Assembly: GCA_030324005.1 (NCBI GenBank)
Contig: JARDVH010000073.1
Span: 48,692,133-48,756,132 of the forward strand
Direction: 5' to 3'
Origin: Negaprion brevirostris
Taxonomy: Eukaryota
Length of the DNA stretch: 64,000 nucleotides
Position numbers and translations under genes: made by a program
In this document: positions 1 through 64,000 of the stretch, one piece after another
Position numbering within the stretch: position 1 is the stretch's first letter
How the letters are laid out: each line of letters starts with the position of its first letter
The notes under the pieces: generated by a model
Told to the model about the DNA's origin: nothing
Seen by the model: the letters and a program-made list of their open reading frames with translations, nothing else
Database searches by the model: none

Positions 1-1278
1 ATGCAGTAGATTTTTCTTCTGTCCTTCAGCCTCCATAAATGCAATGGAGCTTTTTTTTTTAGCCCTTCCCTAGCTGTGTATCTTGGGATTAGATTCACTT
101 TATTCAGGTCAGACCTTCTTTGTTTTTTTTTACTTTTCAGGTTTTTCACCTGCTGCCACCATGTTGTACAGTTGATTGGTGTCTCACTAAGTGATTTGGA
201 GGCTTGTGTGGTCAAACATAAACTGTCTATCATTGACCCACAAATATGTACGTAACTCTGAGATATAGCCCGGTCTAGGCATTATCTTCACGTCAACTTC
301 TCTTACACTGTCTGCACAAAGTCTGCCATCATGTGACTCTCCACATCAAAATGTGGGCAGTACTGTTTCCTCTAATCCTTACTAACCCAAGCACCCTTGT
401 ACTACACATCTATAGGAATACCTATTGCTATTCTTGTGCCTCCTGGAGGGCTGACCATGCCCTCTCCACCCCCCAGCTTGTTGTCAGTTGCCTCTATTAG
501 CGGAGGAACCTGAAGGCTGACTGGAAAATTCTGTTGGCCTAATTTATTTGGCCTCAGTTAATGATGCTGATTGGTGGCCCATTGTGCAGAGGTCCTGATC
601 CCTGTTTTGAAGGTGTCCGATAGGTGGGATGGAGCCAAGAAATTGGCACTCCAGCCAGCGGCACAAATGATCAGCCCAACCCGGGCTCCAATCCTGGCCC
701 TAACGGGCTCAAAAGTGTTTCCTGTTGCTATCAGTGAGCATCATTGTATGTGGAAAAACAGAATTACTCTGGATTGATTTTTATCCTCTGTTTGTACAAC
801 CCTGTAGCTGTGTACAAAAGCAATTTCTGCCTGGATTCCCATGCATAGAATCCAATCATGTGTAATGCAGTTAAGTGTAATCAGAGCTATTACCCATAGT
901 TATGAGCAGAATTCAATTCTTATTCCCATCTGCTGCTGTGATAACACGCGGTGGGTCATAGAAAGGTCAGCATGCACACTGATTGGATGCAGTTGCCTTA
1001 AGTTAAAGTGAAATGAGGTGGCTGCGGTGTTAGAAAATGTTTTGAGCCACGTAGGGCATGGTTCTCCACCTTTAAATGATGGTACCCTAATGGTTTCTGT
1101 CAGTGGAGAACAGAAAGGTGCTGGCACTTTAGTGTGTTCTTTGCAGTTTTAACTAATATTAATCAAATGGAAAGTCATGCTGCAAAATAAGCAGAAAAAC
1201 ATATTGAGTGCTAGACTACATAAAATAATTCTATTATGTGCAAATTTTGTTTTACACACTTTGTCAGCTCACGTTCTT

Positions 1279-1722
1279 CACAGTAGTTAACACTGCTGCC
1301 TCACAGCACCAGGGATCTGGGTTTGATTCCTGCCTTGGGTCATTGTCTGTGTGGAGTTTGCACGTTCTCCCCCGTGTCTGAGTGGGTTTCGTCCGAGTGC
1401 TCAGGTTTCCTTCCTCAGTCCAAAAGACATGCTGTTTAGGTGCATTGGCCATGCTAAATTCTCTCTGTTTACCAGATGGCATCTGCCCTAGATTGCTGAG
1501 GGAGATGAGAGATGGAATTGCTGGGCCTCTAACAGAAATCTTTGTTTCTTCATTGGACACAAGTGAGGTCCCAGTGGCTTGAAGGGCCAAAGAGCCTGTT
1601 CCAGTGCTGTATTGTTCTTTTGTTCTTTGAACAGATGCCAGAGTGTGATGACTAAGGGATTTTCACAGTAACTTCATTGCAGTGTAAATATAAGCCTACT
1701 TGAGACACTAATAAATAAACTT
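1279..1722 (+). mobile_element. tRNA-derived V-SINE (HE1-like head, alternative tail) with a nested CR1 fragment at ~1468-1628
   Basis: head 'cactgctgcctcacagcaccaggga...gtggagtttgcacgttctccc'; tail 'ggattttcacagtaacttcattgcagtg...taataaataaac' shared with copies at 6283, 8447 and 27357. Confidence 0.8.
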
Positions 1723-3502
1723 AAAACAGTTCATAAGTTTCTTAATAGTTGCTCATATGTACGTAGAGTGTTATACAGTCATACTCATTACTGTGAGGGC
1801 TTGCCAGGCAGAGAACCAGAATTAAATTGCTATCCATAGAAGCTAATGGTTTATGGATTTGAGAGGATGCCAGACGAAGGCTCTGTATGGATTGGAGTTT
1901 GTGATCAGTTCCTGGAGTTCAATAACCCGATCATTGCTTTGAAGCTCGGTTGGAGGCTGGATTATCCAGTCCCACCCAAGGTAGGTGTGGGAGGGGAAGA
2001 CAATGTGATGAGAGCTCAGAAACTGGTTNNNNNNNNNNNNNNNNNNNNNNNNNNNNNNNNNNNNNNNNNNNNNNNNNNNNNNNNNNNNNNNNNNNNNNNN
2101 NNNNNNNNNNNNNNNNNNNNNNNNNNNNTTCCTGCCAGTGTAAAATGATGACAGGATTGTCTGCTCCAAGCCACCGTGGCAGGTTGCAATTCCCGCTAGA
2201 GGCCAGCGTGAAGTGATTTCCATCCGCCAATGCAGATGAAGGCTTGACCGGAATTGTTCCCACCTACCCCCCATCCCCAACCCTTCGTCCCAAACACCAC
2301 GTCTAGTCATCAGTGCCACCTGCAGAAAATCACACCAGGCCAAAATCTGGACAAAGATGGCAGGTAAATGTGGGTGCTTATCTCAAGAAGGCTTGGTGCA
2401 GTTTGCGGAGAAGAGAAGTTGGAGGCTTCCATTGACTGGACTCTGGGACACCATATGCACCACTCACTAGGTACAGCTTCAACCGCCTGGATCTTCCCCA
2501 TCTTGGACCTGATTATCCTCAGTGCAGCAACTTTTGCCCGAGATCATCCAACCACAGGTGGAAGGTTGCATAAGGTGCTGCTGGATGGTGAGAGTCTATG
2601 AACTGCAAGTTGTCCAGAAGGGCTCTAGGCCAGACCCCTCTGGAGCAGTGTGCCCATCCACATATGGATAAGATTCAGAGAGGAACACCATTTGTGATGC
2701 TCGCTGGTGCCTTTGACACCTTAGCCCCTTCCACCTGCACGCCCCTCCTCTTCCCTGACAGTGCAATCTCAGTGTGGATGGGAGTGAGGGAACCACAGTG
2801 ACCTCACTACATCCCGCGTAGATAGACTGCAGTGGGATCAAGAAGCACCATTTTACCGCAGTTATCTTGTGTTGTGCATGAGATGATACATCTGCATCCT
2901 GCATTGTGGTTCAGTCCTCTGCTGGAGGCCCTGGGCATTGACTATTCTGGAGATTGCTCCCATGCAGGGTTCATATCCCTGCTCGGTTCCTCCCTCCATT
3001 AGCTGGAAAGAGGATAGCCTTCCTGGCCTCCACTTGACTGAGGAGAGCATCCAGGGAGACGTAGCTGAGTTTGGACACCAGAGCTCCATGTCATCGTCTG
3101 GCCATCTCATCAAACAGTGTGATGGGTAAGTTGCTGCCTGGGTGCCTTTTACTTAGGGTGCCCGATATGACAGCAGGGCACATGCCATCCTGCCCACCGC
3201 ACCACGAGATACGTCAGGAAACCCCTGACTACATCATTAATGAGGCTGAGGTCATGTGATTCAGCTCAAATTCCCAGCAGTCTCCATGATGGGAAACACT
3301 CTCCCTCCCTGTCCCTGCTACCGGACTTCATCCCGGAAGGGAAAATTCCACCCAGAGCTTTCCAGATCTACACACAATTCCTGAACCAATGCCAGTTTGT
3401 CTGAAAGGTTCTGGGGGGAAACTCAAAGTGAGAACAAGGTGACTGAATGCACACCTGCCAAATCTGGGTTGAGAAAGGACACTCAAAAAGTCTGCTTATT
3501 CT

Positions 3503-3832
3503 GCATAGAATCCTTGCGGTGCAGAAAGATGCCATTCAGCCCATCGAGTCTGCNNNNNNNNNNACTCTGAAAAAGCATCCCACTCTCCACTCACCTCCAC
3601 TCTAAACCTGTTATCCCACTCATTTACCATGGCTGATCTCTTAATCTACATATCCTTGGACACCAAGCAGCAATTTACCGTGGCCAATCCATCTAACCTA
3701 CACAACTTTCGACTGTGGGAGGAAACCGGAGCACCTGGAGACATAAGGAGAATGTCTCCACACAGATTTGGAATTAAACCCAGGTCCCTGGCACTGTGAG
3801 ACAGCAGTGCTAACCACTGTGCTACTGCGCTG
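3503..3832 (-). mobile_element. HE1-like SINE
   Basis: reverse complement of the copy at 10041-10370 (gactgtgggaggaaaccggagcacc; ctaaccactgtgct). Confidence 0.8.
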
Positions 3833-4051
3833 TCTACAATTCTGGAGAACTTAAGTGCTCAAAGAAATTACAAAAGTGGAAAGNNNNNNNNNNATTTGAA
3901 TGTCAGGAACATAAACAAGCATATTTTAAATTCCTGTGAAGTTAGGTTTGATAGACAAGTGAGATAATGCAGGATCGAACAGGGGCAGCATCTAGTCCCC
4001 ACTCCTAATTGATCCTTCATGGACTTGCATCCATTTTTACTGAACACATAA

Positions 4052-4290
4052 TCATAGAATCTGCTGTGCAGAAGGAGGCCATTTAGCCCATTGAGCCTGC
4101 ACCGACAACAGTCCCACCCTTGTCCTGTCCTAGCCCCATTGCTCCACATATTTACCCTCCTAAACCCTCTGACGTTAAGGGGCAATTTAACGTGGCCAAA
4201 CAACCGAACCCACACATATTTGGACTGTGGAAGGAAACTGGAGCACTCAGAGGAAACCCACACAGAGACAGGGAGAACATGCAAACCCCA
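4052..4290 (-). mobile_element. HE1-like SINE, 5'-truncated
   Basis: catagaatc... tail and ggactgtggaaggaaactggagcactcagaggaaaccc core. Confidence 0.75.
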
Positions 4291-4419
4291 CCCCTGTGAG
4301 GATCTGTGCAACATTTTTCTTCTTTATAAAGATTCATTCAGGTATTAGTTCTGGCTCACAGCACAGTCATCAGATGGCATTTGAGTTTGCATCATTGTAG
4401 GGATGATCCAAACTCAAAA

Positions 4420-4720
4420 TCCTGGCTGACGCTGTCATGCAATACTGAGGTAGTCTGTGGATGATTTGTTGGGTGAACATTACTTGAAGACGAGGGGAAT
4501 TCTCCCTGCATCCTGTTTAGTACCTACCCCTTAACTAATAGCCTGGAAAGATGGAGTACTTGGTTATTGTCACTTTGCTCTTCATGTGGCTTTGCATAGA
4601 TTAAATGCCATGTTTCCTACATTACAACAATTACTACACTTCAAAAAAAGTCCAAAGACGGTGAAGTACTTTGAGATATCTTGAGACTTGAAAGGTGCTT
4701 TAGAAATGTAAGTTTTTTTT
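4420..4720 (+). mobile_element. degenerate DeuSINE (SacSINE1-like)
   Basis: 'gtttcctacattacaacaattactacacttcaaaa...gaaaggtgctttagaaatgtaagt' tail resembling this family. Confidence 0.55.
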
Positions 4721-4893
4721 AATATGTATTGCTTTTGTTGAGTGAGTTATAGCAGTTTAAAGCATAAGGTTTAAAGAAATATCCAGTGGAGAATTGCATC
4801 TTTTTGTTAAAGATCAAATTTTGGCGAGTGTGGTTGGATGTTGATGGATAATTGTTTGCATTACATTGACTAAGATTATTTATTTATTTTAAG

Positions 4894-4989
4894 GGTATAA
4901 TGTTGTAGTACGAATACCTTCAGGAGCAACTAATATTGATGTACGGCAGCACAGCTATTCAGGGAAGCCAGACGATGACAATTACCTTG
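4894..4989 (+). CDS. ADAMTS20: ADAMTS20 exon, spacer domain ([32 protein letters not shown])
   Basis: ttttaag|GG acceptor, CTTG|gtgag donor, 96 nt, phase 1-1; classic ADAMTS spacer motif [12 protein letters not shown]. Confidence 0.95.
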
Positions 4990-7900
4990 GTGAGCATTTT
5001 GAGAAGAATTATTGTGGTTTATTTATTCAATGCTTCCAATTCTGGAATGGGGTATCGTGGCGCATTTTACCTCCTAACAATTCGGCTAATTCCCATTCAC
5101 AAGAATCGTCTATTCACAGACTCCAATCTTGAGGAATGTTCTCTGTATAAACTTCCTTTTCAGCAAAATTTACTTCTTCCTTTGAAATCTGAAATGTGAA
5201 TTCAGTTTCCAAGAGTATTGGATCACCCAAATCTTTATTTTCTGTTCTGCTGAAAAGAAGCTCTGATAGGGTTAAAAAGCTTCACGCTGTCCATGATGTG
5301 CACTGCCTAACATAACACTTTGCCGAGTTCCCAAAGTGTAATCCATGGCATTGTTCTTTTTAAGAAAGGAAAGGCAATATATGCCAGCAACATCCACGTC
5401 CCAGTATATTCAGGCATTCACATGACTATAAGCACACTAACACAAGCAAAATGCAGCAACCAATCAAAGTACAATATGATGAACCAGGTTTTAGAAACTT
5501 TTTATTTATTCATGGGACATGTGCATAGCTGGCTTGTCAACATTTATTGCCCATCCCTAGTTGCCCAAGGGCAGTCAAGAGTCAACCACACTGCTATGGC
5601 TATGGAGTCACATGTAGGCCAGACCAGGTAAGGATGGCAGATTTCCTTCCCTAAAGGACATTAGTGAACCAGATGGATTTTTCTGACAATTGACAATGGT
5701 TTCATGGTCATCAGATTTTTAATTCCAGATATTTCAAATTCCACCATCTGCCATGGGGGGATTTGAACATTGGTCCCCAGAATATTTGTTGAGTTTCTGG
5801 ACTAATAGATTAGAATGATTGGTAAATTTGATTGAGTGAGGGCACCTGGAGAATACTACTGGTTTTCAGATTGAGCCATACAATTTTTATAATTAACATG
5901 GGCAGACAGAGTCAGCCACAAGTCAATGGCTCAGTGGTGTGGTGGAAGCTGGTTCTTTGCATGGCTTTCAGAGGGAGCTGGATTAGGTCTTGCATTATGT
6001 TAAAGGGGTTTCATGGAAAACACTGGGTCCATGATCTCCTGGACTGGTTTCTATCACCTGAGGGGATCAGCAACAATTTTCCACTTTACTTTTTCTCTTA
6101 TTGGCTCTGGGATTTTTAGTCCTCACATTATTTAAGTTTGGAACAAAAGGCCCTGACTGAAAGTTCTGAATTAAAGCAGGCTTGTTTTAAGCAGAACCTT
6201 TCAGGAACATTTAATACATTCGCAGAAATATTCGTCCAGATTTCACATAAACTGGACTGACAATTTGTTTTAAGTTTTTTAAAGTTTATTTATTAGTGTC
6301 ACAAGTAGCCTTACATTAACATTGCAATGAAGTTACTGTGAAAAAGCCCCTAGTTGCCACACCCTGGTGCCCGTTTGGCTTACACTGAGGGAGAATTTAG
6401 CATGGCCAATTCCGGAGGAAACCCATGCAGACATGGGGAGAACATGCAGACTCTGCACAGACAGAGACCCAAGCCAGGAATCAAACCCGGGTCCCTGGTG
6501 CAGTGCTGCTGCAATACTGAAGGAGGCTACACTGTCAGAGGTGCCGCTCTTTAGATGAGATGTTAAATCAAGGCCACATCTGCCTGTTGCAGTGTATCAC
6601 GTGGATATTGAAGATCCTATGGTACCACAGGTGACAGTCAACATTCCTCCCACAGGTAGCTTTGACCACCAGAACACTACATGAATTAGTTTCTCAGCGC
6701 GCTATGAGTATAAAATGCATAAAATGGCTACTGTATTTACCTATATAATTATGGTCACTGCACTTTCCAACCTGATTAGTTGTATGCCAAACACTTTGAG
6801 CTGTTGAAATATGTGGCAAGGACCTCATTCATGACATGGAGGCCTCCACAGTGATGAAAGCTGATCTTTGTACCATTTGAAATCTATCTGCTTCAATACA
6901 ACACTACTTTCCCTAATGGAATATTTCTGATCTGTGTTTAAGCGTTATCTGACAGTCAAGATAATTTCATCCTCAATGGAAATTTCGTGGTGAGCATGTT
7001 TAAACGAGAAATAACAGTGCAGGGAGCCACGATTGAATATAGTGGCTCAGACAGTGACGTGGAGCGCATTAACTGCACTGATCAAATCGAGGAAGAGCTG
7101 ATTTTGCAGGTAGGATTTTTTTTCACAAAACACAATGCTTTCTTAATGAGGAATATTAATTATCTACCTCCTTGTTTCTGAAAAGAACTCCCTCTGCCAA
7201 GACTGCATATCATGAATTTTGTTTTATCAACTATTATGTTAGGATGATTAATTAGTGCTGGTTGTTACCGGCACAGAATCTTCACCTTTGTTGATAATCA
7301 GAGATTGCTTTCTTTTGAATCCTGCTAGGTTTTATCTGTTGGAAATTTGTACAACCCCGACGTGCGTTACTCCTTTAATGTTCCCATAAAGGACCAACTG
7401 GAGCAGTTTGTTTGGGATCTGTATGGTTCGTGGCAAGAGTGCAACAGACTGTGCCAAGGTAAACAGCAACCTGTTACTTCCACTGCATTTAAGTATCTTA
7501 AAAGATAAAACAAAACTTGTAAGTTCAAAGATGTGCAGGTTAGGTAGATTGGCCAATCTAAATTGCCCCTTAGTGTCCAAAGATGTGCAGGTTTGGTAGA
7601 TTGGCCAATCTAAATTGCCCCTTAGTGTCCAAAGATGTGCAGCTTAGCCATGCTAAATAAATAGAGCAATGTGGTCAAGACAGGGGGTGCTGGGTAAAGC
7701 TGCTCTTCCCAAAAGTCGGTGCAGACCTGATGGGCCAAATGGACTCCTCCTGCACTGTAGGAATTCTATGGTTCTAAAGAATTTTTAATATAGAAATAAT
7801 GATTAGCTGATGGTGTCAGAATGGGCTTGCTTTTAGTTCAGTTTACAGCATTTCCATGGGGTTTCCATCAGTCGTTTGTTAGAGTTCTGACACAGGGAAC

Positions 7901-10900
7901 CTCCTGCGAACCCACACTTCATTTTAGAACCTCATGACCTTTCTGCAACATTATCTCATGAAGTCAATTCTTTAAATTTGAACACAGGGCCAGTATATAA
8001 ATATCTTCACTACTAAATTGTACTTCTGACGGTGGGCAAACGAGGAGCTTCCTGGTGACTGATTCTAATGTGGGGGGAAAGCACGCACCTCATTTCCCTA
8101 CAGTGTATCGCCACAGAATTAATTTACCAGATGGTGGTTGTGTATCTCAAAGAGCAGACTTGAAAAGAAATGATCATATTCAGAGAAATGATCATTTTCG
8201 GGGGATAAATAAAAGCATCAGAATTTGCTTTGGGCAGGAATTGGATTCTGTGTAAAACTCGAATGAGTACTGATCAGCTTCGATATCTGCTACAGGGGAA
8301 CGGAGGAGAAAAGCTACCTGTGTGCGGAAAAGTGATCAGTTGGTTGTTTCTGACCAAAGGTGTGAACATTTGCCTCGCCCAGCTGCGGACAGTGAGCCGT
8401 GCAACACAGAGTGTGAACTAAGGTAAAAAGTGGTATTTCAGTTGGTTGCACAGTGGTTAGCACTGCTGGGTCTCAGTGCCAGGGACTGGGATTCAATTCC
8501 TGACTTGGGTCACTGTCAGTACGGAGTTTGCACGCTCTCCCTGTGTCCCTCTGGGCGTTCTGGTTTCCTCTTTCAGTCTGAAAGACACGCTGATGAGGTG
8601 CAATGGCCATGCTAAATTCCCCCTCAATGTACACAAACAGGCACCAGAGTGTGGCAACCAATGGATTTTCATAGTAACTTTGTTGCAGTGTTAATGTAAG
8701 CCTACTTATGACACTAATAAATAATTTCTTAAAACTATAGAATTTTCAACGATTCATTTGTGATTCGTGGGGGTGGNNNNNNNNNNNNNNNNNNNNNNNN
8801 NNNNNNNNNNNNNNNNNNNNNNNNNNNNNNNNNNNNNNNNNNNNNNNNNNNNNNNNNNNNNNNNNNNNNNNNNNNNGATGGGGGGTGTTGGTGGGGAGCG
8901 CGTAGAGGGGAGGCATGGTGGGGGTGGGCTGGATTTTATAGGGCAGGCAGGCAGGGTGGAACAAAGGTGGGTGACATTTTCAGGGCTGCCCAGCAGGGAA
9001 AAAAATAAATAAAAACGGGGAAATAGAAATCCTGGTCTGAACTGATTTTCCTATATGAGCACCCCTCCTCCACAACCCCATCACTGAAAGCATGCCCCAT
9101 TGGAGGCTGTTAAATCCAGCCCAACATTTTTCTTCAAACCGACTGTTGAGTAGGCTACTGGATGGAGTTGTAAATCCGTTGGGGTTAAAGTGTAATTTTA
9201 TCTGATTAAGTGACATTTTGCTGTTGCTTGATTTGCATTCCCAAACATGCACTGGGAGCACATGACAAAATTTCAATGCCCTTTCTCCCCTCTTTGCCTC
9301 CACCTCAAACCACTCCCACATTCCCCAATATCTCTTCACCTTTGGACCAAACATAACCAGGAGTAAAATCTCAACTTAGTCATTAGCTGATGCAGGTCCA
9401 CACTGTGAAAGAAACCTTAAGCTTGCATTCAGTGCACTCGATCACTCTGGGAATATGTTGATGTGCAGCAAGAAGGAAATGTTGCTCAGATGCATTACGG
9501 ATCCTGAAACCCATGTCTTGCCCAAGGAACAGAGTTGGCTGGCAGTGGAACACTATGGATGGGAGGGGCACCTGGTGTAATTTTCATTTGGGCCTGGAGT
9601 TTGCTGAGTCCAAAAAAAGGTTCAGGATGTGATTTTGGGACAGGTATGTTGGCTGCTCGCATTGGTAGCACCCCTACCTCTGAGCTAGAAGCTCCAGGTA
9701 TGAGTCCCACACCAAGACTCAATGACCAAGGAATATGCGTTCATAACACGACCCAAGCAGATTGAATATGTCAACCTGTATGTCCTTCCAAACATGCTAA
9801 TGGCTGGCAGTAAGAATTAGAGAGACTCCTGATCAATCATGCTTGATGGGGATTGATGGCCCCTCAAGCTACAAGTCCCTGACGACAGACTGTTGACTTG
9901 TTCCAGGAATTACTCACGACGGAAACGGACAAAGTCTGCCTTAGTGCATCTTGAATATTGATCACTCCACCACGCCCCCCCAACCGCCAACCACTGGCTC
10001 ATTTTGAGCAGGTTTTGTAAATCTCCCTGGCTGTGCTGTAGGGCAGCACGGTAGCACTGCTGCTTTACAGCTCCAGGGACCTGGGTTCGATTCCCTGCTT
10101 GGGTCACTGTCTGTGTGGAGTTTGCACATTCTCCTCATGTCTGTGTGGGTTTCCTCTGGGTGCTCTGGTTTCCTCTCTTAGTCCAAAGATGTGCGGGTTA
10201 GGTTGATTGGCCATGTTTAAATTGCCCCTTAGTGTCCTGAGATGTGGAGGTTAGAGAGATTAGCGGGTAAAATATGGAGGGATATGGGGGTAGGGCCTGG
10301 GTGGGATTGAGGTTGGTGGAGACCTGATGGGCCGAATGGCCTCTCTCTGTACTGGAGGGTTTCTATGATTAATGAAAAGAGAAAATGCTGGAAAATCTCA
10401 GCAGGTCTGGCAGCATCTGTCAGGAGAGAAAAGAGCTGACATTTCAAGTCCGGATGACCCACTGTCAAAGCTGATGTTTGGTTTGCTGACTGCCTCAATC
10501 AGTGCATCCTCTGAGAAGAGGATTTGACACGTGTGTGTGTATGTTTCGATGTATATTTAAATGCTACTGCAATGTAACCATTGTCGAGCTTTGAGGAGAT
10601 TCTGAGAAAGAGATTTTCAAATTCCGAAGCCCCTGAAGAAGGTAACGTGAGCAGTCTGCCGCAGGGACTCGCGCCAGCCGTTGTGTGTCTCTCCCCCTGT
10701 GGTAACTCGCTCAATTATAGCAGGAGTGAGTCCTCCCGAGGTAGGGTGAGAAAACCCACTCGATATGAGATGCGATCAGACTTGCACGTTGCAGGGAAGA
10801 TTGAAAAAACAAGTAGAAGTCGCTGAGTTCTCTCACCTGACTCCTTCACCTTTCTTTCTGGAGCCGAAAGATTATTTTCACATTCTTTGCGAGACAAGCC

Positions 10901-13900
10901 TTCTCTTTGTTGATTCCCCGCCTTGATACTTTTTTGCAATGCTTTGGCTTGTGAATGTGAGTTTGACGGGATGTGAGCCCTCTCAGCTTCCTTGATTGGT
11001 TTTAACACTCTGAGATGTTCCATATCATTGTTGTCCCTGTTTGGANNNNNNNNNNNNNNNNNNNNNNNNNNNNNNNNNNNNNNNNNNNNNNNNNNNNNNN
11101 NNNNNNNNNNNNNNNNNNNNNNNNNNNNNNNNNNNNNNNNNNNNNTGCACATTCTCCTCATGTCTGCATGGGTTCCCTCTGGGTGCTCCGGTTTCCTCCC
11201 ACAGTCCAAAGATGTGCGGGTTAGGTTGATTGGCTGTGTTAAAATTGTCCCTTAATGTTCTGAGATGCATAGGTTAGAGGGATTAGCGGGTAAATATGTA
11301 GGGATAGGGGGGTAGGGCCTGGGTGGGATTGTGGTCGGTGCAGACTTGATGGGCTAAATGGCCTCTTTCTGCACTGTAGGGCTTCTATGTTTCTATATCT
11401 GAGCATTCTATCTGCAACTGCTTAATGCTAACACATGGTGAAGCAAAATGAAAGGTTTACTTTTTCCACACAGTCCACACTTTGGTTGGCACAGCCTCAC
11501 AGCACCAGGGACCTGGGTTCAATTCCAGCCTTGGGTGGCTGCCTGTGTGGAGCTGGTATGTTCTCCCCATGTCTGTGTGGGTTTCCTCCCATGCTCCGAA
11601 GATGTGCAGGTTAGGTGGACTGGCCATCCTAAATTGGCCCTTAGTGCCTAAGATGGTTAAGTGGAATAACTATGGTAAATGTACAGGATAATGGTGGGCC
11701 TGGGTATGATGTTGTTTCAGACAGTCAGTGCAGACTCTGGCTTCCTTCTGCACTATGGGGATTCTACGATTGATGAACACCAAAAACCATCTGGTCAGAA
11801 AAAAATGTTATCATGTTCTTGTGAATATTCTGCAGAGTGAGTGCTTCTTGATAGAATTGAAAACGATTGACTTAAAAATATAAATAGCTCTGCTCTGATT
11901 CTAGGTGGCACGTAGTAGGTAAGAGTGAATGCACAGCGCAGTGCGGACCTGGGTACAGAACACGAGACATTCAATGCATGAAGTACACCCACAGTAAAGG
12001 ACCAAGTCAGCCCGTGGATGACAGATACTGTAGGAACCAGCCAAAACCTCCCAGTAGAGAGACCTGCCATGGAGACTGTCACAGGACTAGTTGGCATTAT
12101 ACATCCTGGTCACAGGTAATGATTAGAGTGAGCTACTTCACTGCCTCGCCCAGTGGATGGTCGAGTCTGGATTTTGTGATCAATATTTTTTAACACCAGC
12201 ACTAATGCATATATTGAATTTACCACCAGCGTTCAAAGTTCGTAATAAGGAAATCCATGCTCTGAAGTCAGTTTTTTTTCTGAAAATGTGCACTTTGAAA
12301 GGAGCCTTCTGATGATCATGCCTGAAATCTGTGAAACAGTGCATGCCATAATATAAGTAACATCCCCATGTACTGAAATGAAGTCCATGCAGAAAGAAGG
12401 GTTAAAAGGAGAGTAATCACATGTTTCTAATTCATACTTCAGTCCCATTGTGCGTTCCACTGCATTAAACCTCAATGATAGTTTTTTTTTATTTTCCTCA
12501 GTGTTCGAAAACCTGTGGTGGTGGAATGAGAACGCGGGAGGCATACTGCATGAACAACCTTGGCAGACATCTTGTTAACCAAGAGTGCAATGAGCATCAG
12601 AATGTCGTATCTCAGACATGCAATGAATTTCCCTGCCCTGAATGGACAGCCAGTGAGTGGAGTGAAGTGAGTAAAGCTTTAAAGCTTGTGCAAGGAATGC
12701 TTCTATCTATAAATTAATGTGCCAAGGCTACAGTGGCTGGCGGAAGTGCTGTTGGGTTTGGGCCACCAGGCAATATCTAGACATGTATCAAAGAGGGAGG
12801 AAATAACTGTCTGTGACCTATTCAGGGGTGCTCTTCTATAAAGAGCAGCTGAAGCCAGGGAGCTTGGAGTTTGCTTGCTCCCCAGGCTGATACCACATAA
12901 CCTGTGGAAAACTAAAAAGCAGTCACAATTATTATTATTTTTAAAATACACAGGCACCATCCGAATGAGTCTGATACTTCCTCAAATTATTCATGCAATT
13001 TTAAAATATGAAAGGCCATATTATTGATGTACACAGTCATTTTATGAAGAAAATTGGCATAAAAATTGTATTGCAAGAAACAGCAGTACGGACACAGGAA
13101 TTGGAATTGGTCATTCCTGCAGTTTGCTCCATCATCCAGTTACATCATGATTGATTATCATAATTTTATTTTGTCACCTTGGCTCCGTAACCACTCGAGA
13201 TCTTTATCCAAACATCATCTCGGGCTTTAAAATCAGTGTTGATCGAGCATCTACACCCTTATGGGGTGATAGTTCCAGATTCACCCCGCCTCCCCGCCTT
13301 TATCTGAAGTTTATGCTTCATTCCTGAGGAGCCCAGTTTAATTTTAAGTTTCTTATTCTGGATACGCACTTCTGAGAAAAGAGTTTCTTTGAATCCACTA
13401 TATTGAATTCCATTATCATTTTAAATACTTTGATTAAATCATGCTCAAGTTTCTAAACTCAATAGAAATACAAACCATCTTCATGCAATCTGTTCACAGA
13501 ACTGAATGTTTTAAGTTCACTATTGTTCCAGTGAACATGTGCTGTATACCTTCCAAGGCCAATGCCATGTTTGATGCAGTTAGTTTTGATGTACACTTGC
13601 CACGGATAACTCTTGGGTGCTGAGGCCTGTTATGTGCCCACTGCAGCATCACATAATTGAGGAGGATCTAGGTCAGTGTAGTCCCATACATCTGGCAGCC
13701 CCAAATTCACAAAAATAATGCTATTAGCTGATAGCTCCATAATGCATGCTCAATACCTGAACCACTCTTCAGTTGATTGTAAAATGCATGCTGCCTGGTG
13801 GGTTATTTCATCTATGTTAGCCAGGATCCTCTTTCTTTCAGGAGCAAGTAGTCCTATATTGACCCAACATTTGCTGCTGATACTACTGAAACAAATTGGA

Positions 13901-16900
13901 TGTTTTTAAAGCTACAGCATCCTGGAAGGCTGCTTTTCTACCTGATGACTTTGCTGCAGCCATTTGTGCTCCTTGGTCACAGGACAGGGCTTGAGGGACT
14001 GGCAATTTATGAAGGGAGTTTGGCACTATATAAGCTTCTGCTTATCTCCATTTGCTCGTTTCATCACTATGGGCTGGGGTTGCTGTGATAATAAATGCTT
14101 TGACCTTTCATGATATTGTAAGGTCAGCTCTGAGCACCAAAGCTGACAGCAGTAACCAAAGCACATTGGGCCTCCGCCATTGACCATTATAGCTTTACCC
14201 TATAGCCTTCATCAATGAACCTGGAAATGCTTGAGTTGTGAAGCAAGGTCCTACAAACATCAATGAAATAGTCAACTGGATAGTCAGTTTCCGTGCTGTT
14301 GCCTGAGGAATAAATATTGGCCAGGTCACCTCTTCTTTGTATAGTGTCATTCCTTGTCCTTACCAGCTTTCGCTCAGTAGCTGTACTTCACATCCAAGTC
14401 GGAAAGTTGTGGTTTGAGTTGCATTCCAGACTCTTGCTATAATCTGGACTGACGCTTTGGTCCTGTACTGGTCTGTGCTGCAGTCTGAGATGTCATTTTC
14501 CAGATAGACCCATCTGCCCTCTCAGCTAGACATAAAAGATCCCATGGCACTAGTCACTGAAGTTCATTCTAGTACCTTCTGATCTAAATGACTTAAGTTT
14601 CAGGACAGTGACGAATATAAGGAACCACTGCTTTCTTCACTATTTAGGAACATCTTTTGTTTTAAGCCAGTTGCTATCCTGATTATGCTGAGAGGTATCT
14701 GTCATTTAAACCTCCAGGGCTGCAGTTCAATGGCAACCTGTGTTTGATGCTGGATTCCCTCATTGTGCCTTTGTTTCATAAAAGCTGAAGTGAGTGATTC
14801 TGGAGCCAAATGCATTATATATTCAGGACAGGCATTCCCTTGAGCATAAAAAATTAAAAGACAATCTAATTGAGATGGTTTTTAAAGGAGGATGATTAAA
14901 ATTGACCTGATCTCCTCTGTTAAAAGTTAGGGTAGTCCATTTGGATGTTGTGAATGACACTTATTAATAAATGTAATTTCTTTCTTTCATCCAAATAACA
15001 AATATATTAGCAGTTAACATTTGGGTTAAATTCAGCATTCACTAAATCACCACGTATTGTTTTAGTGTCTTGTAACATGTGGAAAGGGCACAAGACATCG
15101 GCAAGTATCGTGCTTACTGAATAATGAACATCTGCGAGATGATTTTTGCAACCCCAGTACCAAACCAGAAGCTGCAGAAACCTGTGAACTACAGGAGTGT
15201 GCTTCATGGCAAGCTGGGCCATGGGGACAGGTGAGTGTGGATACAACTTTCCATTTGATCACCATAGCTTTACATGCCTGGGAACACACAGAGATCCAGG
15301 GTTAGGTGCTGACCATAACAGGGCTGTAGAGAGGCAAGAAACTGCTGCTGAAGCTCTGCATTTCCAAAGGTCCACACTCCCGACAGAAAGACCCACTGTT
15401 CAATGGGGGAAGGGTGTCTGACCATGTTGTGTTCAGGACAATGATGGCAATGTACTCACATATTATGGCAAGCAACACTTCTTACCAGGCAGATTGTGAG
15501 GAGCTCCTTTCTCTTGAACCTGTTTCCCTCCAGCAGAGCTCAAATTTGCATTTGCCTGTTATTTAAGGACAGAGTAGAGACAATTCTTCTTGGAGATGGG
15601 GAGTGAGGCTAGGTCTCTGCTGTGTTAAGGTAGCTCCAAGATGGCTTACTTGCAGATGGAGGTTTGGAACTAAGGAAACCAGCAGATGGCTGGAATCAAT
15701 AATCTCTGTGTGTGAGTGCAGGCAATTATACAATTCTCTTCAGCAGTTTGTGGCCTATGAACCAGACTGGCTTACTGCTGGAACTGGGAGGGGGACAAGT
15801 GTCACTCTGGCACTAGGAATGTTTGATTCCAGATAACTCTGCAATGTATGTGTCCTAAAGTCATAGAATATAACATTTTTAAGTTATTTTGTTCACATAC
15901 ATCTGAGGGAAAGTAATTGATCAAGTAATTGAATATACATGAATGTATATTCATGTGAAAGATGACTAACATTCTATCCTGCTGATTTTCACTAGTGTGC
16001 TACTACCTGTGGTCATGGATATCAGATGCGTGCTGTGAGATGCGTTGTAGGGACTTATGGTGCAGTTATAGACGACAGAGAGTGTAATGCTGCAACTCGT
16101 CCAAGAGATAGCCAGGTAAAGGGAAAATTCTTCCTTCCCCTTCATTACAATAAATTATATTAAGAGAAACAGTAAGTATTCTGAAAGGTCACGAATGTAG
16201 CCCAACCCATCACGCAAACCAGTCTCCCATCCATTGACTCGGTCTACGCTTCCCGCTGCCCTGGCAAAGCAGCCAGTGTAATTAAGGACAGTGCGGACCC
16301 TGGACATTCTCTTTTCATCTTCTTCCTTTGGGAAAAAGCTACAAAAGTCTGAGAAAATGTACCAACCGACTTAAGAATAGCTTCTTCCCTGCTGCTGTAT
16401 ACTTTTGAATGGACTTACCTGGCATTAAGTTGATTTTTCTCTTCACCCTAGCTATGACTGTAACTCTACATTCTGCACTCTCTCATTTCCTTCTCTGTGA
16501 ATGGTATGTTATGTCTGTATGGCACGCAAACAATACTTTTCACTGTATGTTAATATGTGTGACAATCAAATCAAAATATCATTTCATTTCTTACCTTGAA
16601 ATTTCTGCTAATACAACATTGAAATAGATTTTCAGCTTGCCACCCGCATTTTGTCAACATTTCTTATATAACGTCTTTTGAACTTGGCATCTTTGCATTG
16701 CAGGGATAAAATTTACAATCTGAAACTGGTGTCTTCTAAAACTACAGCCTAGCATTTGTGGATTGCCCCCTCTCCCCTATTCCCATTACAGAAACCACGC
16801 AATTTACATTCTGCACTGTACAGATTGAACTGTCTTTTTTGTCTTTTTGACAAATTTCAACCCAGGACTGTGAGATGCCTCCTTGTTTGGAGCCACCAAC

Positions 16901-19900
16901 GATAGTCACAACTGCCAGTCCCACCATTCAGAGAGGGATAATGACCCAGTGGAGATTTGGATCCTGGACTCCAGTAAGTGACTGTATTTTCACAAGAAAC
17001 TCTCTCTTTCCAAGTGGTAGAAAATTCAGACTCAAAAAAATTCTGCAGTGCCCCCCCCACCTTGGGTGAAATCTAAGAAGTTGAACATGTCTGGCCCGAT
17101 GTTGATGCGACTGTGTTGTTAGTTTACGTCTGCATTTCTTTCTATCTAAGGGCGGAAAGTGAGTGATAATTAGGATAAATTTATATTGCCTTAGACCCAG
17201 GAGAGGCATATTTGAAAGCTAAGTACAAGGATGGAAGGCAGGCTGATCACGCTGGTGATGAGGGAGCCAGTATGATACCATCTAGTATCTCAGATCACTG
17301 TAAAAATATACATCAATTGTGTACATCTCTGGAAAGGTGCTTTCCCTGAAATAAGTAACAGCTGCTCCTTTTACCTACTGTGTAAAATAGGGTATGACGA
17401 GAAAGTCTTGTTGACTAAAGATGGATTTTGAAATTGGTGGTCCACATTCCCAAGAATCTATTTCTTGCCTTTTGTCAACATTTTTTATGTAATTCTAGAT
17501 GATTCTCCCCGCCCGTTGCGCTGCTCGAGGAGACACCAGCAGAGTCCGTTTCCCAGGAGATGGGGGGTAAGAGGGGTGCCCCCCCAGGCAATGCCAGCCT
17601 GCCCCCAGCACTGCCCACTGGGCATCAGGCAGTGCCAAGGGGGTGGGGCCAGAGGGGAGGAGCCCTATTGGGGTGGGGTCTGATGGGGCAACTGGTAGAG
17701 GTGGAGGGGCCCCACTCCCACTCTGCCACTCTGCAAAAGGATTGTAGGGCAGAGGGAGGGTGGCTAATGATTGAGTTGGCCACCCAGGGGGTGGGGGGGG
17801 TTGCTGTCAGAGCTGCTGGTACGGTGGGAGATCAGGACAGTGGGGGTTAGTCGCGGAGATTAGGGCTGGTCGGGGTTTGGGGGTATGGGGGNNNNNNNNN
17901 NNNNNNNNNNNNNNNNNNNNNNNNNNNNNNNNNNNNNNNNNNNNNNNNNNNNNNNNNNNNNNNNNNNNNNNNNNNNNNNNNNNNNNNNNNNNNNNNNNNN
18001 NNNNNNNNNNNNNNNNNNNNNNNNNNNNNNNNNNNNNNNNNNNNNNNNNNNNNNNNNNNNNNNNNNNNNNNNNNNNNNNNNNNNNNNNNNNNNNNNNNNN
18101 NNNNNNNNNNNNNNNNNNNNNNNNNNNNNNNNNNNNNNNNGGTTTGGGGGGATGGGGGGTAGAGAGACATCGGGGTTGGCCCAGAGAAGTCAGGAAGTGG
18201 GAGGATCGGATGGGCAGCAATGGAGAGCTGTGGGGCTGGCCAGTGATTGGGAGGCTGGCAATGAGGGGCCAGTGCACATGCAACAGATTGGGGCATGCAT
18301 GGTGGCTTGCTCAGCGCTATGCTTCCGGCCTCTCGGGGTGGGGGGTGTGAATTTCCACCAATTTCCACACCCTGATTTTTAGCGTGGATCTCGCTCGGGC
18401 ACTCTGCAGTGCTAAGACTGTGGGAGATTAATTCTGAAAATCCTGCTTAAAAAAAAAACCAGCGCAAGTTACCCCCATTTTCACGCAAATTTTTGAATTT
18501 TTTTGGGAGAATCCCAGGCAATGCCTTTTGAACGTAGTATCTTTGCATTGCAGGGATAACATTTACAATCTGAAGCTGGATTCTTCTAAAACTACAGCCT
18601 AGCATTCAACTTTTAGAAGTTAGTAAATTAGGTGTCTTTTGAGGTAGGACAGTAAGTGGGGAGGGAGGAGTCTAGACATCAGGAAATTTGTAAACTCTTT
18701 GGTTCTCCACTCATTGGCGGATTGTATGGAATTTCCCATTTTAGAACCAATCAACATTCTCTCTTATTTGGACTGTGCAGAATTCCAGCATTTGGAAAGT
18801 GAGAGCTAGTGATTTTTTAAATTTATTCATTCATTTATTTATTTGTTCAGAGATGTGAACGCCACTGTCTAGACCAGCATTTATTGCCCACAGGTTTTGG
18901 AATGATAGACAGAAAGGTAAAATGGGCAGAAGCGTGGTAAATATGGAGTTCAGTGCAGTGACGTGCAAAGACATTCTCTTTGGGAGGACTAATGAGGAAA
19001 TATATCATAAATAGCACAATTTGAAAAGTGTAGATGAGCAGAGAGAACAGTGTCCAGATTGATCCTTAAAAGTAGCATGGCAAAACTCTTAAGGTGGTTT
19101 AAAAAAAAGCATATGGATTGTTTGGGTTCATAAGTAGAAATATTGAAAATAAAGAAAATACATTATACCATAACTTTATAAAGAATAACAGCAACTTTAT
19201 TTATATAGCACTTTTAATGTGCCAGGGTGCTTCATAGGAGGGTATGAAGCAAAATTTGACATTGAGCCATTTTAAGACAATATTAGGTTTGAAAGAATTC
19301 CATAAAGGAGGTGGTGAGGCAGAGAGTTGTAAGGAGCACACTCCAAAACTTGGGACTATAGGGTGAATGATCTGCCATTAAAAAAGTGGAACAATTAAAA
19401 TCAGGGAGGCCCAAGGGGCCTAGATACCTCAGAGAGTTGTGAGATTGGAGAAGATTGCAGAGATGGGGAGGGATAAGGCCATGAAGAGATTTGAAAATAA
19501 GGCTGAGAATTTTCAAAATGAGGTGTTGCTTAACCCAGGGCTAATGTAGGTTAACAAGCAAAAGGGGTAAAGGGTGAATGGAGGTAAAGACTGGAGCAAC
19601 AGAGTGGCCAAGTTTATAGAAGGTTGAATGTGGGAGATCAGCCAGGAGTGCAATGGAATAAATGAGTCTGGAGGGAACAAAGGCACAGATGAGACTTTGA
19701 GCAGCAGAAGTGCTGAGGCACAGCAGAGTCATCAGATTCTCATCTTAGATCAGAAAGAACGTTAGCATTAGAACCAATCTGGTTGAGTGTCAGATAGTTG
19801 CCAGAGATGAAGTCAGTAGCTGACCAGTATTATGGACTGTTCTGGGCAGCATGCTTCAGTAAAGGTCCCGGAAAGCATAAAGAGTAGGTTTAGCAGAATG

Positions 19901-22900
19901 TTATCAGGGATGAGGAAGATTGGGGGAAAAAAAGCTCCACTTGTTCTCCTTGGAATAGAGAAAGTTAAGAGATGACATAATAAGTGTTTTCAAGATGATG
20001 AGCACTTTTGTAGAAAAGATAGAAAGAAATTATCTTTGGAGTGTGGGTCAGTAATCAAAGGAAATAAATCTAAAATTAATGGCACAAGATTAAGAGGGGA
20101 GATGAGAATTTCTTTTCACAAAGGATGTTGTCAGGATCTTGACCACTCTGAAAAGTGGTGAAAACTGATTTGACGAATCATTTTAAAAGGAAGCTGGATA
20201 GGTACTTGAGAATATGATATTTACAAGATTAGGGACAAAAGGTAGGCACAAGGAGATGAAGCACAAGTGCACTTCCAAAGATCTAGCTTAAAACAATGGG
20301 TTGAGTAGCCTTTTGCCATGCTGTAATTCACAATGAGTATATGTATATACCACACAGACTGTCAGGAAATTCCTGTTTTACTGAGCCACGCCACCAATCT
20401 CAGGCAGTTAAATTGGAAATTCAGGCAAGTCCCGTTCTCATGTTGTGAAGGGGCTTTTGCAATTCTTTTTCCATTGAAGGCTTTGGGAATTGGTTTCAGT
20501 CCTCCCCTTTTTGGCATTTGGCAGATGAGGATTAAGAGTAAAGAAATGATGCCAAGGATACGCAGTTACATTGTAAGTATCTACCATTTTGCTGCTTTAC
20601 AGTATCTGCTTGCCCAGGCATAGTTATCTGTCTATGACAGAGGAGAACTGCCTCATGGGGCTTCAGTTCAGCAGAGGGTCATTTATAGAGCTGTGTTATC
20701 TGCTGCACAGAGAGCTGTAGCTAAACGTACACAGGGTAAGCACTGCCAATGTTTCAATAGCCCTCCTTTAGTGCCTGCAGCTCCTTCCAGGGAATCTGCA
20801 AGTTACTGTAGCCTCCTGTAAAGAGGTGTTTCAACCAGGTGATTAATGCAACTTACTCCTCTATTTGTCATTGACTTACTAACAATCTTCTAGTATGATC
20901 TGCATCCCCAGCAGGGATCCAGCTGTTAAGTGTAGCAAACGTTCCAACAAGTAGACTTGATGTCAATAACTTTGAAGTCACATGGATAAATGATTAGTTT
21001 TTCTAGTTTTATTTAACATAATTATATAAAAGTCCTGGAATAGGATTATTACTGTTCATTGCAGGTGACATTTATGAATTCTTGTAAAGTTTATGACATC
21101 CTTTCCATGAGTCTCTGTCAATGGAAATGCACTAATTTAAGATGTAGCGTTCTTTTCTAGGATTTTCCTCACATCTCTTACCATGATTGAAAATGTTGAA
21201 GGTAACTTTAAGGCTGAAATGATTTGTATCTTAAACTTTGGCAACCTGTTGTTGTTGCTGTTGTTGCAGTGTTCCGTTACCTGTGGGGAAGGAGCGCGAG
21301 CTCGCTACGTCAGCTGCAGAGATGCTCAGGGTGGCATTGCTGATGAATCGTTCTGTGCTCACTTACCTCGTCCTCCTGAGGCATCGGCGTGCTTCAGTCC
21401 CTGTGGACAATGGCATGCTGGGGAGTGGTCATCTGTAAGTGACCCAGCTTCTGATATTAGAGAACATTATTGAAAAGCCTGTTAGACATTTTATTGCTGG
21501 TGGTCAAAGTATAAGTGACTATGATAATTAAAGGTACGATTCCATATTGCCACTGCGGAGACTTTGTTCACATTGAATTCTGGTCAGGGAATGAGGCGGA
21601 TGATGTCATTGCCCTACCATTGACACCGTTTTCTCAGCTGAGTGCATGCAATCATTCCTGATGGTTATTCTTTCCTCAATGTTGCCTTTTATATTAACGG
21701 TTATAGAGGAAACCTCACCACATATCAAGAAGTGGTATAACAGTTCAGATTTTAGGTGCCAGCTCCTCCTCTTCATTGACAAATCTATTAATGGGCTACG
21801 ATTCAGGACAATATTGTGAATTATTGTGCCAAATTTGTTTCCCATTGCCTCCCAACTTTCTTCCCTTTTCTTTCATGCTTCTGAATATGCTAGAATGAAT
21901 CTTGCTGGGGCTTGGTCCCTCTAGCCTCTGTTCAATTGATCATTCTCTATCTCTGGGGCTAGGAGATGACAACAGCTGGCTATTTGACCTCAGAAACATC
22001 ACAACTGAGCACAGTTGTACCCAGACAGGATGGGCACATGCAGCGGCAACAGTTTCTGGGCAGCATTCAAAAGCAGAAACCCTGGGTGAATGTTATTCTT
22101 TCTGGCACTGAGGCCACTTGTAGCATCCTAAAGATTCCAGCTAACTCAGTCTATATTGAGGACCGGACCTCTGATCTTCTGTGTATGGCTTAGGATAGAA
22201 TCATAAGCATAGAAGGAGACTATTTGGTCCATCCTACAACTCAGCTGCTGGCTCTATGAATGAGCTACCAATTAGTCACACTTCACCCACTTCTCCCTTT
22301 CAAGTAGATATCCAATGCCCTTTTCCACTATATACAAGAAGAGAGCTGGAATGAAACTTGGGAATTATACACCACTCGATTTTACATCAGTGATGGGGAA
22401 AATACTGGAAGACCTTTTAAGAAAATTCTTATATAGGATTTGGTATTGCTGGCTGGGCCAGCATTTATTGCCCATCCCTAATTGCCCTTGGACTGAACGG
22501 CTTACTCGGCCATTTCAGAGGACACTTAAGCATCAACCCCATTGCTGTGGGTCTGAAATCACATGTAGGCTAGACTAGATAAGGATGGCAGATTTCCTTC
22601 CCTAAAGGATATTAGTGAAACAGATAGGTTTTTACAACAAACAACAATAGTTTCATTGTCATCATTGGACTTTGAATTCCAGATTTTTATTGAATTCAAA
22701 TTTCAACCTCTGACATGGCAGGATTTGAACTCAGGTCGCCAGAACATTTCACAAAGTCACTGGATTACTAGACAAGTGGCTATGCCACTATAGAGGAACA
22801 TTTAGAGACAAATCATAAGATTAAAAAATAGTCAACATATTATTCCCAAAGTCTAACTCACCCCTAACATACCAGGTAAAATTCTTTGAAGAAACAGCAG

Positions 22901-25900
22901 AAAAAATAGACATGGATAATGTTAGATTTTTGGTAAACTCAGGATAAAGGTGGAGTCGGAGGGCAAAGAATTTAATAGACAACAAAACCAGTTAAGGAAT
23001 TAGAAAGTGGAGAATCAGAGTAAAGGGTAGTTTTGGAGGAAACTAGAAAGTGATGTTCCACAAGGATCAGTGCTGGGGCTGCTGTTATTCAAATCTTACA
23101 CTAGTGTTTTGGATTTAGGAATAAGCAACTCAATTTCAAAATTTGCAGATGATGCCAATAAACTGGGGGCCAGAGCTAACATTGAAGAAGAATGCAACAA
23201 AATAAGAAAGAACATTAGTAAATCAACAGTCTGCACAGTTAAGTGGCAAATAACCTTTAATATAAATGAATGTGAGGTGATGTACTTTAGAAGGAAAAAA
23301 ACAGAAACATCACCTATATCTCAGGAAACAAGAAACTAAATGGGGTGGAAGAACAAAGTCCTAGAGAGATAGCTGAATAAATCATTAAACACCATGCAAT
23401 AGTCTGTTGACCTCGGGCGTGATTTTCCAGTCTTGGGGCGAGTGCGGCCGGAAAATCCCGCCCAGTATCTCAAGTCAATAAATAAATTTAAAAAGCTAAC
23501 AAATCACTAAAATTTAGTTAAAGAAGTATAGATTTCAAAACTAGTAAATCAAGTAAATCAATGTTAAACTTGTATCGGACCCTGGTCATACTGCACTGGG
23601 TATGCTTGCACAGTTCCTGCCTAGATCCTATAAAAAAGACATCAAAGCTGTGGATAAAGTGCAAGAAAGATTTACAAGAATGGTTACCAGAGCTAAAATG
23701 ATTGCAGCTATTGGGGAAGATTGAATGAGTTGGGGCTTTTGCTTATAAGAAAGAGAAGGCACGGTGGAGTCCTAATAGAAGGTTTGAAAATGATGAATGG
23801 GTTGGACATGTTCGATAGGGACTGAGACTTTTACTATTTCTGGGAGAATCCAAATCCAGGGACCATAAATAAAGATAATTATGAATAAATTCAGTGTGGA
23901 AACAAAGAGATATTTCTTCACTCAGAGGGTAGTTAGAACATGGATGAAGATGAGTTTTATGTTTTCAGACGGAAACTAGACAAGTACATAAGAGTAAAGG
24001 GAATAGTAAAATATGTTGAGAAGCTGGAGTTGAGGCAAATGGAATTGAAGGCGGCTCCTCTGGAGTCCACAGAATGGGCCATTTCTCTGTGTGATTATGA
24101 AAATTACTATAGAATCTGCTTCCATCATCCCTGCAGTGCATTCCAGATCAGAACATGTGAAGCACACACACACACACACACACACACACAACAAAGCTGC
24201 TAAAAGGAGCTAATCTTGGTCTAATGCATTAATATTGATCATTTCTTCTTTGTTTCATTTACCCGCAGTGTTCTGTCAGTTGTGGTTCTGGGACGGTAAC
24301 CCGTCAGGTTGTGTGCACTAGCTACCACCATCAAATCACAGAAGAGAGTGCTTGCAATGCCATGGAGAAGCCATCTCAGGAGCAAGAATGCAGTATGCCC
24401 TTGTGCCCCCGGACACATCACCAGCACGACTACCCTGCGCACTTCCCACAGCATGACTATCCACATCCCCATGCGGATTACCCCTCCCAGGATGTGACTG
24501 GTCAGAATGTGTGGAACAGCCCATCAAGGGGGAGTCAATGGAGGACAGGACCTTGGGGAGCAGTAAGTGATGTGCATGGCTAAAAGGAATTTTGTTGAAC
24601 AGAATTGATCACTAGTTCTTTATTTTTTCAAGGTGTATATTTCAGAAAAACTGAACATTTCAAAACTAAAGCCAATAGATTTTTTTTAGGGAAGGCTATT
24701 AAGGTTTACAAAAATAAGACGGTAAACAGAGTTAAGATATCGATCAGCCATGATCTAATTTAATGGCGTAACATCTGAATGGCACACTCCTGTTTGAATG
24801 TAAACACAGTGCTGCAAGAAGCAAATGATAACGAGCTCTCAAATTATAAAGTAACCTCCAAAACTGGATGAGCACAAAATTGTCAGGTGCTGCTTTTTCA
24901 CTTACAATATTGAGTTTTTCTAAAAACATTTAGAGAAAGCTTATAAGAGCTGTCTCCTATCTAGAGATAGCGTCATTGAAAATAAGAACAGTGGGAAGGA
25001 TATTGTACCTTCTCTGAGAGCTCTTGACTATACTGAATATTTCATTCACAGCCCCAGGATTAGACTTTTTGTCACCTGTCCCTAATACCTCTTCATGTGA
25101 CTTGAATTCAACTTTTATTTGATAATGTTCCTGTGAAGTGCCATGGATATTTTACTATTTTAAAGGCATTATGTAAATACCAGTTATTGCATTGTTGTCC
25201 GTCCTTTGCCCAATCTGCCATGCACTAACCAGTTGACTAAAGAGTTTGTAAAGACGATAAAGCATAGTCGATCTTTACCTTTCAAGACCACTTCATAATG
25301 AACTAACTAATACTGAATAATGTGTTGACATCAAAAGATAATTTTCCTCACTTGGCGTTCCACGCATCCAGGAATTGGTGTGCTGCCATGCTAGTTTTTG
25401 AGTGAAAAATCATGTCATGTACGCCACATTTCCATGACGCACAGGTCAGCAGATTTGTGTTCCCTCCATCAGCCAAAAACACGAAAACCACATCCTAATT
25501 GTTCTAAAAATTGTCTATGTGTGGGTCAGGAATCTGAAGTTCATATGGAGTAAGAATCCATTTGATCCTGCTGCTTTGTCAAAAGATTTAAGACCCTAAA
25601 CTGAAGTGATTTTCCGGAGTTGCTTATTGACAAACAAAATATTTCAGTGCTCCAGCACCTGCACAGGTGGATTTCAGCGTCGAGTGGTTGTCTGCCAAGA
25701 TGTAGAAGGACGCACCGCCAACTACTGTGATGAGAGAGCGAAGCCTGCAGAGACCAGGCACTGTGATGCTGGAACCTGTCCTCATTGGAATTACGGGAAC
25801 TGGGGAGAAGTATGTATTCTGAGAATTGAATTGCATTTTCTAGAATTGACTTGATGCTTAAACATTGTGCTTCACACCCTTTCAGTTCTCTGTTGAAGTA

Positions 25901-28507
25901 CTTTATATTTACTGTTTAAGTTTTTTGATCATGACTTTTCATGAACAGCACAATTGATCTCATTTTGCACGTAGTTATCTATGATAATTGTGTGCTATTG
26001 CTACAGATATATATATAATATATATGTATGTGTATGTGTGTGTATATATTGTTTTTATGTTTTAGGGGACTGTTTATGGAATCAACTCTATTCTGCAGGC
26101 AGTTGGTGTGTCTGGAAAACATGTAGCTCAGATGTTGGGGGAGCAAGATAATTGCTCATTTTAGCTTTGTAGTGTTTACTTAGGGTAGAGGGAATAGATT
26201 TTTTTTGGATTGAATTTCCCCTGGCATTTTGATTAAAGGAATGGAAGGTGGGTTTAGATATGCAGAGTCACATGATGATGTGATTAATGGGAAGAGTGAG
26301 GTAAGGAGCAGAAAAACAACTTTTCAGTTCTCAATTGCTTAAGATGGAGCTTTTCTGAAAGCTGAAACTCATTCTCGCTCTCTCAAATCTTCCAAGACTG
26401 TCTGCATTCATAATAAATATATTTATGGATGCTGATTGTACTTAAAGTGACATTGTAAGTCTCAAAGAAGAATGTTGCTTGTTTGGAATTAAAACAGTGA
26501 TAAGTTAGAAATTAAAGTTGTTTCCTTTCATTTTTAAATATTGTTCAACTGTTAATAGTAAGCTGCTTCATTTGGTAGAGTTATAATTAAACTGTGTTAT
26601 TAAATAAAGTTTGTCTTACTATAAAAGATTCCTAATTTCTCAGTGGAATTGCTCCTGGAGCGAAATATCCTTTCCTCATATTAATGTCAAAATAGAAAAT
26701 TTATTGGGGTCTCATCTGGCTTCATAATATACATTGGGGTTCTGGTCTGGGACCCTAACATATCCTAAATAATATCCTTACACTCTGCCCTTGTGCTTGG
26801 TACTTGTGTAGTCAAGACCAAGTTGCTGAAGCAATTGACTAGATGTTACCCCACAAAATTTTGACTCCCAAAAAACTGTGATGTTTGGCTGCTCACTACC
26901 CAAACCCATTCATGACTGCATTTAGAAAATCATCAAAACGTTTTTGCAGATTTTCCAGTCAGTTGATGTGTTGTTGAAATTTGTTTCTGCCTTTTGCTTT
27001 TCATAGAATCCCTTCAGTGCAGAACAAGACCATTCGGCCCATCAAGTCTGCACCAATTCTCCAACAAAGCATTTTATCAAGGCCTAGCTCCTGCCTTAAT
27101 CCCATAACCACACATATTTATCCCGTTAATCCCCCTAACCTGCATATCTTGGGACACTAGAGGACAATTGAGCATGGCCAACACTTAACCTGCATATCTT
27201 TGGATTGTGGGAGGAAACCCATGCAGACATGCGCCAAACATGCAAACTCCATACTGATAGCTGCTTGTAAACAATGAAGAAACATATTATTTAAATCATC
27301 TGTTCAGTGGTATCACTTGCTTGCTGTTTTGTTGATGGTGTGGATGGTTTCCTGAGTGGCTGCACAATAGTTCGCACTGCTGCCTTACAGCACCAGGGAC
27401 TCGGGTTTGATTCCAGCCTCAGGTCACTGTCTGTGTGGAGTCTGCACTTTCTCCCTGTGTCTGNNNNNNNNNNNNNNNNNNNNNNNNNNNNNNNNNNNNN
27501 NNNNNNNNNNNNNNNNNNNNNNNNNNNNNNNNNNNNNNNNNNNNNNNNNNNNNNNNNNNNNNNNNNNNNNNNNNNNNNNNNNNNNNNGGATTTTCACTAT
27601 AACTTCATTGCAGTGTTAATGTTAGCCTAATTGTGACTAACAAATAAAAGTTTAAAACTTAAGTGGATTACACACACAATGCCCTCATAGCTATGAAGGC
27701 AGATATCCTGGCATGGGTTTGTCTAAGTCATGAGTTTCTCAGACAATCAAAGCTTTGAAATTGTTGGGTTACACAATCATGAAGTGATCTTCAGGTGCCT
27801 TGCCCCTAAAAGCACTGGAATTTCTTCCCTGGCCTTTGAAACAGTTCTTAAATCCTATCTTTTGGTCATCTATCCTAACATCTCCTTAGGTGGCTCTTGC
27901 CAGTGTTTTTGTTTGATAACACTCTGGTGAAGGGCCTTCATTGGAACATTTTACAATTTAAAGGAGCTTGTATAAATCCTGGTTGTTGTTGTCGATGGGT
28001 TGTGTTGTGTGTGAAACAACCACAGAATCCAAAAGCAATCATTTTGCCTAATGCTTTCAAAGCCTGTATTTGATGATTGCGATATTTTGTTTACAAGCAT
28101 AAAAATAANNNNNNNNNNGTTGCTGACTCCCCAACAAAATTCTATAATCAGAAAGCCAGTAAAGTCTTTGTGCCAAGACTAATGACTGATTGATCAAAGA
28201 CTGTGCAGCCCTGGCTACATGTTGTGGATTTAGCCTGTTAAGACACTTGGGATCATATCCCATTGTATTGCAGTTGTCATTTAACATATTGTCTGCCCTG
28301 TTCTCATTATGGTTTCTGATTGTTGTCCAGTGTACACAACCATGTGATGGTGGAACAAGAACAAGACTGGTCATCTGCCAACTTCCACATGGGCAAAGAC
28401 TGAGTGACCAAAGCTGTGATATCTTGGAGAAGCCTCCAGATAGGGAACAGTGCAACATGCATCCTTGTCCTGGTGGTGTTTCATGGCATCGAGGACCATG
28501 GAATTCG
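4894..28507 (+). CDS. ADAMTS20: ADAMTS20-like metalloprotease gene, internal multi-exon segment (spacer domain plus TSR array); gene extends upstream and probably downstream of the window
   Basis: 13 exons with AG/GT boundaries and matching phases splice into one open frame. Motifs as I recall them favour ADAMTS20 over ADAMTS9: [53 protein letters not shown]. Confidence 0.88.
5500..5810 (-). mobile_element. shark tRNA-derived SINE (second family; also at 22430-22790 on - and 50725-51065 on +)
   Basis: shared core 'gtaggccagaccaggtaaggatggcagatttccttccctaaaggacattagtgaaccagat' in three copies within the window. Confidence 0.8.
6283..6500 (-). mobile_element. V-SINE with the alternative tail
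   Basis: reverse complement of the 8447-8722 family (tttattagtgtcacaagtag...). Confidence 0.75.
6500..6800 (+). mobile_element. DeuSINE (Deu domain)
   Basis: 'cactgtcagaggtgcc...agatgagatgttaaatcaaggcc...aagatcctatgg' matches the Deu core as recalled. Confidence 0.65.
6943..7109 (+). CDS. ADAMTS20: ADAMTS20 exon, spacer domain ([56 protein letters not shown])
   Basis: tttaag|CG acceptor, CAG|gtagg donor, 167 nt, phase 1-0. Confidence 0.95.
7329..7458 (+). CDS. ADAMTS20: ADAMTS20 exon, end of spacer/start of TSR ([43 protein letters not shown])
   Basis: ctag|GTT acceptor, CAAG|gtaaac donor, 130 nt, phase 0-1. Confidence 0.95.
7526..7775 (+). mobile_element. 5'-truncated HE1-like SINE with an internal 52-bp tandem duplication
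   Basis: unit 'caaagatgtgcaggttaggtagattggccaatctaaattgccccttagtgtc' at 7526 and 7578, partial third at 7630. Confidence 0.8.
8296..8422 (+). CDS. ADAMTS20: ADAMTS20 exon, TSR ([43 protein letters not shown])
   Basis: tacag|GG acceptor, AAG|gtaaaa donor, 127 nt, phase 1-2. Confidence 0.95.
8447..8722 (+). mobile_element. V-SINE with the alternative tail, 25 nt after an exon donor
   Basis: tRNA head 'gcacagtggttagcactgctg...ttcaattcc', tail 'taatgtaagcctacttatgacactaataaat'. Confidence 0.8.
10041..10370 (+). mobile_element. HE1-like SINE, near full length
   Basis: gggcagcacggtagcactgctgc...ggttcgattcc (A/B boxes), V-domain, tail 'ttctatgatt'. Confidence 0.85.
10372..10472 (-). mobile_element. 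Penelope-like element terminal fragment with a degenerate hammerhead ribozyme motif
   Basis: minus strand 'agctttgacagtgggtcatccggacttgaaatgtcagctcttttctctcctgacagatgctgccagacctgctgagattttccagcattttct' resembles shark Penelope pLTR ends. Confidence 0.6.
10475..11045 (-). pseudogene. unidentified CpG-rich coding-like fragment (possible retrocopy), truncated by a gap
   Basis: protein-like frames on the minus strand linked by a frameshift, with one in-frame TGA; many CpGs, unlike the flanks. Confidence 0.35.
11146..11770 (+). mobile_element. two tandem HE1-like SINEs (11146-11395 and 11483-11770)
   Basis: each matches the 10041-10370 copy. Confidence 0.8.
11905..12115 (+). CDS. ADAMTS20: ADAMTS20 exon, TSR ([70 protein letters not shown])
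   Basis: ttctag|G acceptor, CAG|gtaat donor, 211 nt, phase 2-0. Confidence 0.95.
12502..12666 (+). CDS. ADAMTS20: ADAMTS20 exon, TSR ([55 protein letters not shown])
   Basis: polyT tract + ctcag acceptor, GAA|gtgagt donor, 165 nt, phase 0-0. Confidence 0.96.
13085..13565 (-). mobile_element. degenerate CR1 LINE 3' end
   Basis: antisense CR1 tail ('caggaattggaattggtcattc...') and 3' ORF2 remnants. Confidence 0.55.
14370..14560 (+). mobile_element. DeuSINE fragment
   Basis: 'ccatctgccctctcagctagacataaaagatcccatggcacta' Deu core. Confidence 0.65.
15066..15230 (+). CDS. ADAMTS20: ADAMTS20 exon, TSR ([55 protein letters not shown])
   Basis: ttttag acceptor, CAG|gtgagt donor, 165 nt, phase 0-0. 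Confidence 0.96.
15996..16115 (+). CDS. ADAMTS20: ADAMTS20 exon, TSR ([40 protein letters not shown])
   Basis: ttttcactag acceptor, CAG|gtaaag donor, 120 nt, phase 0-0. Confidence 0.95.
16185..16575 (+). mobile_element. Rex1/Babar-clade non-LTR retrotransposon 3' end
   Basis: degenerate translation [20 protein letters not shown]...PGHSL...[17 protein letters not shown]; ends in aatcaaatcaaa. Confidence 0.7.
16866..16973 (+). CDS. ADAMTS20: ADAMTS20 exon, TSR end plus linker ([36 protein letters not shown])
   Basis: cccag acceptor, CCA|gtaagt donor, 108 nt, phase 0-0; QWRFGSWTP motif. Confidence 0.94.
17494..18519. mobile_element. non-autonomous DNA transposon (PIF/Harbinger-like MITE), AAT target-site duplication
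   Basis: termini '...gattctccc' and 'gggagaatc...'; AAT at 17491-17493 and 18520-18522; an inverted sister copy lies at 60727-61611. Confidence 0.75.
18890..20330 (+). mobile_element. degenerate CR1 LINE 3' part, interrupted by an antisense L2-like fragment (~19185-19800)
   Basis: RT C-terminal remnants ('gttctccttggaatagagaaagttaagagatgacataata'); antisense ...[15 protein letters not shown]2-like text. Confidence 0.65.
21270..21434 (+). CDS. ADAMTS20: ADAMTS20 exon, TSR ([55 protein letters not shown])
   Basis: (gtt)n-gcag acceptor, TCT|gtaagt donor, 165 nt, phase 0-0. Confidence 0.96.
22330..24110 (+). mobile_element. degenerate CR1 LINE RT region with a nested SINE (22430-22790) and a mini-MITE (23415-23463)
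   Basis: [27 protein letters not shown] motifs. Confidence 0.8.
24163..24190. repeat. (CA)n microsatellite
   Basis: cacacaca run. Confidence 0.9.
24269..24562 (+). CDS. ADAMTS20: ADAMTS20 exon, TSR plus His/Pro-rich linker ([20 protein letters not shown]...[11 protein letters not shown])
   Basis: cccgcag acceptor, GCA|gtaagt donor, 294 nt, phase 0-0; ends in QWRTGPWGA. Confidence 0.95.
25648..25809 (+). CDS. ADAMTS20: ADAMTS20 exon, TSR ([54 protein letters not shown])
   Basis: tttcag acceptor, GAA|gtatgt donor, 162 nt, phase 0-0. Confidence 0.96.
25980..26760 (+). mobile_element. putative solo LTR with a 4-bp TSD (TATC)
   Basis: ends in ...ctaaca at 26760; TATC at 25976-25979 and 26761-26764; internal AATAAA; 5' end reads TA rather than the canonical TG. 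Confidence 0.5.
27002..27650. mobile_element. head-to-head SINE pair: HE1-like (-, 27002-27255) and V-SINE alternative tail (+, 27357-27650)
   Basis: both match other copies in the window. Confidence 0.75.
28331..28507 (+). CDS. ADAMTS20: ADAMTS20 exon, TSR ([59 protein letters not shown]); read-through adds VR and a stop at 28514-28516
   Basis: gtccag acceptor, weak TCG|gtacga donor, 177 nt, phase 0-0. Confidence 0.95.
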
Positions 28508-28516
28508 GTACGATAG

Positions 28517-31500
28517 TATTCTTTCTCTTTTTCTCGAGTGTTTGTATGAATCTACTCACTAATAATTGCAGGGAGATGTAATTAATTTTGTTCCTGAATG
28601 TAACATAAGCAGTAGGCACACAAGGAAATCTTTATGAGGAGAAGGGAGGGGTTAGAAGGCAAGCTGTTGCCAGGGATACATTCCACATAACTGTTCCATT
28701 TTCAGGTCAAGAACTGAGTTGGTGCTTTATGATAAACAAAAGACATTATTAAAGTCCTGTTAACCCAACAGCCTTTGAAGAATTTGGCTTCAATAGCCAC
28801 ATATGCCTAATTATAGAACTAAATAGCTGGCTGGTTTTAGATGTAGAAAGGAAACATTTTTATACAGGAAAAAGTAATGGTAATGTATGATTTGTTTTCC
28901 ATTGGTTTCACTTGGTTAATGGTTATCCTGTAATCACCATGAATAATTTGTAAATTTGTGTATAGGGAGTTCTTTATTAATAGCAATGGATCAAAACAGC
29001 AACACATGAAAAGCAGATCATTTGTATAATAGTGTAATTTTGTACAGACTGTATCTTTAATGTTTGTTTTAACTATGAATGCAATGAGGAAACTTTTTTA
29101 TGCACATTTTTTTAAATGCTATTTTTCTGAGGGGTGCTATTAATATCCACAGACACACTTTAAGGTCTGTATGCAAAAAAGCAACAAGAGCAAAGATTGC
29201 ACAATGGAAATGATGTGGGATTTGCTGTAATAAACCCTCTTCTCATTTCACAATCTAATGCAATGTATAACAAATGCAGATTGTACATGGACGGCAGAAT
29301 ATAATTAAAGTAACTTAGCTCTATTATCTTATATATGTAAAATACTTAAAATGGAAGATGAGTATTTATCTCATTATTGATGAACACTCTTTCTAAGTTC
29401 ACCAAGGAGCTGGATTCCATTCTCTTGGGCCTGTTCCTTGCTGAGAACCTCCAGTCACAGTTGGTGGATGCTCCATTAATGTCAGTGGCAATATTCTGAC
29501 ACAAAAGGGCAGTGACCCATAAAAACTACATGAGGAAAGTTGTAAACATTACAGGTACAAAAGTACCTGACACTTGAGGGCATGCTACCTCAGGATACAT
29601 TGAATTGAAGAGAATCAGATCAGTGCTATAGGAACTATTCTTTTTACTGCATTGGAAATGACTTAGTGACTACAAGTTTCATTGTGGTTACTTGTTTGTA
29701 GCATTTAACAGATGAATACCTCTAAACCTGCTGATCCAGGTACAATAGAACAAATTGCAAAATACCTCCATTCACTTGTGGTGACGCAACTTTTGATACT
29801 TCCTTTGTTACCAGCATTGTGAAAATTTTTAACTATATCTTTGAGCTTTCTGTTGACACTCAACACTGCAGTGTTTGGAGTTCTTACAGACTACAGGCAA
29901 CTGATCCTTTCATTAAACTAATTGGAAGTGTGGCAAAATCTTTCTTTTCCTGTTTTACCTTTTAAGGTACATAGTTATATGACAAATATTGCATATTTGC
30001 TCATACAGAAGATGGGTAAGCAGTTGGATATGTTACTTATTTGGCCTGTTTATATTGGTTACACTGGTAAACTCACTCTGAGCTATGGTTGCGGCAAGTT
30101 TCTCTTGCTGACAACTTGATATTTCACCTTGGTGGCCAGTGTGTCATTACCCTTTAACTATTACCAAACAAAATGCTTTAGGTTTTCTATCTTTATGTCA
30201 AACTGTGATCTTATAAGTCAATTGATTACATGTTTTAAGTCAAAGATCAATATTTTTTACTTAATCTTTGAATAATTTCCTTCCCAATCTGACTTATTTT
30301 TAAATTCCCGATCATCCCTTATTCTGAATATGACTATCTGACACTGATAGAACCCCTTTAAGTCAGTCAGTATTACGTTAATTTTTAATCTCCAATTCTT
30401 CATATATTTGATTTAAGTCCTCTTCCCTCATAAGAATACAATTGCTATCCCTCATCAGAGTAAGCCGAAGATATCACAGTGTCCTTGAACTTTGATCGTG
30501 AAACCAGAATGTTAGAGCACTTTAAGGAAATTGATTGCTCATTTTAAATTCACTGGGAAATATAAGAGGTGTTTGAGTGTACTGCTACATAAAAACTGAC
30601 CTCAATTACCCATTTATAGGCCATCATTGCAAAGGCTTTGTCCAGGCAGATTATTTTATTCCTCTTGAATGAGAAAGGAACCTTAATATTTGCAGTAGCA
30701 GTGAAGATCATCAGAGGCTGGAAAAAAATATCAGCAAAGGCTTACCCGAAGTATGTGCCAACCTTTAGTTATTTGAACTCAAGTGGATATAGTTGGATAA
30801 CCATCAAACGTGACATTCTTTTCTCATATTAGTCAAGAAAATAACCCAAAAGACCTGCTCAAGGTGCTCATCATTTCCATGGAAAGAATTTTGACCAAGC
30901 TTTCTAAGTCCTTCCACACATGAAGCTCTCATTTTAGGTGTGTTAATGATGAAAATGTGACACTCTCCTCACCACTCAGGCCCAAATGAAAAAGGTTAAG
31001 AAAATGCTTTTCAACAAAGAAACTGTTAAGTTTTATTCAATTGAGCAGAATTAAATTTAATTCTAAAGAAGACCTCACATTGCCTGCCAGGTATCATGTT
31101 CGAGTAGCCAGCAACAACCATGTTCTCTGTCAATGATGGATTGTAAATAATAACGACTTGTTCACTCAGCAAGTGTGATTTGCATTTTGATTTGCTTTTT
31201 TGTCAGTTTGTCCTGTGTTTCTCAAGTCAAATATTGTGATCTTCCTGTTTTCTGTTTGCTAACATTCATGTGTTCACGATGCAATTTATTTTTGTTGGCC
31301 CGTGCTTCTATTTAATACACTCTTCATTTCTTGTTACTTGTAAATTGTGATGCATGACTTGCCTAAGGCACTGTGAGCAAGATCTCCATGGATAAGCCCA
31401 CCTTTGCCCATCTGAAATAACCAGTAGGTAAAATGCTGCATCATCAGCGCTGAAGACACTTAAAATCCTTTTTTTAAAGTGTATTTATTTTTACATTCTT

Positions 31501-31630
31501 TCAGTGATAATATTTATTTTAGATGACATATGAAAAAATAATTACTTTGTTCACAAACTTATTTTCAAATTGTAAAATATTAAAGAGTACAATATTGTAG
31601 AATTTATCTGGTGTTTTTATTATGGTGCAA
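28517..31630 (+). promoter_or_regulatory. putative alternative 3'UTR of a short ADAMTS20 isoform (intronic polyadenylation)
   Basis: AT-rich, no recognisable SINE/LINE over ~3 kb; AATAAA at 29229; ATTAAA at 31579 followed by a GT-rich element; TGTAAATA at 31142; TATTTATT tracts; miRNA seed matches. Confidence 0.55.
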
Positions 31631-34600
31631 ACTATTGAAATCTTCAATAAGTCATTTGTCAAAATTAGTTTCATTAGACTATGGACCACTGCTTCAATGG
31701 TTTAGCCCATATCTTAGAAGCCGATTACCTGCAAGTTGTTGGTCTTTCACTGGTCTTTGATTGCAGCATCCTGGGTGAAAGCTTCTACTTTATGAAATGC
31801 CTTTTTTCCAGTCAGCTCTTCCCCGCTTCCCAACATGCAGTCACTTCTGTTTAAGGGACCACATCTTTGATTTTTGTGCAGCAGCTCTGCAAGGGCTGCC
31901 TGCTCGCGATTCAACATTCTGGTGATGGCATATAACTCAAACAACATAGTGAGTTNNNNNNNNNNNNNNNNNNNNNNNNNNNNNNNNNNNNNNNNNNNNN
32001 NNNNNNNNNNNNNNNNNNNNNNNNNNNNNNNNNNNNNNNNNNNNNNNNNNNNNNNNNNNNNNNNNNNNNNNNNNNNNNNNNNNNNNNNNNNNNNNNNNNN
32101 NNNNNNNNNNNNNNNNNNNNNNNNNNNNNNNNNNNNNNNNNNNNNNNNNNNNNNNNNCTGGTCTTCATCTTTCGCCACCCATCACTTCCTGTGCTGTGTG
32201 CTGTGATTATATTGATATACAGAAATAATGGGGCAGGGACAGACCAACTGGTCTTTCAAACCTGCCACACACTGGTGCTGATGGTGAGAGCATTATGACC
32301 ACACACTTTCTGCCATCCAACAGCCATACAACCACCTCAGAGGAGTAAGAAACAGAAAAACCCTGGGCCAATAATGGGGAAAAAAGCTGCTGTGAAAATT
32401 CCTCTCTGGCCATGTTGGGTGGTCTAAACCAGCCCAGGAGATTAAACATGATGCCTGTAAAGTCACTTACCTTCTATATGATTTTTAAAAAATTACCCCA
32501 TTCCTTAATTTACAAAGCCAATGCATATAGTATACAGGGCAAGCCCTTAATCCATCTCCAATAACCAATTCAAATTTAAATTGAATCCAATTCATGGTCC
32601 TCACAAGAGAGAGAGAGACACAAGATCCAAACTGACAAGAAAAGGCATTGCACCCCATCTTGGATTTGATCGGGCACTTAATCTTAGTCAAAAGATAGCG
32701 AAGATGAGGTGAAGGTGTGCGGAGAGTCAGCATTCACCATATAAAAATTAATGAGGCTCTCCCAATCCAACTTTTTGAAGCTTAGTAACTAGTTTCACTG
32801 TGATGAATGCAGCAGTGTTAATGTTCGCTAATGATGAACCAGACAGAGAGTACTGAAAGTTCTGAGCCACTGGCTCTGCTTTCCAGGGTTTATAAATGTT
32901 AGGTTGTTAACTCCACAGTGCAAAGTTCAATTCTGTGATGTTTGTGTGGGGTTGGGAGTGAGTTGGCAGATGAAGCATAATAGCAGAATGATATTACCCT
33001 GAGCTTTACCTTTCCCCACTGTTTCCACACTGTTTTATACCGAGATGGTAGCCCTCCTTCCAATGGAACCAAAGGCTTGTAATTTGCAACAATCAATTCT
33101 TCTGCAATCGATTTCTGTTCCCTTGCATTGGGTGGCCTCTAGCCATATCAGCAGGAAACTCACCTTGACAGGTTGTAAGTTGAAGAAGCACCTACTTAAT
33201 TCTGAGGGTCAAAGAAGCACAGAAGGAGACCATTTGGCCCAGCAAATCTACGTTGACATAATGGGTGGTCAGTGCTAGTTGATAGGCTGGAAAACCTGCA
33301 GCACTTCCAGTATAGCTGAAGTGATGTAAACATATGGGAAGCCCTTTCAAAGTATCAGTAGCCCAAATCTCCAAAAAATAGGTTGCAGCCAGAACATATT
33401 GGAGTGTGATAGCAATAAAAGTACATTGCAGCCTCTTGCCATATCAGTAGGGAAGGCATTGTATAATGCTAATTGTATCATTTGAAGTTAAGTATAAATG
33501 GGTGGACAACATTGATTGGATGATTACTTGAGCACACATAAAGTGATACTGACATGAGTAGAATGGAGTCAGGAGATCAGTGCCTGTAATATTTCACTCT
33601 GTGAATAAATCAAATACACAAAGATTGGCTTTGCATTTTCCTTTACTAACTTGGCTATTTACTTTCATTCTTATATTGGATGTGGGTATTACTGGCTACA
33701 TCAGCATTTGTTGCCCTTGAAAAGATGGTGGTGAGTTGCCTTCTTGAATCACTGCAGTCCGTGCTGTTAGGGAGGGAATTCCATGATTTTGACCCAGTGA
33801 CAGTGACAGAATGGCACTACATTTCCATGTCAGGAATGGTAAGTGGCTCGAGATGCAGAAGCTTGCAAGTGGTAGTGTTTCCAGATCTATTANNNNNNNN
33901 NNNNNNNNNNNNNNNNNNNNNNNNNNNNNNNNNNNNNNNNNNNNNNNNNNNNNNNNNNNNNNNNNNNNNNNNNNNNNNNNNNNNNNNNNNNNNNNNCAGA
34001 TCTATTAGGGATATAATAGTGTGAGGGGTTAGTGAGGACCAGTGGTAAATGTAGCCCATGTTAGTAGGCAACACGAGTGGCAAACATGTTGAATTGCTGC
34101 CATCTGGAGAAAATAGCCTGGAATGCATAACAGGCCACCCAGACCAGCACCCTTAATTTACCACATAACAACCAGGGGTTTTGTTGTAAACACTTGGAAG
34201 TTACTGCCTGAATCCCCTTAATCAACAACATAATTTAGATTTTAAGGGCACCAAAATGTAAACCTTGCAGTTTTTGGTGACTGAAATGGAGTCACTTTGC
34301 ATGGCACTATAAACGTCAGTAAATCTAGAGCAGGAAACAAATGCTACTTTTCAACAGACCAATATCACAAATGTGCTTTGTTGAGATTCAGCCCTGATTT
34401 TCTGGTAGGACAGGATCATTCTGCCAAAGAGGTCTCAGCAAGCAACAAATCATATCAGAGGATTTTATGGCCTTGTCTGTCCCAAAACCGTAAAATCCTA
34501 CACGAGGTTAATGGTCCTTTCCATTATCCAAACCTCACCTGCTCCGATTCCGATAGCAGGCGGGACAGTAAAACTCCGGCCATATAGCAGGGACTCCTCA

Positions 34601-36539
34601 TCAATTCCCACCTCAAACCTGACAGAAATCACTAGATGTTTTGGCTGACAGGAGATCACTGCCAGTGATTGCAGGAACTGATCCCAGTAGTGATGAGGCG
34701 GGCAGAAGGGGTGTCACTCACAATTGAAGGAACCAAAGTATTGGGGCGGTGGGGAGCGTTAGGGCTTTTTTGTGGGGCCCAAAGCTGTTCTTCCTGGCCC
34801 TCAAGGAAACTTGGAAATATTTTTCAAAAATACAGCTTGGAATTTCTGGACCATCAATCCAGCTTCTGGCAAGTCGGCTTTGAAGAGAAATCGTCATTGT
34901 TTTCCACCACAGCATCTCTTGAAATAGCAGATCAGGATCTTCCATGATGTCATTGCAAGATCGTGATCTGCTATTTCAAGTCATGCTGTACATATTTCAA
35001 GTTGACTTGGGATGGGTACCCTTTGCCTGCACCCTCCCTTGTTGCTTTGCTGGACTTAACTGAGGCCCTTGGTCAGCTTCAGAGTCAAATGGATTCACTC
35101 TTGTGTTACCAGTGAACTGCTTCCAGAATTGCAGCTAGTCCCTACAACTCCCTGAAACTGACCAACTGAGGATGGCAGGCCACTTTGTCGTGGTCCAACC
35201 TAATGAGACCTGTGCAGCAGCAGAATGACTCTGTGATTCAGACCCCATTCCATTTCTAGACTCAAGCGTACAAACTGCAGACGACTAAGTGAAGCACATG
35301 AAGTGGCTGAGTAAGTAAATGATCTCCATGAATAGGAATTGACTTCGGAAGTCTAGAAAAGACATGGTACCAATAAAACTTCTATTTCATTAATGACTAG
35401 GACAAAAAGGATAAGCAAAAATTTGACTGACCAGGCAATATTCAAGAAAATATGGCATTTGTAATCTTATTTTCAATTAGATCATCTTTTTTGGTGTGCT
35501 ATCAATTAAATGTGGCTCTTTTGCTGTAACTCAAGAGAGGCTTTTTAAGTAAGATGTTGTACAATGACCACCTTCTCTCTCAGAATGTCTACTGAGGAAA
35601 ATTGCTCTGAACCATGACAGAAACATAGCCTGAAGCACTTGTTTGTTTTCAGATCGTTTAAATAGTTATCTTTGTTTTGTTCTGAAAGTATATGAGAATT
35701 TTTGACAGCAGCATACTAATGAAGCTGTAAATCTCTGTGCAACCAACCTGCTCTCTCAACTATTGTTAGAATTGTCTCACTGAGATGTGGGGATTGTTTT
35801 AACTCAGGACAGGTGGGGCTGTGAAAGGTGAGGGAACTCCCCACCCCCTCTGTGGGGAATATAGCTTCAGGCCTGGGCTACATTTGAACGATTGAGAATG
35901 GTTTCTCTCCTGTCTGGGTTGGCGGAATAGGTGCAAGACTTGGGTCAAGACCCAAGGGAATGATGCTCCGCATGGTTAACATTTAGTAAGGGGCTTTGGC
36001 AGCTGATAATGATGCCAGGAAGAGGCAGACAAATCCAGAGTTGGAGAATTGCAGGGTCTGTGAGGGAAGAGATGGTGATTGGCAGCATTCCAGCTCCTAC
36101 TGATCCACAAGAACCTGACAAAAAGAACATCTTTTAAAAATAGTTCTTCACCTCTGCTGGCCACATAGACACACCAGCCGTAGTGCAACTATCGAAGTTG
36201 ATCTTGTGTGGACCTTGCAGATGTAGGTTAAAACGTCCTTGTGCATTGATGTTACCACTGGGCCATGGCTTNNNNNNNNNNNNNNNNNNNNNNNNNNNNN
36301 NNNNNNNNNNNNNNNNNNNNNNNNNNNNNNNNNNNNNNNNNNNNNNNNNNNNNNNNNNNNNNNNNNNNNNNNNNNNNNNNNNNNNNNNNNNNNNNNNNNN
36401 NNNNNNNNNNNNNNNNNNNNNNNNNNNNNNNNNNNNNNNCCATTCCCCCCCCCCCACAACCTTTCAAACCATGTATGTCAGGCCAGTTTCACTACTTCAT
36501 GCATTTTATTGTGTGAAAGTTCTTCCAAAAATCAGAGAA

Positions 36540-37870
36540 TGGCACTGAAGGCCATTCTGCCTGTTGAATCCACGCTGATTTTCTGCTGGAGCAATTTAGC
36601 TAGTTCCACTCCCCCTCACTTTCCCTGTGGTGCTGCTAATGTTTTCTCTTCAAGTGCTTATCTCATTCCTTTTTGAAAGCCTCAATTATATTTGTTTCCA
36701 CCTCACACTCAGGCAGCGATTTCTTTGACAATCACTTTAAAATGGTGTCCTTTGGTTCGAGGCCCTTCCACAGATGGGAACAATTCTTCTCTAATATCTC
36801 TGTCTAGAGTTTTCATGATTTTTGAAAACTTCCAGTTAAATTCCTTTTCAACATTCCATAAGGAGAGCAACCCCAGATTTTCCAACTATCTACAGAGCCG
36901 AAGTCACTCATTCTCAAAACACTTTTCTGCACCCTGCCAGAATTGGACACAATACTCCAGTACTGCAAAAATCCAATGTTTTATAAAGGGTCATCATAAC
37001 TTCCTTACTTTTGTACTACTTTCTCAACTTGTCTTGCCACCTTCATCAATTTGTGCACATATAACCCAGCTCTCCGTCCCAACACTCCTTTTAGAATTGT
37101 GTCCTTTATTTTATATCACTTCTCATTCTTCCTCGCAAAATGAATTACTTTACATTAAATTTTGTCTGCCACTTACCCACTCATTCCACCAGCTTGCTTA
37201 TGTTCCCTTGAAGTGTCTTAGTATCTTACTCATAGATTTTCCAAGCTTTATGCCATCTGCAAATCTTGAACAACCATTGACCACTACTTTGTTTTCCGTC
37301 ACTCAGTTAACTTTGTATCCACACCGCCGCTATCTCTTTTATTCTATGAGCTTCAACTTTGATGCCTATTTGATAACATTTTATCAAATGCCTTGTAGAA
37401 ATCCATGTGCATCTTATGAACTGGATTACCTTGATAATACCCTCTGTTAACATGGATTACCTTTAACAAATCACTGCTGTCATTCCATAAATTAATCCAC
37501 ACTTACCCAAGCATTTGTTATTTTGTACAGGATTATTGTTTTGGATTACTAAAGCTTTCCACCACCAAAGTTAAAGTGACAGACCTGTAGTTTATCCTTG
37601 CACCCTTTTTTTGAACAAGGGCATAATATGAGTCATTCTCCCGATTTTTGACATTTCTTGACATCACCCCTACATCTTAGGAGAATGGCCAGTGCCCCTG
37701 CAATTTCCTGTTTTGTTTCCCTCTGCATCCTTGGGTACCTCCCATTCAATCCCAATGATTTACTAACTTTAGATACTTCACTTACAATACTGCTTAATCA
37801 ATTTTAGCCCAACAGTATTTCAACCACCCCCACTTTCACAGTCTTTAGTAGCATCTCCCTCCTTGATGAA
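36540..37870 (-). mobile_element. degenerate CR1 LINE
   Basis: antisense RT remnants ('atgccatctgcaaatctt', 'ttatcaaatgccttgtagaaatccat', 'gacagacctgtagtttatcc'). Confidence 0.7.
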
Positions 37871-39377
37871 GACAGTTGGAATTTTTTAGCTTGGGAGTTT
37901 AAAGTTCATGTAAGCAGATCTAAAGTAGTTAGAAGTCATGAATTAGCATGTGTATAATATGCTCATAAATGTATTCATTTACATAGGATGAAGTCCTCTG
38001 ATCCCTCTAGTAATGGGAAGTTTAGGAATTCTGTTCCAAGGATCTTAAAGGTGGGTCAAACTTCCCGACAAGCGATGATAGGAAGCCCTTGTTGACACAT
38101 TAGCAGGTCATGCATATTCAGTAAAAGGTCACCTTGCCAGAATTAAGTTCCCCCTCCAAACTAATCTCCCCGCCAGTGAGTTATTGTAAAGTTAACTTTA
38201 ACGGCTGCACATAGCTGGCGTGTATGACTTCTTCCACAACTTTAAGGTGAGCAGATGCTGTTTCCATCTTTTTGGAGACCAGTCACAACTTGACGCATAC
38301 CAGGTACCGGTAACAAAAGCTGTGCTGAGGCTGAATACGAGAGGCGGGAGAAGGGAGGCTGTCAGGGAGCCCTTTAAGTATGGACCTTGGCCTCTTGAGG
38401 TAACGGCAGGAAATAACTCTTCCTGTTGCAAATATGCACGGATACATATTTAATAAGCTAACCATTGCAGGATCGTGCATGGTCAGCTGACCTGCACCCG
38501 CAGTAAAAAATATTGCGACTCCCACTTACTCCACCAAACTTAGACTTCAGAATGAAAGTTTCCATCCAGAGAATGAACTTTGCAAAAGAAATCTAAAATA
38601 TTCAACAAAATTGATGACTGGCAGGTGCAACTGAATTTCTTTTACAAATTACTAAAGGTTTTTTTGCCTCTATAAAAATTAAACATAGGATTTTTGACCA
38701 TCTGGAATTGTCATATTGAACTGATTTATAACCAAGACTTCATTAATGTGTCTGAACAGGAGTGCCATGACATTGCCTTGATATGGATACGGTTGTCAAG
38801 TTGCATCACCTTTAGATTGAGAAGATGTGTAAACTACTTTTAATGGAAAACATATATCTTTGCCTTCTGCAGCCGAAGTTTCAGTCTTCAGCTAAGCCAC
38901 AAGAATTTACTTACCTGGAAAGAAATGCTTCTTGTAAATAGCCGATCCATAATGTTGTTTCAAATGAGCTTGAAATTTCCTGATCTTACAGCTCAAGTCA
39001 TCTACCAACTTCCTCTTCCTCTTGTAGATTAATAATTACCTACTTGCCCTCCCATTGGCAGCTATGCCTTTAGCCGTTATGACTTTGTGCTCTAGAATTC
39101 CTTCAGCAAAACTGTCCACCATCCCTCCTCTTATGTGCCTCTCCTTATTACCCACTGCAATGGCCAAAACTTTAATCACCCTTCCTTCGTGTTATTGCAC
39201 CTTGGTGAAGTATGTTGGATATTTTTCTGCCTGATAAAGATGTTTGAAGGATAGTTGTAATAGTTGACTTGCTGAAATTTCCTTTCTGGCCTAGCCTGTT
39301 CTCTATCTGTATTAACCCTCTAAGATATGAAGTGAATTCACATGGAAACCTCTTGCTCTTGAGCCTCGAAATAAAAT

Positions 39378-39640
39378 AAAATGTTGCATTTATATAGCAG
39401 CATTCATGACCTCAAGATATGTCAAATTACTTGACAAAACACTAAGTACAGATTATGCACAGCAAGGTCCCACAAACAACAGTATGATGATTTGACAAGG
39501 TAATCCATTTCAGTGATGGCAGTTGACAGATGAATGTTGGCCAGGACACCAAGGATAACTCTCTTGCTCTCATTTGAATAGTGACATGAAATCTTCCACT
39601 TCCACCTGGGAAGTAAGTTTACCACCTCATCTGAAAGATA
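39378..39640 (-). mobile_element. DeuSINE (SacSINE1-like)
   Basis: 'ttgcatttatatagc...gcacagcaaggtcccacaaac...ggccaggacacc...cctcatctgaaaga'. Confidence 0.65.
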
Positions 39641-41819
39641 GGGTGGGATTCTCCAATCATTCAAGTCAATGGGATTTCCTGGTCCTGCTGCACTGAACAG
39701 ACAGTTGGCTGAACAAATTCAATGTCCTTGCTGGCAGAAGCGGTAGGGCATGAATGACTTCAGCATTCCAGCCATAGTCTCCTCAACAATGTCATCAGGA
39801 GAGTACAGTTGGAGAATAAATGTTTTTCACAGTGAGGAAGAATCTGAAGGGCATTCTTTCAACCTGACTGGAGCAGTTGGTTCGACAAGAAGACTCCGAG
39901 TCAAGAGGGAACCTAAAAGATTAGAGGAAAACAGCTCAAAGTGAATTAATTTGCCACTATGGTGTGCTTCTCCCGCAGACAGATTGTCTAGTTTAGGTGT
40001 ATGCAGCCATGTATGTTAAAACAATATTATTCTGAAAATACCTGAAAAATGTTAGCCAGCTGCCAAGTTAAATGGATTTTTAAAAATGGGTTCAGTTGGT
40101 ATTTTTAAAAGTGAATTGCCTTTGGTTTGATTGCCAACCCTGCTCCTCGCCTATTAATGCCACATTTCAATAATGACAGCAGCTTTTCCCCTTGCATTGT
40201 GTGACCACCCATCAGAATTAATTTATCTGGAGAAATGAATAGTTTGCACTAAGTAAGGATGCAGAAGTTCCATCCTTTTCTGAAATCAGAGTCAATGATT
40301 TATCAAATTTTAGTGATATTTTAACTTGGGAATTTAGTTGATGTTTTACTTCTAAAAACAGTCCCTAGAATTAAATCATGGATTTTCACTGCTGATCATG
40401 CAGTTCAATGTATTTATTATCGGAACAGAACAGGACAATTTAAAAAATGCAAGGGGCCCTGATTCAGGGATTCTTGCATGCGTTCCAATTTTTACAAACA
40501 CTGAATAATGGTGTGGATGATGAGCCCATACCCTGCATAACTAACTTTAGCTGGCTCCATGCCGGTGGGGGGGGGGGTGGGAAGACACGTCATTTATGCC
40601 ACTCCTTGAGTCTTCCTGGGGTCCAAGCTTCTCCAGGACTTGTGATTCACAGCTGTTCAAGAGGAGTTGTGAACCATCGTCTGGATTTAGGAACCTTTTT
40701 AACAGGTAAATTTAAAAGGTGTTACCTAACTCCCCTCATATCCTCATGACCCCTGCATATGAGCAACATAATAGCAATGGCAACTCTTTGAAATGCTCGT
40801 GAGAAAAAAAACTCAATGAACATCTAACTTGAAGAAACTGATTTGGCCAACTGTTCTGTTGCTACAGTTGTCAGATAGCCTCATTATAAATGCTTGGCTC
40901 AGCTCCAAGATACTATAATAGAATCAGCTTAGGGGGTCAGTTTAGACAGCTTTGAAGGTGAATGTTGTCTTTGACATGTTTATGAGCTTAGAATAAGTTA
41001 CTCTTCCTATGATGTAATTTTTCAATGTCTGTGTTTAGTTGAACAAAATTAAAGGTATGAAATGACTTATAATAAACAATGATAATATGAATGGCTGCCT
41101 GACATTTTTGAAAGGTTGTAAGAACAGCAGTATTTAACAAAGAAGATTTTTGCATGGGTGTCGTTTCATGAGAATTTCAAAGGCTTGCTACTGTTATACT
41201 GTCATTAGTTCTATACATAGTTCATATGGATGAGAGGGCGTGGAAGTGGCTTGGAATATAAGGGGCTATGGAGGGGACATAGGAGGTATGTGAGGGATGA
41301 GGAAGAAAGGGTCTACCAGCTTTAATACAACCCAGACGAAGTCCCATTGACGCACGTCAAGTCTTCCAACCAGCCAGCTCAGCAACTGCCCACATCTGTG
41401 GCCACCTCTGAACTAATTCCGGAGGAAGTGAGTCTGACTCTATCCTCCTCAGCATTCCTCAGAATCAAGATATCGGACCCTTCTAAAGCAGACAAGTCCA
41501 CCTTGACTTTCATGCCTCCTCCACAAAAATCTGGCCCCACGTGTTTACAGATATTTTTCTGAAATTGAAATTTTTTCTTTACAGTAGTATTATGGAAGTG
41601 ATAGCATTATTGTACAAAGATACCATGTATGTTTATACAGGATAAGGAGAAATAACAAATTGAATTGCTAATACAATATTAGAGGCTGCACAATGAAGAA
41701 CAATTGGATTATTCTCTGGTGAAAGAAATCTTGTAGCCATGAGGAATAAAATCATGTCTAACATCAGATATCTGTCTGGTTTCAAATTATATGAACCATA
41801 TAATTTGTCTGTTCATATA

Positions 41820-42170
41820 TGTCTGAGATTTCTGCAATCCTCCAATTCAAGCCTCTTGCACATCATTTCCCATTACCCCACCATTGGTAAGAGAACAATG
41901 AGCTGTTTTGGCACTAATATTCTGGAAATCACATTTCTCTCCACCCCCACCAGCCCCACCTTCCCCCCTGCCCCCCCACAACCACCCACCAAATCTCTTT
42001 GCCTCTTTATCTTGCCTCCTTTAAGATGCTCCTTAAACCTTGCTTTTCCAATTAAGCTTTTAATTAGCTCCCCTGATGTCTCCTTAGGTGCCAATCTTTG
42101 AAATCTTTAATGCTCTCGTGAAGCAGCTTTTAAAGTTTTTCGACACTGAAGGTACTGTCTCAATTCATGT
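41820..42170 (+). mobile_element. L2-like LINE 3' tail
   Basis: same family as the antisense piece at ~19200-19500 ('cctccaattcaagcctcttgcacatc...cctttaagatgctccttaaacc'). Confidence 0.5.
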
Positions 42171-43559
42171 TCTTACATATACTCTTAATTATGGCAATGC
42201 CATGGGCTAATTGGAACGGGCTCCCATCATTCGTGTAGCAGTAGTTATTTTTTGATGGCTGCGGAGCCTCACTTGACACAGGAAGAACACAAAAATGTCA
42301 CTGTTCTATCTCCACCATTCATTTTTGTCATTTCTGCCCAGTTGCCCCAGTAAATTTGAATACAAAATGAAGGTTTATTAGCTCTGAAGTGCACAAAGGT
42401 TTGGTAGCGTGTATCAGTGTGCTGCTACAAATACATATTGTTCTTTTTGTTGGATGAATCATCAGGATAAACATTTTTCAAAAGTCTGGCAGGGTGTAGA
42501 TTATATTATAATTAACAACTCCTGGTTATGGTTGATGCCAGATGTTACTGCTGATCACGATGGGAAGCAAACAAACTCCTGGTTCTTTGAAATTTTTTGA
42601 TTGACTGGCTTATACTGGTGAGGCTGCCCTGTTGCCATTGAGACCCACCTTTGATTATCTGCATTGTTTAATTGTGAACTATACCTTTTCCATCAGGTTG
42701 GCAGCTCTTGCTCAGAGATCCTTGCTTCTGGTATATTTCTGTAACTGTAAAAGGACAGCAAAAGTGCTAAAGGTTGTCTTTCCCATTTTTCTTCATTGCT
42801 TACTTTTTTGACAATGATGAGGGGAATTTAGTTCTTTAAAATAGTTCCATGGTTCTGTTGATCCATCAGGCACACTCAGCCTGTCAAGTTATCTTTGATA
42901 AACAATAACTCTTGATAAACACAACTTAGTAGTTTGTGATCTCTGAAAAGTAGTCTAACTATCTAAATTTCTAAATATTTCCCAGAGTTATGGGATAACT
43001 CTTAGCATACTCAGCATACTTGTAAGAGAAAAAACACTACTCATCACCATCTACACCTGAATTACTTTGTACATACGGTAAGGCTTCTGATCAAAGAGAA
43101 TGTGAGCTCCCTTATGGTAGCTGACTTTAGCATTTGAGCACATAGATTGTATTAAGGGAGATCATAACAGCATAATTAGATTTTATTATGTCTCAGGCAG
43201 TCAGTGGCTGGATCAGTTAAGAGATCACTGACGGTCAGAGGGGATTCATGGGAAAAGACTGGATGCAGGCTTAAGTCTTCTCTGTACCTGATCTGAGACA
43301 TGCCAAGTACCAACTGTGGCATTTTCCCCCCATGGGGAGGAATGTGAGCAGAGTAAGTTCTATCTAGATGATCTATGGTTCCCTCTCTATTACAGGAACA
43401 TCAGCTGTACCCTGGAAGCACACTGCCCTTCCGACCTCAGCTGCAGATATTAGCACAAAACTTGGTGAAAAAGAAAGGAGATCAAAATGTAGAAAGGCAA
43501 ATAGTTATCCAACATACTCCGGTTAAAGATTCCTTATCACTTACCAAACCATGTCACAT

Positions 43560-44490
43560 GATTACTGTCAATTCCATGTGCTCTCATTTTCACAAATAAT
43601 CTCTTTGTGCCACCTGCAACAAATGCTTTCTGGAAGTCTATCCGTAACATCCATAGACACTTCCTCGTCTACCATGATAATGACCTCTCCAAAAGTGTGA
43701 CTGGGTTATTCAGACATGACAAAAACCACAAATCCAACTTGGCTCTCTTTTGATCAACTGATGGCTGTTCCTGCACTCAGTCGTTCTGTCTGCAACAGAT
43801 CTGTAATTCACTGGCCTGTCTGTCCTTTCCTACTTAATAAATGGAGCAACATTTGCAATATGATACATTTCAGAAGCATTGTTACTCATGTTGGTACGCT
43901 TTGGAAAATTATGACCAGTGGATCTGCAAATTCCTCACCTGCTTTAAAAACCGGGCATGGAAACATCAGTTCCGGGAGAGTTGTCTTCCATCACACTAAT
44001 GAAAGGAGTGAAGATAAAGAGGAATGTTATTGTGTACAAGAGTGTGAATGTAGAGGCCATTGACAGATGTACTGTATTGGGAAGCATAAGAGGTACACAA
44101 ACTAGCTTGGGCAGCAGGCCTATTGAAGCAGACACGGAAATGACTGAAGACTGCAGTGAGATTTAGACTAAGGTGCCACCTGCTCCAGGAAATTCTGCAG
44201 CAACAGTTGAGCATCCATAAAACTGTGTCAGAGCCATTGACCTCAGAGTACATGTCACGGGACCCTTCTAGGCAGCAACAAGGTGCAATAACAGAGGGTT
44301 TGAGTTTGAGCCGTGGGGTTATGCTGCAACTGTACCGGATGTTGGTGAGACCACATTTGGAATATTGTATTCAGTTCTGGTCACCTCATCATAAGAAGGA
44401 TGTGGAAGCATTGGAGCCAGTGCAGAGGAGATTTGCCAGGATGCTGCCTAGTTTGGGGGGGGGTTAGGTCTTATGAGGAAAGATTGAGGG
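43560..44490. mobile_element. CR1 fragments (- strand ~43560-43960; + strand 44290-44490 running into the gap)
   Basis: MLQLYRMLVRPHLEYCIQFWSPHHKKDVEALE.VQRRFARML, a typical CR1 ORF2 C-terminus. Confidence 0.8.
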
Positions 44491-47400
44491 NNNNNNNNNN
44501 NNNNNNNNNNNNNNNNNNNNNNNNNNNNNNNNNNNNNNNNNNNNNNNNNNNNNNNNNNNNNNNNNNNNNNNNNNNNNNNNNNNNNNNNNNNNNNNNNNNN
44601 NNNNNNNNNNNNNNNNNNNNNNNNNNNNNNNNNNNNNNNNNNNNNNNNNNNNNNNNNNNNNNNNNNNNNNNNNNNNNNNNNNNNNNNNNNNNNNNNNNNN
44701 NNNNNNNNNNNNNNNNNNNNNNNNNNNNNNNNNNNNNNNNNNNNNNNNNNNNNNNNNNNNNNNNNNNNNNNNNNNNNNNNNNNNNNNNNNNNNNNNNNNN
44801 NNNNNNNNNNNNNNNNNNNNNNNNNNNNNNNNNNNNNNNNNNNNNNNNNNNNNNNNNNNNNNNNNNNNNNNNNNNNNNNNNNNNNNNNNNNNNNNNNNNN
44901 NNNNNNNNNNNNNNNNNNNNNNNNNNNNNNNNNNNNNNNNNNNNNNNNNNNNNNNNNNNNNNNNNNNNNNNNNNNNNNNNNNNNNNNNNNNNNNNNNNNN
45001 NNNNNNNNNNNNNNNNNNNNNNNNNNNNNNNNNNNNNNNNNNNNNNNNNNNNNNNNNNNNNNNNNNNNNNNNNNNNNNNNNNNNNNNNNNNNNNNNNNNN
45101 NNNNNNNNNNNNNNNNNNNNNNNNNNNNNNNNNNNNNNNNNNNNNNNNNNNNNNNNNNNNNNNNNNNNNNNNNNNNNNNNNNNNNNNNNNNNNNNNNNNN
45201 NNNNNNNNNNNNNNNNNNNNNNNNNNNNNNNNNNNNNNNNNNNNNNNNNNNNNNNNNNNNNNNNNNNNNNNNNNNNNNNNNNNNNNNNNNNNNNNNNNNN
45301 NNNNNNNNNNNNNNNNNNNNNNNNNNNNNNNNNNNNNNNNNNNNNNNNNNNNNNNNNNNNNNNNNNNNNNNNNNNNNNNNNNNNNNNNNNNNNNNNNNNN
45401 NNNNNNNNNNNNNTCCTCACTCCTCTGAATCGAGTGATAGCGGTGCTGAGGTCCCCATTCTCTTATTTTTCTTTCAATGTTGTAATTAAATAAAAGACCC
45501 ATCACAGTGCATCCTTGTGGTCAGCCACTACAAACCATACCCTTCCCCTCACTAAAAACATACAGCTTTAAGAGGATTGTAAAAAATAATTCCAAAGAGA
45601 GGGAAAAGTATCAGCTATCCATTGACTTCCAAGATGAGGTCCTGCTCTGAAAGGATTTGTTTCCAAGTCTCTATTGCCAACTTGAAAAAGTTTGTTTTTG
45701 CTTTCAATCCTCCTGTCTTTTCCTTGCTGTTACTCCAGCACCTCCACTCACAGTTTTTCTCTCTCCCACCTTGTTGTTCCTCCAATCTCGGATTCTGTCT
45801 CTGAAGAAGCAGCAAGAGCACTAGGGACGGGATCTGTGGTTGGAGGAACTGGAGTAAAGAGAGCAGGAGAGACACAGTTTGTGATTGGAGGAGCAGCTCA
45901 TTATGTATTCTACTCCTCCAATCAAACTTTGCATGTTTTCCCACTCTCAGCAAGAAGCCTGCACCTGCAATTGTTCAGCCCGAGACTAGAGGAGTTTATT
46001 ATAAAGTAGTATTTCATTGGGATGACCTTTCTTGAATTTTTTTGCCTCCATCTTTTGTTTTCTCATGGGCTACTTGCGGTGTATTGAGGGCAAATTTGCC
46101 CGCAACCCCTGGGTATTTTGAATTCTGTCTATCAGTGGATAAGTTCTATGACAATGTCAGTGCTCATATTTTGAAGGGTATTCTGACATCCTCAGAATAA
46201 TTAAACATTATACAGTTCTTTGCAGTAGAAGGAAAGATGGAAGCCTGACTTTATCAAGACATCAGCCACATAACGCAGCATGCTTGATGTACATTCTCCA
46301 ACTCTTGTACAAAGCAGATGTCAGTAAGGTACAGCTCGGACCATTGCTGAACTGACTTTTGAGATGTTAAGCCAAAGCTTTAAATGTGTGAGTTCAATCA
46401 GAGTTTGCAAAATAATGAAAATGCTGCACACTGTGCAGTGTTACTAACCATCAACTTTGATAACAAGACATAGTAGACAAGTGGAGGCAGGGATATTGGC
46501 ATATATAAGTTTTGTTTCTAGTGATCCTATAGTTGGCATCATTTCTTTCTTTTTATCATTTTTATAATCAATCAAGTTAATTCTACTGTTTATTTTTTTC
46601 TGCAAAACTATTACTTTTACTTTTGGACAAGTGATGACATCTTTTCCAAACAATAAAAGAAAAATAAAGTGCTAGGAACAATGGATATGAATAAATACCA
46701 TTAATATGATAGATGTGTTTCACATATGTGCTGGAGCTGAATTTCCGCTTTGCTGTCATCTGGATATTGATTTCTAATGCATGTTTCTACAATGCTCCCT
46801 ACCCCCATCTCTTCAGTTGATGGAAATCTAATAGTGGTAGAGTACTTTGTCTCCCAGTGGCTTAAAAAGAGCATACGTTTTAAATTTAAAATCTTCCTTA
46901 TCTCTGTAACTCTCTCCAGGCTTACAAACCAAGTGTTTCTCACTTCTTGCGAAGATCCTTCTTTCTTTCGCCATCCCATTGGAACCCATGCCATCAGCAA
47001 CCAAATTCAACTCTCTTTCTGAGCAGGCATGTGTTAAATATTCAAATTCCTTCTTATTGCTTTTAACCATTAACCGAGAACACAGAAGTGTTTCATGACT
47101 GTATCTTGGAACTGATTCTCAAGCTCTCTGAGGCAGTCGTGGAAACAATAATCAGATGTTTACTTAACAGTCAGATAATGTGAATCAAGACGAGCTGACT
47201 TGAAGTATAGAAGTTCCTTCCTACAATACATTTGCTTTCCCATTGTATAATATGTAACATAAAATGTTGATTTTCACTATTATTTCATTACCTGCTACAT
47301 CCTTGCTATTATTTCTTAGTAAACAGTTTTTCATTCATATCATTAGCATTTCCTACTCTTATGTCCAGGTATATCCAGTTTCTTACATTATTAACAGCAG

Positions 47401-50159
47401 TCGTGCATTAACTTGATGCTCTGAGACCTATCCACTGAATCATCTGGAGGTGAAGTAGCTCTATCTGCTGTTCTTGCGATGGTAATGGCCTTCTTGCCAC
47501 TTATGCTGGCAACCTTTCCTCACCAAATGTTTCTTCATGTGATTCCATTACTGCAATGACCATGGCCTGGCCTATAAAATAGAATGATATTCTTTCTCTA
47601 CAGCTGGATGAGTGAACTTTTCAACCCTACCATCTGTCCAATAGTTCATCAGCTGCTTAATTGAGATGCATTCCAATTTTACTCATTTTCTCCACAAAAT
47701 TCTGCTTACAATTGTGATGATTACTGCTGCCAGCCCAGTCTAAACGAACAAAATTCAGCATCCAAGGTTGGCTTAAACTTGAAATTTGTGGAAGTATCTT
47801 TGGAATTTTTTTTTCATTTTTGCAGATGGTTTATAATTGGATCTTTTATTTGCGCTGCCACAAATAAGTTTGGATTCCGGAGAGAGTAAATCCCACAGAT
47901 TAGTTAGGGGGTTATAAGCACAAATGATAAATAAGCATATGCTCTTTTCCTGGACACAGCTTATGAATTTGAAAAATTAAAGATTAGGTCCCAATTGGTG
48001 TGGGAAGGGACATAAATACATATAGACTTCAACCAGACTACTCTGTAAAAATGATCTTTTTAATTTTAATAATGGACAAAAGCTTTATCCTAACTATCCA
48101 TAATTCATATCACGGGAATTTCTAACCTTCAGACAAACCATTGGATAAAATTATTTTTTTTAAATGCATCCATTCTGAAACAGCACAAAACATCTTTATG
48201 TTTCTGAAGAAGTCGTCTGCTCCCAGAGAGGCTGTATATCCAAGAACAAAAGAATCCTGACTCCTATTAAACACCTCAACATTCTAGACCTCAGAAAATA
48301 CATCCTTTGTCCAACATCCAGGAGAAGTGGTGGGTGGTAATTCACATGTCCTCTCCAGGCTGCTAGATCTTGCTCTGTGGACTTGAACCCAGACAGTCAC
48401 TGTTTGGCCTCCAAAGAGAAACAGTAATTCCAGGCAACAGCCTGTGCTGTCTACCAGCTTACCATTGAACAGCTAGCAGCAGACGGAGGCTCTGTTCATT
48501 CACAATTGCCTAGTCCTCATCTAAACTGCATACTACTGTATAGTGAACTGATGCCTTCCAGCCTAATTCAATCCAATGTACTTTCTCCTCTCATGGAAGG
48601 TTTCTGGAAAAGTGGATTACCTTGCAACATACAACCTCTCCTCTGAAGGAACCTTTCATTAGACATTTTATTCTGGACTTTGGACATAGATGAAACCCCA
48701 ACTTGTATTTTTACCATGGTCTTGCCCTGAACCCAACTCCTTTCCCTTATCAACCTTTCACTGTGAGTGCAAAAAGGGGCAGACGCTGTGAAACCCCTTT
48801 CCAAGTTCTGCGTGTGCATGAAATAAACATATTCCTTTTATTTTATCTTACCTCATGTTTGCTATGCGAGTTATCCATGGAAGTTTGGAACCCTCCAAAT
48901 TTAACAGTTGGGGGAAATATGCCATCACTTATAAAGGTGGGAGTGGGGGTGGTGGGGGAGGGAATCAAAACAACCTTTCTGTTTAAAGATGGGTAGTGAG
49001 AGGAGAAATCATGCTGCCTAAATTAAAGCCCCTCCTGTCCATAGCAATTAACAAAATGGATGAGTGGTTTCAGAAATCAGTCCCATCTTTCAGTTATGGA
49101 TTGGTGGAATGGTAAATGTGAACATGTGCTGTTGTTCAAGCGAAATTCATTTTAATAAAACTGTTTATCAGAAGTACATTACAGTGAAATTTGAAGTATG
49201 GATGTTATTCCCAGTAAACTGCCTTAAAGATTAGCAATTCCAATTCAAATTGGTTGGATTTCCCAGATCAAACTCTGAAAAACTGTCTTTGGCAAGAATT
49301 CCTATAATCTCTAATTATCTGGTGGTAGTGGATCAAAAGAGAGAAAGCTTCTGACTTTGCAAATTAACCAGATTTTTAACCAGATCTTTGCAAGATTAAC
49401 CAGAAATTTACAAATTTCTGGTTAATCTTGAGATTATTCCATTTGTCAGCCCAGCCTACATAACCAAACTGCAGCACCCAAAATGGTTTAAACTTGAAAC
49501 TTGTGGATGTATCGCAGGAAATAACATTCATTGTTTTCATTCTTCTCCCAGATGTGTTCCAGGCATCAAGCTCTGGGCTCTGGCTGTCCCATGGATATTG
49601 AAATAGTGTGTAGAATCACTCTTAAATGTTGGAAGCAGAAGTAATTCATTTGTCATGCCAGATGAAAACTATAGGGGATGTAACAATCTGCTGTGCAGAA
49701 GGATAAGTTGAGGGAAAATGTTTGGAATGAATCAGTTCATTGAAGCAACTTTCTCCTCCATGCCAAAAATAGCCTGCAGCCAAGAGTTTCATGTTTAGAG
49801 GTGTAACTAGGTTTTGACTGCAGGTTGCATGAAGGAGCCAAACCCAACGTTCCTGTCATGTACTGGAATTCCATACTCTTATCTCAATGTTTTTTTTTGC
49901 CCAATTTTCTCCTCTCAAAAGCATTAACTCCCTGAATTTCGTTATGATCCGACAAGCCAAGGTTACCCTCTTGAATCCAATGTTTGTGATTGACCAAGGA
50001 AACCAAACATTCAACCATATTCAAAGTCAAACCCAAACCAGGTCTCTGTCAGTGTGTATACAAACAGCCACACACAATCTCTTCTGACATGGGCTGTTCT
50101 ATAGAATTCAAGACAGAGTTCTATAGTTCATTTTTCTTTTTCAAAGAGACATGGGACAT

Positions 50160-53100
50160 TGATTGAAAGGGGAAATCATGGTTAACTAACTTGCTGAAGG
50201 GATAACAGAAACAGTTGATGAGGGTAATGCTGTTGATGTGGTGTACATGAGCTTTTGCATGACATTTGATACAGTGTCACACAACAGGCTTGTGAGAAAA
50301 GTTTTAGCTAATGGAATAAATGGGATAGTAGCAACGTGGATAACAAACTGGCTGAGTAATAGGAAGCTGTGAGCAATTGCTAATGGATATTTTTCCTGCT
50401 GGAGGAAGGTTTGTTGTGGAGTTCTCCAGGGGTCTGTATTGGGACTCTTGCTTTTCTTGATATACAAATGATCTAGATCTTCATCAGTAGAGAACAATTT
50501 CAAAGTTTGCAAATTATACAAAATTTTGAAGCAATGTAAACTGAGGAAGGCTGTGTAGAACTTCAAAAGAACGTAAACAAGTTGGTTGAGTGGGAAGATA
50601 GGTGGCAAGTGAAGTTCAGTGCAGAGATGTATGAGATGATTGTGGTAGGAAGAGCATGGAGAGACAATACAGAATAAAAAGGGTACAACTCTAAAGGGTG
50701 TGCAGAAGAGAGAGACCTGCTGGGGAGATGGTGGCATTGTCACTGGACTAGTAATGTACACACTCAGAGTACTGCTCCAGGACCTGTATTCGAATCCTGC
50801 CATGGCAGATGGTGGGCAGAATTAGAATCTGTAATTAAACATTCAATGATGACCATGAGGCCATTGTCGAATGTTGTCAAAGAAAATCGATCTGGTTCAC
50901 TCGGGTCCTTTAGGGAAGAAAATCTGCCATCCTTACCTGCTCTGGTCTATGTGTGACTCCAGAGCCATAGCAATGTGGTTGAGTCTTAAATGGCCTAGCC
51001 AGCCACTCAGACAATGGGCAATTGATACAAATTCTGGCCTACCCGATAATTTCCACGTTCCGTGCATAAAAATATATGCAGAAACCATTAAAGGACAGGT
51101 GTAGAGAGCATTTAATTAAGCTTACAGTATCCTTTATTACTAAGGGCAGAGAGTACATGAGGAAGGAGGATATGCTGAACTTGGAGAGAAGATGACTAGG
51201 AGGAAAATCAAAGTCATAAGGGGACTGGACAGACTAGATAAGCAGAAACTGTTTCCACTTATAAAAGAATAAAAAATGAGAAGGCACACATTTAAAATGA
51301 TTTGCCAAAGAAGCAAATGATGTGTGAGAAAAAGCTTTTTCACACAGCAAGTGGTTCAGGAATTCATTGCCTGAAAGCGTGGTGGAGGTAGGTTCAATTA
51401 CGGATTAGAAGAGGGCATTAGATGATTGTTTCTAATCAAGCAATGTGCTGGAGTATGGGGGAAAGGCAGAAGAATGGCACTAAATCATAATGCTTATTCC
51501 ATAGGACTATAAAATCCCTACTGTGCCAAAAAAAGCCATCTGGCCCTTTGAGTCTGCACCAACTCTCCAAAAGAGAATCCCACCCAGGTCCTCCCCTCTG
51601 TCTTATCCCTGTAACCCTGTACATTTACCATGACTAATCTACCTAACCTACACATCTTTGGACTGTGGGACGAAACCAGAGCACTCTGAGGAAACCCCTG
51701 CAGACACAAGGAGAATGTACAAACTCTGGTCCCTGGTGCTCTGAGGCAACAGTGCTAACCAGCTGATGCTCTCTGTAGGCAATTCTGCCCCTCAAGACGA
51801 CTCCACCATCCAATATGGTCATGACTGATTACATCTTGGCCTCATCTCCATCTTTGGTCCCCATAACACCGCATTTAATTAAAAACCTATCAATCCCCTC
51901 CTTCAAATTGTTTCATGTTCCAGCATCCACTGCACTCTGAGGTACAGAACTCCACAGGTTCACAACTCTGAGTGAATTAATTCCTCCTCATTTCAGTTTT
52001 AAATCTGCCACCCCTCAGCCTAATATTATGGCCTCTTGTTCTAGAAGGGAATGGGAAACAACTGCTCTACGTCTGACCTGTCAAACACCTTTAGCATCTT
52101 AATCACATCTCCTCTCATTCTTCTAAAAATCCAGTGAGTTTAGGGCTATAGTCCATAAAACAAGTCCTTCATCCGTGGAATCAATCTAGTGAACCTTCTC
52201 TGAACCACTTCTAATGCATTTATGTCCTTCCTCAAGTAAGGGAGCCAAAACTGAGCACAGTACTCTAGATGCAGTCTCATCAATGCCTTATACAGCTGTA
52301 ACACCACATCCCTACTTTTATATTCTGTTGCACAGATATCCTATAGGGCATAACCACACAAAGGTGGCTTTGTATCCGCTAACTCTCACTGTCAGCTATT
52401 AATTTTGTCTGCTAGTAATTAATGTTTGGGATAGAAACTACATACCTCTTAATGTTCAATCTGATCAACAGTGAAGTAATTGCCATTTGTTGTTTTTGAC
52501 AGTTTTGGAGCTGGCTGTTGAGCCATTGCCTTCAGCTGCAGCAGAGTGTGAAATGAAGCCTAAAGAGGGAAGAAAGATCATCCTTAGATAGGATGAGAAA
52601 AAATAGCTAAAGTTAAAATGTACGGTTATCATATTTCATTCTTTAAGTGTTGGCATTTTAGTTGTGCATTATCCTTTTGGATCACATCAGTATAAATTTG
52701 GTCTTAAGTTGATAAGTGGCAAATAATATTTGTGTCACAAAAATGCCAGGCTATTACCATCTCCAACAAGAGGAAATCTACCCATTTCCTCTTAAAGTCC
52801 ACAGTCATTACAAATGCTGAATCTCTATCATGAACACTCTGGGGGTTGGTAATGACCAGAAACTTAACTGGGCCAACCATATAAATAATATGGCAACAAG
52901 AGCAGGTCAGAGGCTAGAATTCTTTTTGATGACTAACTCACTAACTCAGACGTCTGACTACCATCTACAAGGCACAGGTCAGCAATGTGATAGAATACTT
53001 CTCACAGCTCAAACAACACAAGAAGCTTGACGCCATCCAAAACAAAGCAGCCCACTTAATTAGCAACTTATCCACCACCTTAAACATTCACCAGTACACA

Positions 53101-53390
53101 ATGGCAACTGTGTGTACCATTTACAAGATGCACTGCAGCAACTCATCAATGCTCCTTCAACATCATTTTCCTAACTAGTGACCTCTCCCATCCAGAAGGA
53201 CAAGGGCAGCAGATACATGGAACCCATTCCTCCACTGTCACTCAGTAAAAATCCTGGAACTCCCTCCCTACCAGTTCTCTGTGTGTTCTTACACTACCTG
53301 GGCTGCAGTGGTCCAAGAAGGTGGCTCACCCACACTTTCCCAAGGTAGCTCAACAATAAATCCTGGCCTTAGCAGAGATCTTGACATCTG
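50160..53390. mobile_element. cluster of CR1/L2-clade LINE fragments with nested SINEs (50725-51065 on +, 51510-51760 on -)
   Basis: DVVYM.F..TFDTVSH, GVLQGSVLG motifs; HE1 copy; further LINE 3' ends at 51790-52330 (-) and 52700-53390 (+). Confidence 0.75.
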
Positions 53391-55254
53391 ATGGACAAAA
53401 GTATTTTTTTAAATGGTTAGTTCCTACAGGAAAGTTTAACAAACTGGGCCACTTTGAAGTTATGTCCTAGAATGTGTGTACATAAAAAAACACTTTAAAT
53501 CTGAAATACTTAAGAGTTAAAATTGTTTGTTTATCTTAGTGGAATGGTAATGTGTCTTACATATTGCCCAACTTTACTTTGACTTTAACAGAAGACAGAG
53601 TTGTGCGAGGTGTGAATGGTCTACCGACGTCACCCTCTGAGACTCACCCAAGTACAATGGAAACATTTGGTGAGAGTACAGCAATAAAAAGAAAACTGTC
53701 AATTGGCAGGAAAACTGAAGTAAATCCAATAAGAGATAAGAAAGGCTGAAATTTTGATTGAAGACCCTTTGTAAAGGGTCACGATCAGGAATGTTATCCT
53801 GTCTTCCCATGTGGAAATGCTGACTGCCCCTCAGTGCACTTTGAGGATCTTCAATTTCCATTTCTCCTCAAAACATGTTTTAGTGCCTGTGGAGGTGAGA
53901 GCAGGTATGAAAGTCTGGATATATTAGTGCCTCTGCCAAGCTGGCAGTTCATTACGCTCTTTAACCTTAAGCATTGAATGACCTTTACAGATGGTTTGAA
54001 AGAATTCTGAGGTAATGACACCCCCATTTGTTGTGTGATGGAATAGGTAAATAGTGAAATGCAGTAGAGAAAAGCTGAGGAAATAAAGGATCTGTCAAAT
54101 GTGGAGTATTTTTTGTTCAAGTGTGTGGCAAAATTCTGAAAAAATATTAAATAAGTAATAAAACTAGTCACTTAAGTTGAGTAAAGATCTCTTAGATGGG
54201 TTCCAGGAACAATCGAAAGATAAATCAAAAAACATGCGAGAAATAAATGTACTCCATAAATTTTATTGCTGAAAGCACCCCTCTGTTAGAAAAGGCAAGT
54301 GATGATGTGTGATATAGCTCAGCAGGGTCTTTCTGGCAACAGATAAAAGTGTTAAAAGCAAAACCAGAAATACTGTAATCCACCATAAATCATAGCAGTT
54401 CCTGACAAAGATCGGACCATGTCTAGCAATGAAGAGTTTTAGTGCTTCCACATTTAAAAATAGAATATATATACTTTTTAATCAATTCGCTGTAGATGTT
54501 TTAAGTGAGCAGCTTCTATTTAAGTTCCTGTTTAATGATTTTTGTAAAGTTTCACTTGGCAGCAAAATTTAAATATATTGAATGAATAAAGAAAATAAAC
54601 GTGCCATTGGACGAGAGAGTGTCCTTTTGGATCGAGCTCTTGAAATTATCTGGCGATTCAGTCAGTTTCTACAGAACACGTGGGCCCTCTAAGGGCCTCT
54701 GCTGCCAGTGCTCACATCAAATTACTAACTCTTATTTTAAAGCAGGCTTGACTTTACAAAAATGTTAATGAGTCGCCCAAAAAGATGGCCAATTGCAAAA
54801 TTTCCCTCCTGGACTTCTGTCACTGGAAGTCTATCTAAGCAAATTAGAGCTCCGCCAGAATATTTACAGCAGAAATACTCATGGGGTTGTATTTTAGGCA
54901 ACGGTGAGTGGTCTTGCTGCTGGCACAATAGCCTTAGCAGCACTAGCATTAGAGGTTGTCACTGCTCAGGATGCAGAAAGAAGGAAAAGGGCACCTCTAT
55001 ATCAAGGCGTCTTTACAACAAAGGTTTTTTTTTCCCTTTGCCATAGGAAAGCAGGATGGCCCTGGCAAGTGTTGGGTGTGCACCTTCCAGCCATGATACC
55101 ATATCCACAAGAGTGCTCACTGCTGCTAGGGAACCCTCTCTGTGGTCCATAGCGTGCCCATATGGAGGAAACCTGATCCTGGGAACATACAGCAAGGTTG
55201 CCATGGTTTACTGGCAGCTTTCCAATGTGGCAACCACCCCTCTCAATGCTGGTA

Positions 55255-58200
55255 ACATAAGAAATAGGAGCAGGAGTAGGCCATCCAGCCCTTTGAGCCT
55301 GCCCCGCCATTCAATAAGATCATGGCTGATNNNNNNNNNNNNNNNNNNNNNNNNNNNNNNNNNNNNNNNNNNNNNNNNNNNNNNNNNNNNNNNNNNNNNN
55401 NNNNNNNNNNNNNNNNNNNNNNNNNNNNNNCTAAGGGTCCAACGTTCACCCTAGCCAGCCTCTTCCTTTTTATATATTTATAAAAACTCTTGCTATCCTT
55501 TTTTTTAAAATGCCAGAGGTGGGAATGGGGCAAGGTGAGTTTCTGGCCTCAATGTTCCAGTTCTCTTTAGACACAGGAATGGTGCCAGAGGATCTGACAA
55601 ATGTTACAACCCCATTCAAAAATAAGGCAAGGGATAACCTTGGCAATTACAGGCCAATCGGTCAAATGCCATTGGTGATGAGCGGGTGGGTAGGGGTGAT
55701 AGTTATAGAAGCATTCATCTCAAAGTCAAATGGCATTTGGGAAATGGTGGGTGAATAAATGGAATTCAGTCAAATGGTGCTTGACTGTCTTGATTAAATT
55801 CTTTTGAAAAATCAATGAGGGTTGATGAGATTACTGTAGTAAAGAGATTTCATAAAGTACCATATAATAGCAAAATTGAAACCATGGAACTAAAAGGCAT
55901 GGTTATGATCTTGGTTAAAAGACAAAAAATGGGAGTAGTGGATGAATCAGTTGTTGCTTAGACTGGAAGGAAGTGATACTGCCCAGGTATTAGGAACACT
56001 GCTCTCTTTGGTAAATATTAATGGCCCAGATTCATGCATACAGTGCATAATTTCAAAGCTTGCAAATGAAATAGGACTTGGAAGCATAAATAATTTTGAG
56101 AACACAATTGATGAAATGGGTAGTGGCAGCAGATATAATTTAATGCAGATTCATTTGAAGTGATGCATTTTGATAGAAATCTATGAAGAGAGGCAATGTG
56201 AACCTAATAGTATGATACTTGAGGGGTTGCAGGAACAGAGAGACCTGGGTGTGTACATTTATATAAATGTTTTAAAGTAGCAGGACAAGTAGAGAAAATT
56301 GTTTTGGTTTTACAAGTAGGCATCAAGTACCAACACAAAGAAGCTATGCTAAACATTCATGTAACATTGGTCAAACTCTGGATTATATTCCCAATATTTG
56401 GCATCAAGGACCAAGGCCTCGGAGAGGGAAAGAAGGACATTTGCTAGAAAACTCATTAAAAATATAGAAAATAGGTGCAGGAATAGGCCATCCAGCTGTT
56501 TGAGCCTACTCCGCCATTCAGTATGATCATAGCTGATCATCCAACTCAGCCTGATCCCACCTTCCCTCCACATCTTCAGTTACATGAAAATAATGGAAAA
56601 GCAGGAGCTACTCTTCTTCGAGAAGAGAAAGTAGAGGTTTGATAGAGGTGTTCAAAATCATTGGTGGTTTTGATATGAGTAAGGAGAAATTATTTCTGGT
56701 GGTAAAAGAATTAGAGGATCCATTTTATGATAATGAAGGGGAAAGGGATTTATTCCATGCAATGAGTTGTTACGATTGGAGGTGGCTATAAAGGTGATGA
56801 ATGTCGTGTCAATAATAACTTTCGAAAGGAAATTACGTTGAATATTCAAAGTGGAAAAATTTGCAGAACTATGAGGAAAGGTGAACAGAGAGTTCTTTCG
56901 AAGAGCTGGCACCGACACAATGGACCGAATGGCCTCCGTCTGTGCTGTCTCACTCTGAGACCTGAGTTGCACTCTGCACCAAATCGCTGAAGGTCTCCCT
57001 CCGCTCCTCTCTCCCATGATGTATGGGTCACACATAGAAAGAACTGGGCCAACCCCATCCCAGGAATGTCAGGGGTGCCACAGAAATGTAAATTGTTTTT
57101 GTTTCCCCTCTACCTTTTAGTGGCGCTTCTCCTCACCACAATCATTTGCATTCCCAAACTGCCCAGCATTTTCCCTCTGGAAGCTGCTTTAAGAGCTCTC
57201 CACCCTATTGCTCTTTTTGGCTGGGTNNNNNNNNNNNNNNNNNNNNNNNNNNNNNNNNNNNNNNNNNNNNNNNNNNNNNNNNNNNNNNNNNNNNNNNNNN
57301 NNNNNNNNNNNNNNNNNNNNNNNNNNCTTTTTGGCTGGGTGACAATTACGGAAGCCTTGAACACTGGGCCACCATGAGTTTTGGAACCATAAAAATATTC
57401 GAGGATGAGATAAGGTCATCCTGCCTCCTGACACTGGTTTGTCTGATAGACATTAACCTTCCCAGTCTCCTATCCAACTGCATTTTAAATGCCATTCGAG
57501 TCTGTATTTTCTACCACCACAGCAGATTATTCCTGAATGTGTCTCACTGTGGTGATTGTCGCTTTAAGGATCAATGTGCAAAGTGTGGGTCACATGACCC
57601 AGGAAACCAATCTGGGGGGCAGGGTGGCGGATCATCTGGTGAGCTCAGATTTCTGTTCTAGAACCTAGTTGAGAGCTGGCTGCAGCCTGAGGCTGTGAGC
57701 CCCTGTATGGCCTTTATCCAGAAATAAATATGTTGTTGTTTTCCCCTGAATTGAATAATTCTTGTTCACCAATCATCCAAATAATTCCTTTTGTATATGT
57801 AATTTAAATTAGAGTTCCACTAGTTTAAACATATAGATTATAATCTTTATTTTACAGTACTCAGGAATTATATTTTACCTATTTGTTCTCAGCAGATGGA
57901 CCACACACACACATCCATAGGATGGTTACAGTGCCTAATTCTTGGATGATACACTTGGCACATTGTGTGTATGCTGGCTTTCAGTAAGAACAGCTCAGCT
58001 AAATCCACTCTCTCATCTTAATCCTATAGTCCTGCAATTTTCTTCTGTGGATCATTATCCAATTTCCTTTCGAAGGGCACAATTCAATCTGCCTCTCACA
58101 TTCTTAGGCAAAGCATTCCAGGTCCTTAAAGGTGCTGCATAAAAATGTGTTTCCTCATGTTGCACGGTGTCTTCTGATTCTTGATCCCTCCTCCAATGGA

Positions 58201-60040
58201 AACCCTCTCTACTCCACCCTCATGATTTTAAACAGCTCAATCAAATCTCCTCTAAAAGANNNNNNNNNNNNNNNNNNNNNNNNNNNNNNNNNNNNNNNNN
58301 NNNNNNNNNNNNNNNNNNNNNNNNNNNNNNNNNNNNNNNNNNNNNNNNNNNNNNNNNNNAACAGAACAGACAAAAGCAGCAGATGCACGCAAACAGCAAC
58401 ACCTACAACTGTACCTCAAGCCATTCATCATCCTGACCTGGAACTGTATCACTTTTCCTTCGTTGTTGCTGGGTAAAAATCTTGGAACTTCCTCCCTCAC
58501 TGCACTGTGGATGTATCTACAGTGCATGGACTGCAGGGTTCAAGAAGGTGGCTCACAGATAATTATGGATGGATAATAAATGCTATACTAACGGAGACAC
58601 CCACATCTCTTGAAAGAATTTTAAAATCTCCTGCTTTTTCTATCTATCCTGGTAAAATAATTAAAGCTCCTCATCCTTACAACCATTCTGTAAGTATTTT
58701 CTGCATTGTCTCTATGGCATTCACACTCTTCCAAAATTGTGGCGCTCAGAATTGGAAATGAATCTCCATTTGAAGTTGAACCAGTGACTGACAAAAGGTT
58801 CACAGGAACATCTGTACTCTAAGCCTCTATTTACAAAGCTTAGGATCCCATATGCCCACTGCTCAAACCACCTACACCCAAGTCCCTCTGTTCTTGCATC
58901 CGCTTTAGAATTGTATCCTTTTTCTTTTCGTTGTCCATCTGTTGCCCTAAGAATGTGTTGTTGACCTGATTGTAGCAGCATGTCCCTTTAACGGGTGAGG
59001 CTTGGGAGGGTGATGTGACCTATTCACCAATTGGGCCATAGCACACCAATCCTGGGGCTGAATGTGGACTTCCCTGGCAGTCTGGAACTTAGNNNNNNNN
59101 NNTAATGAACAGTTTTGTTGTTACCCTTTGTGGTTGCTGTTCCTGCCAAGATACTTCACTGAAACACTGCACTTTGACTAATGATAGTCTCATTAATTTT
59201 ACTCAAATTTGGGTAATTGCTTCAGGAATAGGAGTTGGAGAGTGGTGTTGAACTGACTGGAGGGAAGCATAGCGTTGCCCCAGAGATCAAATCTAGACCA
59301 TTGCTTTTCTTGTTTAAAAAAAAATTATCCGTACTTTGTTATTGTTTCAAAATTTATGGACGGTGCAAATCTTGGCAACAAGTGGTCAATTGAATGATAG
59401 CAAACTCCAGCAGGACATAGACTGATAAAATGGAGAGAAACATGGAAAATACAAATATCTTTGAAATGATGCACCACATAATTCATTGCAGATGACAAGA
59501 CAAGTTGATAAGGAAGGTGTGAAAACGTGGAACAATTGGCGTTGTGAACAGGTGCACTGAATACAAAAACCAGGAAGCCACGCTTTGCAACTTAGTGGTT
59601 AGGCCTCAGGCACCGCACCGTAGGGTGTAAAGGAGGATCCAAAGGAAGATTACTTGGATGATACCACAAATGAAGGGCTTCAGTGATTTGGAGAAGCTGA
59701 GATTGTTCTCTTCAGAGCAAAGAAAGTTAAGGGGAGACTTAATAAATATATTCAATAAATGAGGGTTTTGATAGAGCAATTAGGGAGAAACAGTTTCCTC
59801 TGGTAAATGTTTGATAAACAGGTCAAAACTAGCGGGGAAATGAAGAGAAATTATATCACATTGGATTCTTATGATCTGGTACACACTTTGTAAAACCGTG
59901 ATGGAATCAGATTCCATAGGAACATGGATTTGTAGAAGACTAATCTACAGGATTATGGGAAGAAAGCTGGGGTGTGGGAGTAATTTTTTCAACTTTTTCA
60001 AAGATGCAACAGACAGATGGCCCCTTCTGTTCTGAGAGTC
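55255..60040. mobile_element. cluster of degenerate CR1 LINE fragments in both orientations
   Basis: SLDTG.VPED...NVT..FK....D..GNYRPI motif at 55560-55660; CR1 tails at 55255 and 56463; RT remnants to 60040. Confidence 0.7.
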
Positions 60041-60726
60041 TCTGATTCAATAGGGCCCCTCCTGACAGCACAGATCGTTCTCGTTCAGCCTTTTCTCATA
60101 GCTCATTCTCCATTTTTGCATAACCTTTATCGCTCATTCTGCAAATTTTTCTGCACATCCCATTTGTAGCCTGGTTACCAAGACTGTGGACAGGACATCA
60201 GGTGTGGCCTATGCTGCTGAGGTCAGTTTATTCAATTAATTTTGGCCAGTTCATGTATCGTATCTTAATTCCTCCAACACAACATATTTGACATTTGTTC
60301 AAAACAGTGCATTTGACTGTTGAATAAATAATCCTAATAGATCCTTGCTGTCTCTGTTTCCAATATTCTTCCTAAATTGGGCAATTTTATTTGGTTTCAG
60401 TATTTAGATAATTTGAGAAATGACATAAGTGCAATACGTCAGGTTGTAACTCTCCACCTCCCCTGCCTCCTCATCAGCCTGATAAAACCAGCGTTCCTTG
60501 CTTCCTATCCTTTAACCATCAATCCAAACTTCACCCTGGATCCCATGGCCTGCATCTTACTTAGCAGTCTTCAACAGCTTTTTTCTTGATAAAATACACT
60601 TTCTAGAGTTAATTTTAAAAAATCCTTTCCGAAGTTAAAGTTATTCAAGCAGAAGTTTACAAAATCTTTACACAAAATTTGACTGGAACCTAAATTATCA
60701 GAAACTATGATTGAAGCAGAATCAAT

Positions 60727-61611
60727 GACCAGGATTCTCCCAAAAAAATTCTAAGTTTCCAATTGGCGTGAAAATGGGAGTAACTCCTGCTTTTTTTTTA
60801 AGCAGGATTTTCAGAATGAATCTCCAATGCACTCCACAATGCACAGTGCCCTAACGTGAATCAGTCTGAAAATCTGGGTGCAGGTTCTATTCCTGCCGAG
60901 AAGCTGGCAGCATAGCACTGAGTGGATTACTGTGCATGTGCCGATCTGTTATGTCTAAGATTAGCCTCACATTGCCGACCTTCTGATGGGTTCCCAGTCG
61001 CTGCCCTCTGACCCCCACACTCTGACTGCTGGCCTCCCGGACCTCTCTAGGCCAGCCCCAATCCCCCTCCTGCATGCGATCTCGAATGCAGAATGGCAGA
61101 AGGACCTCCTCACTCCTAACAATCGCCAATAGGCCCTGCCCCTTGGCACTACCCAAAGCCCAGTGAGCAGTGCCGTGCCTTTTGGGCTTTATCAGTTTTC
61201 CCCTTGGGCAGTGCGAAGGGGCAGGTTGGGCACTGCCGAGGGGCACACCCCGCTGCCGTACCTCTGACCTGCTGGGAGTGCCTCCTTGGCCTCTGTTCTC
61301 TCCAGCAGGGTTAGGCTGCCTATTATCCATTCATGGGGACCAGTTGTAAACCCAGCTGGAGTGAACCACTCCCGGCAAGGGGAAATGCTAGTGGGCCTGG
61401 AGACTTCAGTCCTAGTCCTGCTAATGGGATGCAGATCTTGATTTAAATACTGAAATCAGGTCCACGCCAGAAGTTGGTGACACTAAAACTCTTGGATTGA
61501 GAGACATGTGGAATCTGTGGTGCCTAGCGGGAAACCACAAAATGGCTCTACTGATGTCTCCTGGTCCGCTGTGCTGCTGGTGCAGTGCAGCAGCCTGGGA
61601 GAATCTCGTCC
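60727..61611. mobile_element. PIF/Harbinger-like MITE, AAT TSD (sister of 17494-18519, opposite orientation)
   Basis: TIRs gaccaggattctccc / gggagaatctcgtcc; AAT at 60724-60726 and 61612-61614. Confidence 0.8.
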
Positions 61612-61849
61612 AATTTTTTTTGTAAAAGTAGAGATAGTCATGTGAAAGTGACACGTATGTGGAGTGCATGGTAGAATGGGACTATCATAAGCACTTTTGG
61701 AGAAAAACACCACAGTGGATTTATTGGCTGAGTGATCACCTATAATTCTAACTCATTTAGAATCAAGGCAGTCGAGCATTATCATAAAAGAGGAAATGAG
61801 GGTCAGAGAATGGCAGGAAGGAATAGAGAGATAAAATCTAAGAATACAT

Positions 61850-64000
61850 CAATAGTTAAGACTCAATGTTATAAAGATGACAAAAAAAAATCAAAATTAA
61901 AGGCTCTCTATCTGAATGGGTATAGCATTCATAACAAAGTAAATGAATTGGTGATGCACATTGAGATGAATAAATATGATCTGATAGTCACTATGGAGAC
62001 CTGGCTGTTGGAGGATGTTGAATGTTGAAGGGTATGTGACATTTAAGCAAAATAGAAAGCTAGGTAAAGGTGGAGGAGGCATCGTTCATGAAATCAGCAT
62101 GTCGAATCAGTTCAGGAGATAATGAGGAATGATAAGGGAAATAAGTCACTAGTGGGAATGGTTTACAGGCCCCCTAACAGTGACCACAATACAGGGCAAA
62201 GGGCACAAAAAGAAACATAGGGTGCTTTGTGATAAAGGGACAGTAATAATTATGGGTGATTTTAAACTATATATAAACTGGAAAATCAGACTGGCAGTAG
62301 TAGCCTACATGAGGAGTTCATAGAATGCTTCTGAGAGAGCTTTTTGAAACCACCCAGAGAGCAGGTTATATTAGACTTGGTATGGTGTATTGTGATAGGG
62401 TTAATTAACTGCCTCAGAGTGAAGGTGGCAGTGGCCAAAATACGATTAAATTTTACTTCCAGTTGGAAAGGAAGAACAGTGGGTATAAGATTAATATTTT
62501 AAACTTAAATAAGGGCAACTATGTGGGCATGAACACTGAGCTAGGTGAAGTGAATTGCGATATTAAGCTAAGAGATAGATCAATAGTGAAGTAGTTGCAA
62601 AAAATTAAGGGTACATTTCAGAATACTCAGAATAAGTACGTTCCTAAAAATTCTTAGGGGAGGACTCACCTCCCCTGGTTAATTAAAGAAGTTAAGGAAA
62701 GCATCAAAGTTGAGGAAAAAGCACATAACTGTGCTGAGTGGCTGATCAGATGATTGGTTAGAATATAAAGAACGAAAGACGATGACCAAAAAAGATAATC
62801 GGGGAAAGAAATTCGAGTATGAGAGGAAACCAGCTAGGAATGTAAAACAAACTGCAAGACTATCTACAGGTTTTAAAGAGGAAAAGAGTATCCTCTAGAG
62901 AATGACAATGCAGAGATAATAGAGAATGAGGAAATGGCAGATGAAATTAACAATTATTTTGNNNNNNNNNNNNNNNNNNNNNNNNNNNNNNNNNNNNNNN
63001 NNNNNNNNNNNNNNNNNNNNNNNNNNNNNNNNNNNNNNNNNNNNNNNNNNNNNNNNNNNNNNNNNNNNNNNNNNNNNNNNNNNNNNNNNNNNNNNNNNNN
63101 NNNNNNNNNNNNNNNNNNNNNNNNNNNNNNNNNNNNNNNNNNNNNNNNNNNNNNNNNTGGGGAGAGGGCGGGAATGTGGAACTGAGACACGACAGATCAG
63201 CCATGGTCTTATTGAATGGCGGGGCAGGCTCGAGCGGCTAGATGGCCTACTCCTGCTCCTATTTCTTATGTTATGTTCTTATTGGCCAGTTAACTTAGTA
63301 TATGTCATGGGTCAGATATTAGAATCAATCATTAAGGAGATTAAAGCTAGGCACATAGAGAAACTCAAGGTCAGGAAGAGTCAGCAGCAATTTGGGAAAG
63401 AGAAATCACGTTTAACCAATTCATTGAAATTTTTTGAAGCAGTAGCATGTGCTAAGGACAAGGGGAGCCTGTAGGTCTATTGTACTTGGATTTCCAGAAG
63501 GCAGTTGATAGGGTGCCACATCAAAGGCTATTGCAGAAAATAAAAGCTCATGGTGTAGGGGTAACATATTGGCATGGATGGAAAATTGACTCGCTGGCAG
63601 AAAACAGAAAGTATAAATGTTTTTTTTTTCTCTGATTGGCAAGATGTAATGAATGGGGTCCTAAAAAGTCTTGCTGGAGCTTCAACTTTTTACAATTTTA
63701 TCAATGACTTATTGAGTACAGTGTCGCTAAATTTGCTAAGGACACAAAGATAGGTAGGAAAGTATGTTATAAAGAGGACATGAGGTTGCAGACAAATATA
63801 GATAGGTTCAGTGAATGGGCAAAAATCTGGTAGATGGAGTGGGAAAGGTGGAGTTGTTCTTACTGATAGGAAGAATAAAAAAGTAGAGTATTACTTCAAT
63901 GGAAAATGACTGCAGAATCCCGAAGTGCGGACGGACCTAGGAGTTCCAGTGCATGAATTACAAAACGTTAGTACACATGTAACTAAGAAGGCTAATGGAA
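61850..64000 (+). mobile_element. degenerate CR1 LINE ORF2 (APE endonuclease plus RT), running off the window end
   Basis: LKALYLN..SI.NKV.EL, YDLI.T.ETWL, VYRPPN, IMGDF, LDFQKA.D.VPH motifs with stops and frameshifts. Confidence 0.85.

Follow-up and report, generated by a model that had tools for sequence, protein, structure and literature searches.

A candidate short isoform of ADAMTS20 in Negaprion brevirostris, ending just past a conserved weak splice donor

ADAMTS20 acts in pigment-cell survival, palate closure, digit-web regression and cilia, and the short isoform of the mouse enzyme has so far served chiefly as a cDNA of convenience. The mouse isoform itself is already known, and we found no account of its deep conservation in the literature. 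The question raised by the locus described here is whether a shark makes the same shortened enzyme. The window, a 64,000-nucleotide stretch of Negaprion brevirostris contig JARDVH010000073.1 (assembly GCA_030324005.1), was the subject of an earlier note, made from the letters alone, proposing that an ADAMTS20 exon is read through its donor into Val-Arg-stop and a dedicated intronic 3' UTR.

By protein similarity, the gene in the window is ADAMTS20 rather than ADAMTS9, in agreement with the earlier note. Identity over the colinear spacer/TSR exons is 85-92% to seven shark ADAMTS20 proteins, compared with 61-62% to two shark ADAMTS9 proteins. The window contains 13 exons of shark ADAMTS20 in total; over all of them, identity is 92% to P0030 and 90% to S. 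torazame ADAMTS20. Twelve upstream exons (4893..25809, plus strand), placed by tblastn, encode the spacer and TSR array and correspond to about residues 735-1371 of the 1914-aa catshark protein; borders were read directly for the last eight of them. The remaining coding exon (28331..28507, plus strand; 59 codons; borders ag/TGT and TCG/gt, the slash marking the splice site) encodes one TSR body and the first strand of the next TSR, and its product matches the TSP1_ADAMTS repeat (E 3e-11). In the long forms of related sharks, the junction at the end of this exon is followed by CSVSCG and another 484 residues, and Cys follows the junction in 279 of 310 ADAMTS20 proteins (database models), including shark models 100% identical over the exon. 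These alignments indicate that splicing to a downstream exon also proceeds from the donor at 28507. The label of last exon given in the earlier note thus holds for the short form only, the long, GON-bearing form being spliced at the same donor in all related sharks; in the long form the exon is internal, and in the short form it likely begins the terminal exon.

Reading through the donor at 28507 gives ...GPWNS-V-R-stop, as had been claimed. The three codons GTA CGA TAG (28508..28516, plus strand; TAG at 28514-28516) would make up the C-terminus of the short isoform predicted here, an ending that mouse NP_001158257.1 shares, and they place an in-frame intronic stop ahead of the candidate poly(A) sites. 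At the eight other phase-0 donors of the window, read-through stays open for 6-31 residues. Among 1707 9-mers starting with GTR, a generous null given that real donors are richer in Arg, a stop falls at codon 3 in 92 and Arg-stop occurs in 4. Val-Arg-stop after the donor is beyond chance.

The mouse short isoform named in the earlier note exists and ends as stated there. Curated isoform 2 (NP_001158257.1; UniProt isoform 2 of P59511; 1425 aa) has its VR end at the same junction, is without the GON domain and four of 13 TSP1_ADAMTS stretches, and retains the propeptide, protease, disintegrin-like, spacer and most TSR domains, ending at a clean repeat boundary. According to an excerpt of PMC2265537, embryo mRNA was the source from which the mouse short cDNA was cloned; the cDNA served in a versican assay, and its product cleaves versican. 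On sequence, the predicted shark isoform matches the mouse type in its junction, its Val-Arg-stop and its loss of the last four TSRs and the GON domain; the mouse form is backed by a cloned cDNA, whereas the shark form is predicted, and the literature found describes mouse only. The ending recurs across vertebrates. Twenty-six ADAMTS20 database proteins run into the intron, and 23 of them end in VR and 2 in V; the VR-ended proteins come from shark, paddlefish, gar, teleosts, frog, lizard, bird and mouse. Those other than mouse are predicted gene models, for some of which the mouse isoform may have served as a guide. The 23 include all eight of the unnamed proteins called on raw contigs, where a call extends to the first stop, whichever it is. 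The expectation that Val-Arg-stop would be conserved beyond shark is therefore upheld from cartilaginous fish to mammals, with no primate ADAMTS20 among the matches listed; human may have a different short form near this junction.

The weak donor is itself invariant in the DNA of three lineages. The 5' splice site CG/GTACGATAG (28506..28516, plus strand), which contains two CpGs, does not differ over its 11 bases among shark, one bird-like contig and two teleost-like contigs (L001, L002 and L003; 3/3 vertebrate contigs), a comparison of four DNAs outside mouse. Over +3..+12, identity to shark is 9/10 at this donor versus 1-6/10 at five other donors of the gene, which are not conserved; the identity between classes has its centre exactly at the splice site and does not reach more than a few bases past the stop codon. 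In the alignment of first intronic bases that the earlier note had proposed for vertebrate orthologues, the bird-like and teleost-like contigs thus match shark, and the note's description of TCG/gtacga as a poor donor also stands. U1 pairing here is -4.3 kcal/mol, joint weakest among the 9 phase-0 donors scored, although pairing energy is a crude measure of strength and four upstream donors lie outside the comparison. A C-to-A change at +4 would retain Arg and strengthen pairing to -8.2 kcal/mol, and it occurs in 0/4 DNAs. Of 310 proteins, 306 have Ser, Pro or Leu as the final residue before the donor, as a CG-ending codon subject to CpG decay would presumably give. These alignments suggest that the selected target is the nucleotide signal with its immediate stop; selection on the Val-Arg dipeptide itself was rejected, given the proteins that end in V alone and the fixation of synonymous positions. 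Donor weakness and the adjacent stop have likely been held by selection since the jawed-vertebrate ancestor.

We consider it probable that the exon is a conserved composite internal/terminal exon, in which a weak donor, a long intron and intronic polyadenylation let one gene encode two enzymes. Composite terminal exons are characterised in the literature by a weak donor together with a large intron (excerpt of PMC3708835). The donor could instead be conserved only for splicing of the long intron, as a non-consensus site or through a bound protein, leaving Val-Arg-stop as a by-product and the short mRNA as mouse-specific or a minor leak. ADAMTS9 reads V-R-(P/S) at the same donor, with long tails and no early stop in 2/18 proteins, UTR sequence is not conserved between classes, and 0/41 listed chondrichthyan RefSeq models end in VR, no shark model among them showing the short form; this last point is weak counter-evidence because, among the 30 rodent models listed, no automatic one ends in VR either. 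We regard a role in splicing only as unlikely, since the stop at +7..+9 sits at the edge of U1 pairing and yet is kept in 4/4 DNAs and 23/26 proteins, the two V-ending proteins stop as well, a stronger site would splice the long intron better, and the curated mouse transcript ends at the junction. Given V-R without an early stop in ADAMTS9 (2/18), part of the donor signal may serve splicing alone.

With a composite exon, the shark likely makes the same shortened enzyme as mouse, judged from the shared sequence, and the choice would date to the first jawed vertebrates. Recognition of the donor by U1, with splicing across an intron that exceeds 35 kb, would produce the long form (~1914 aa, with four more TSRs and the GON domain). 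Where intronic cleavage and polyadenylation wins the race, the mRNA would end in the intron, most likely at ATTAAA 31579 or possibly at an earlier site, and would encode a ~1432-aa protein with a Val-Arg end, as in mouse isoform 2. The GON domain of ADAMTS9 binds LRP1 and has a role in ER-to-Golgi transport. Because the short enzyme would retain the catalytic part and lose the GON domain, the switch would tune trafficking or uptake, not catalysis.

The poly(A) elements named in the earlier note are all present. The proximal candidate AATAAA (29229..29234, plus strand) has a poor downstream element, with a GT/T score ranking 63 among the 103 window hexamers. The distal candidate (31571..31627, plus strand) combines TGTA, ATTAAA (31579-31584) and a GT/T-rich run (31608-31627), ranks 4 of 103 and sits close to where the conserved single-copy block ends downstream. 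Poly(A) hexamers occur at chance density (6 in 3.1 kb versus 1.6 per kb), and their counts were rejected as UTR evidence.

It is distinctly improbable that the intronic polyadenylation is ancient and serves as an attenuator of full-length ADAMTS20, with the short protein of little weight. Such an attenuator is known in CSTF3 (CstF-77) intron 3, where, in the portion of PMC3708835 consulted, a weak 5' splice site conserved across vertebrates heads a large intron (33 kb in human) with UGUA, AUUAAA and GU-rich signals, of a type found only as a candidate in shark ADAMTS20. The architecture is thus alike, and the dipeptide tail is dispensable, as V alone in two proteins indicates. However, the CSTF3 short RNAs described there form a feedback attenuator with no apparent protein product and their poly(A) elements are conserved in sequence, whereas the ADAMTS20 elements are unalignable between classes and its short product is a near-complete active protease: the propeptide, protease, disintegrin-like, spacer and most TSR domains are kept up to a clean repeat boundary, and the mouse short cDNA yields active enzyme (PMC2265537, in excerpt). 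Two further close parallels to the proposed composite exon are known. In FLT1 intron 13 (sFlt1), donor read-through leads to an intronic stop and poly(A) site and to a functional, C-terminally shortened protein (excerpt of PMC2926593), and the same read-through shortening underlies the IgM secreted/membrane switch (as cited in PMC3708835). Both of these drop a membrane anchor, whereas ADAMTS20 is secreted in any case, and its switch would cost it TSRs and the GON domain while adding two residues only.

The candidate intronic 3' UTR (28517..31630, plus strand) is AT-rich (34.5% GC), single-copy and evolving slower than the downstream intron. Whole-genome contig depth, used in place of self-BLAST, which is too insensitive as a repeat test, gives 10 consecutive single-copy bins over 28014-32153 and repeat depth in 14 of the 20 other bins between 27600 and 40000. 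The repeat-free stretch past the exon is thereby supported; the accompanying claim of a repeat every 1-2 kb elsewhere is overstated for the window as a whole, self-BLAST giving gaps of 5.0, 3.8, 4.2 and 12.7 kb in other parts of it. In genomic contigs of three sequencing runs, from which both depth and divergence were taken, ~3.6 kb past the donor is single-copy and has diverged about half as much as the downstream intron in two related sharks that share the window's own branch (1.6-1.7% of sites versus 3.1-3.2% further downstream), and the contrast is weaker against single-copy flanks only (p 0.001-0.17). The conserved contigs also take in ~700 bases of upstream intron plus the exon, so the slow block is not assignable to the UTR alone. 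Against bird-like and teleost-like DNA, the candidate UTR has no similarity past ~15-25 bases. Rfam gave no match in it, the single sub-threshold U2-like match of the 27600-33000 scan lying outside, and its longest stop-free frame on either strand is 86 codons (three frames of 70-86 codons). We think it very improbable that the conserved bases and the repeat-free block mark a DNA-level element, such as an enhancer or protein-binding site that overlaps the end of the exon and has nothing to do with RNA processing. The slowly evolving, single-copy stretch may indeed begin upstream of the exon, but identity between classes centres on the splice site and runs out a few bases past the stop, and the mouse isoform ends at the same point.

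The long-form intron (28508..64000, plus strand) exceeds 35 kb, the next exon lying outside the part of the window that could be read. As the earlier note had stated, no later exon is evident: tblastn with three chondrichthyan long proteins placed no exon for residues beyond 1430 downstream, except that N-runs of up to 923 bases could hide one, and the intron is, on the same proviso, large as in known composite terminal exons. That the gene truly ends at 28331-28507 in this shark through loss of downstream exons, or that the gap is an assembly effect, would suit the 35 kb without a later exon and the several N-runs but is scarcely credible, since each cluster of related sharks, rays and chimaeras has a long form spliced at this junction, with proteins among them that match the exon at 100% identity.

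The homologous exon of ADAMTS9 resembles that of ADAMTS20. V-R starts the read-through in 17/18 ADAMTS9 proteins and a stop follows within three residues in 16/18; the differences are an extra Pro or Ser before the stop and its loss in two teleost-like sequences, and the pattern is known from proteins, not DNA. A metagenome scan returned no ADAMTS9 locus, and seven of its ten loci (L004-L010) were dropped as unrelated TSR genes or chance matches. We found no description of an ADAMTS9 short isoform at this exon in the literature. A QKI-type motif, ACTAAT (28558..28563, plus strand), lies 51 bases into the ADAMTS20 intron and is a weak lead: it occurs within 60 bases of the donor in L002 and L001 as well and is absent in L003 (3/4 DNAs, at varying distance), it is missing at 12 other donors, and shuffles give some shared 6-mer in 13%. 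It is conceivable, though doubtful, that the switch predates the ADAMTS9/ADAMTS20 duplication, with both genes keeping a weak CpG donor and early stop, ADAMTS9 making an undescribed Val-Arg-Pro, GON-less short form, and QKI binding inside the intron setting the long/short ratio for a tissue-specific uncoupling from GON-dependent trafficking.

Since the 11-base signal, CpGs included, is unchanged in sharks, teleosts and birds, the choice between a GON-bearing and a GON-less ADAMTS20 would be under old, strong selection. Outside mouse, annotations that hold the long form only may accordingly be incomplete. One silent base at intron +4 is predicted to shift expression towards the long form only, and the roles of the short form and of the GON domain would therefore be directly testable in mouse or fish.

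Thirteen colinear exons at 4893-28507 match residues 735-1430 of the 1914-residue Scyliorhinus torazame (catshark) ADAMTS20 (tblastn), and their summed identity is higher to shark ADAMTS20 (92% to the closest model, P0030, and 85–90% to six others) than to two shark ADAMTS9 proteins (61–62%), so the gene in the window is a shark ADAMTS20. The last of these exons, 28331-28507, encodes a TSP1_ADAMTS repeat by domain match. Models spliced at this junction into CSVSCG and ~484 more residues with the C-terminal GON domain exist for all related sharks, rays and the chimaera, so this exon is internal in the long form, ahead of a long intron. The earlier statement that no further exon follows for 35 kb was borne out: a tblastn search using three long-form proteins from chondrichthyans gave none for residues beyond 1430 in the remainder of the window outside N-runs, which are up to 923 bases long and could hide one. 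Further upstream, a linker exon at 24269-24562 codes, between the arrays of thrombospondin-type repeats (TSRs), for a stretch that is rich in His, Pro, Asp and Tyr and contains short repeats, and a ~250-base dispersed repeat family whose size and copy number are SINE-like densely populates the introns (1276-11670 and 27001-27662).

Past the donor at 28507 the exon reads GPWNS-V-R-stop, with the TAG at 28514-28516, confirming the observation of the earlier note; read-through of the other eight phase-0 donors in the window runs for 6 to 31 residues before a stop. The note's statement that a mouse short form ends in 'VR' at about this junction is correct: RefSeq NP_001158257.1 (UniProt isoform 2, 1425 residues) ends GPWKS-VR where isoform 1 goes on with CSASCG, lacks GON and has 9 TSP1_ADAMTS stretches instead of the 13 of the long form. 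The mouse short isoform is already known; according to the accessible text of Silver et al. 2008 (PMC2265537), a short Adamts20 cDNA was built using mRNA of E17.5 mouse embryos, and versican was cleaved by Adamts20-expressing cells. A second curated mouse short form (P0210, isoform 3, 517 residues) seems to terminate after read-through of a donor that lies far earlier, and the exon matching its end lies outside the window.

The Val-Arg-stop is conserved in other vertebrates. Proteins whose best domain reached 60 bits or more with a profile built on exon 28331-28507 were classed by best hit, and at the junction 279 of the 310 ADAMTS20 proteins go on with Cys, 26 start with Val (intron read-through) and 5 enter other predicted exons. 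From cartilaginous fish to mouse, 23 of the 26 end in VR, although these are mostly predictions, not independent of each other, and the 'partial' ones were perhaps steered by the mouse isoform; two end in V (Xenopus tropicalis and Pleuronectes), and one, an Apodemus model, continues. Twelve named VR-ending proteins come from 11 species, i.e., catshark, paddlefish (two), gar, arowana, three more teleosts, poison frog (the sole RefSeq model listed for that species), horned lizard, swallow and mouse. Bias is least for eight unnamed proteins called directly on raw contigs, three of them bird-like and five teleost-like, which extend to the first stop of any kind; all eight end in VR, in a search whose representatives spanned only 32-105 residues and could miss very long tails. 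Counting against conservation, the VR end appears in none of the 41 chondrichthyan RefSeq models among those listed (53 of 63 cluster members listed); it is likewise missing from the 30 automatic rodent models listed, so models of this sort seldom show the short isoform.

At the homologous junction of the paralogue ADAMTS9, the 18 read-through proteins (P0347-P0349, P0363-P0374, P0428, P0483 and P0489) start with V-R in 17 cases and stop within three residues in 16, comprising 14 VRP-stop (one teleost-like, the rest mostly amniote-like and closely related), one V-stop, one VRS-stop and two long VRSW tails, both teleost-like. This hints that the donor may predate the ADAMTS9/ADAMTS20 duplication; the long tails equally show that V-R can last without a stop. 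A RefSeq ray model, Narcine ADAMTS9 isoform X5 (P0057, 1417 residues), ends exactly at this junction with no added residue, which again hints that termination at this point is possible in either paralogue.

At the DNA level, a metagenome scan returned ten loci, of which seven, being unrelated, were dropped, and three carry the homologous exon (one bird-like, two teleost-like, labels from protein identity). The exon-terminal CG followed by GTACGATAG is the same in shark and all three contigs. Intron positions +3 to +12 are identical to shark at 9 of 10 sites in each contig, whereas the scores for five further homologous donors of these contigs are 4, 4, 6, 3 and 1 of 10, and the donor keeps two CpGs in a region with ~1% of sites in CpG. 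Its pairing with the U1 5' end, a crude measure, comes to -4.3 kcal/mol, which ties for the weakest value among the nine donors that were scored; the strongest reaches -14.8. A change of +4 C to A would retain Arg and bring the computed pairing to -8.2 kcal/mol, and it is present in none of the four DNAs. Of the 310 ADAMTS20 proteins, 306 have Ser, Pro or Leu as the last residue of the exon, as a codon ending in CG and decay of that CpG would produce, and the two V-ending proteins would fit CGA to TGA decay. The simplest reading of these sequences is selection for a weak donor with an immediate stop, not for the Val-Arg dipeptide. By the same crude measure the preceding exon's donor (25810-25818) is as weak, and its sequence is not kept in the bird-like or teleost-like DNA.

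The candidate intronic 3' UTR (28517-31630) was compared with genomic contigs from three runs aligned to 27600-40000. Depth stays single-copy over an unbroken run of ten bins (28014-32153), and 14 of the other 20 have repeat depth, so the claim of a repeat-free candidate UTR stood, but that of a repeat every 1-2 kb elsewhere failed window-wide by self-BLAST. In two diverged runs, both on the window's own branch, contigs over 27.6-31.9 kb, which also take in the exon and ~700 bases of upstream intron, differ at 68/4207 and 74/4335 sites (1.6% and 1.7%). The pieces listed further downstream, only the longest being listed, differ at 174/5661 and 224/6946 (3.1% and 3.2%; p ~1e-6, or 0.001-0.17 against single-copy flanks only), and lower CpG content accounts for a small part of this contrast. 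The first pieces beyond 32158 differ by 3.9-4.4%, so the slow block stops a few hundred bases beyond the distal ATTAAA. Poly(A) hexamers are about as frequent as chance would give, with 6 in 3.1 kb compared to 1.6 per kb overall. When they are ranked by a simple score for GT/T content downstream, ATTAAA at 31579, which has TGTA upstream, comes 4th of 103 and AATAAA at 29229 comes 63rd. That a UTR ends near 31.6 kb is plausible. The candidate UTR has no Rfam match inside it, no long reading frame, and no alignment to the bird-like or teleost-like contigs past the first 15-25 bases. A sub-threshold U2 snRNA-like match (32488-32707, minus strand; 24 bits, E 0.069) overlaps a repeat-depth stretch and probably reflects either a U2-derived copy that has decayed or a chance match.

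A literature search, mostly of open-access papers without supplements, found no comparative study of the ADAMTS20 short isoform. Its conservation is not discussed in the accessible text of the ADAMTS evolution papers PMC549037, which notes two human splice variants and uses the longest, and PMC4349717, or in that of PMC3712723, PMC12226136 and PMC10267602. The earlier reading of a deeply conserved short isoform was largely right, as to gene, mouse junction and retained VR-stop, and has firmer support than the sequence alone could give it. We consider an unusually well conserved switch between a weak donor and intronic polyadenylation in shark ADAMTS20 to be quite likely, the shark short RNA and its 3' end being predicted.

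An ACTAAT (QKI-type) motif occurs no more than 60 bases from the donor in shark (28558-28563) and in the contigs L001 (757-762) and L002 (4793-4798), one of them bird-like and the other teleost-like. It is absent from the second teleost-like contig (L003) and from the 12 other donors examined, and 13% of shuffles yield a shared 6-mer of some kind. QKI, which binds ACUAA, goes with exon inclusion when it sits downstream of the exon (bioRxiv 10.1101/2020.12.22.423880, accessible text); the motif is no more than a lead.

In the proposed switch, the weak donor together with an intron longer than 35 kb would leave time for cleavage, which would yield an enzyme of 1432 residues that lacks GON and the four TSRs before it; splicing instead would give the long form. 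A weak donor ahead of a large intron is a described hallmark of composite terminal exons (PMC3708835). The same kind of switch, with a protein product, operates in FLT1 intron 13 (PMC2926593, accessible text). As far as the accessible texts report, a two-hybrid screen picked up binding of LRP1 to the GON domain of ADAMTS9 (PMC6393521), and this domain is required for ER-to-Golgi transport (PMC3338439), so by analogy the ADAMTS20 switch would likely change trafficking and uptake, not catalysis.
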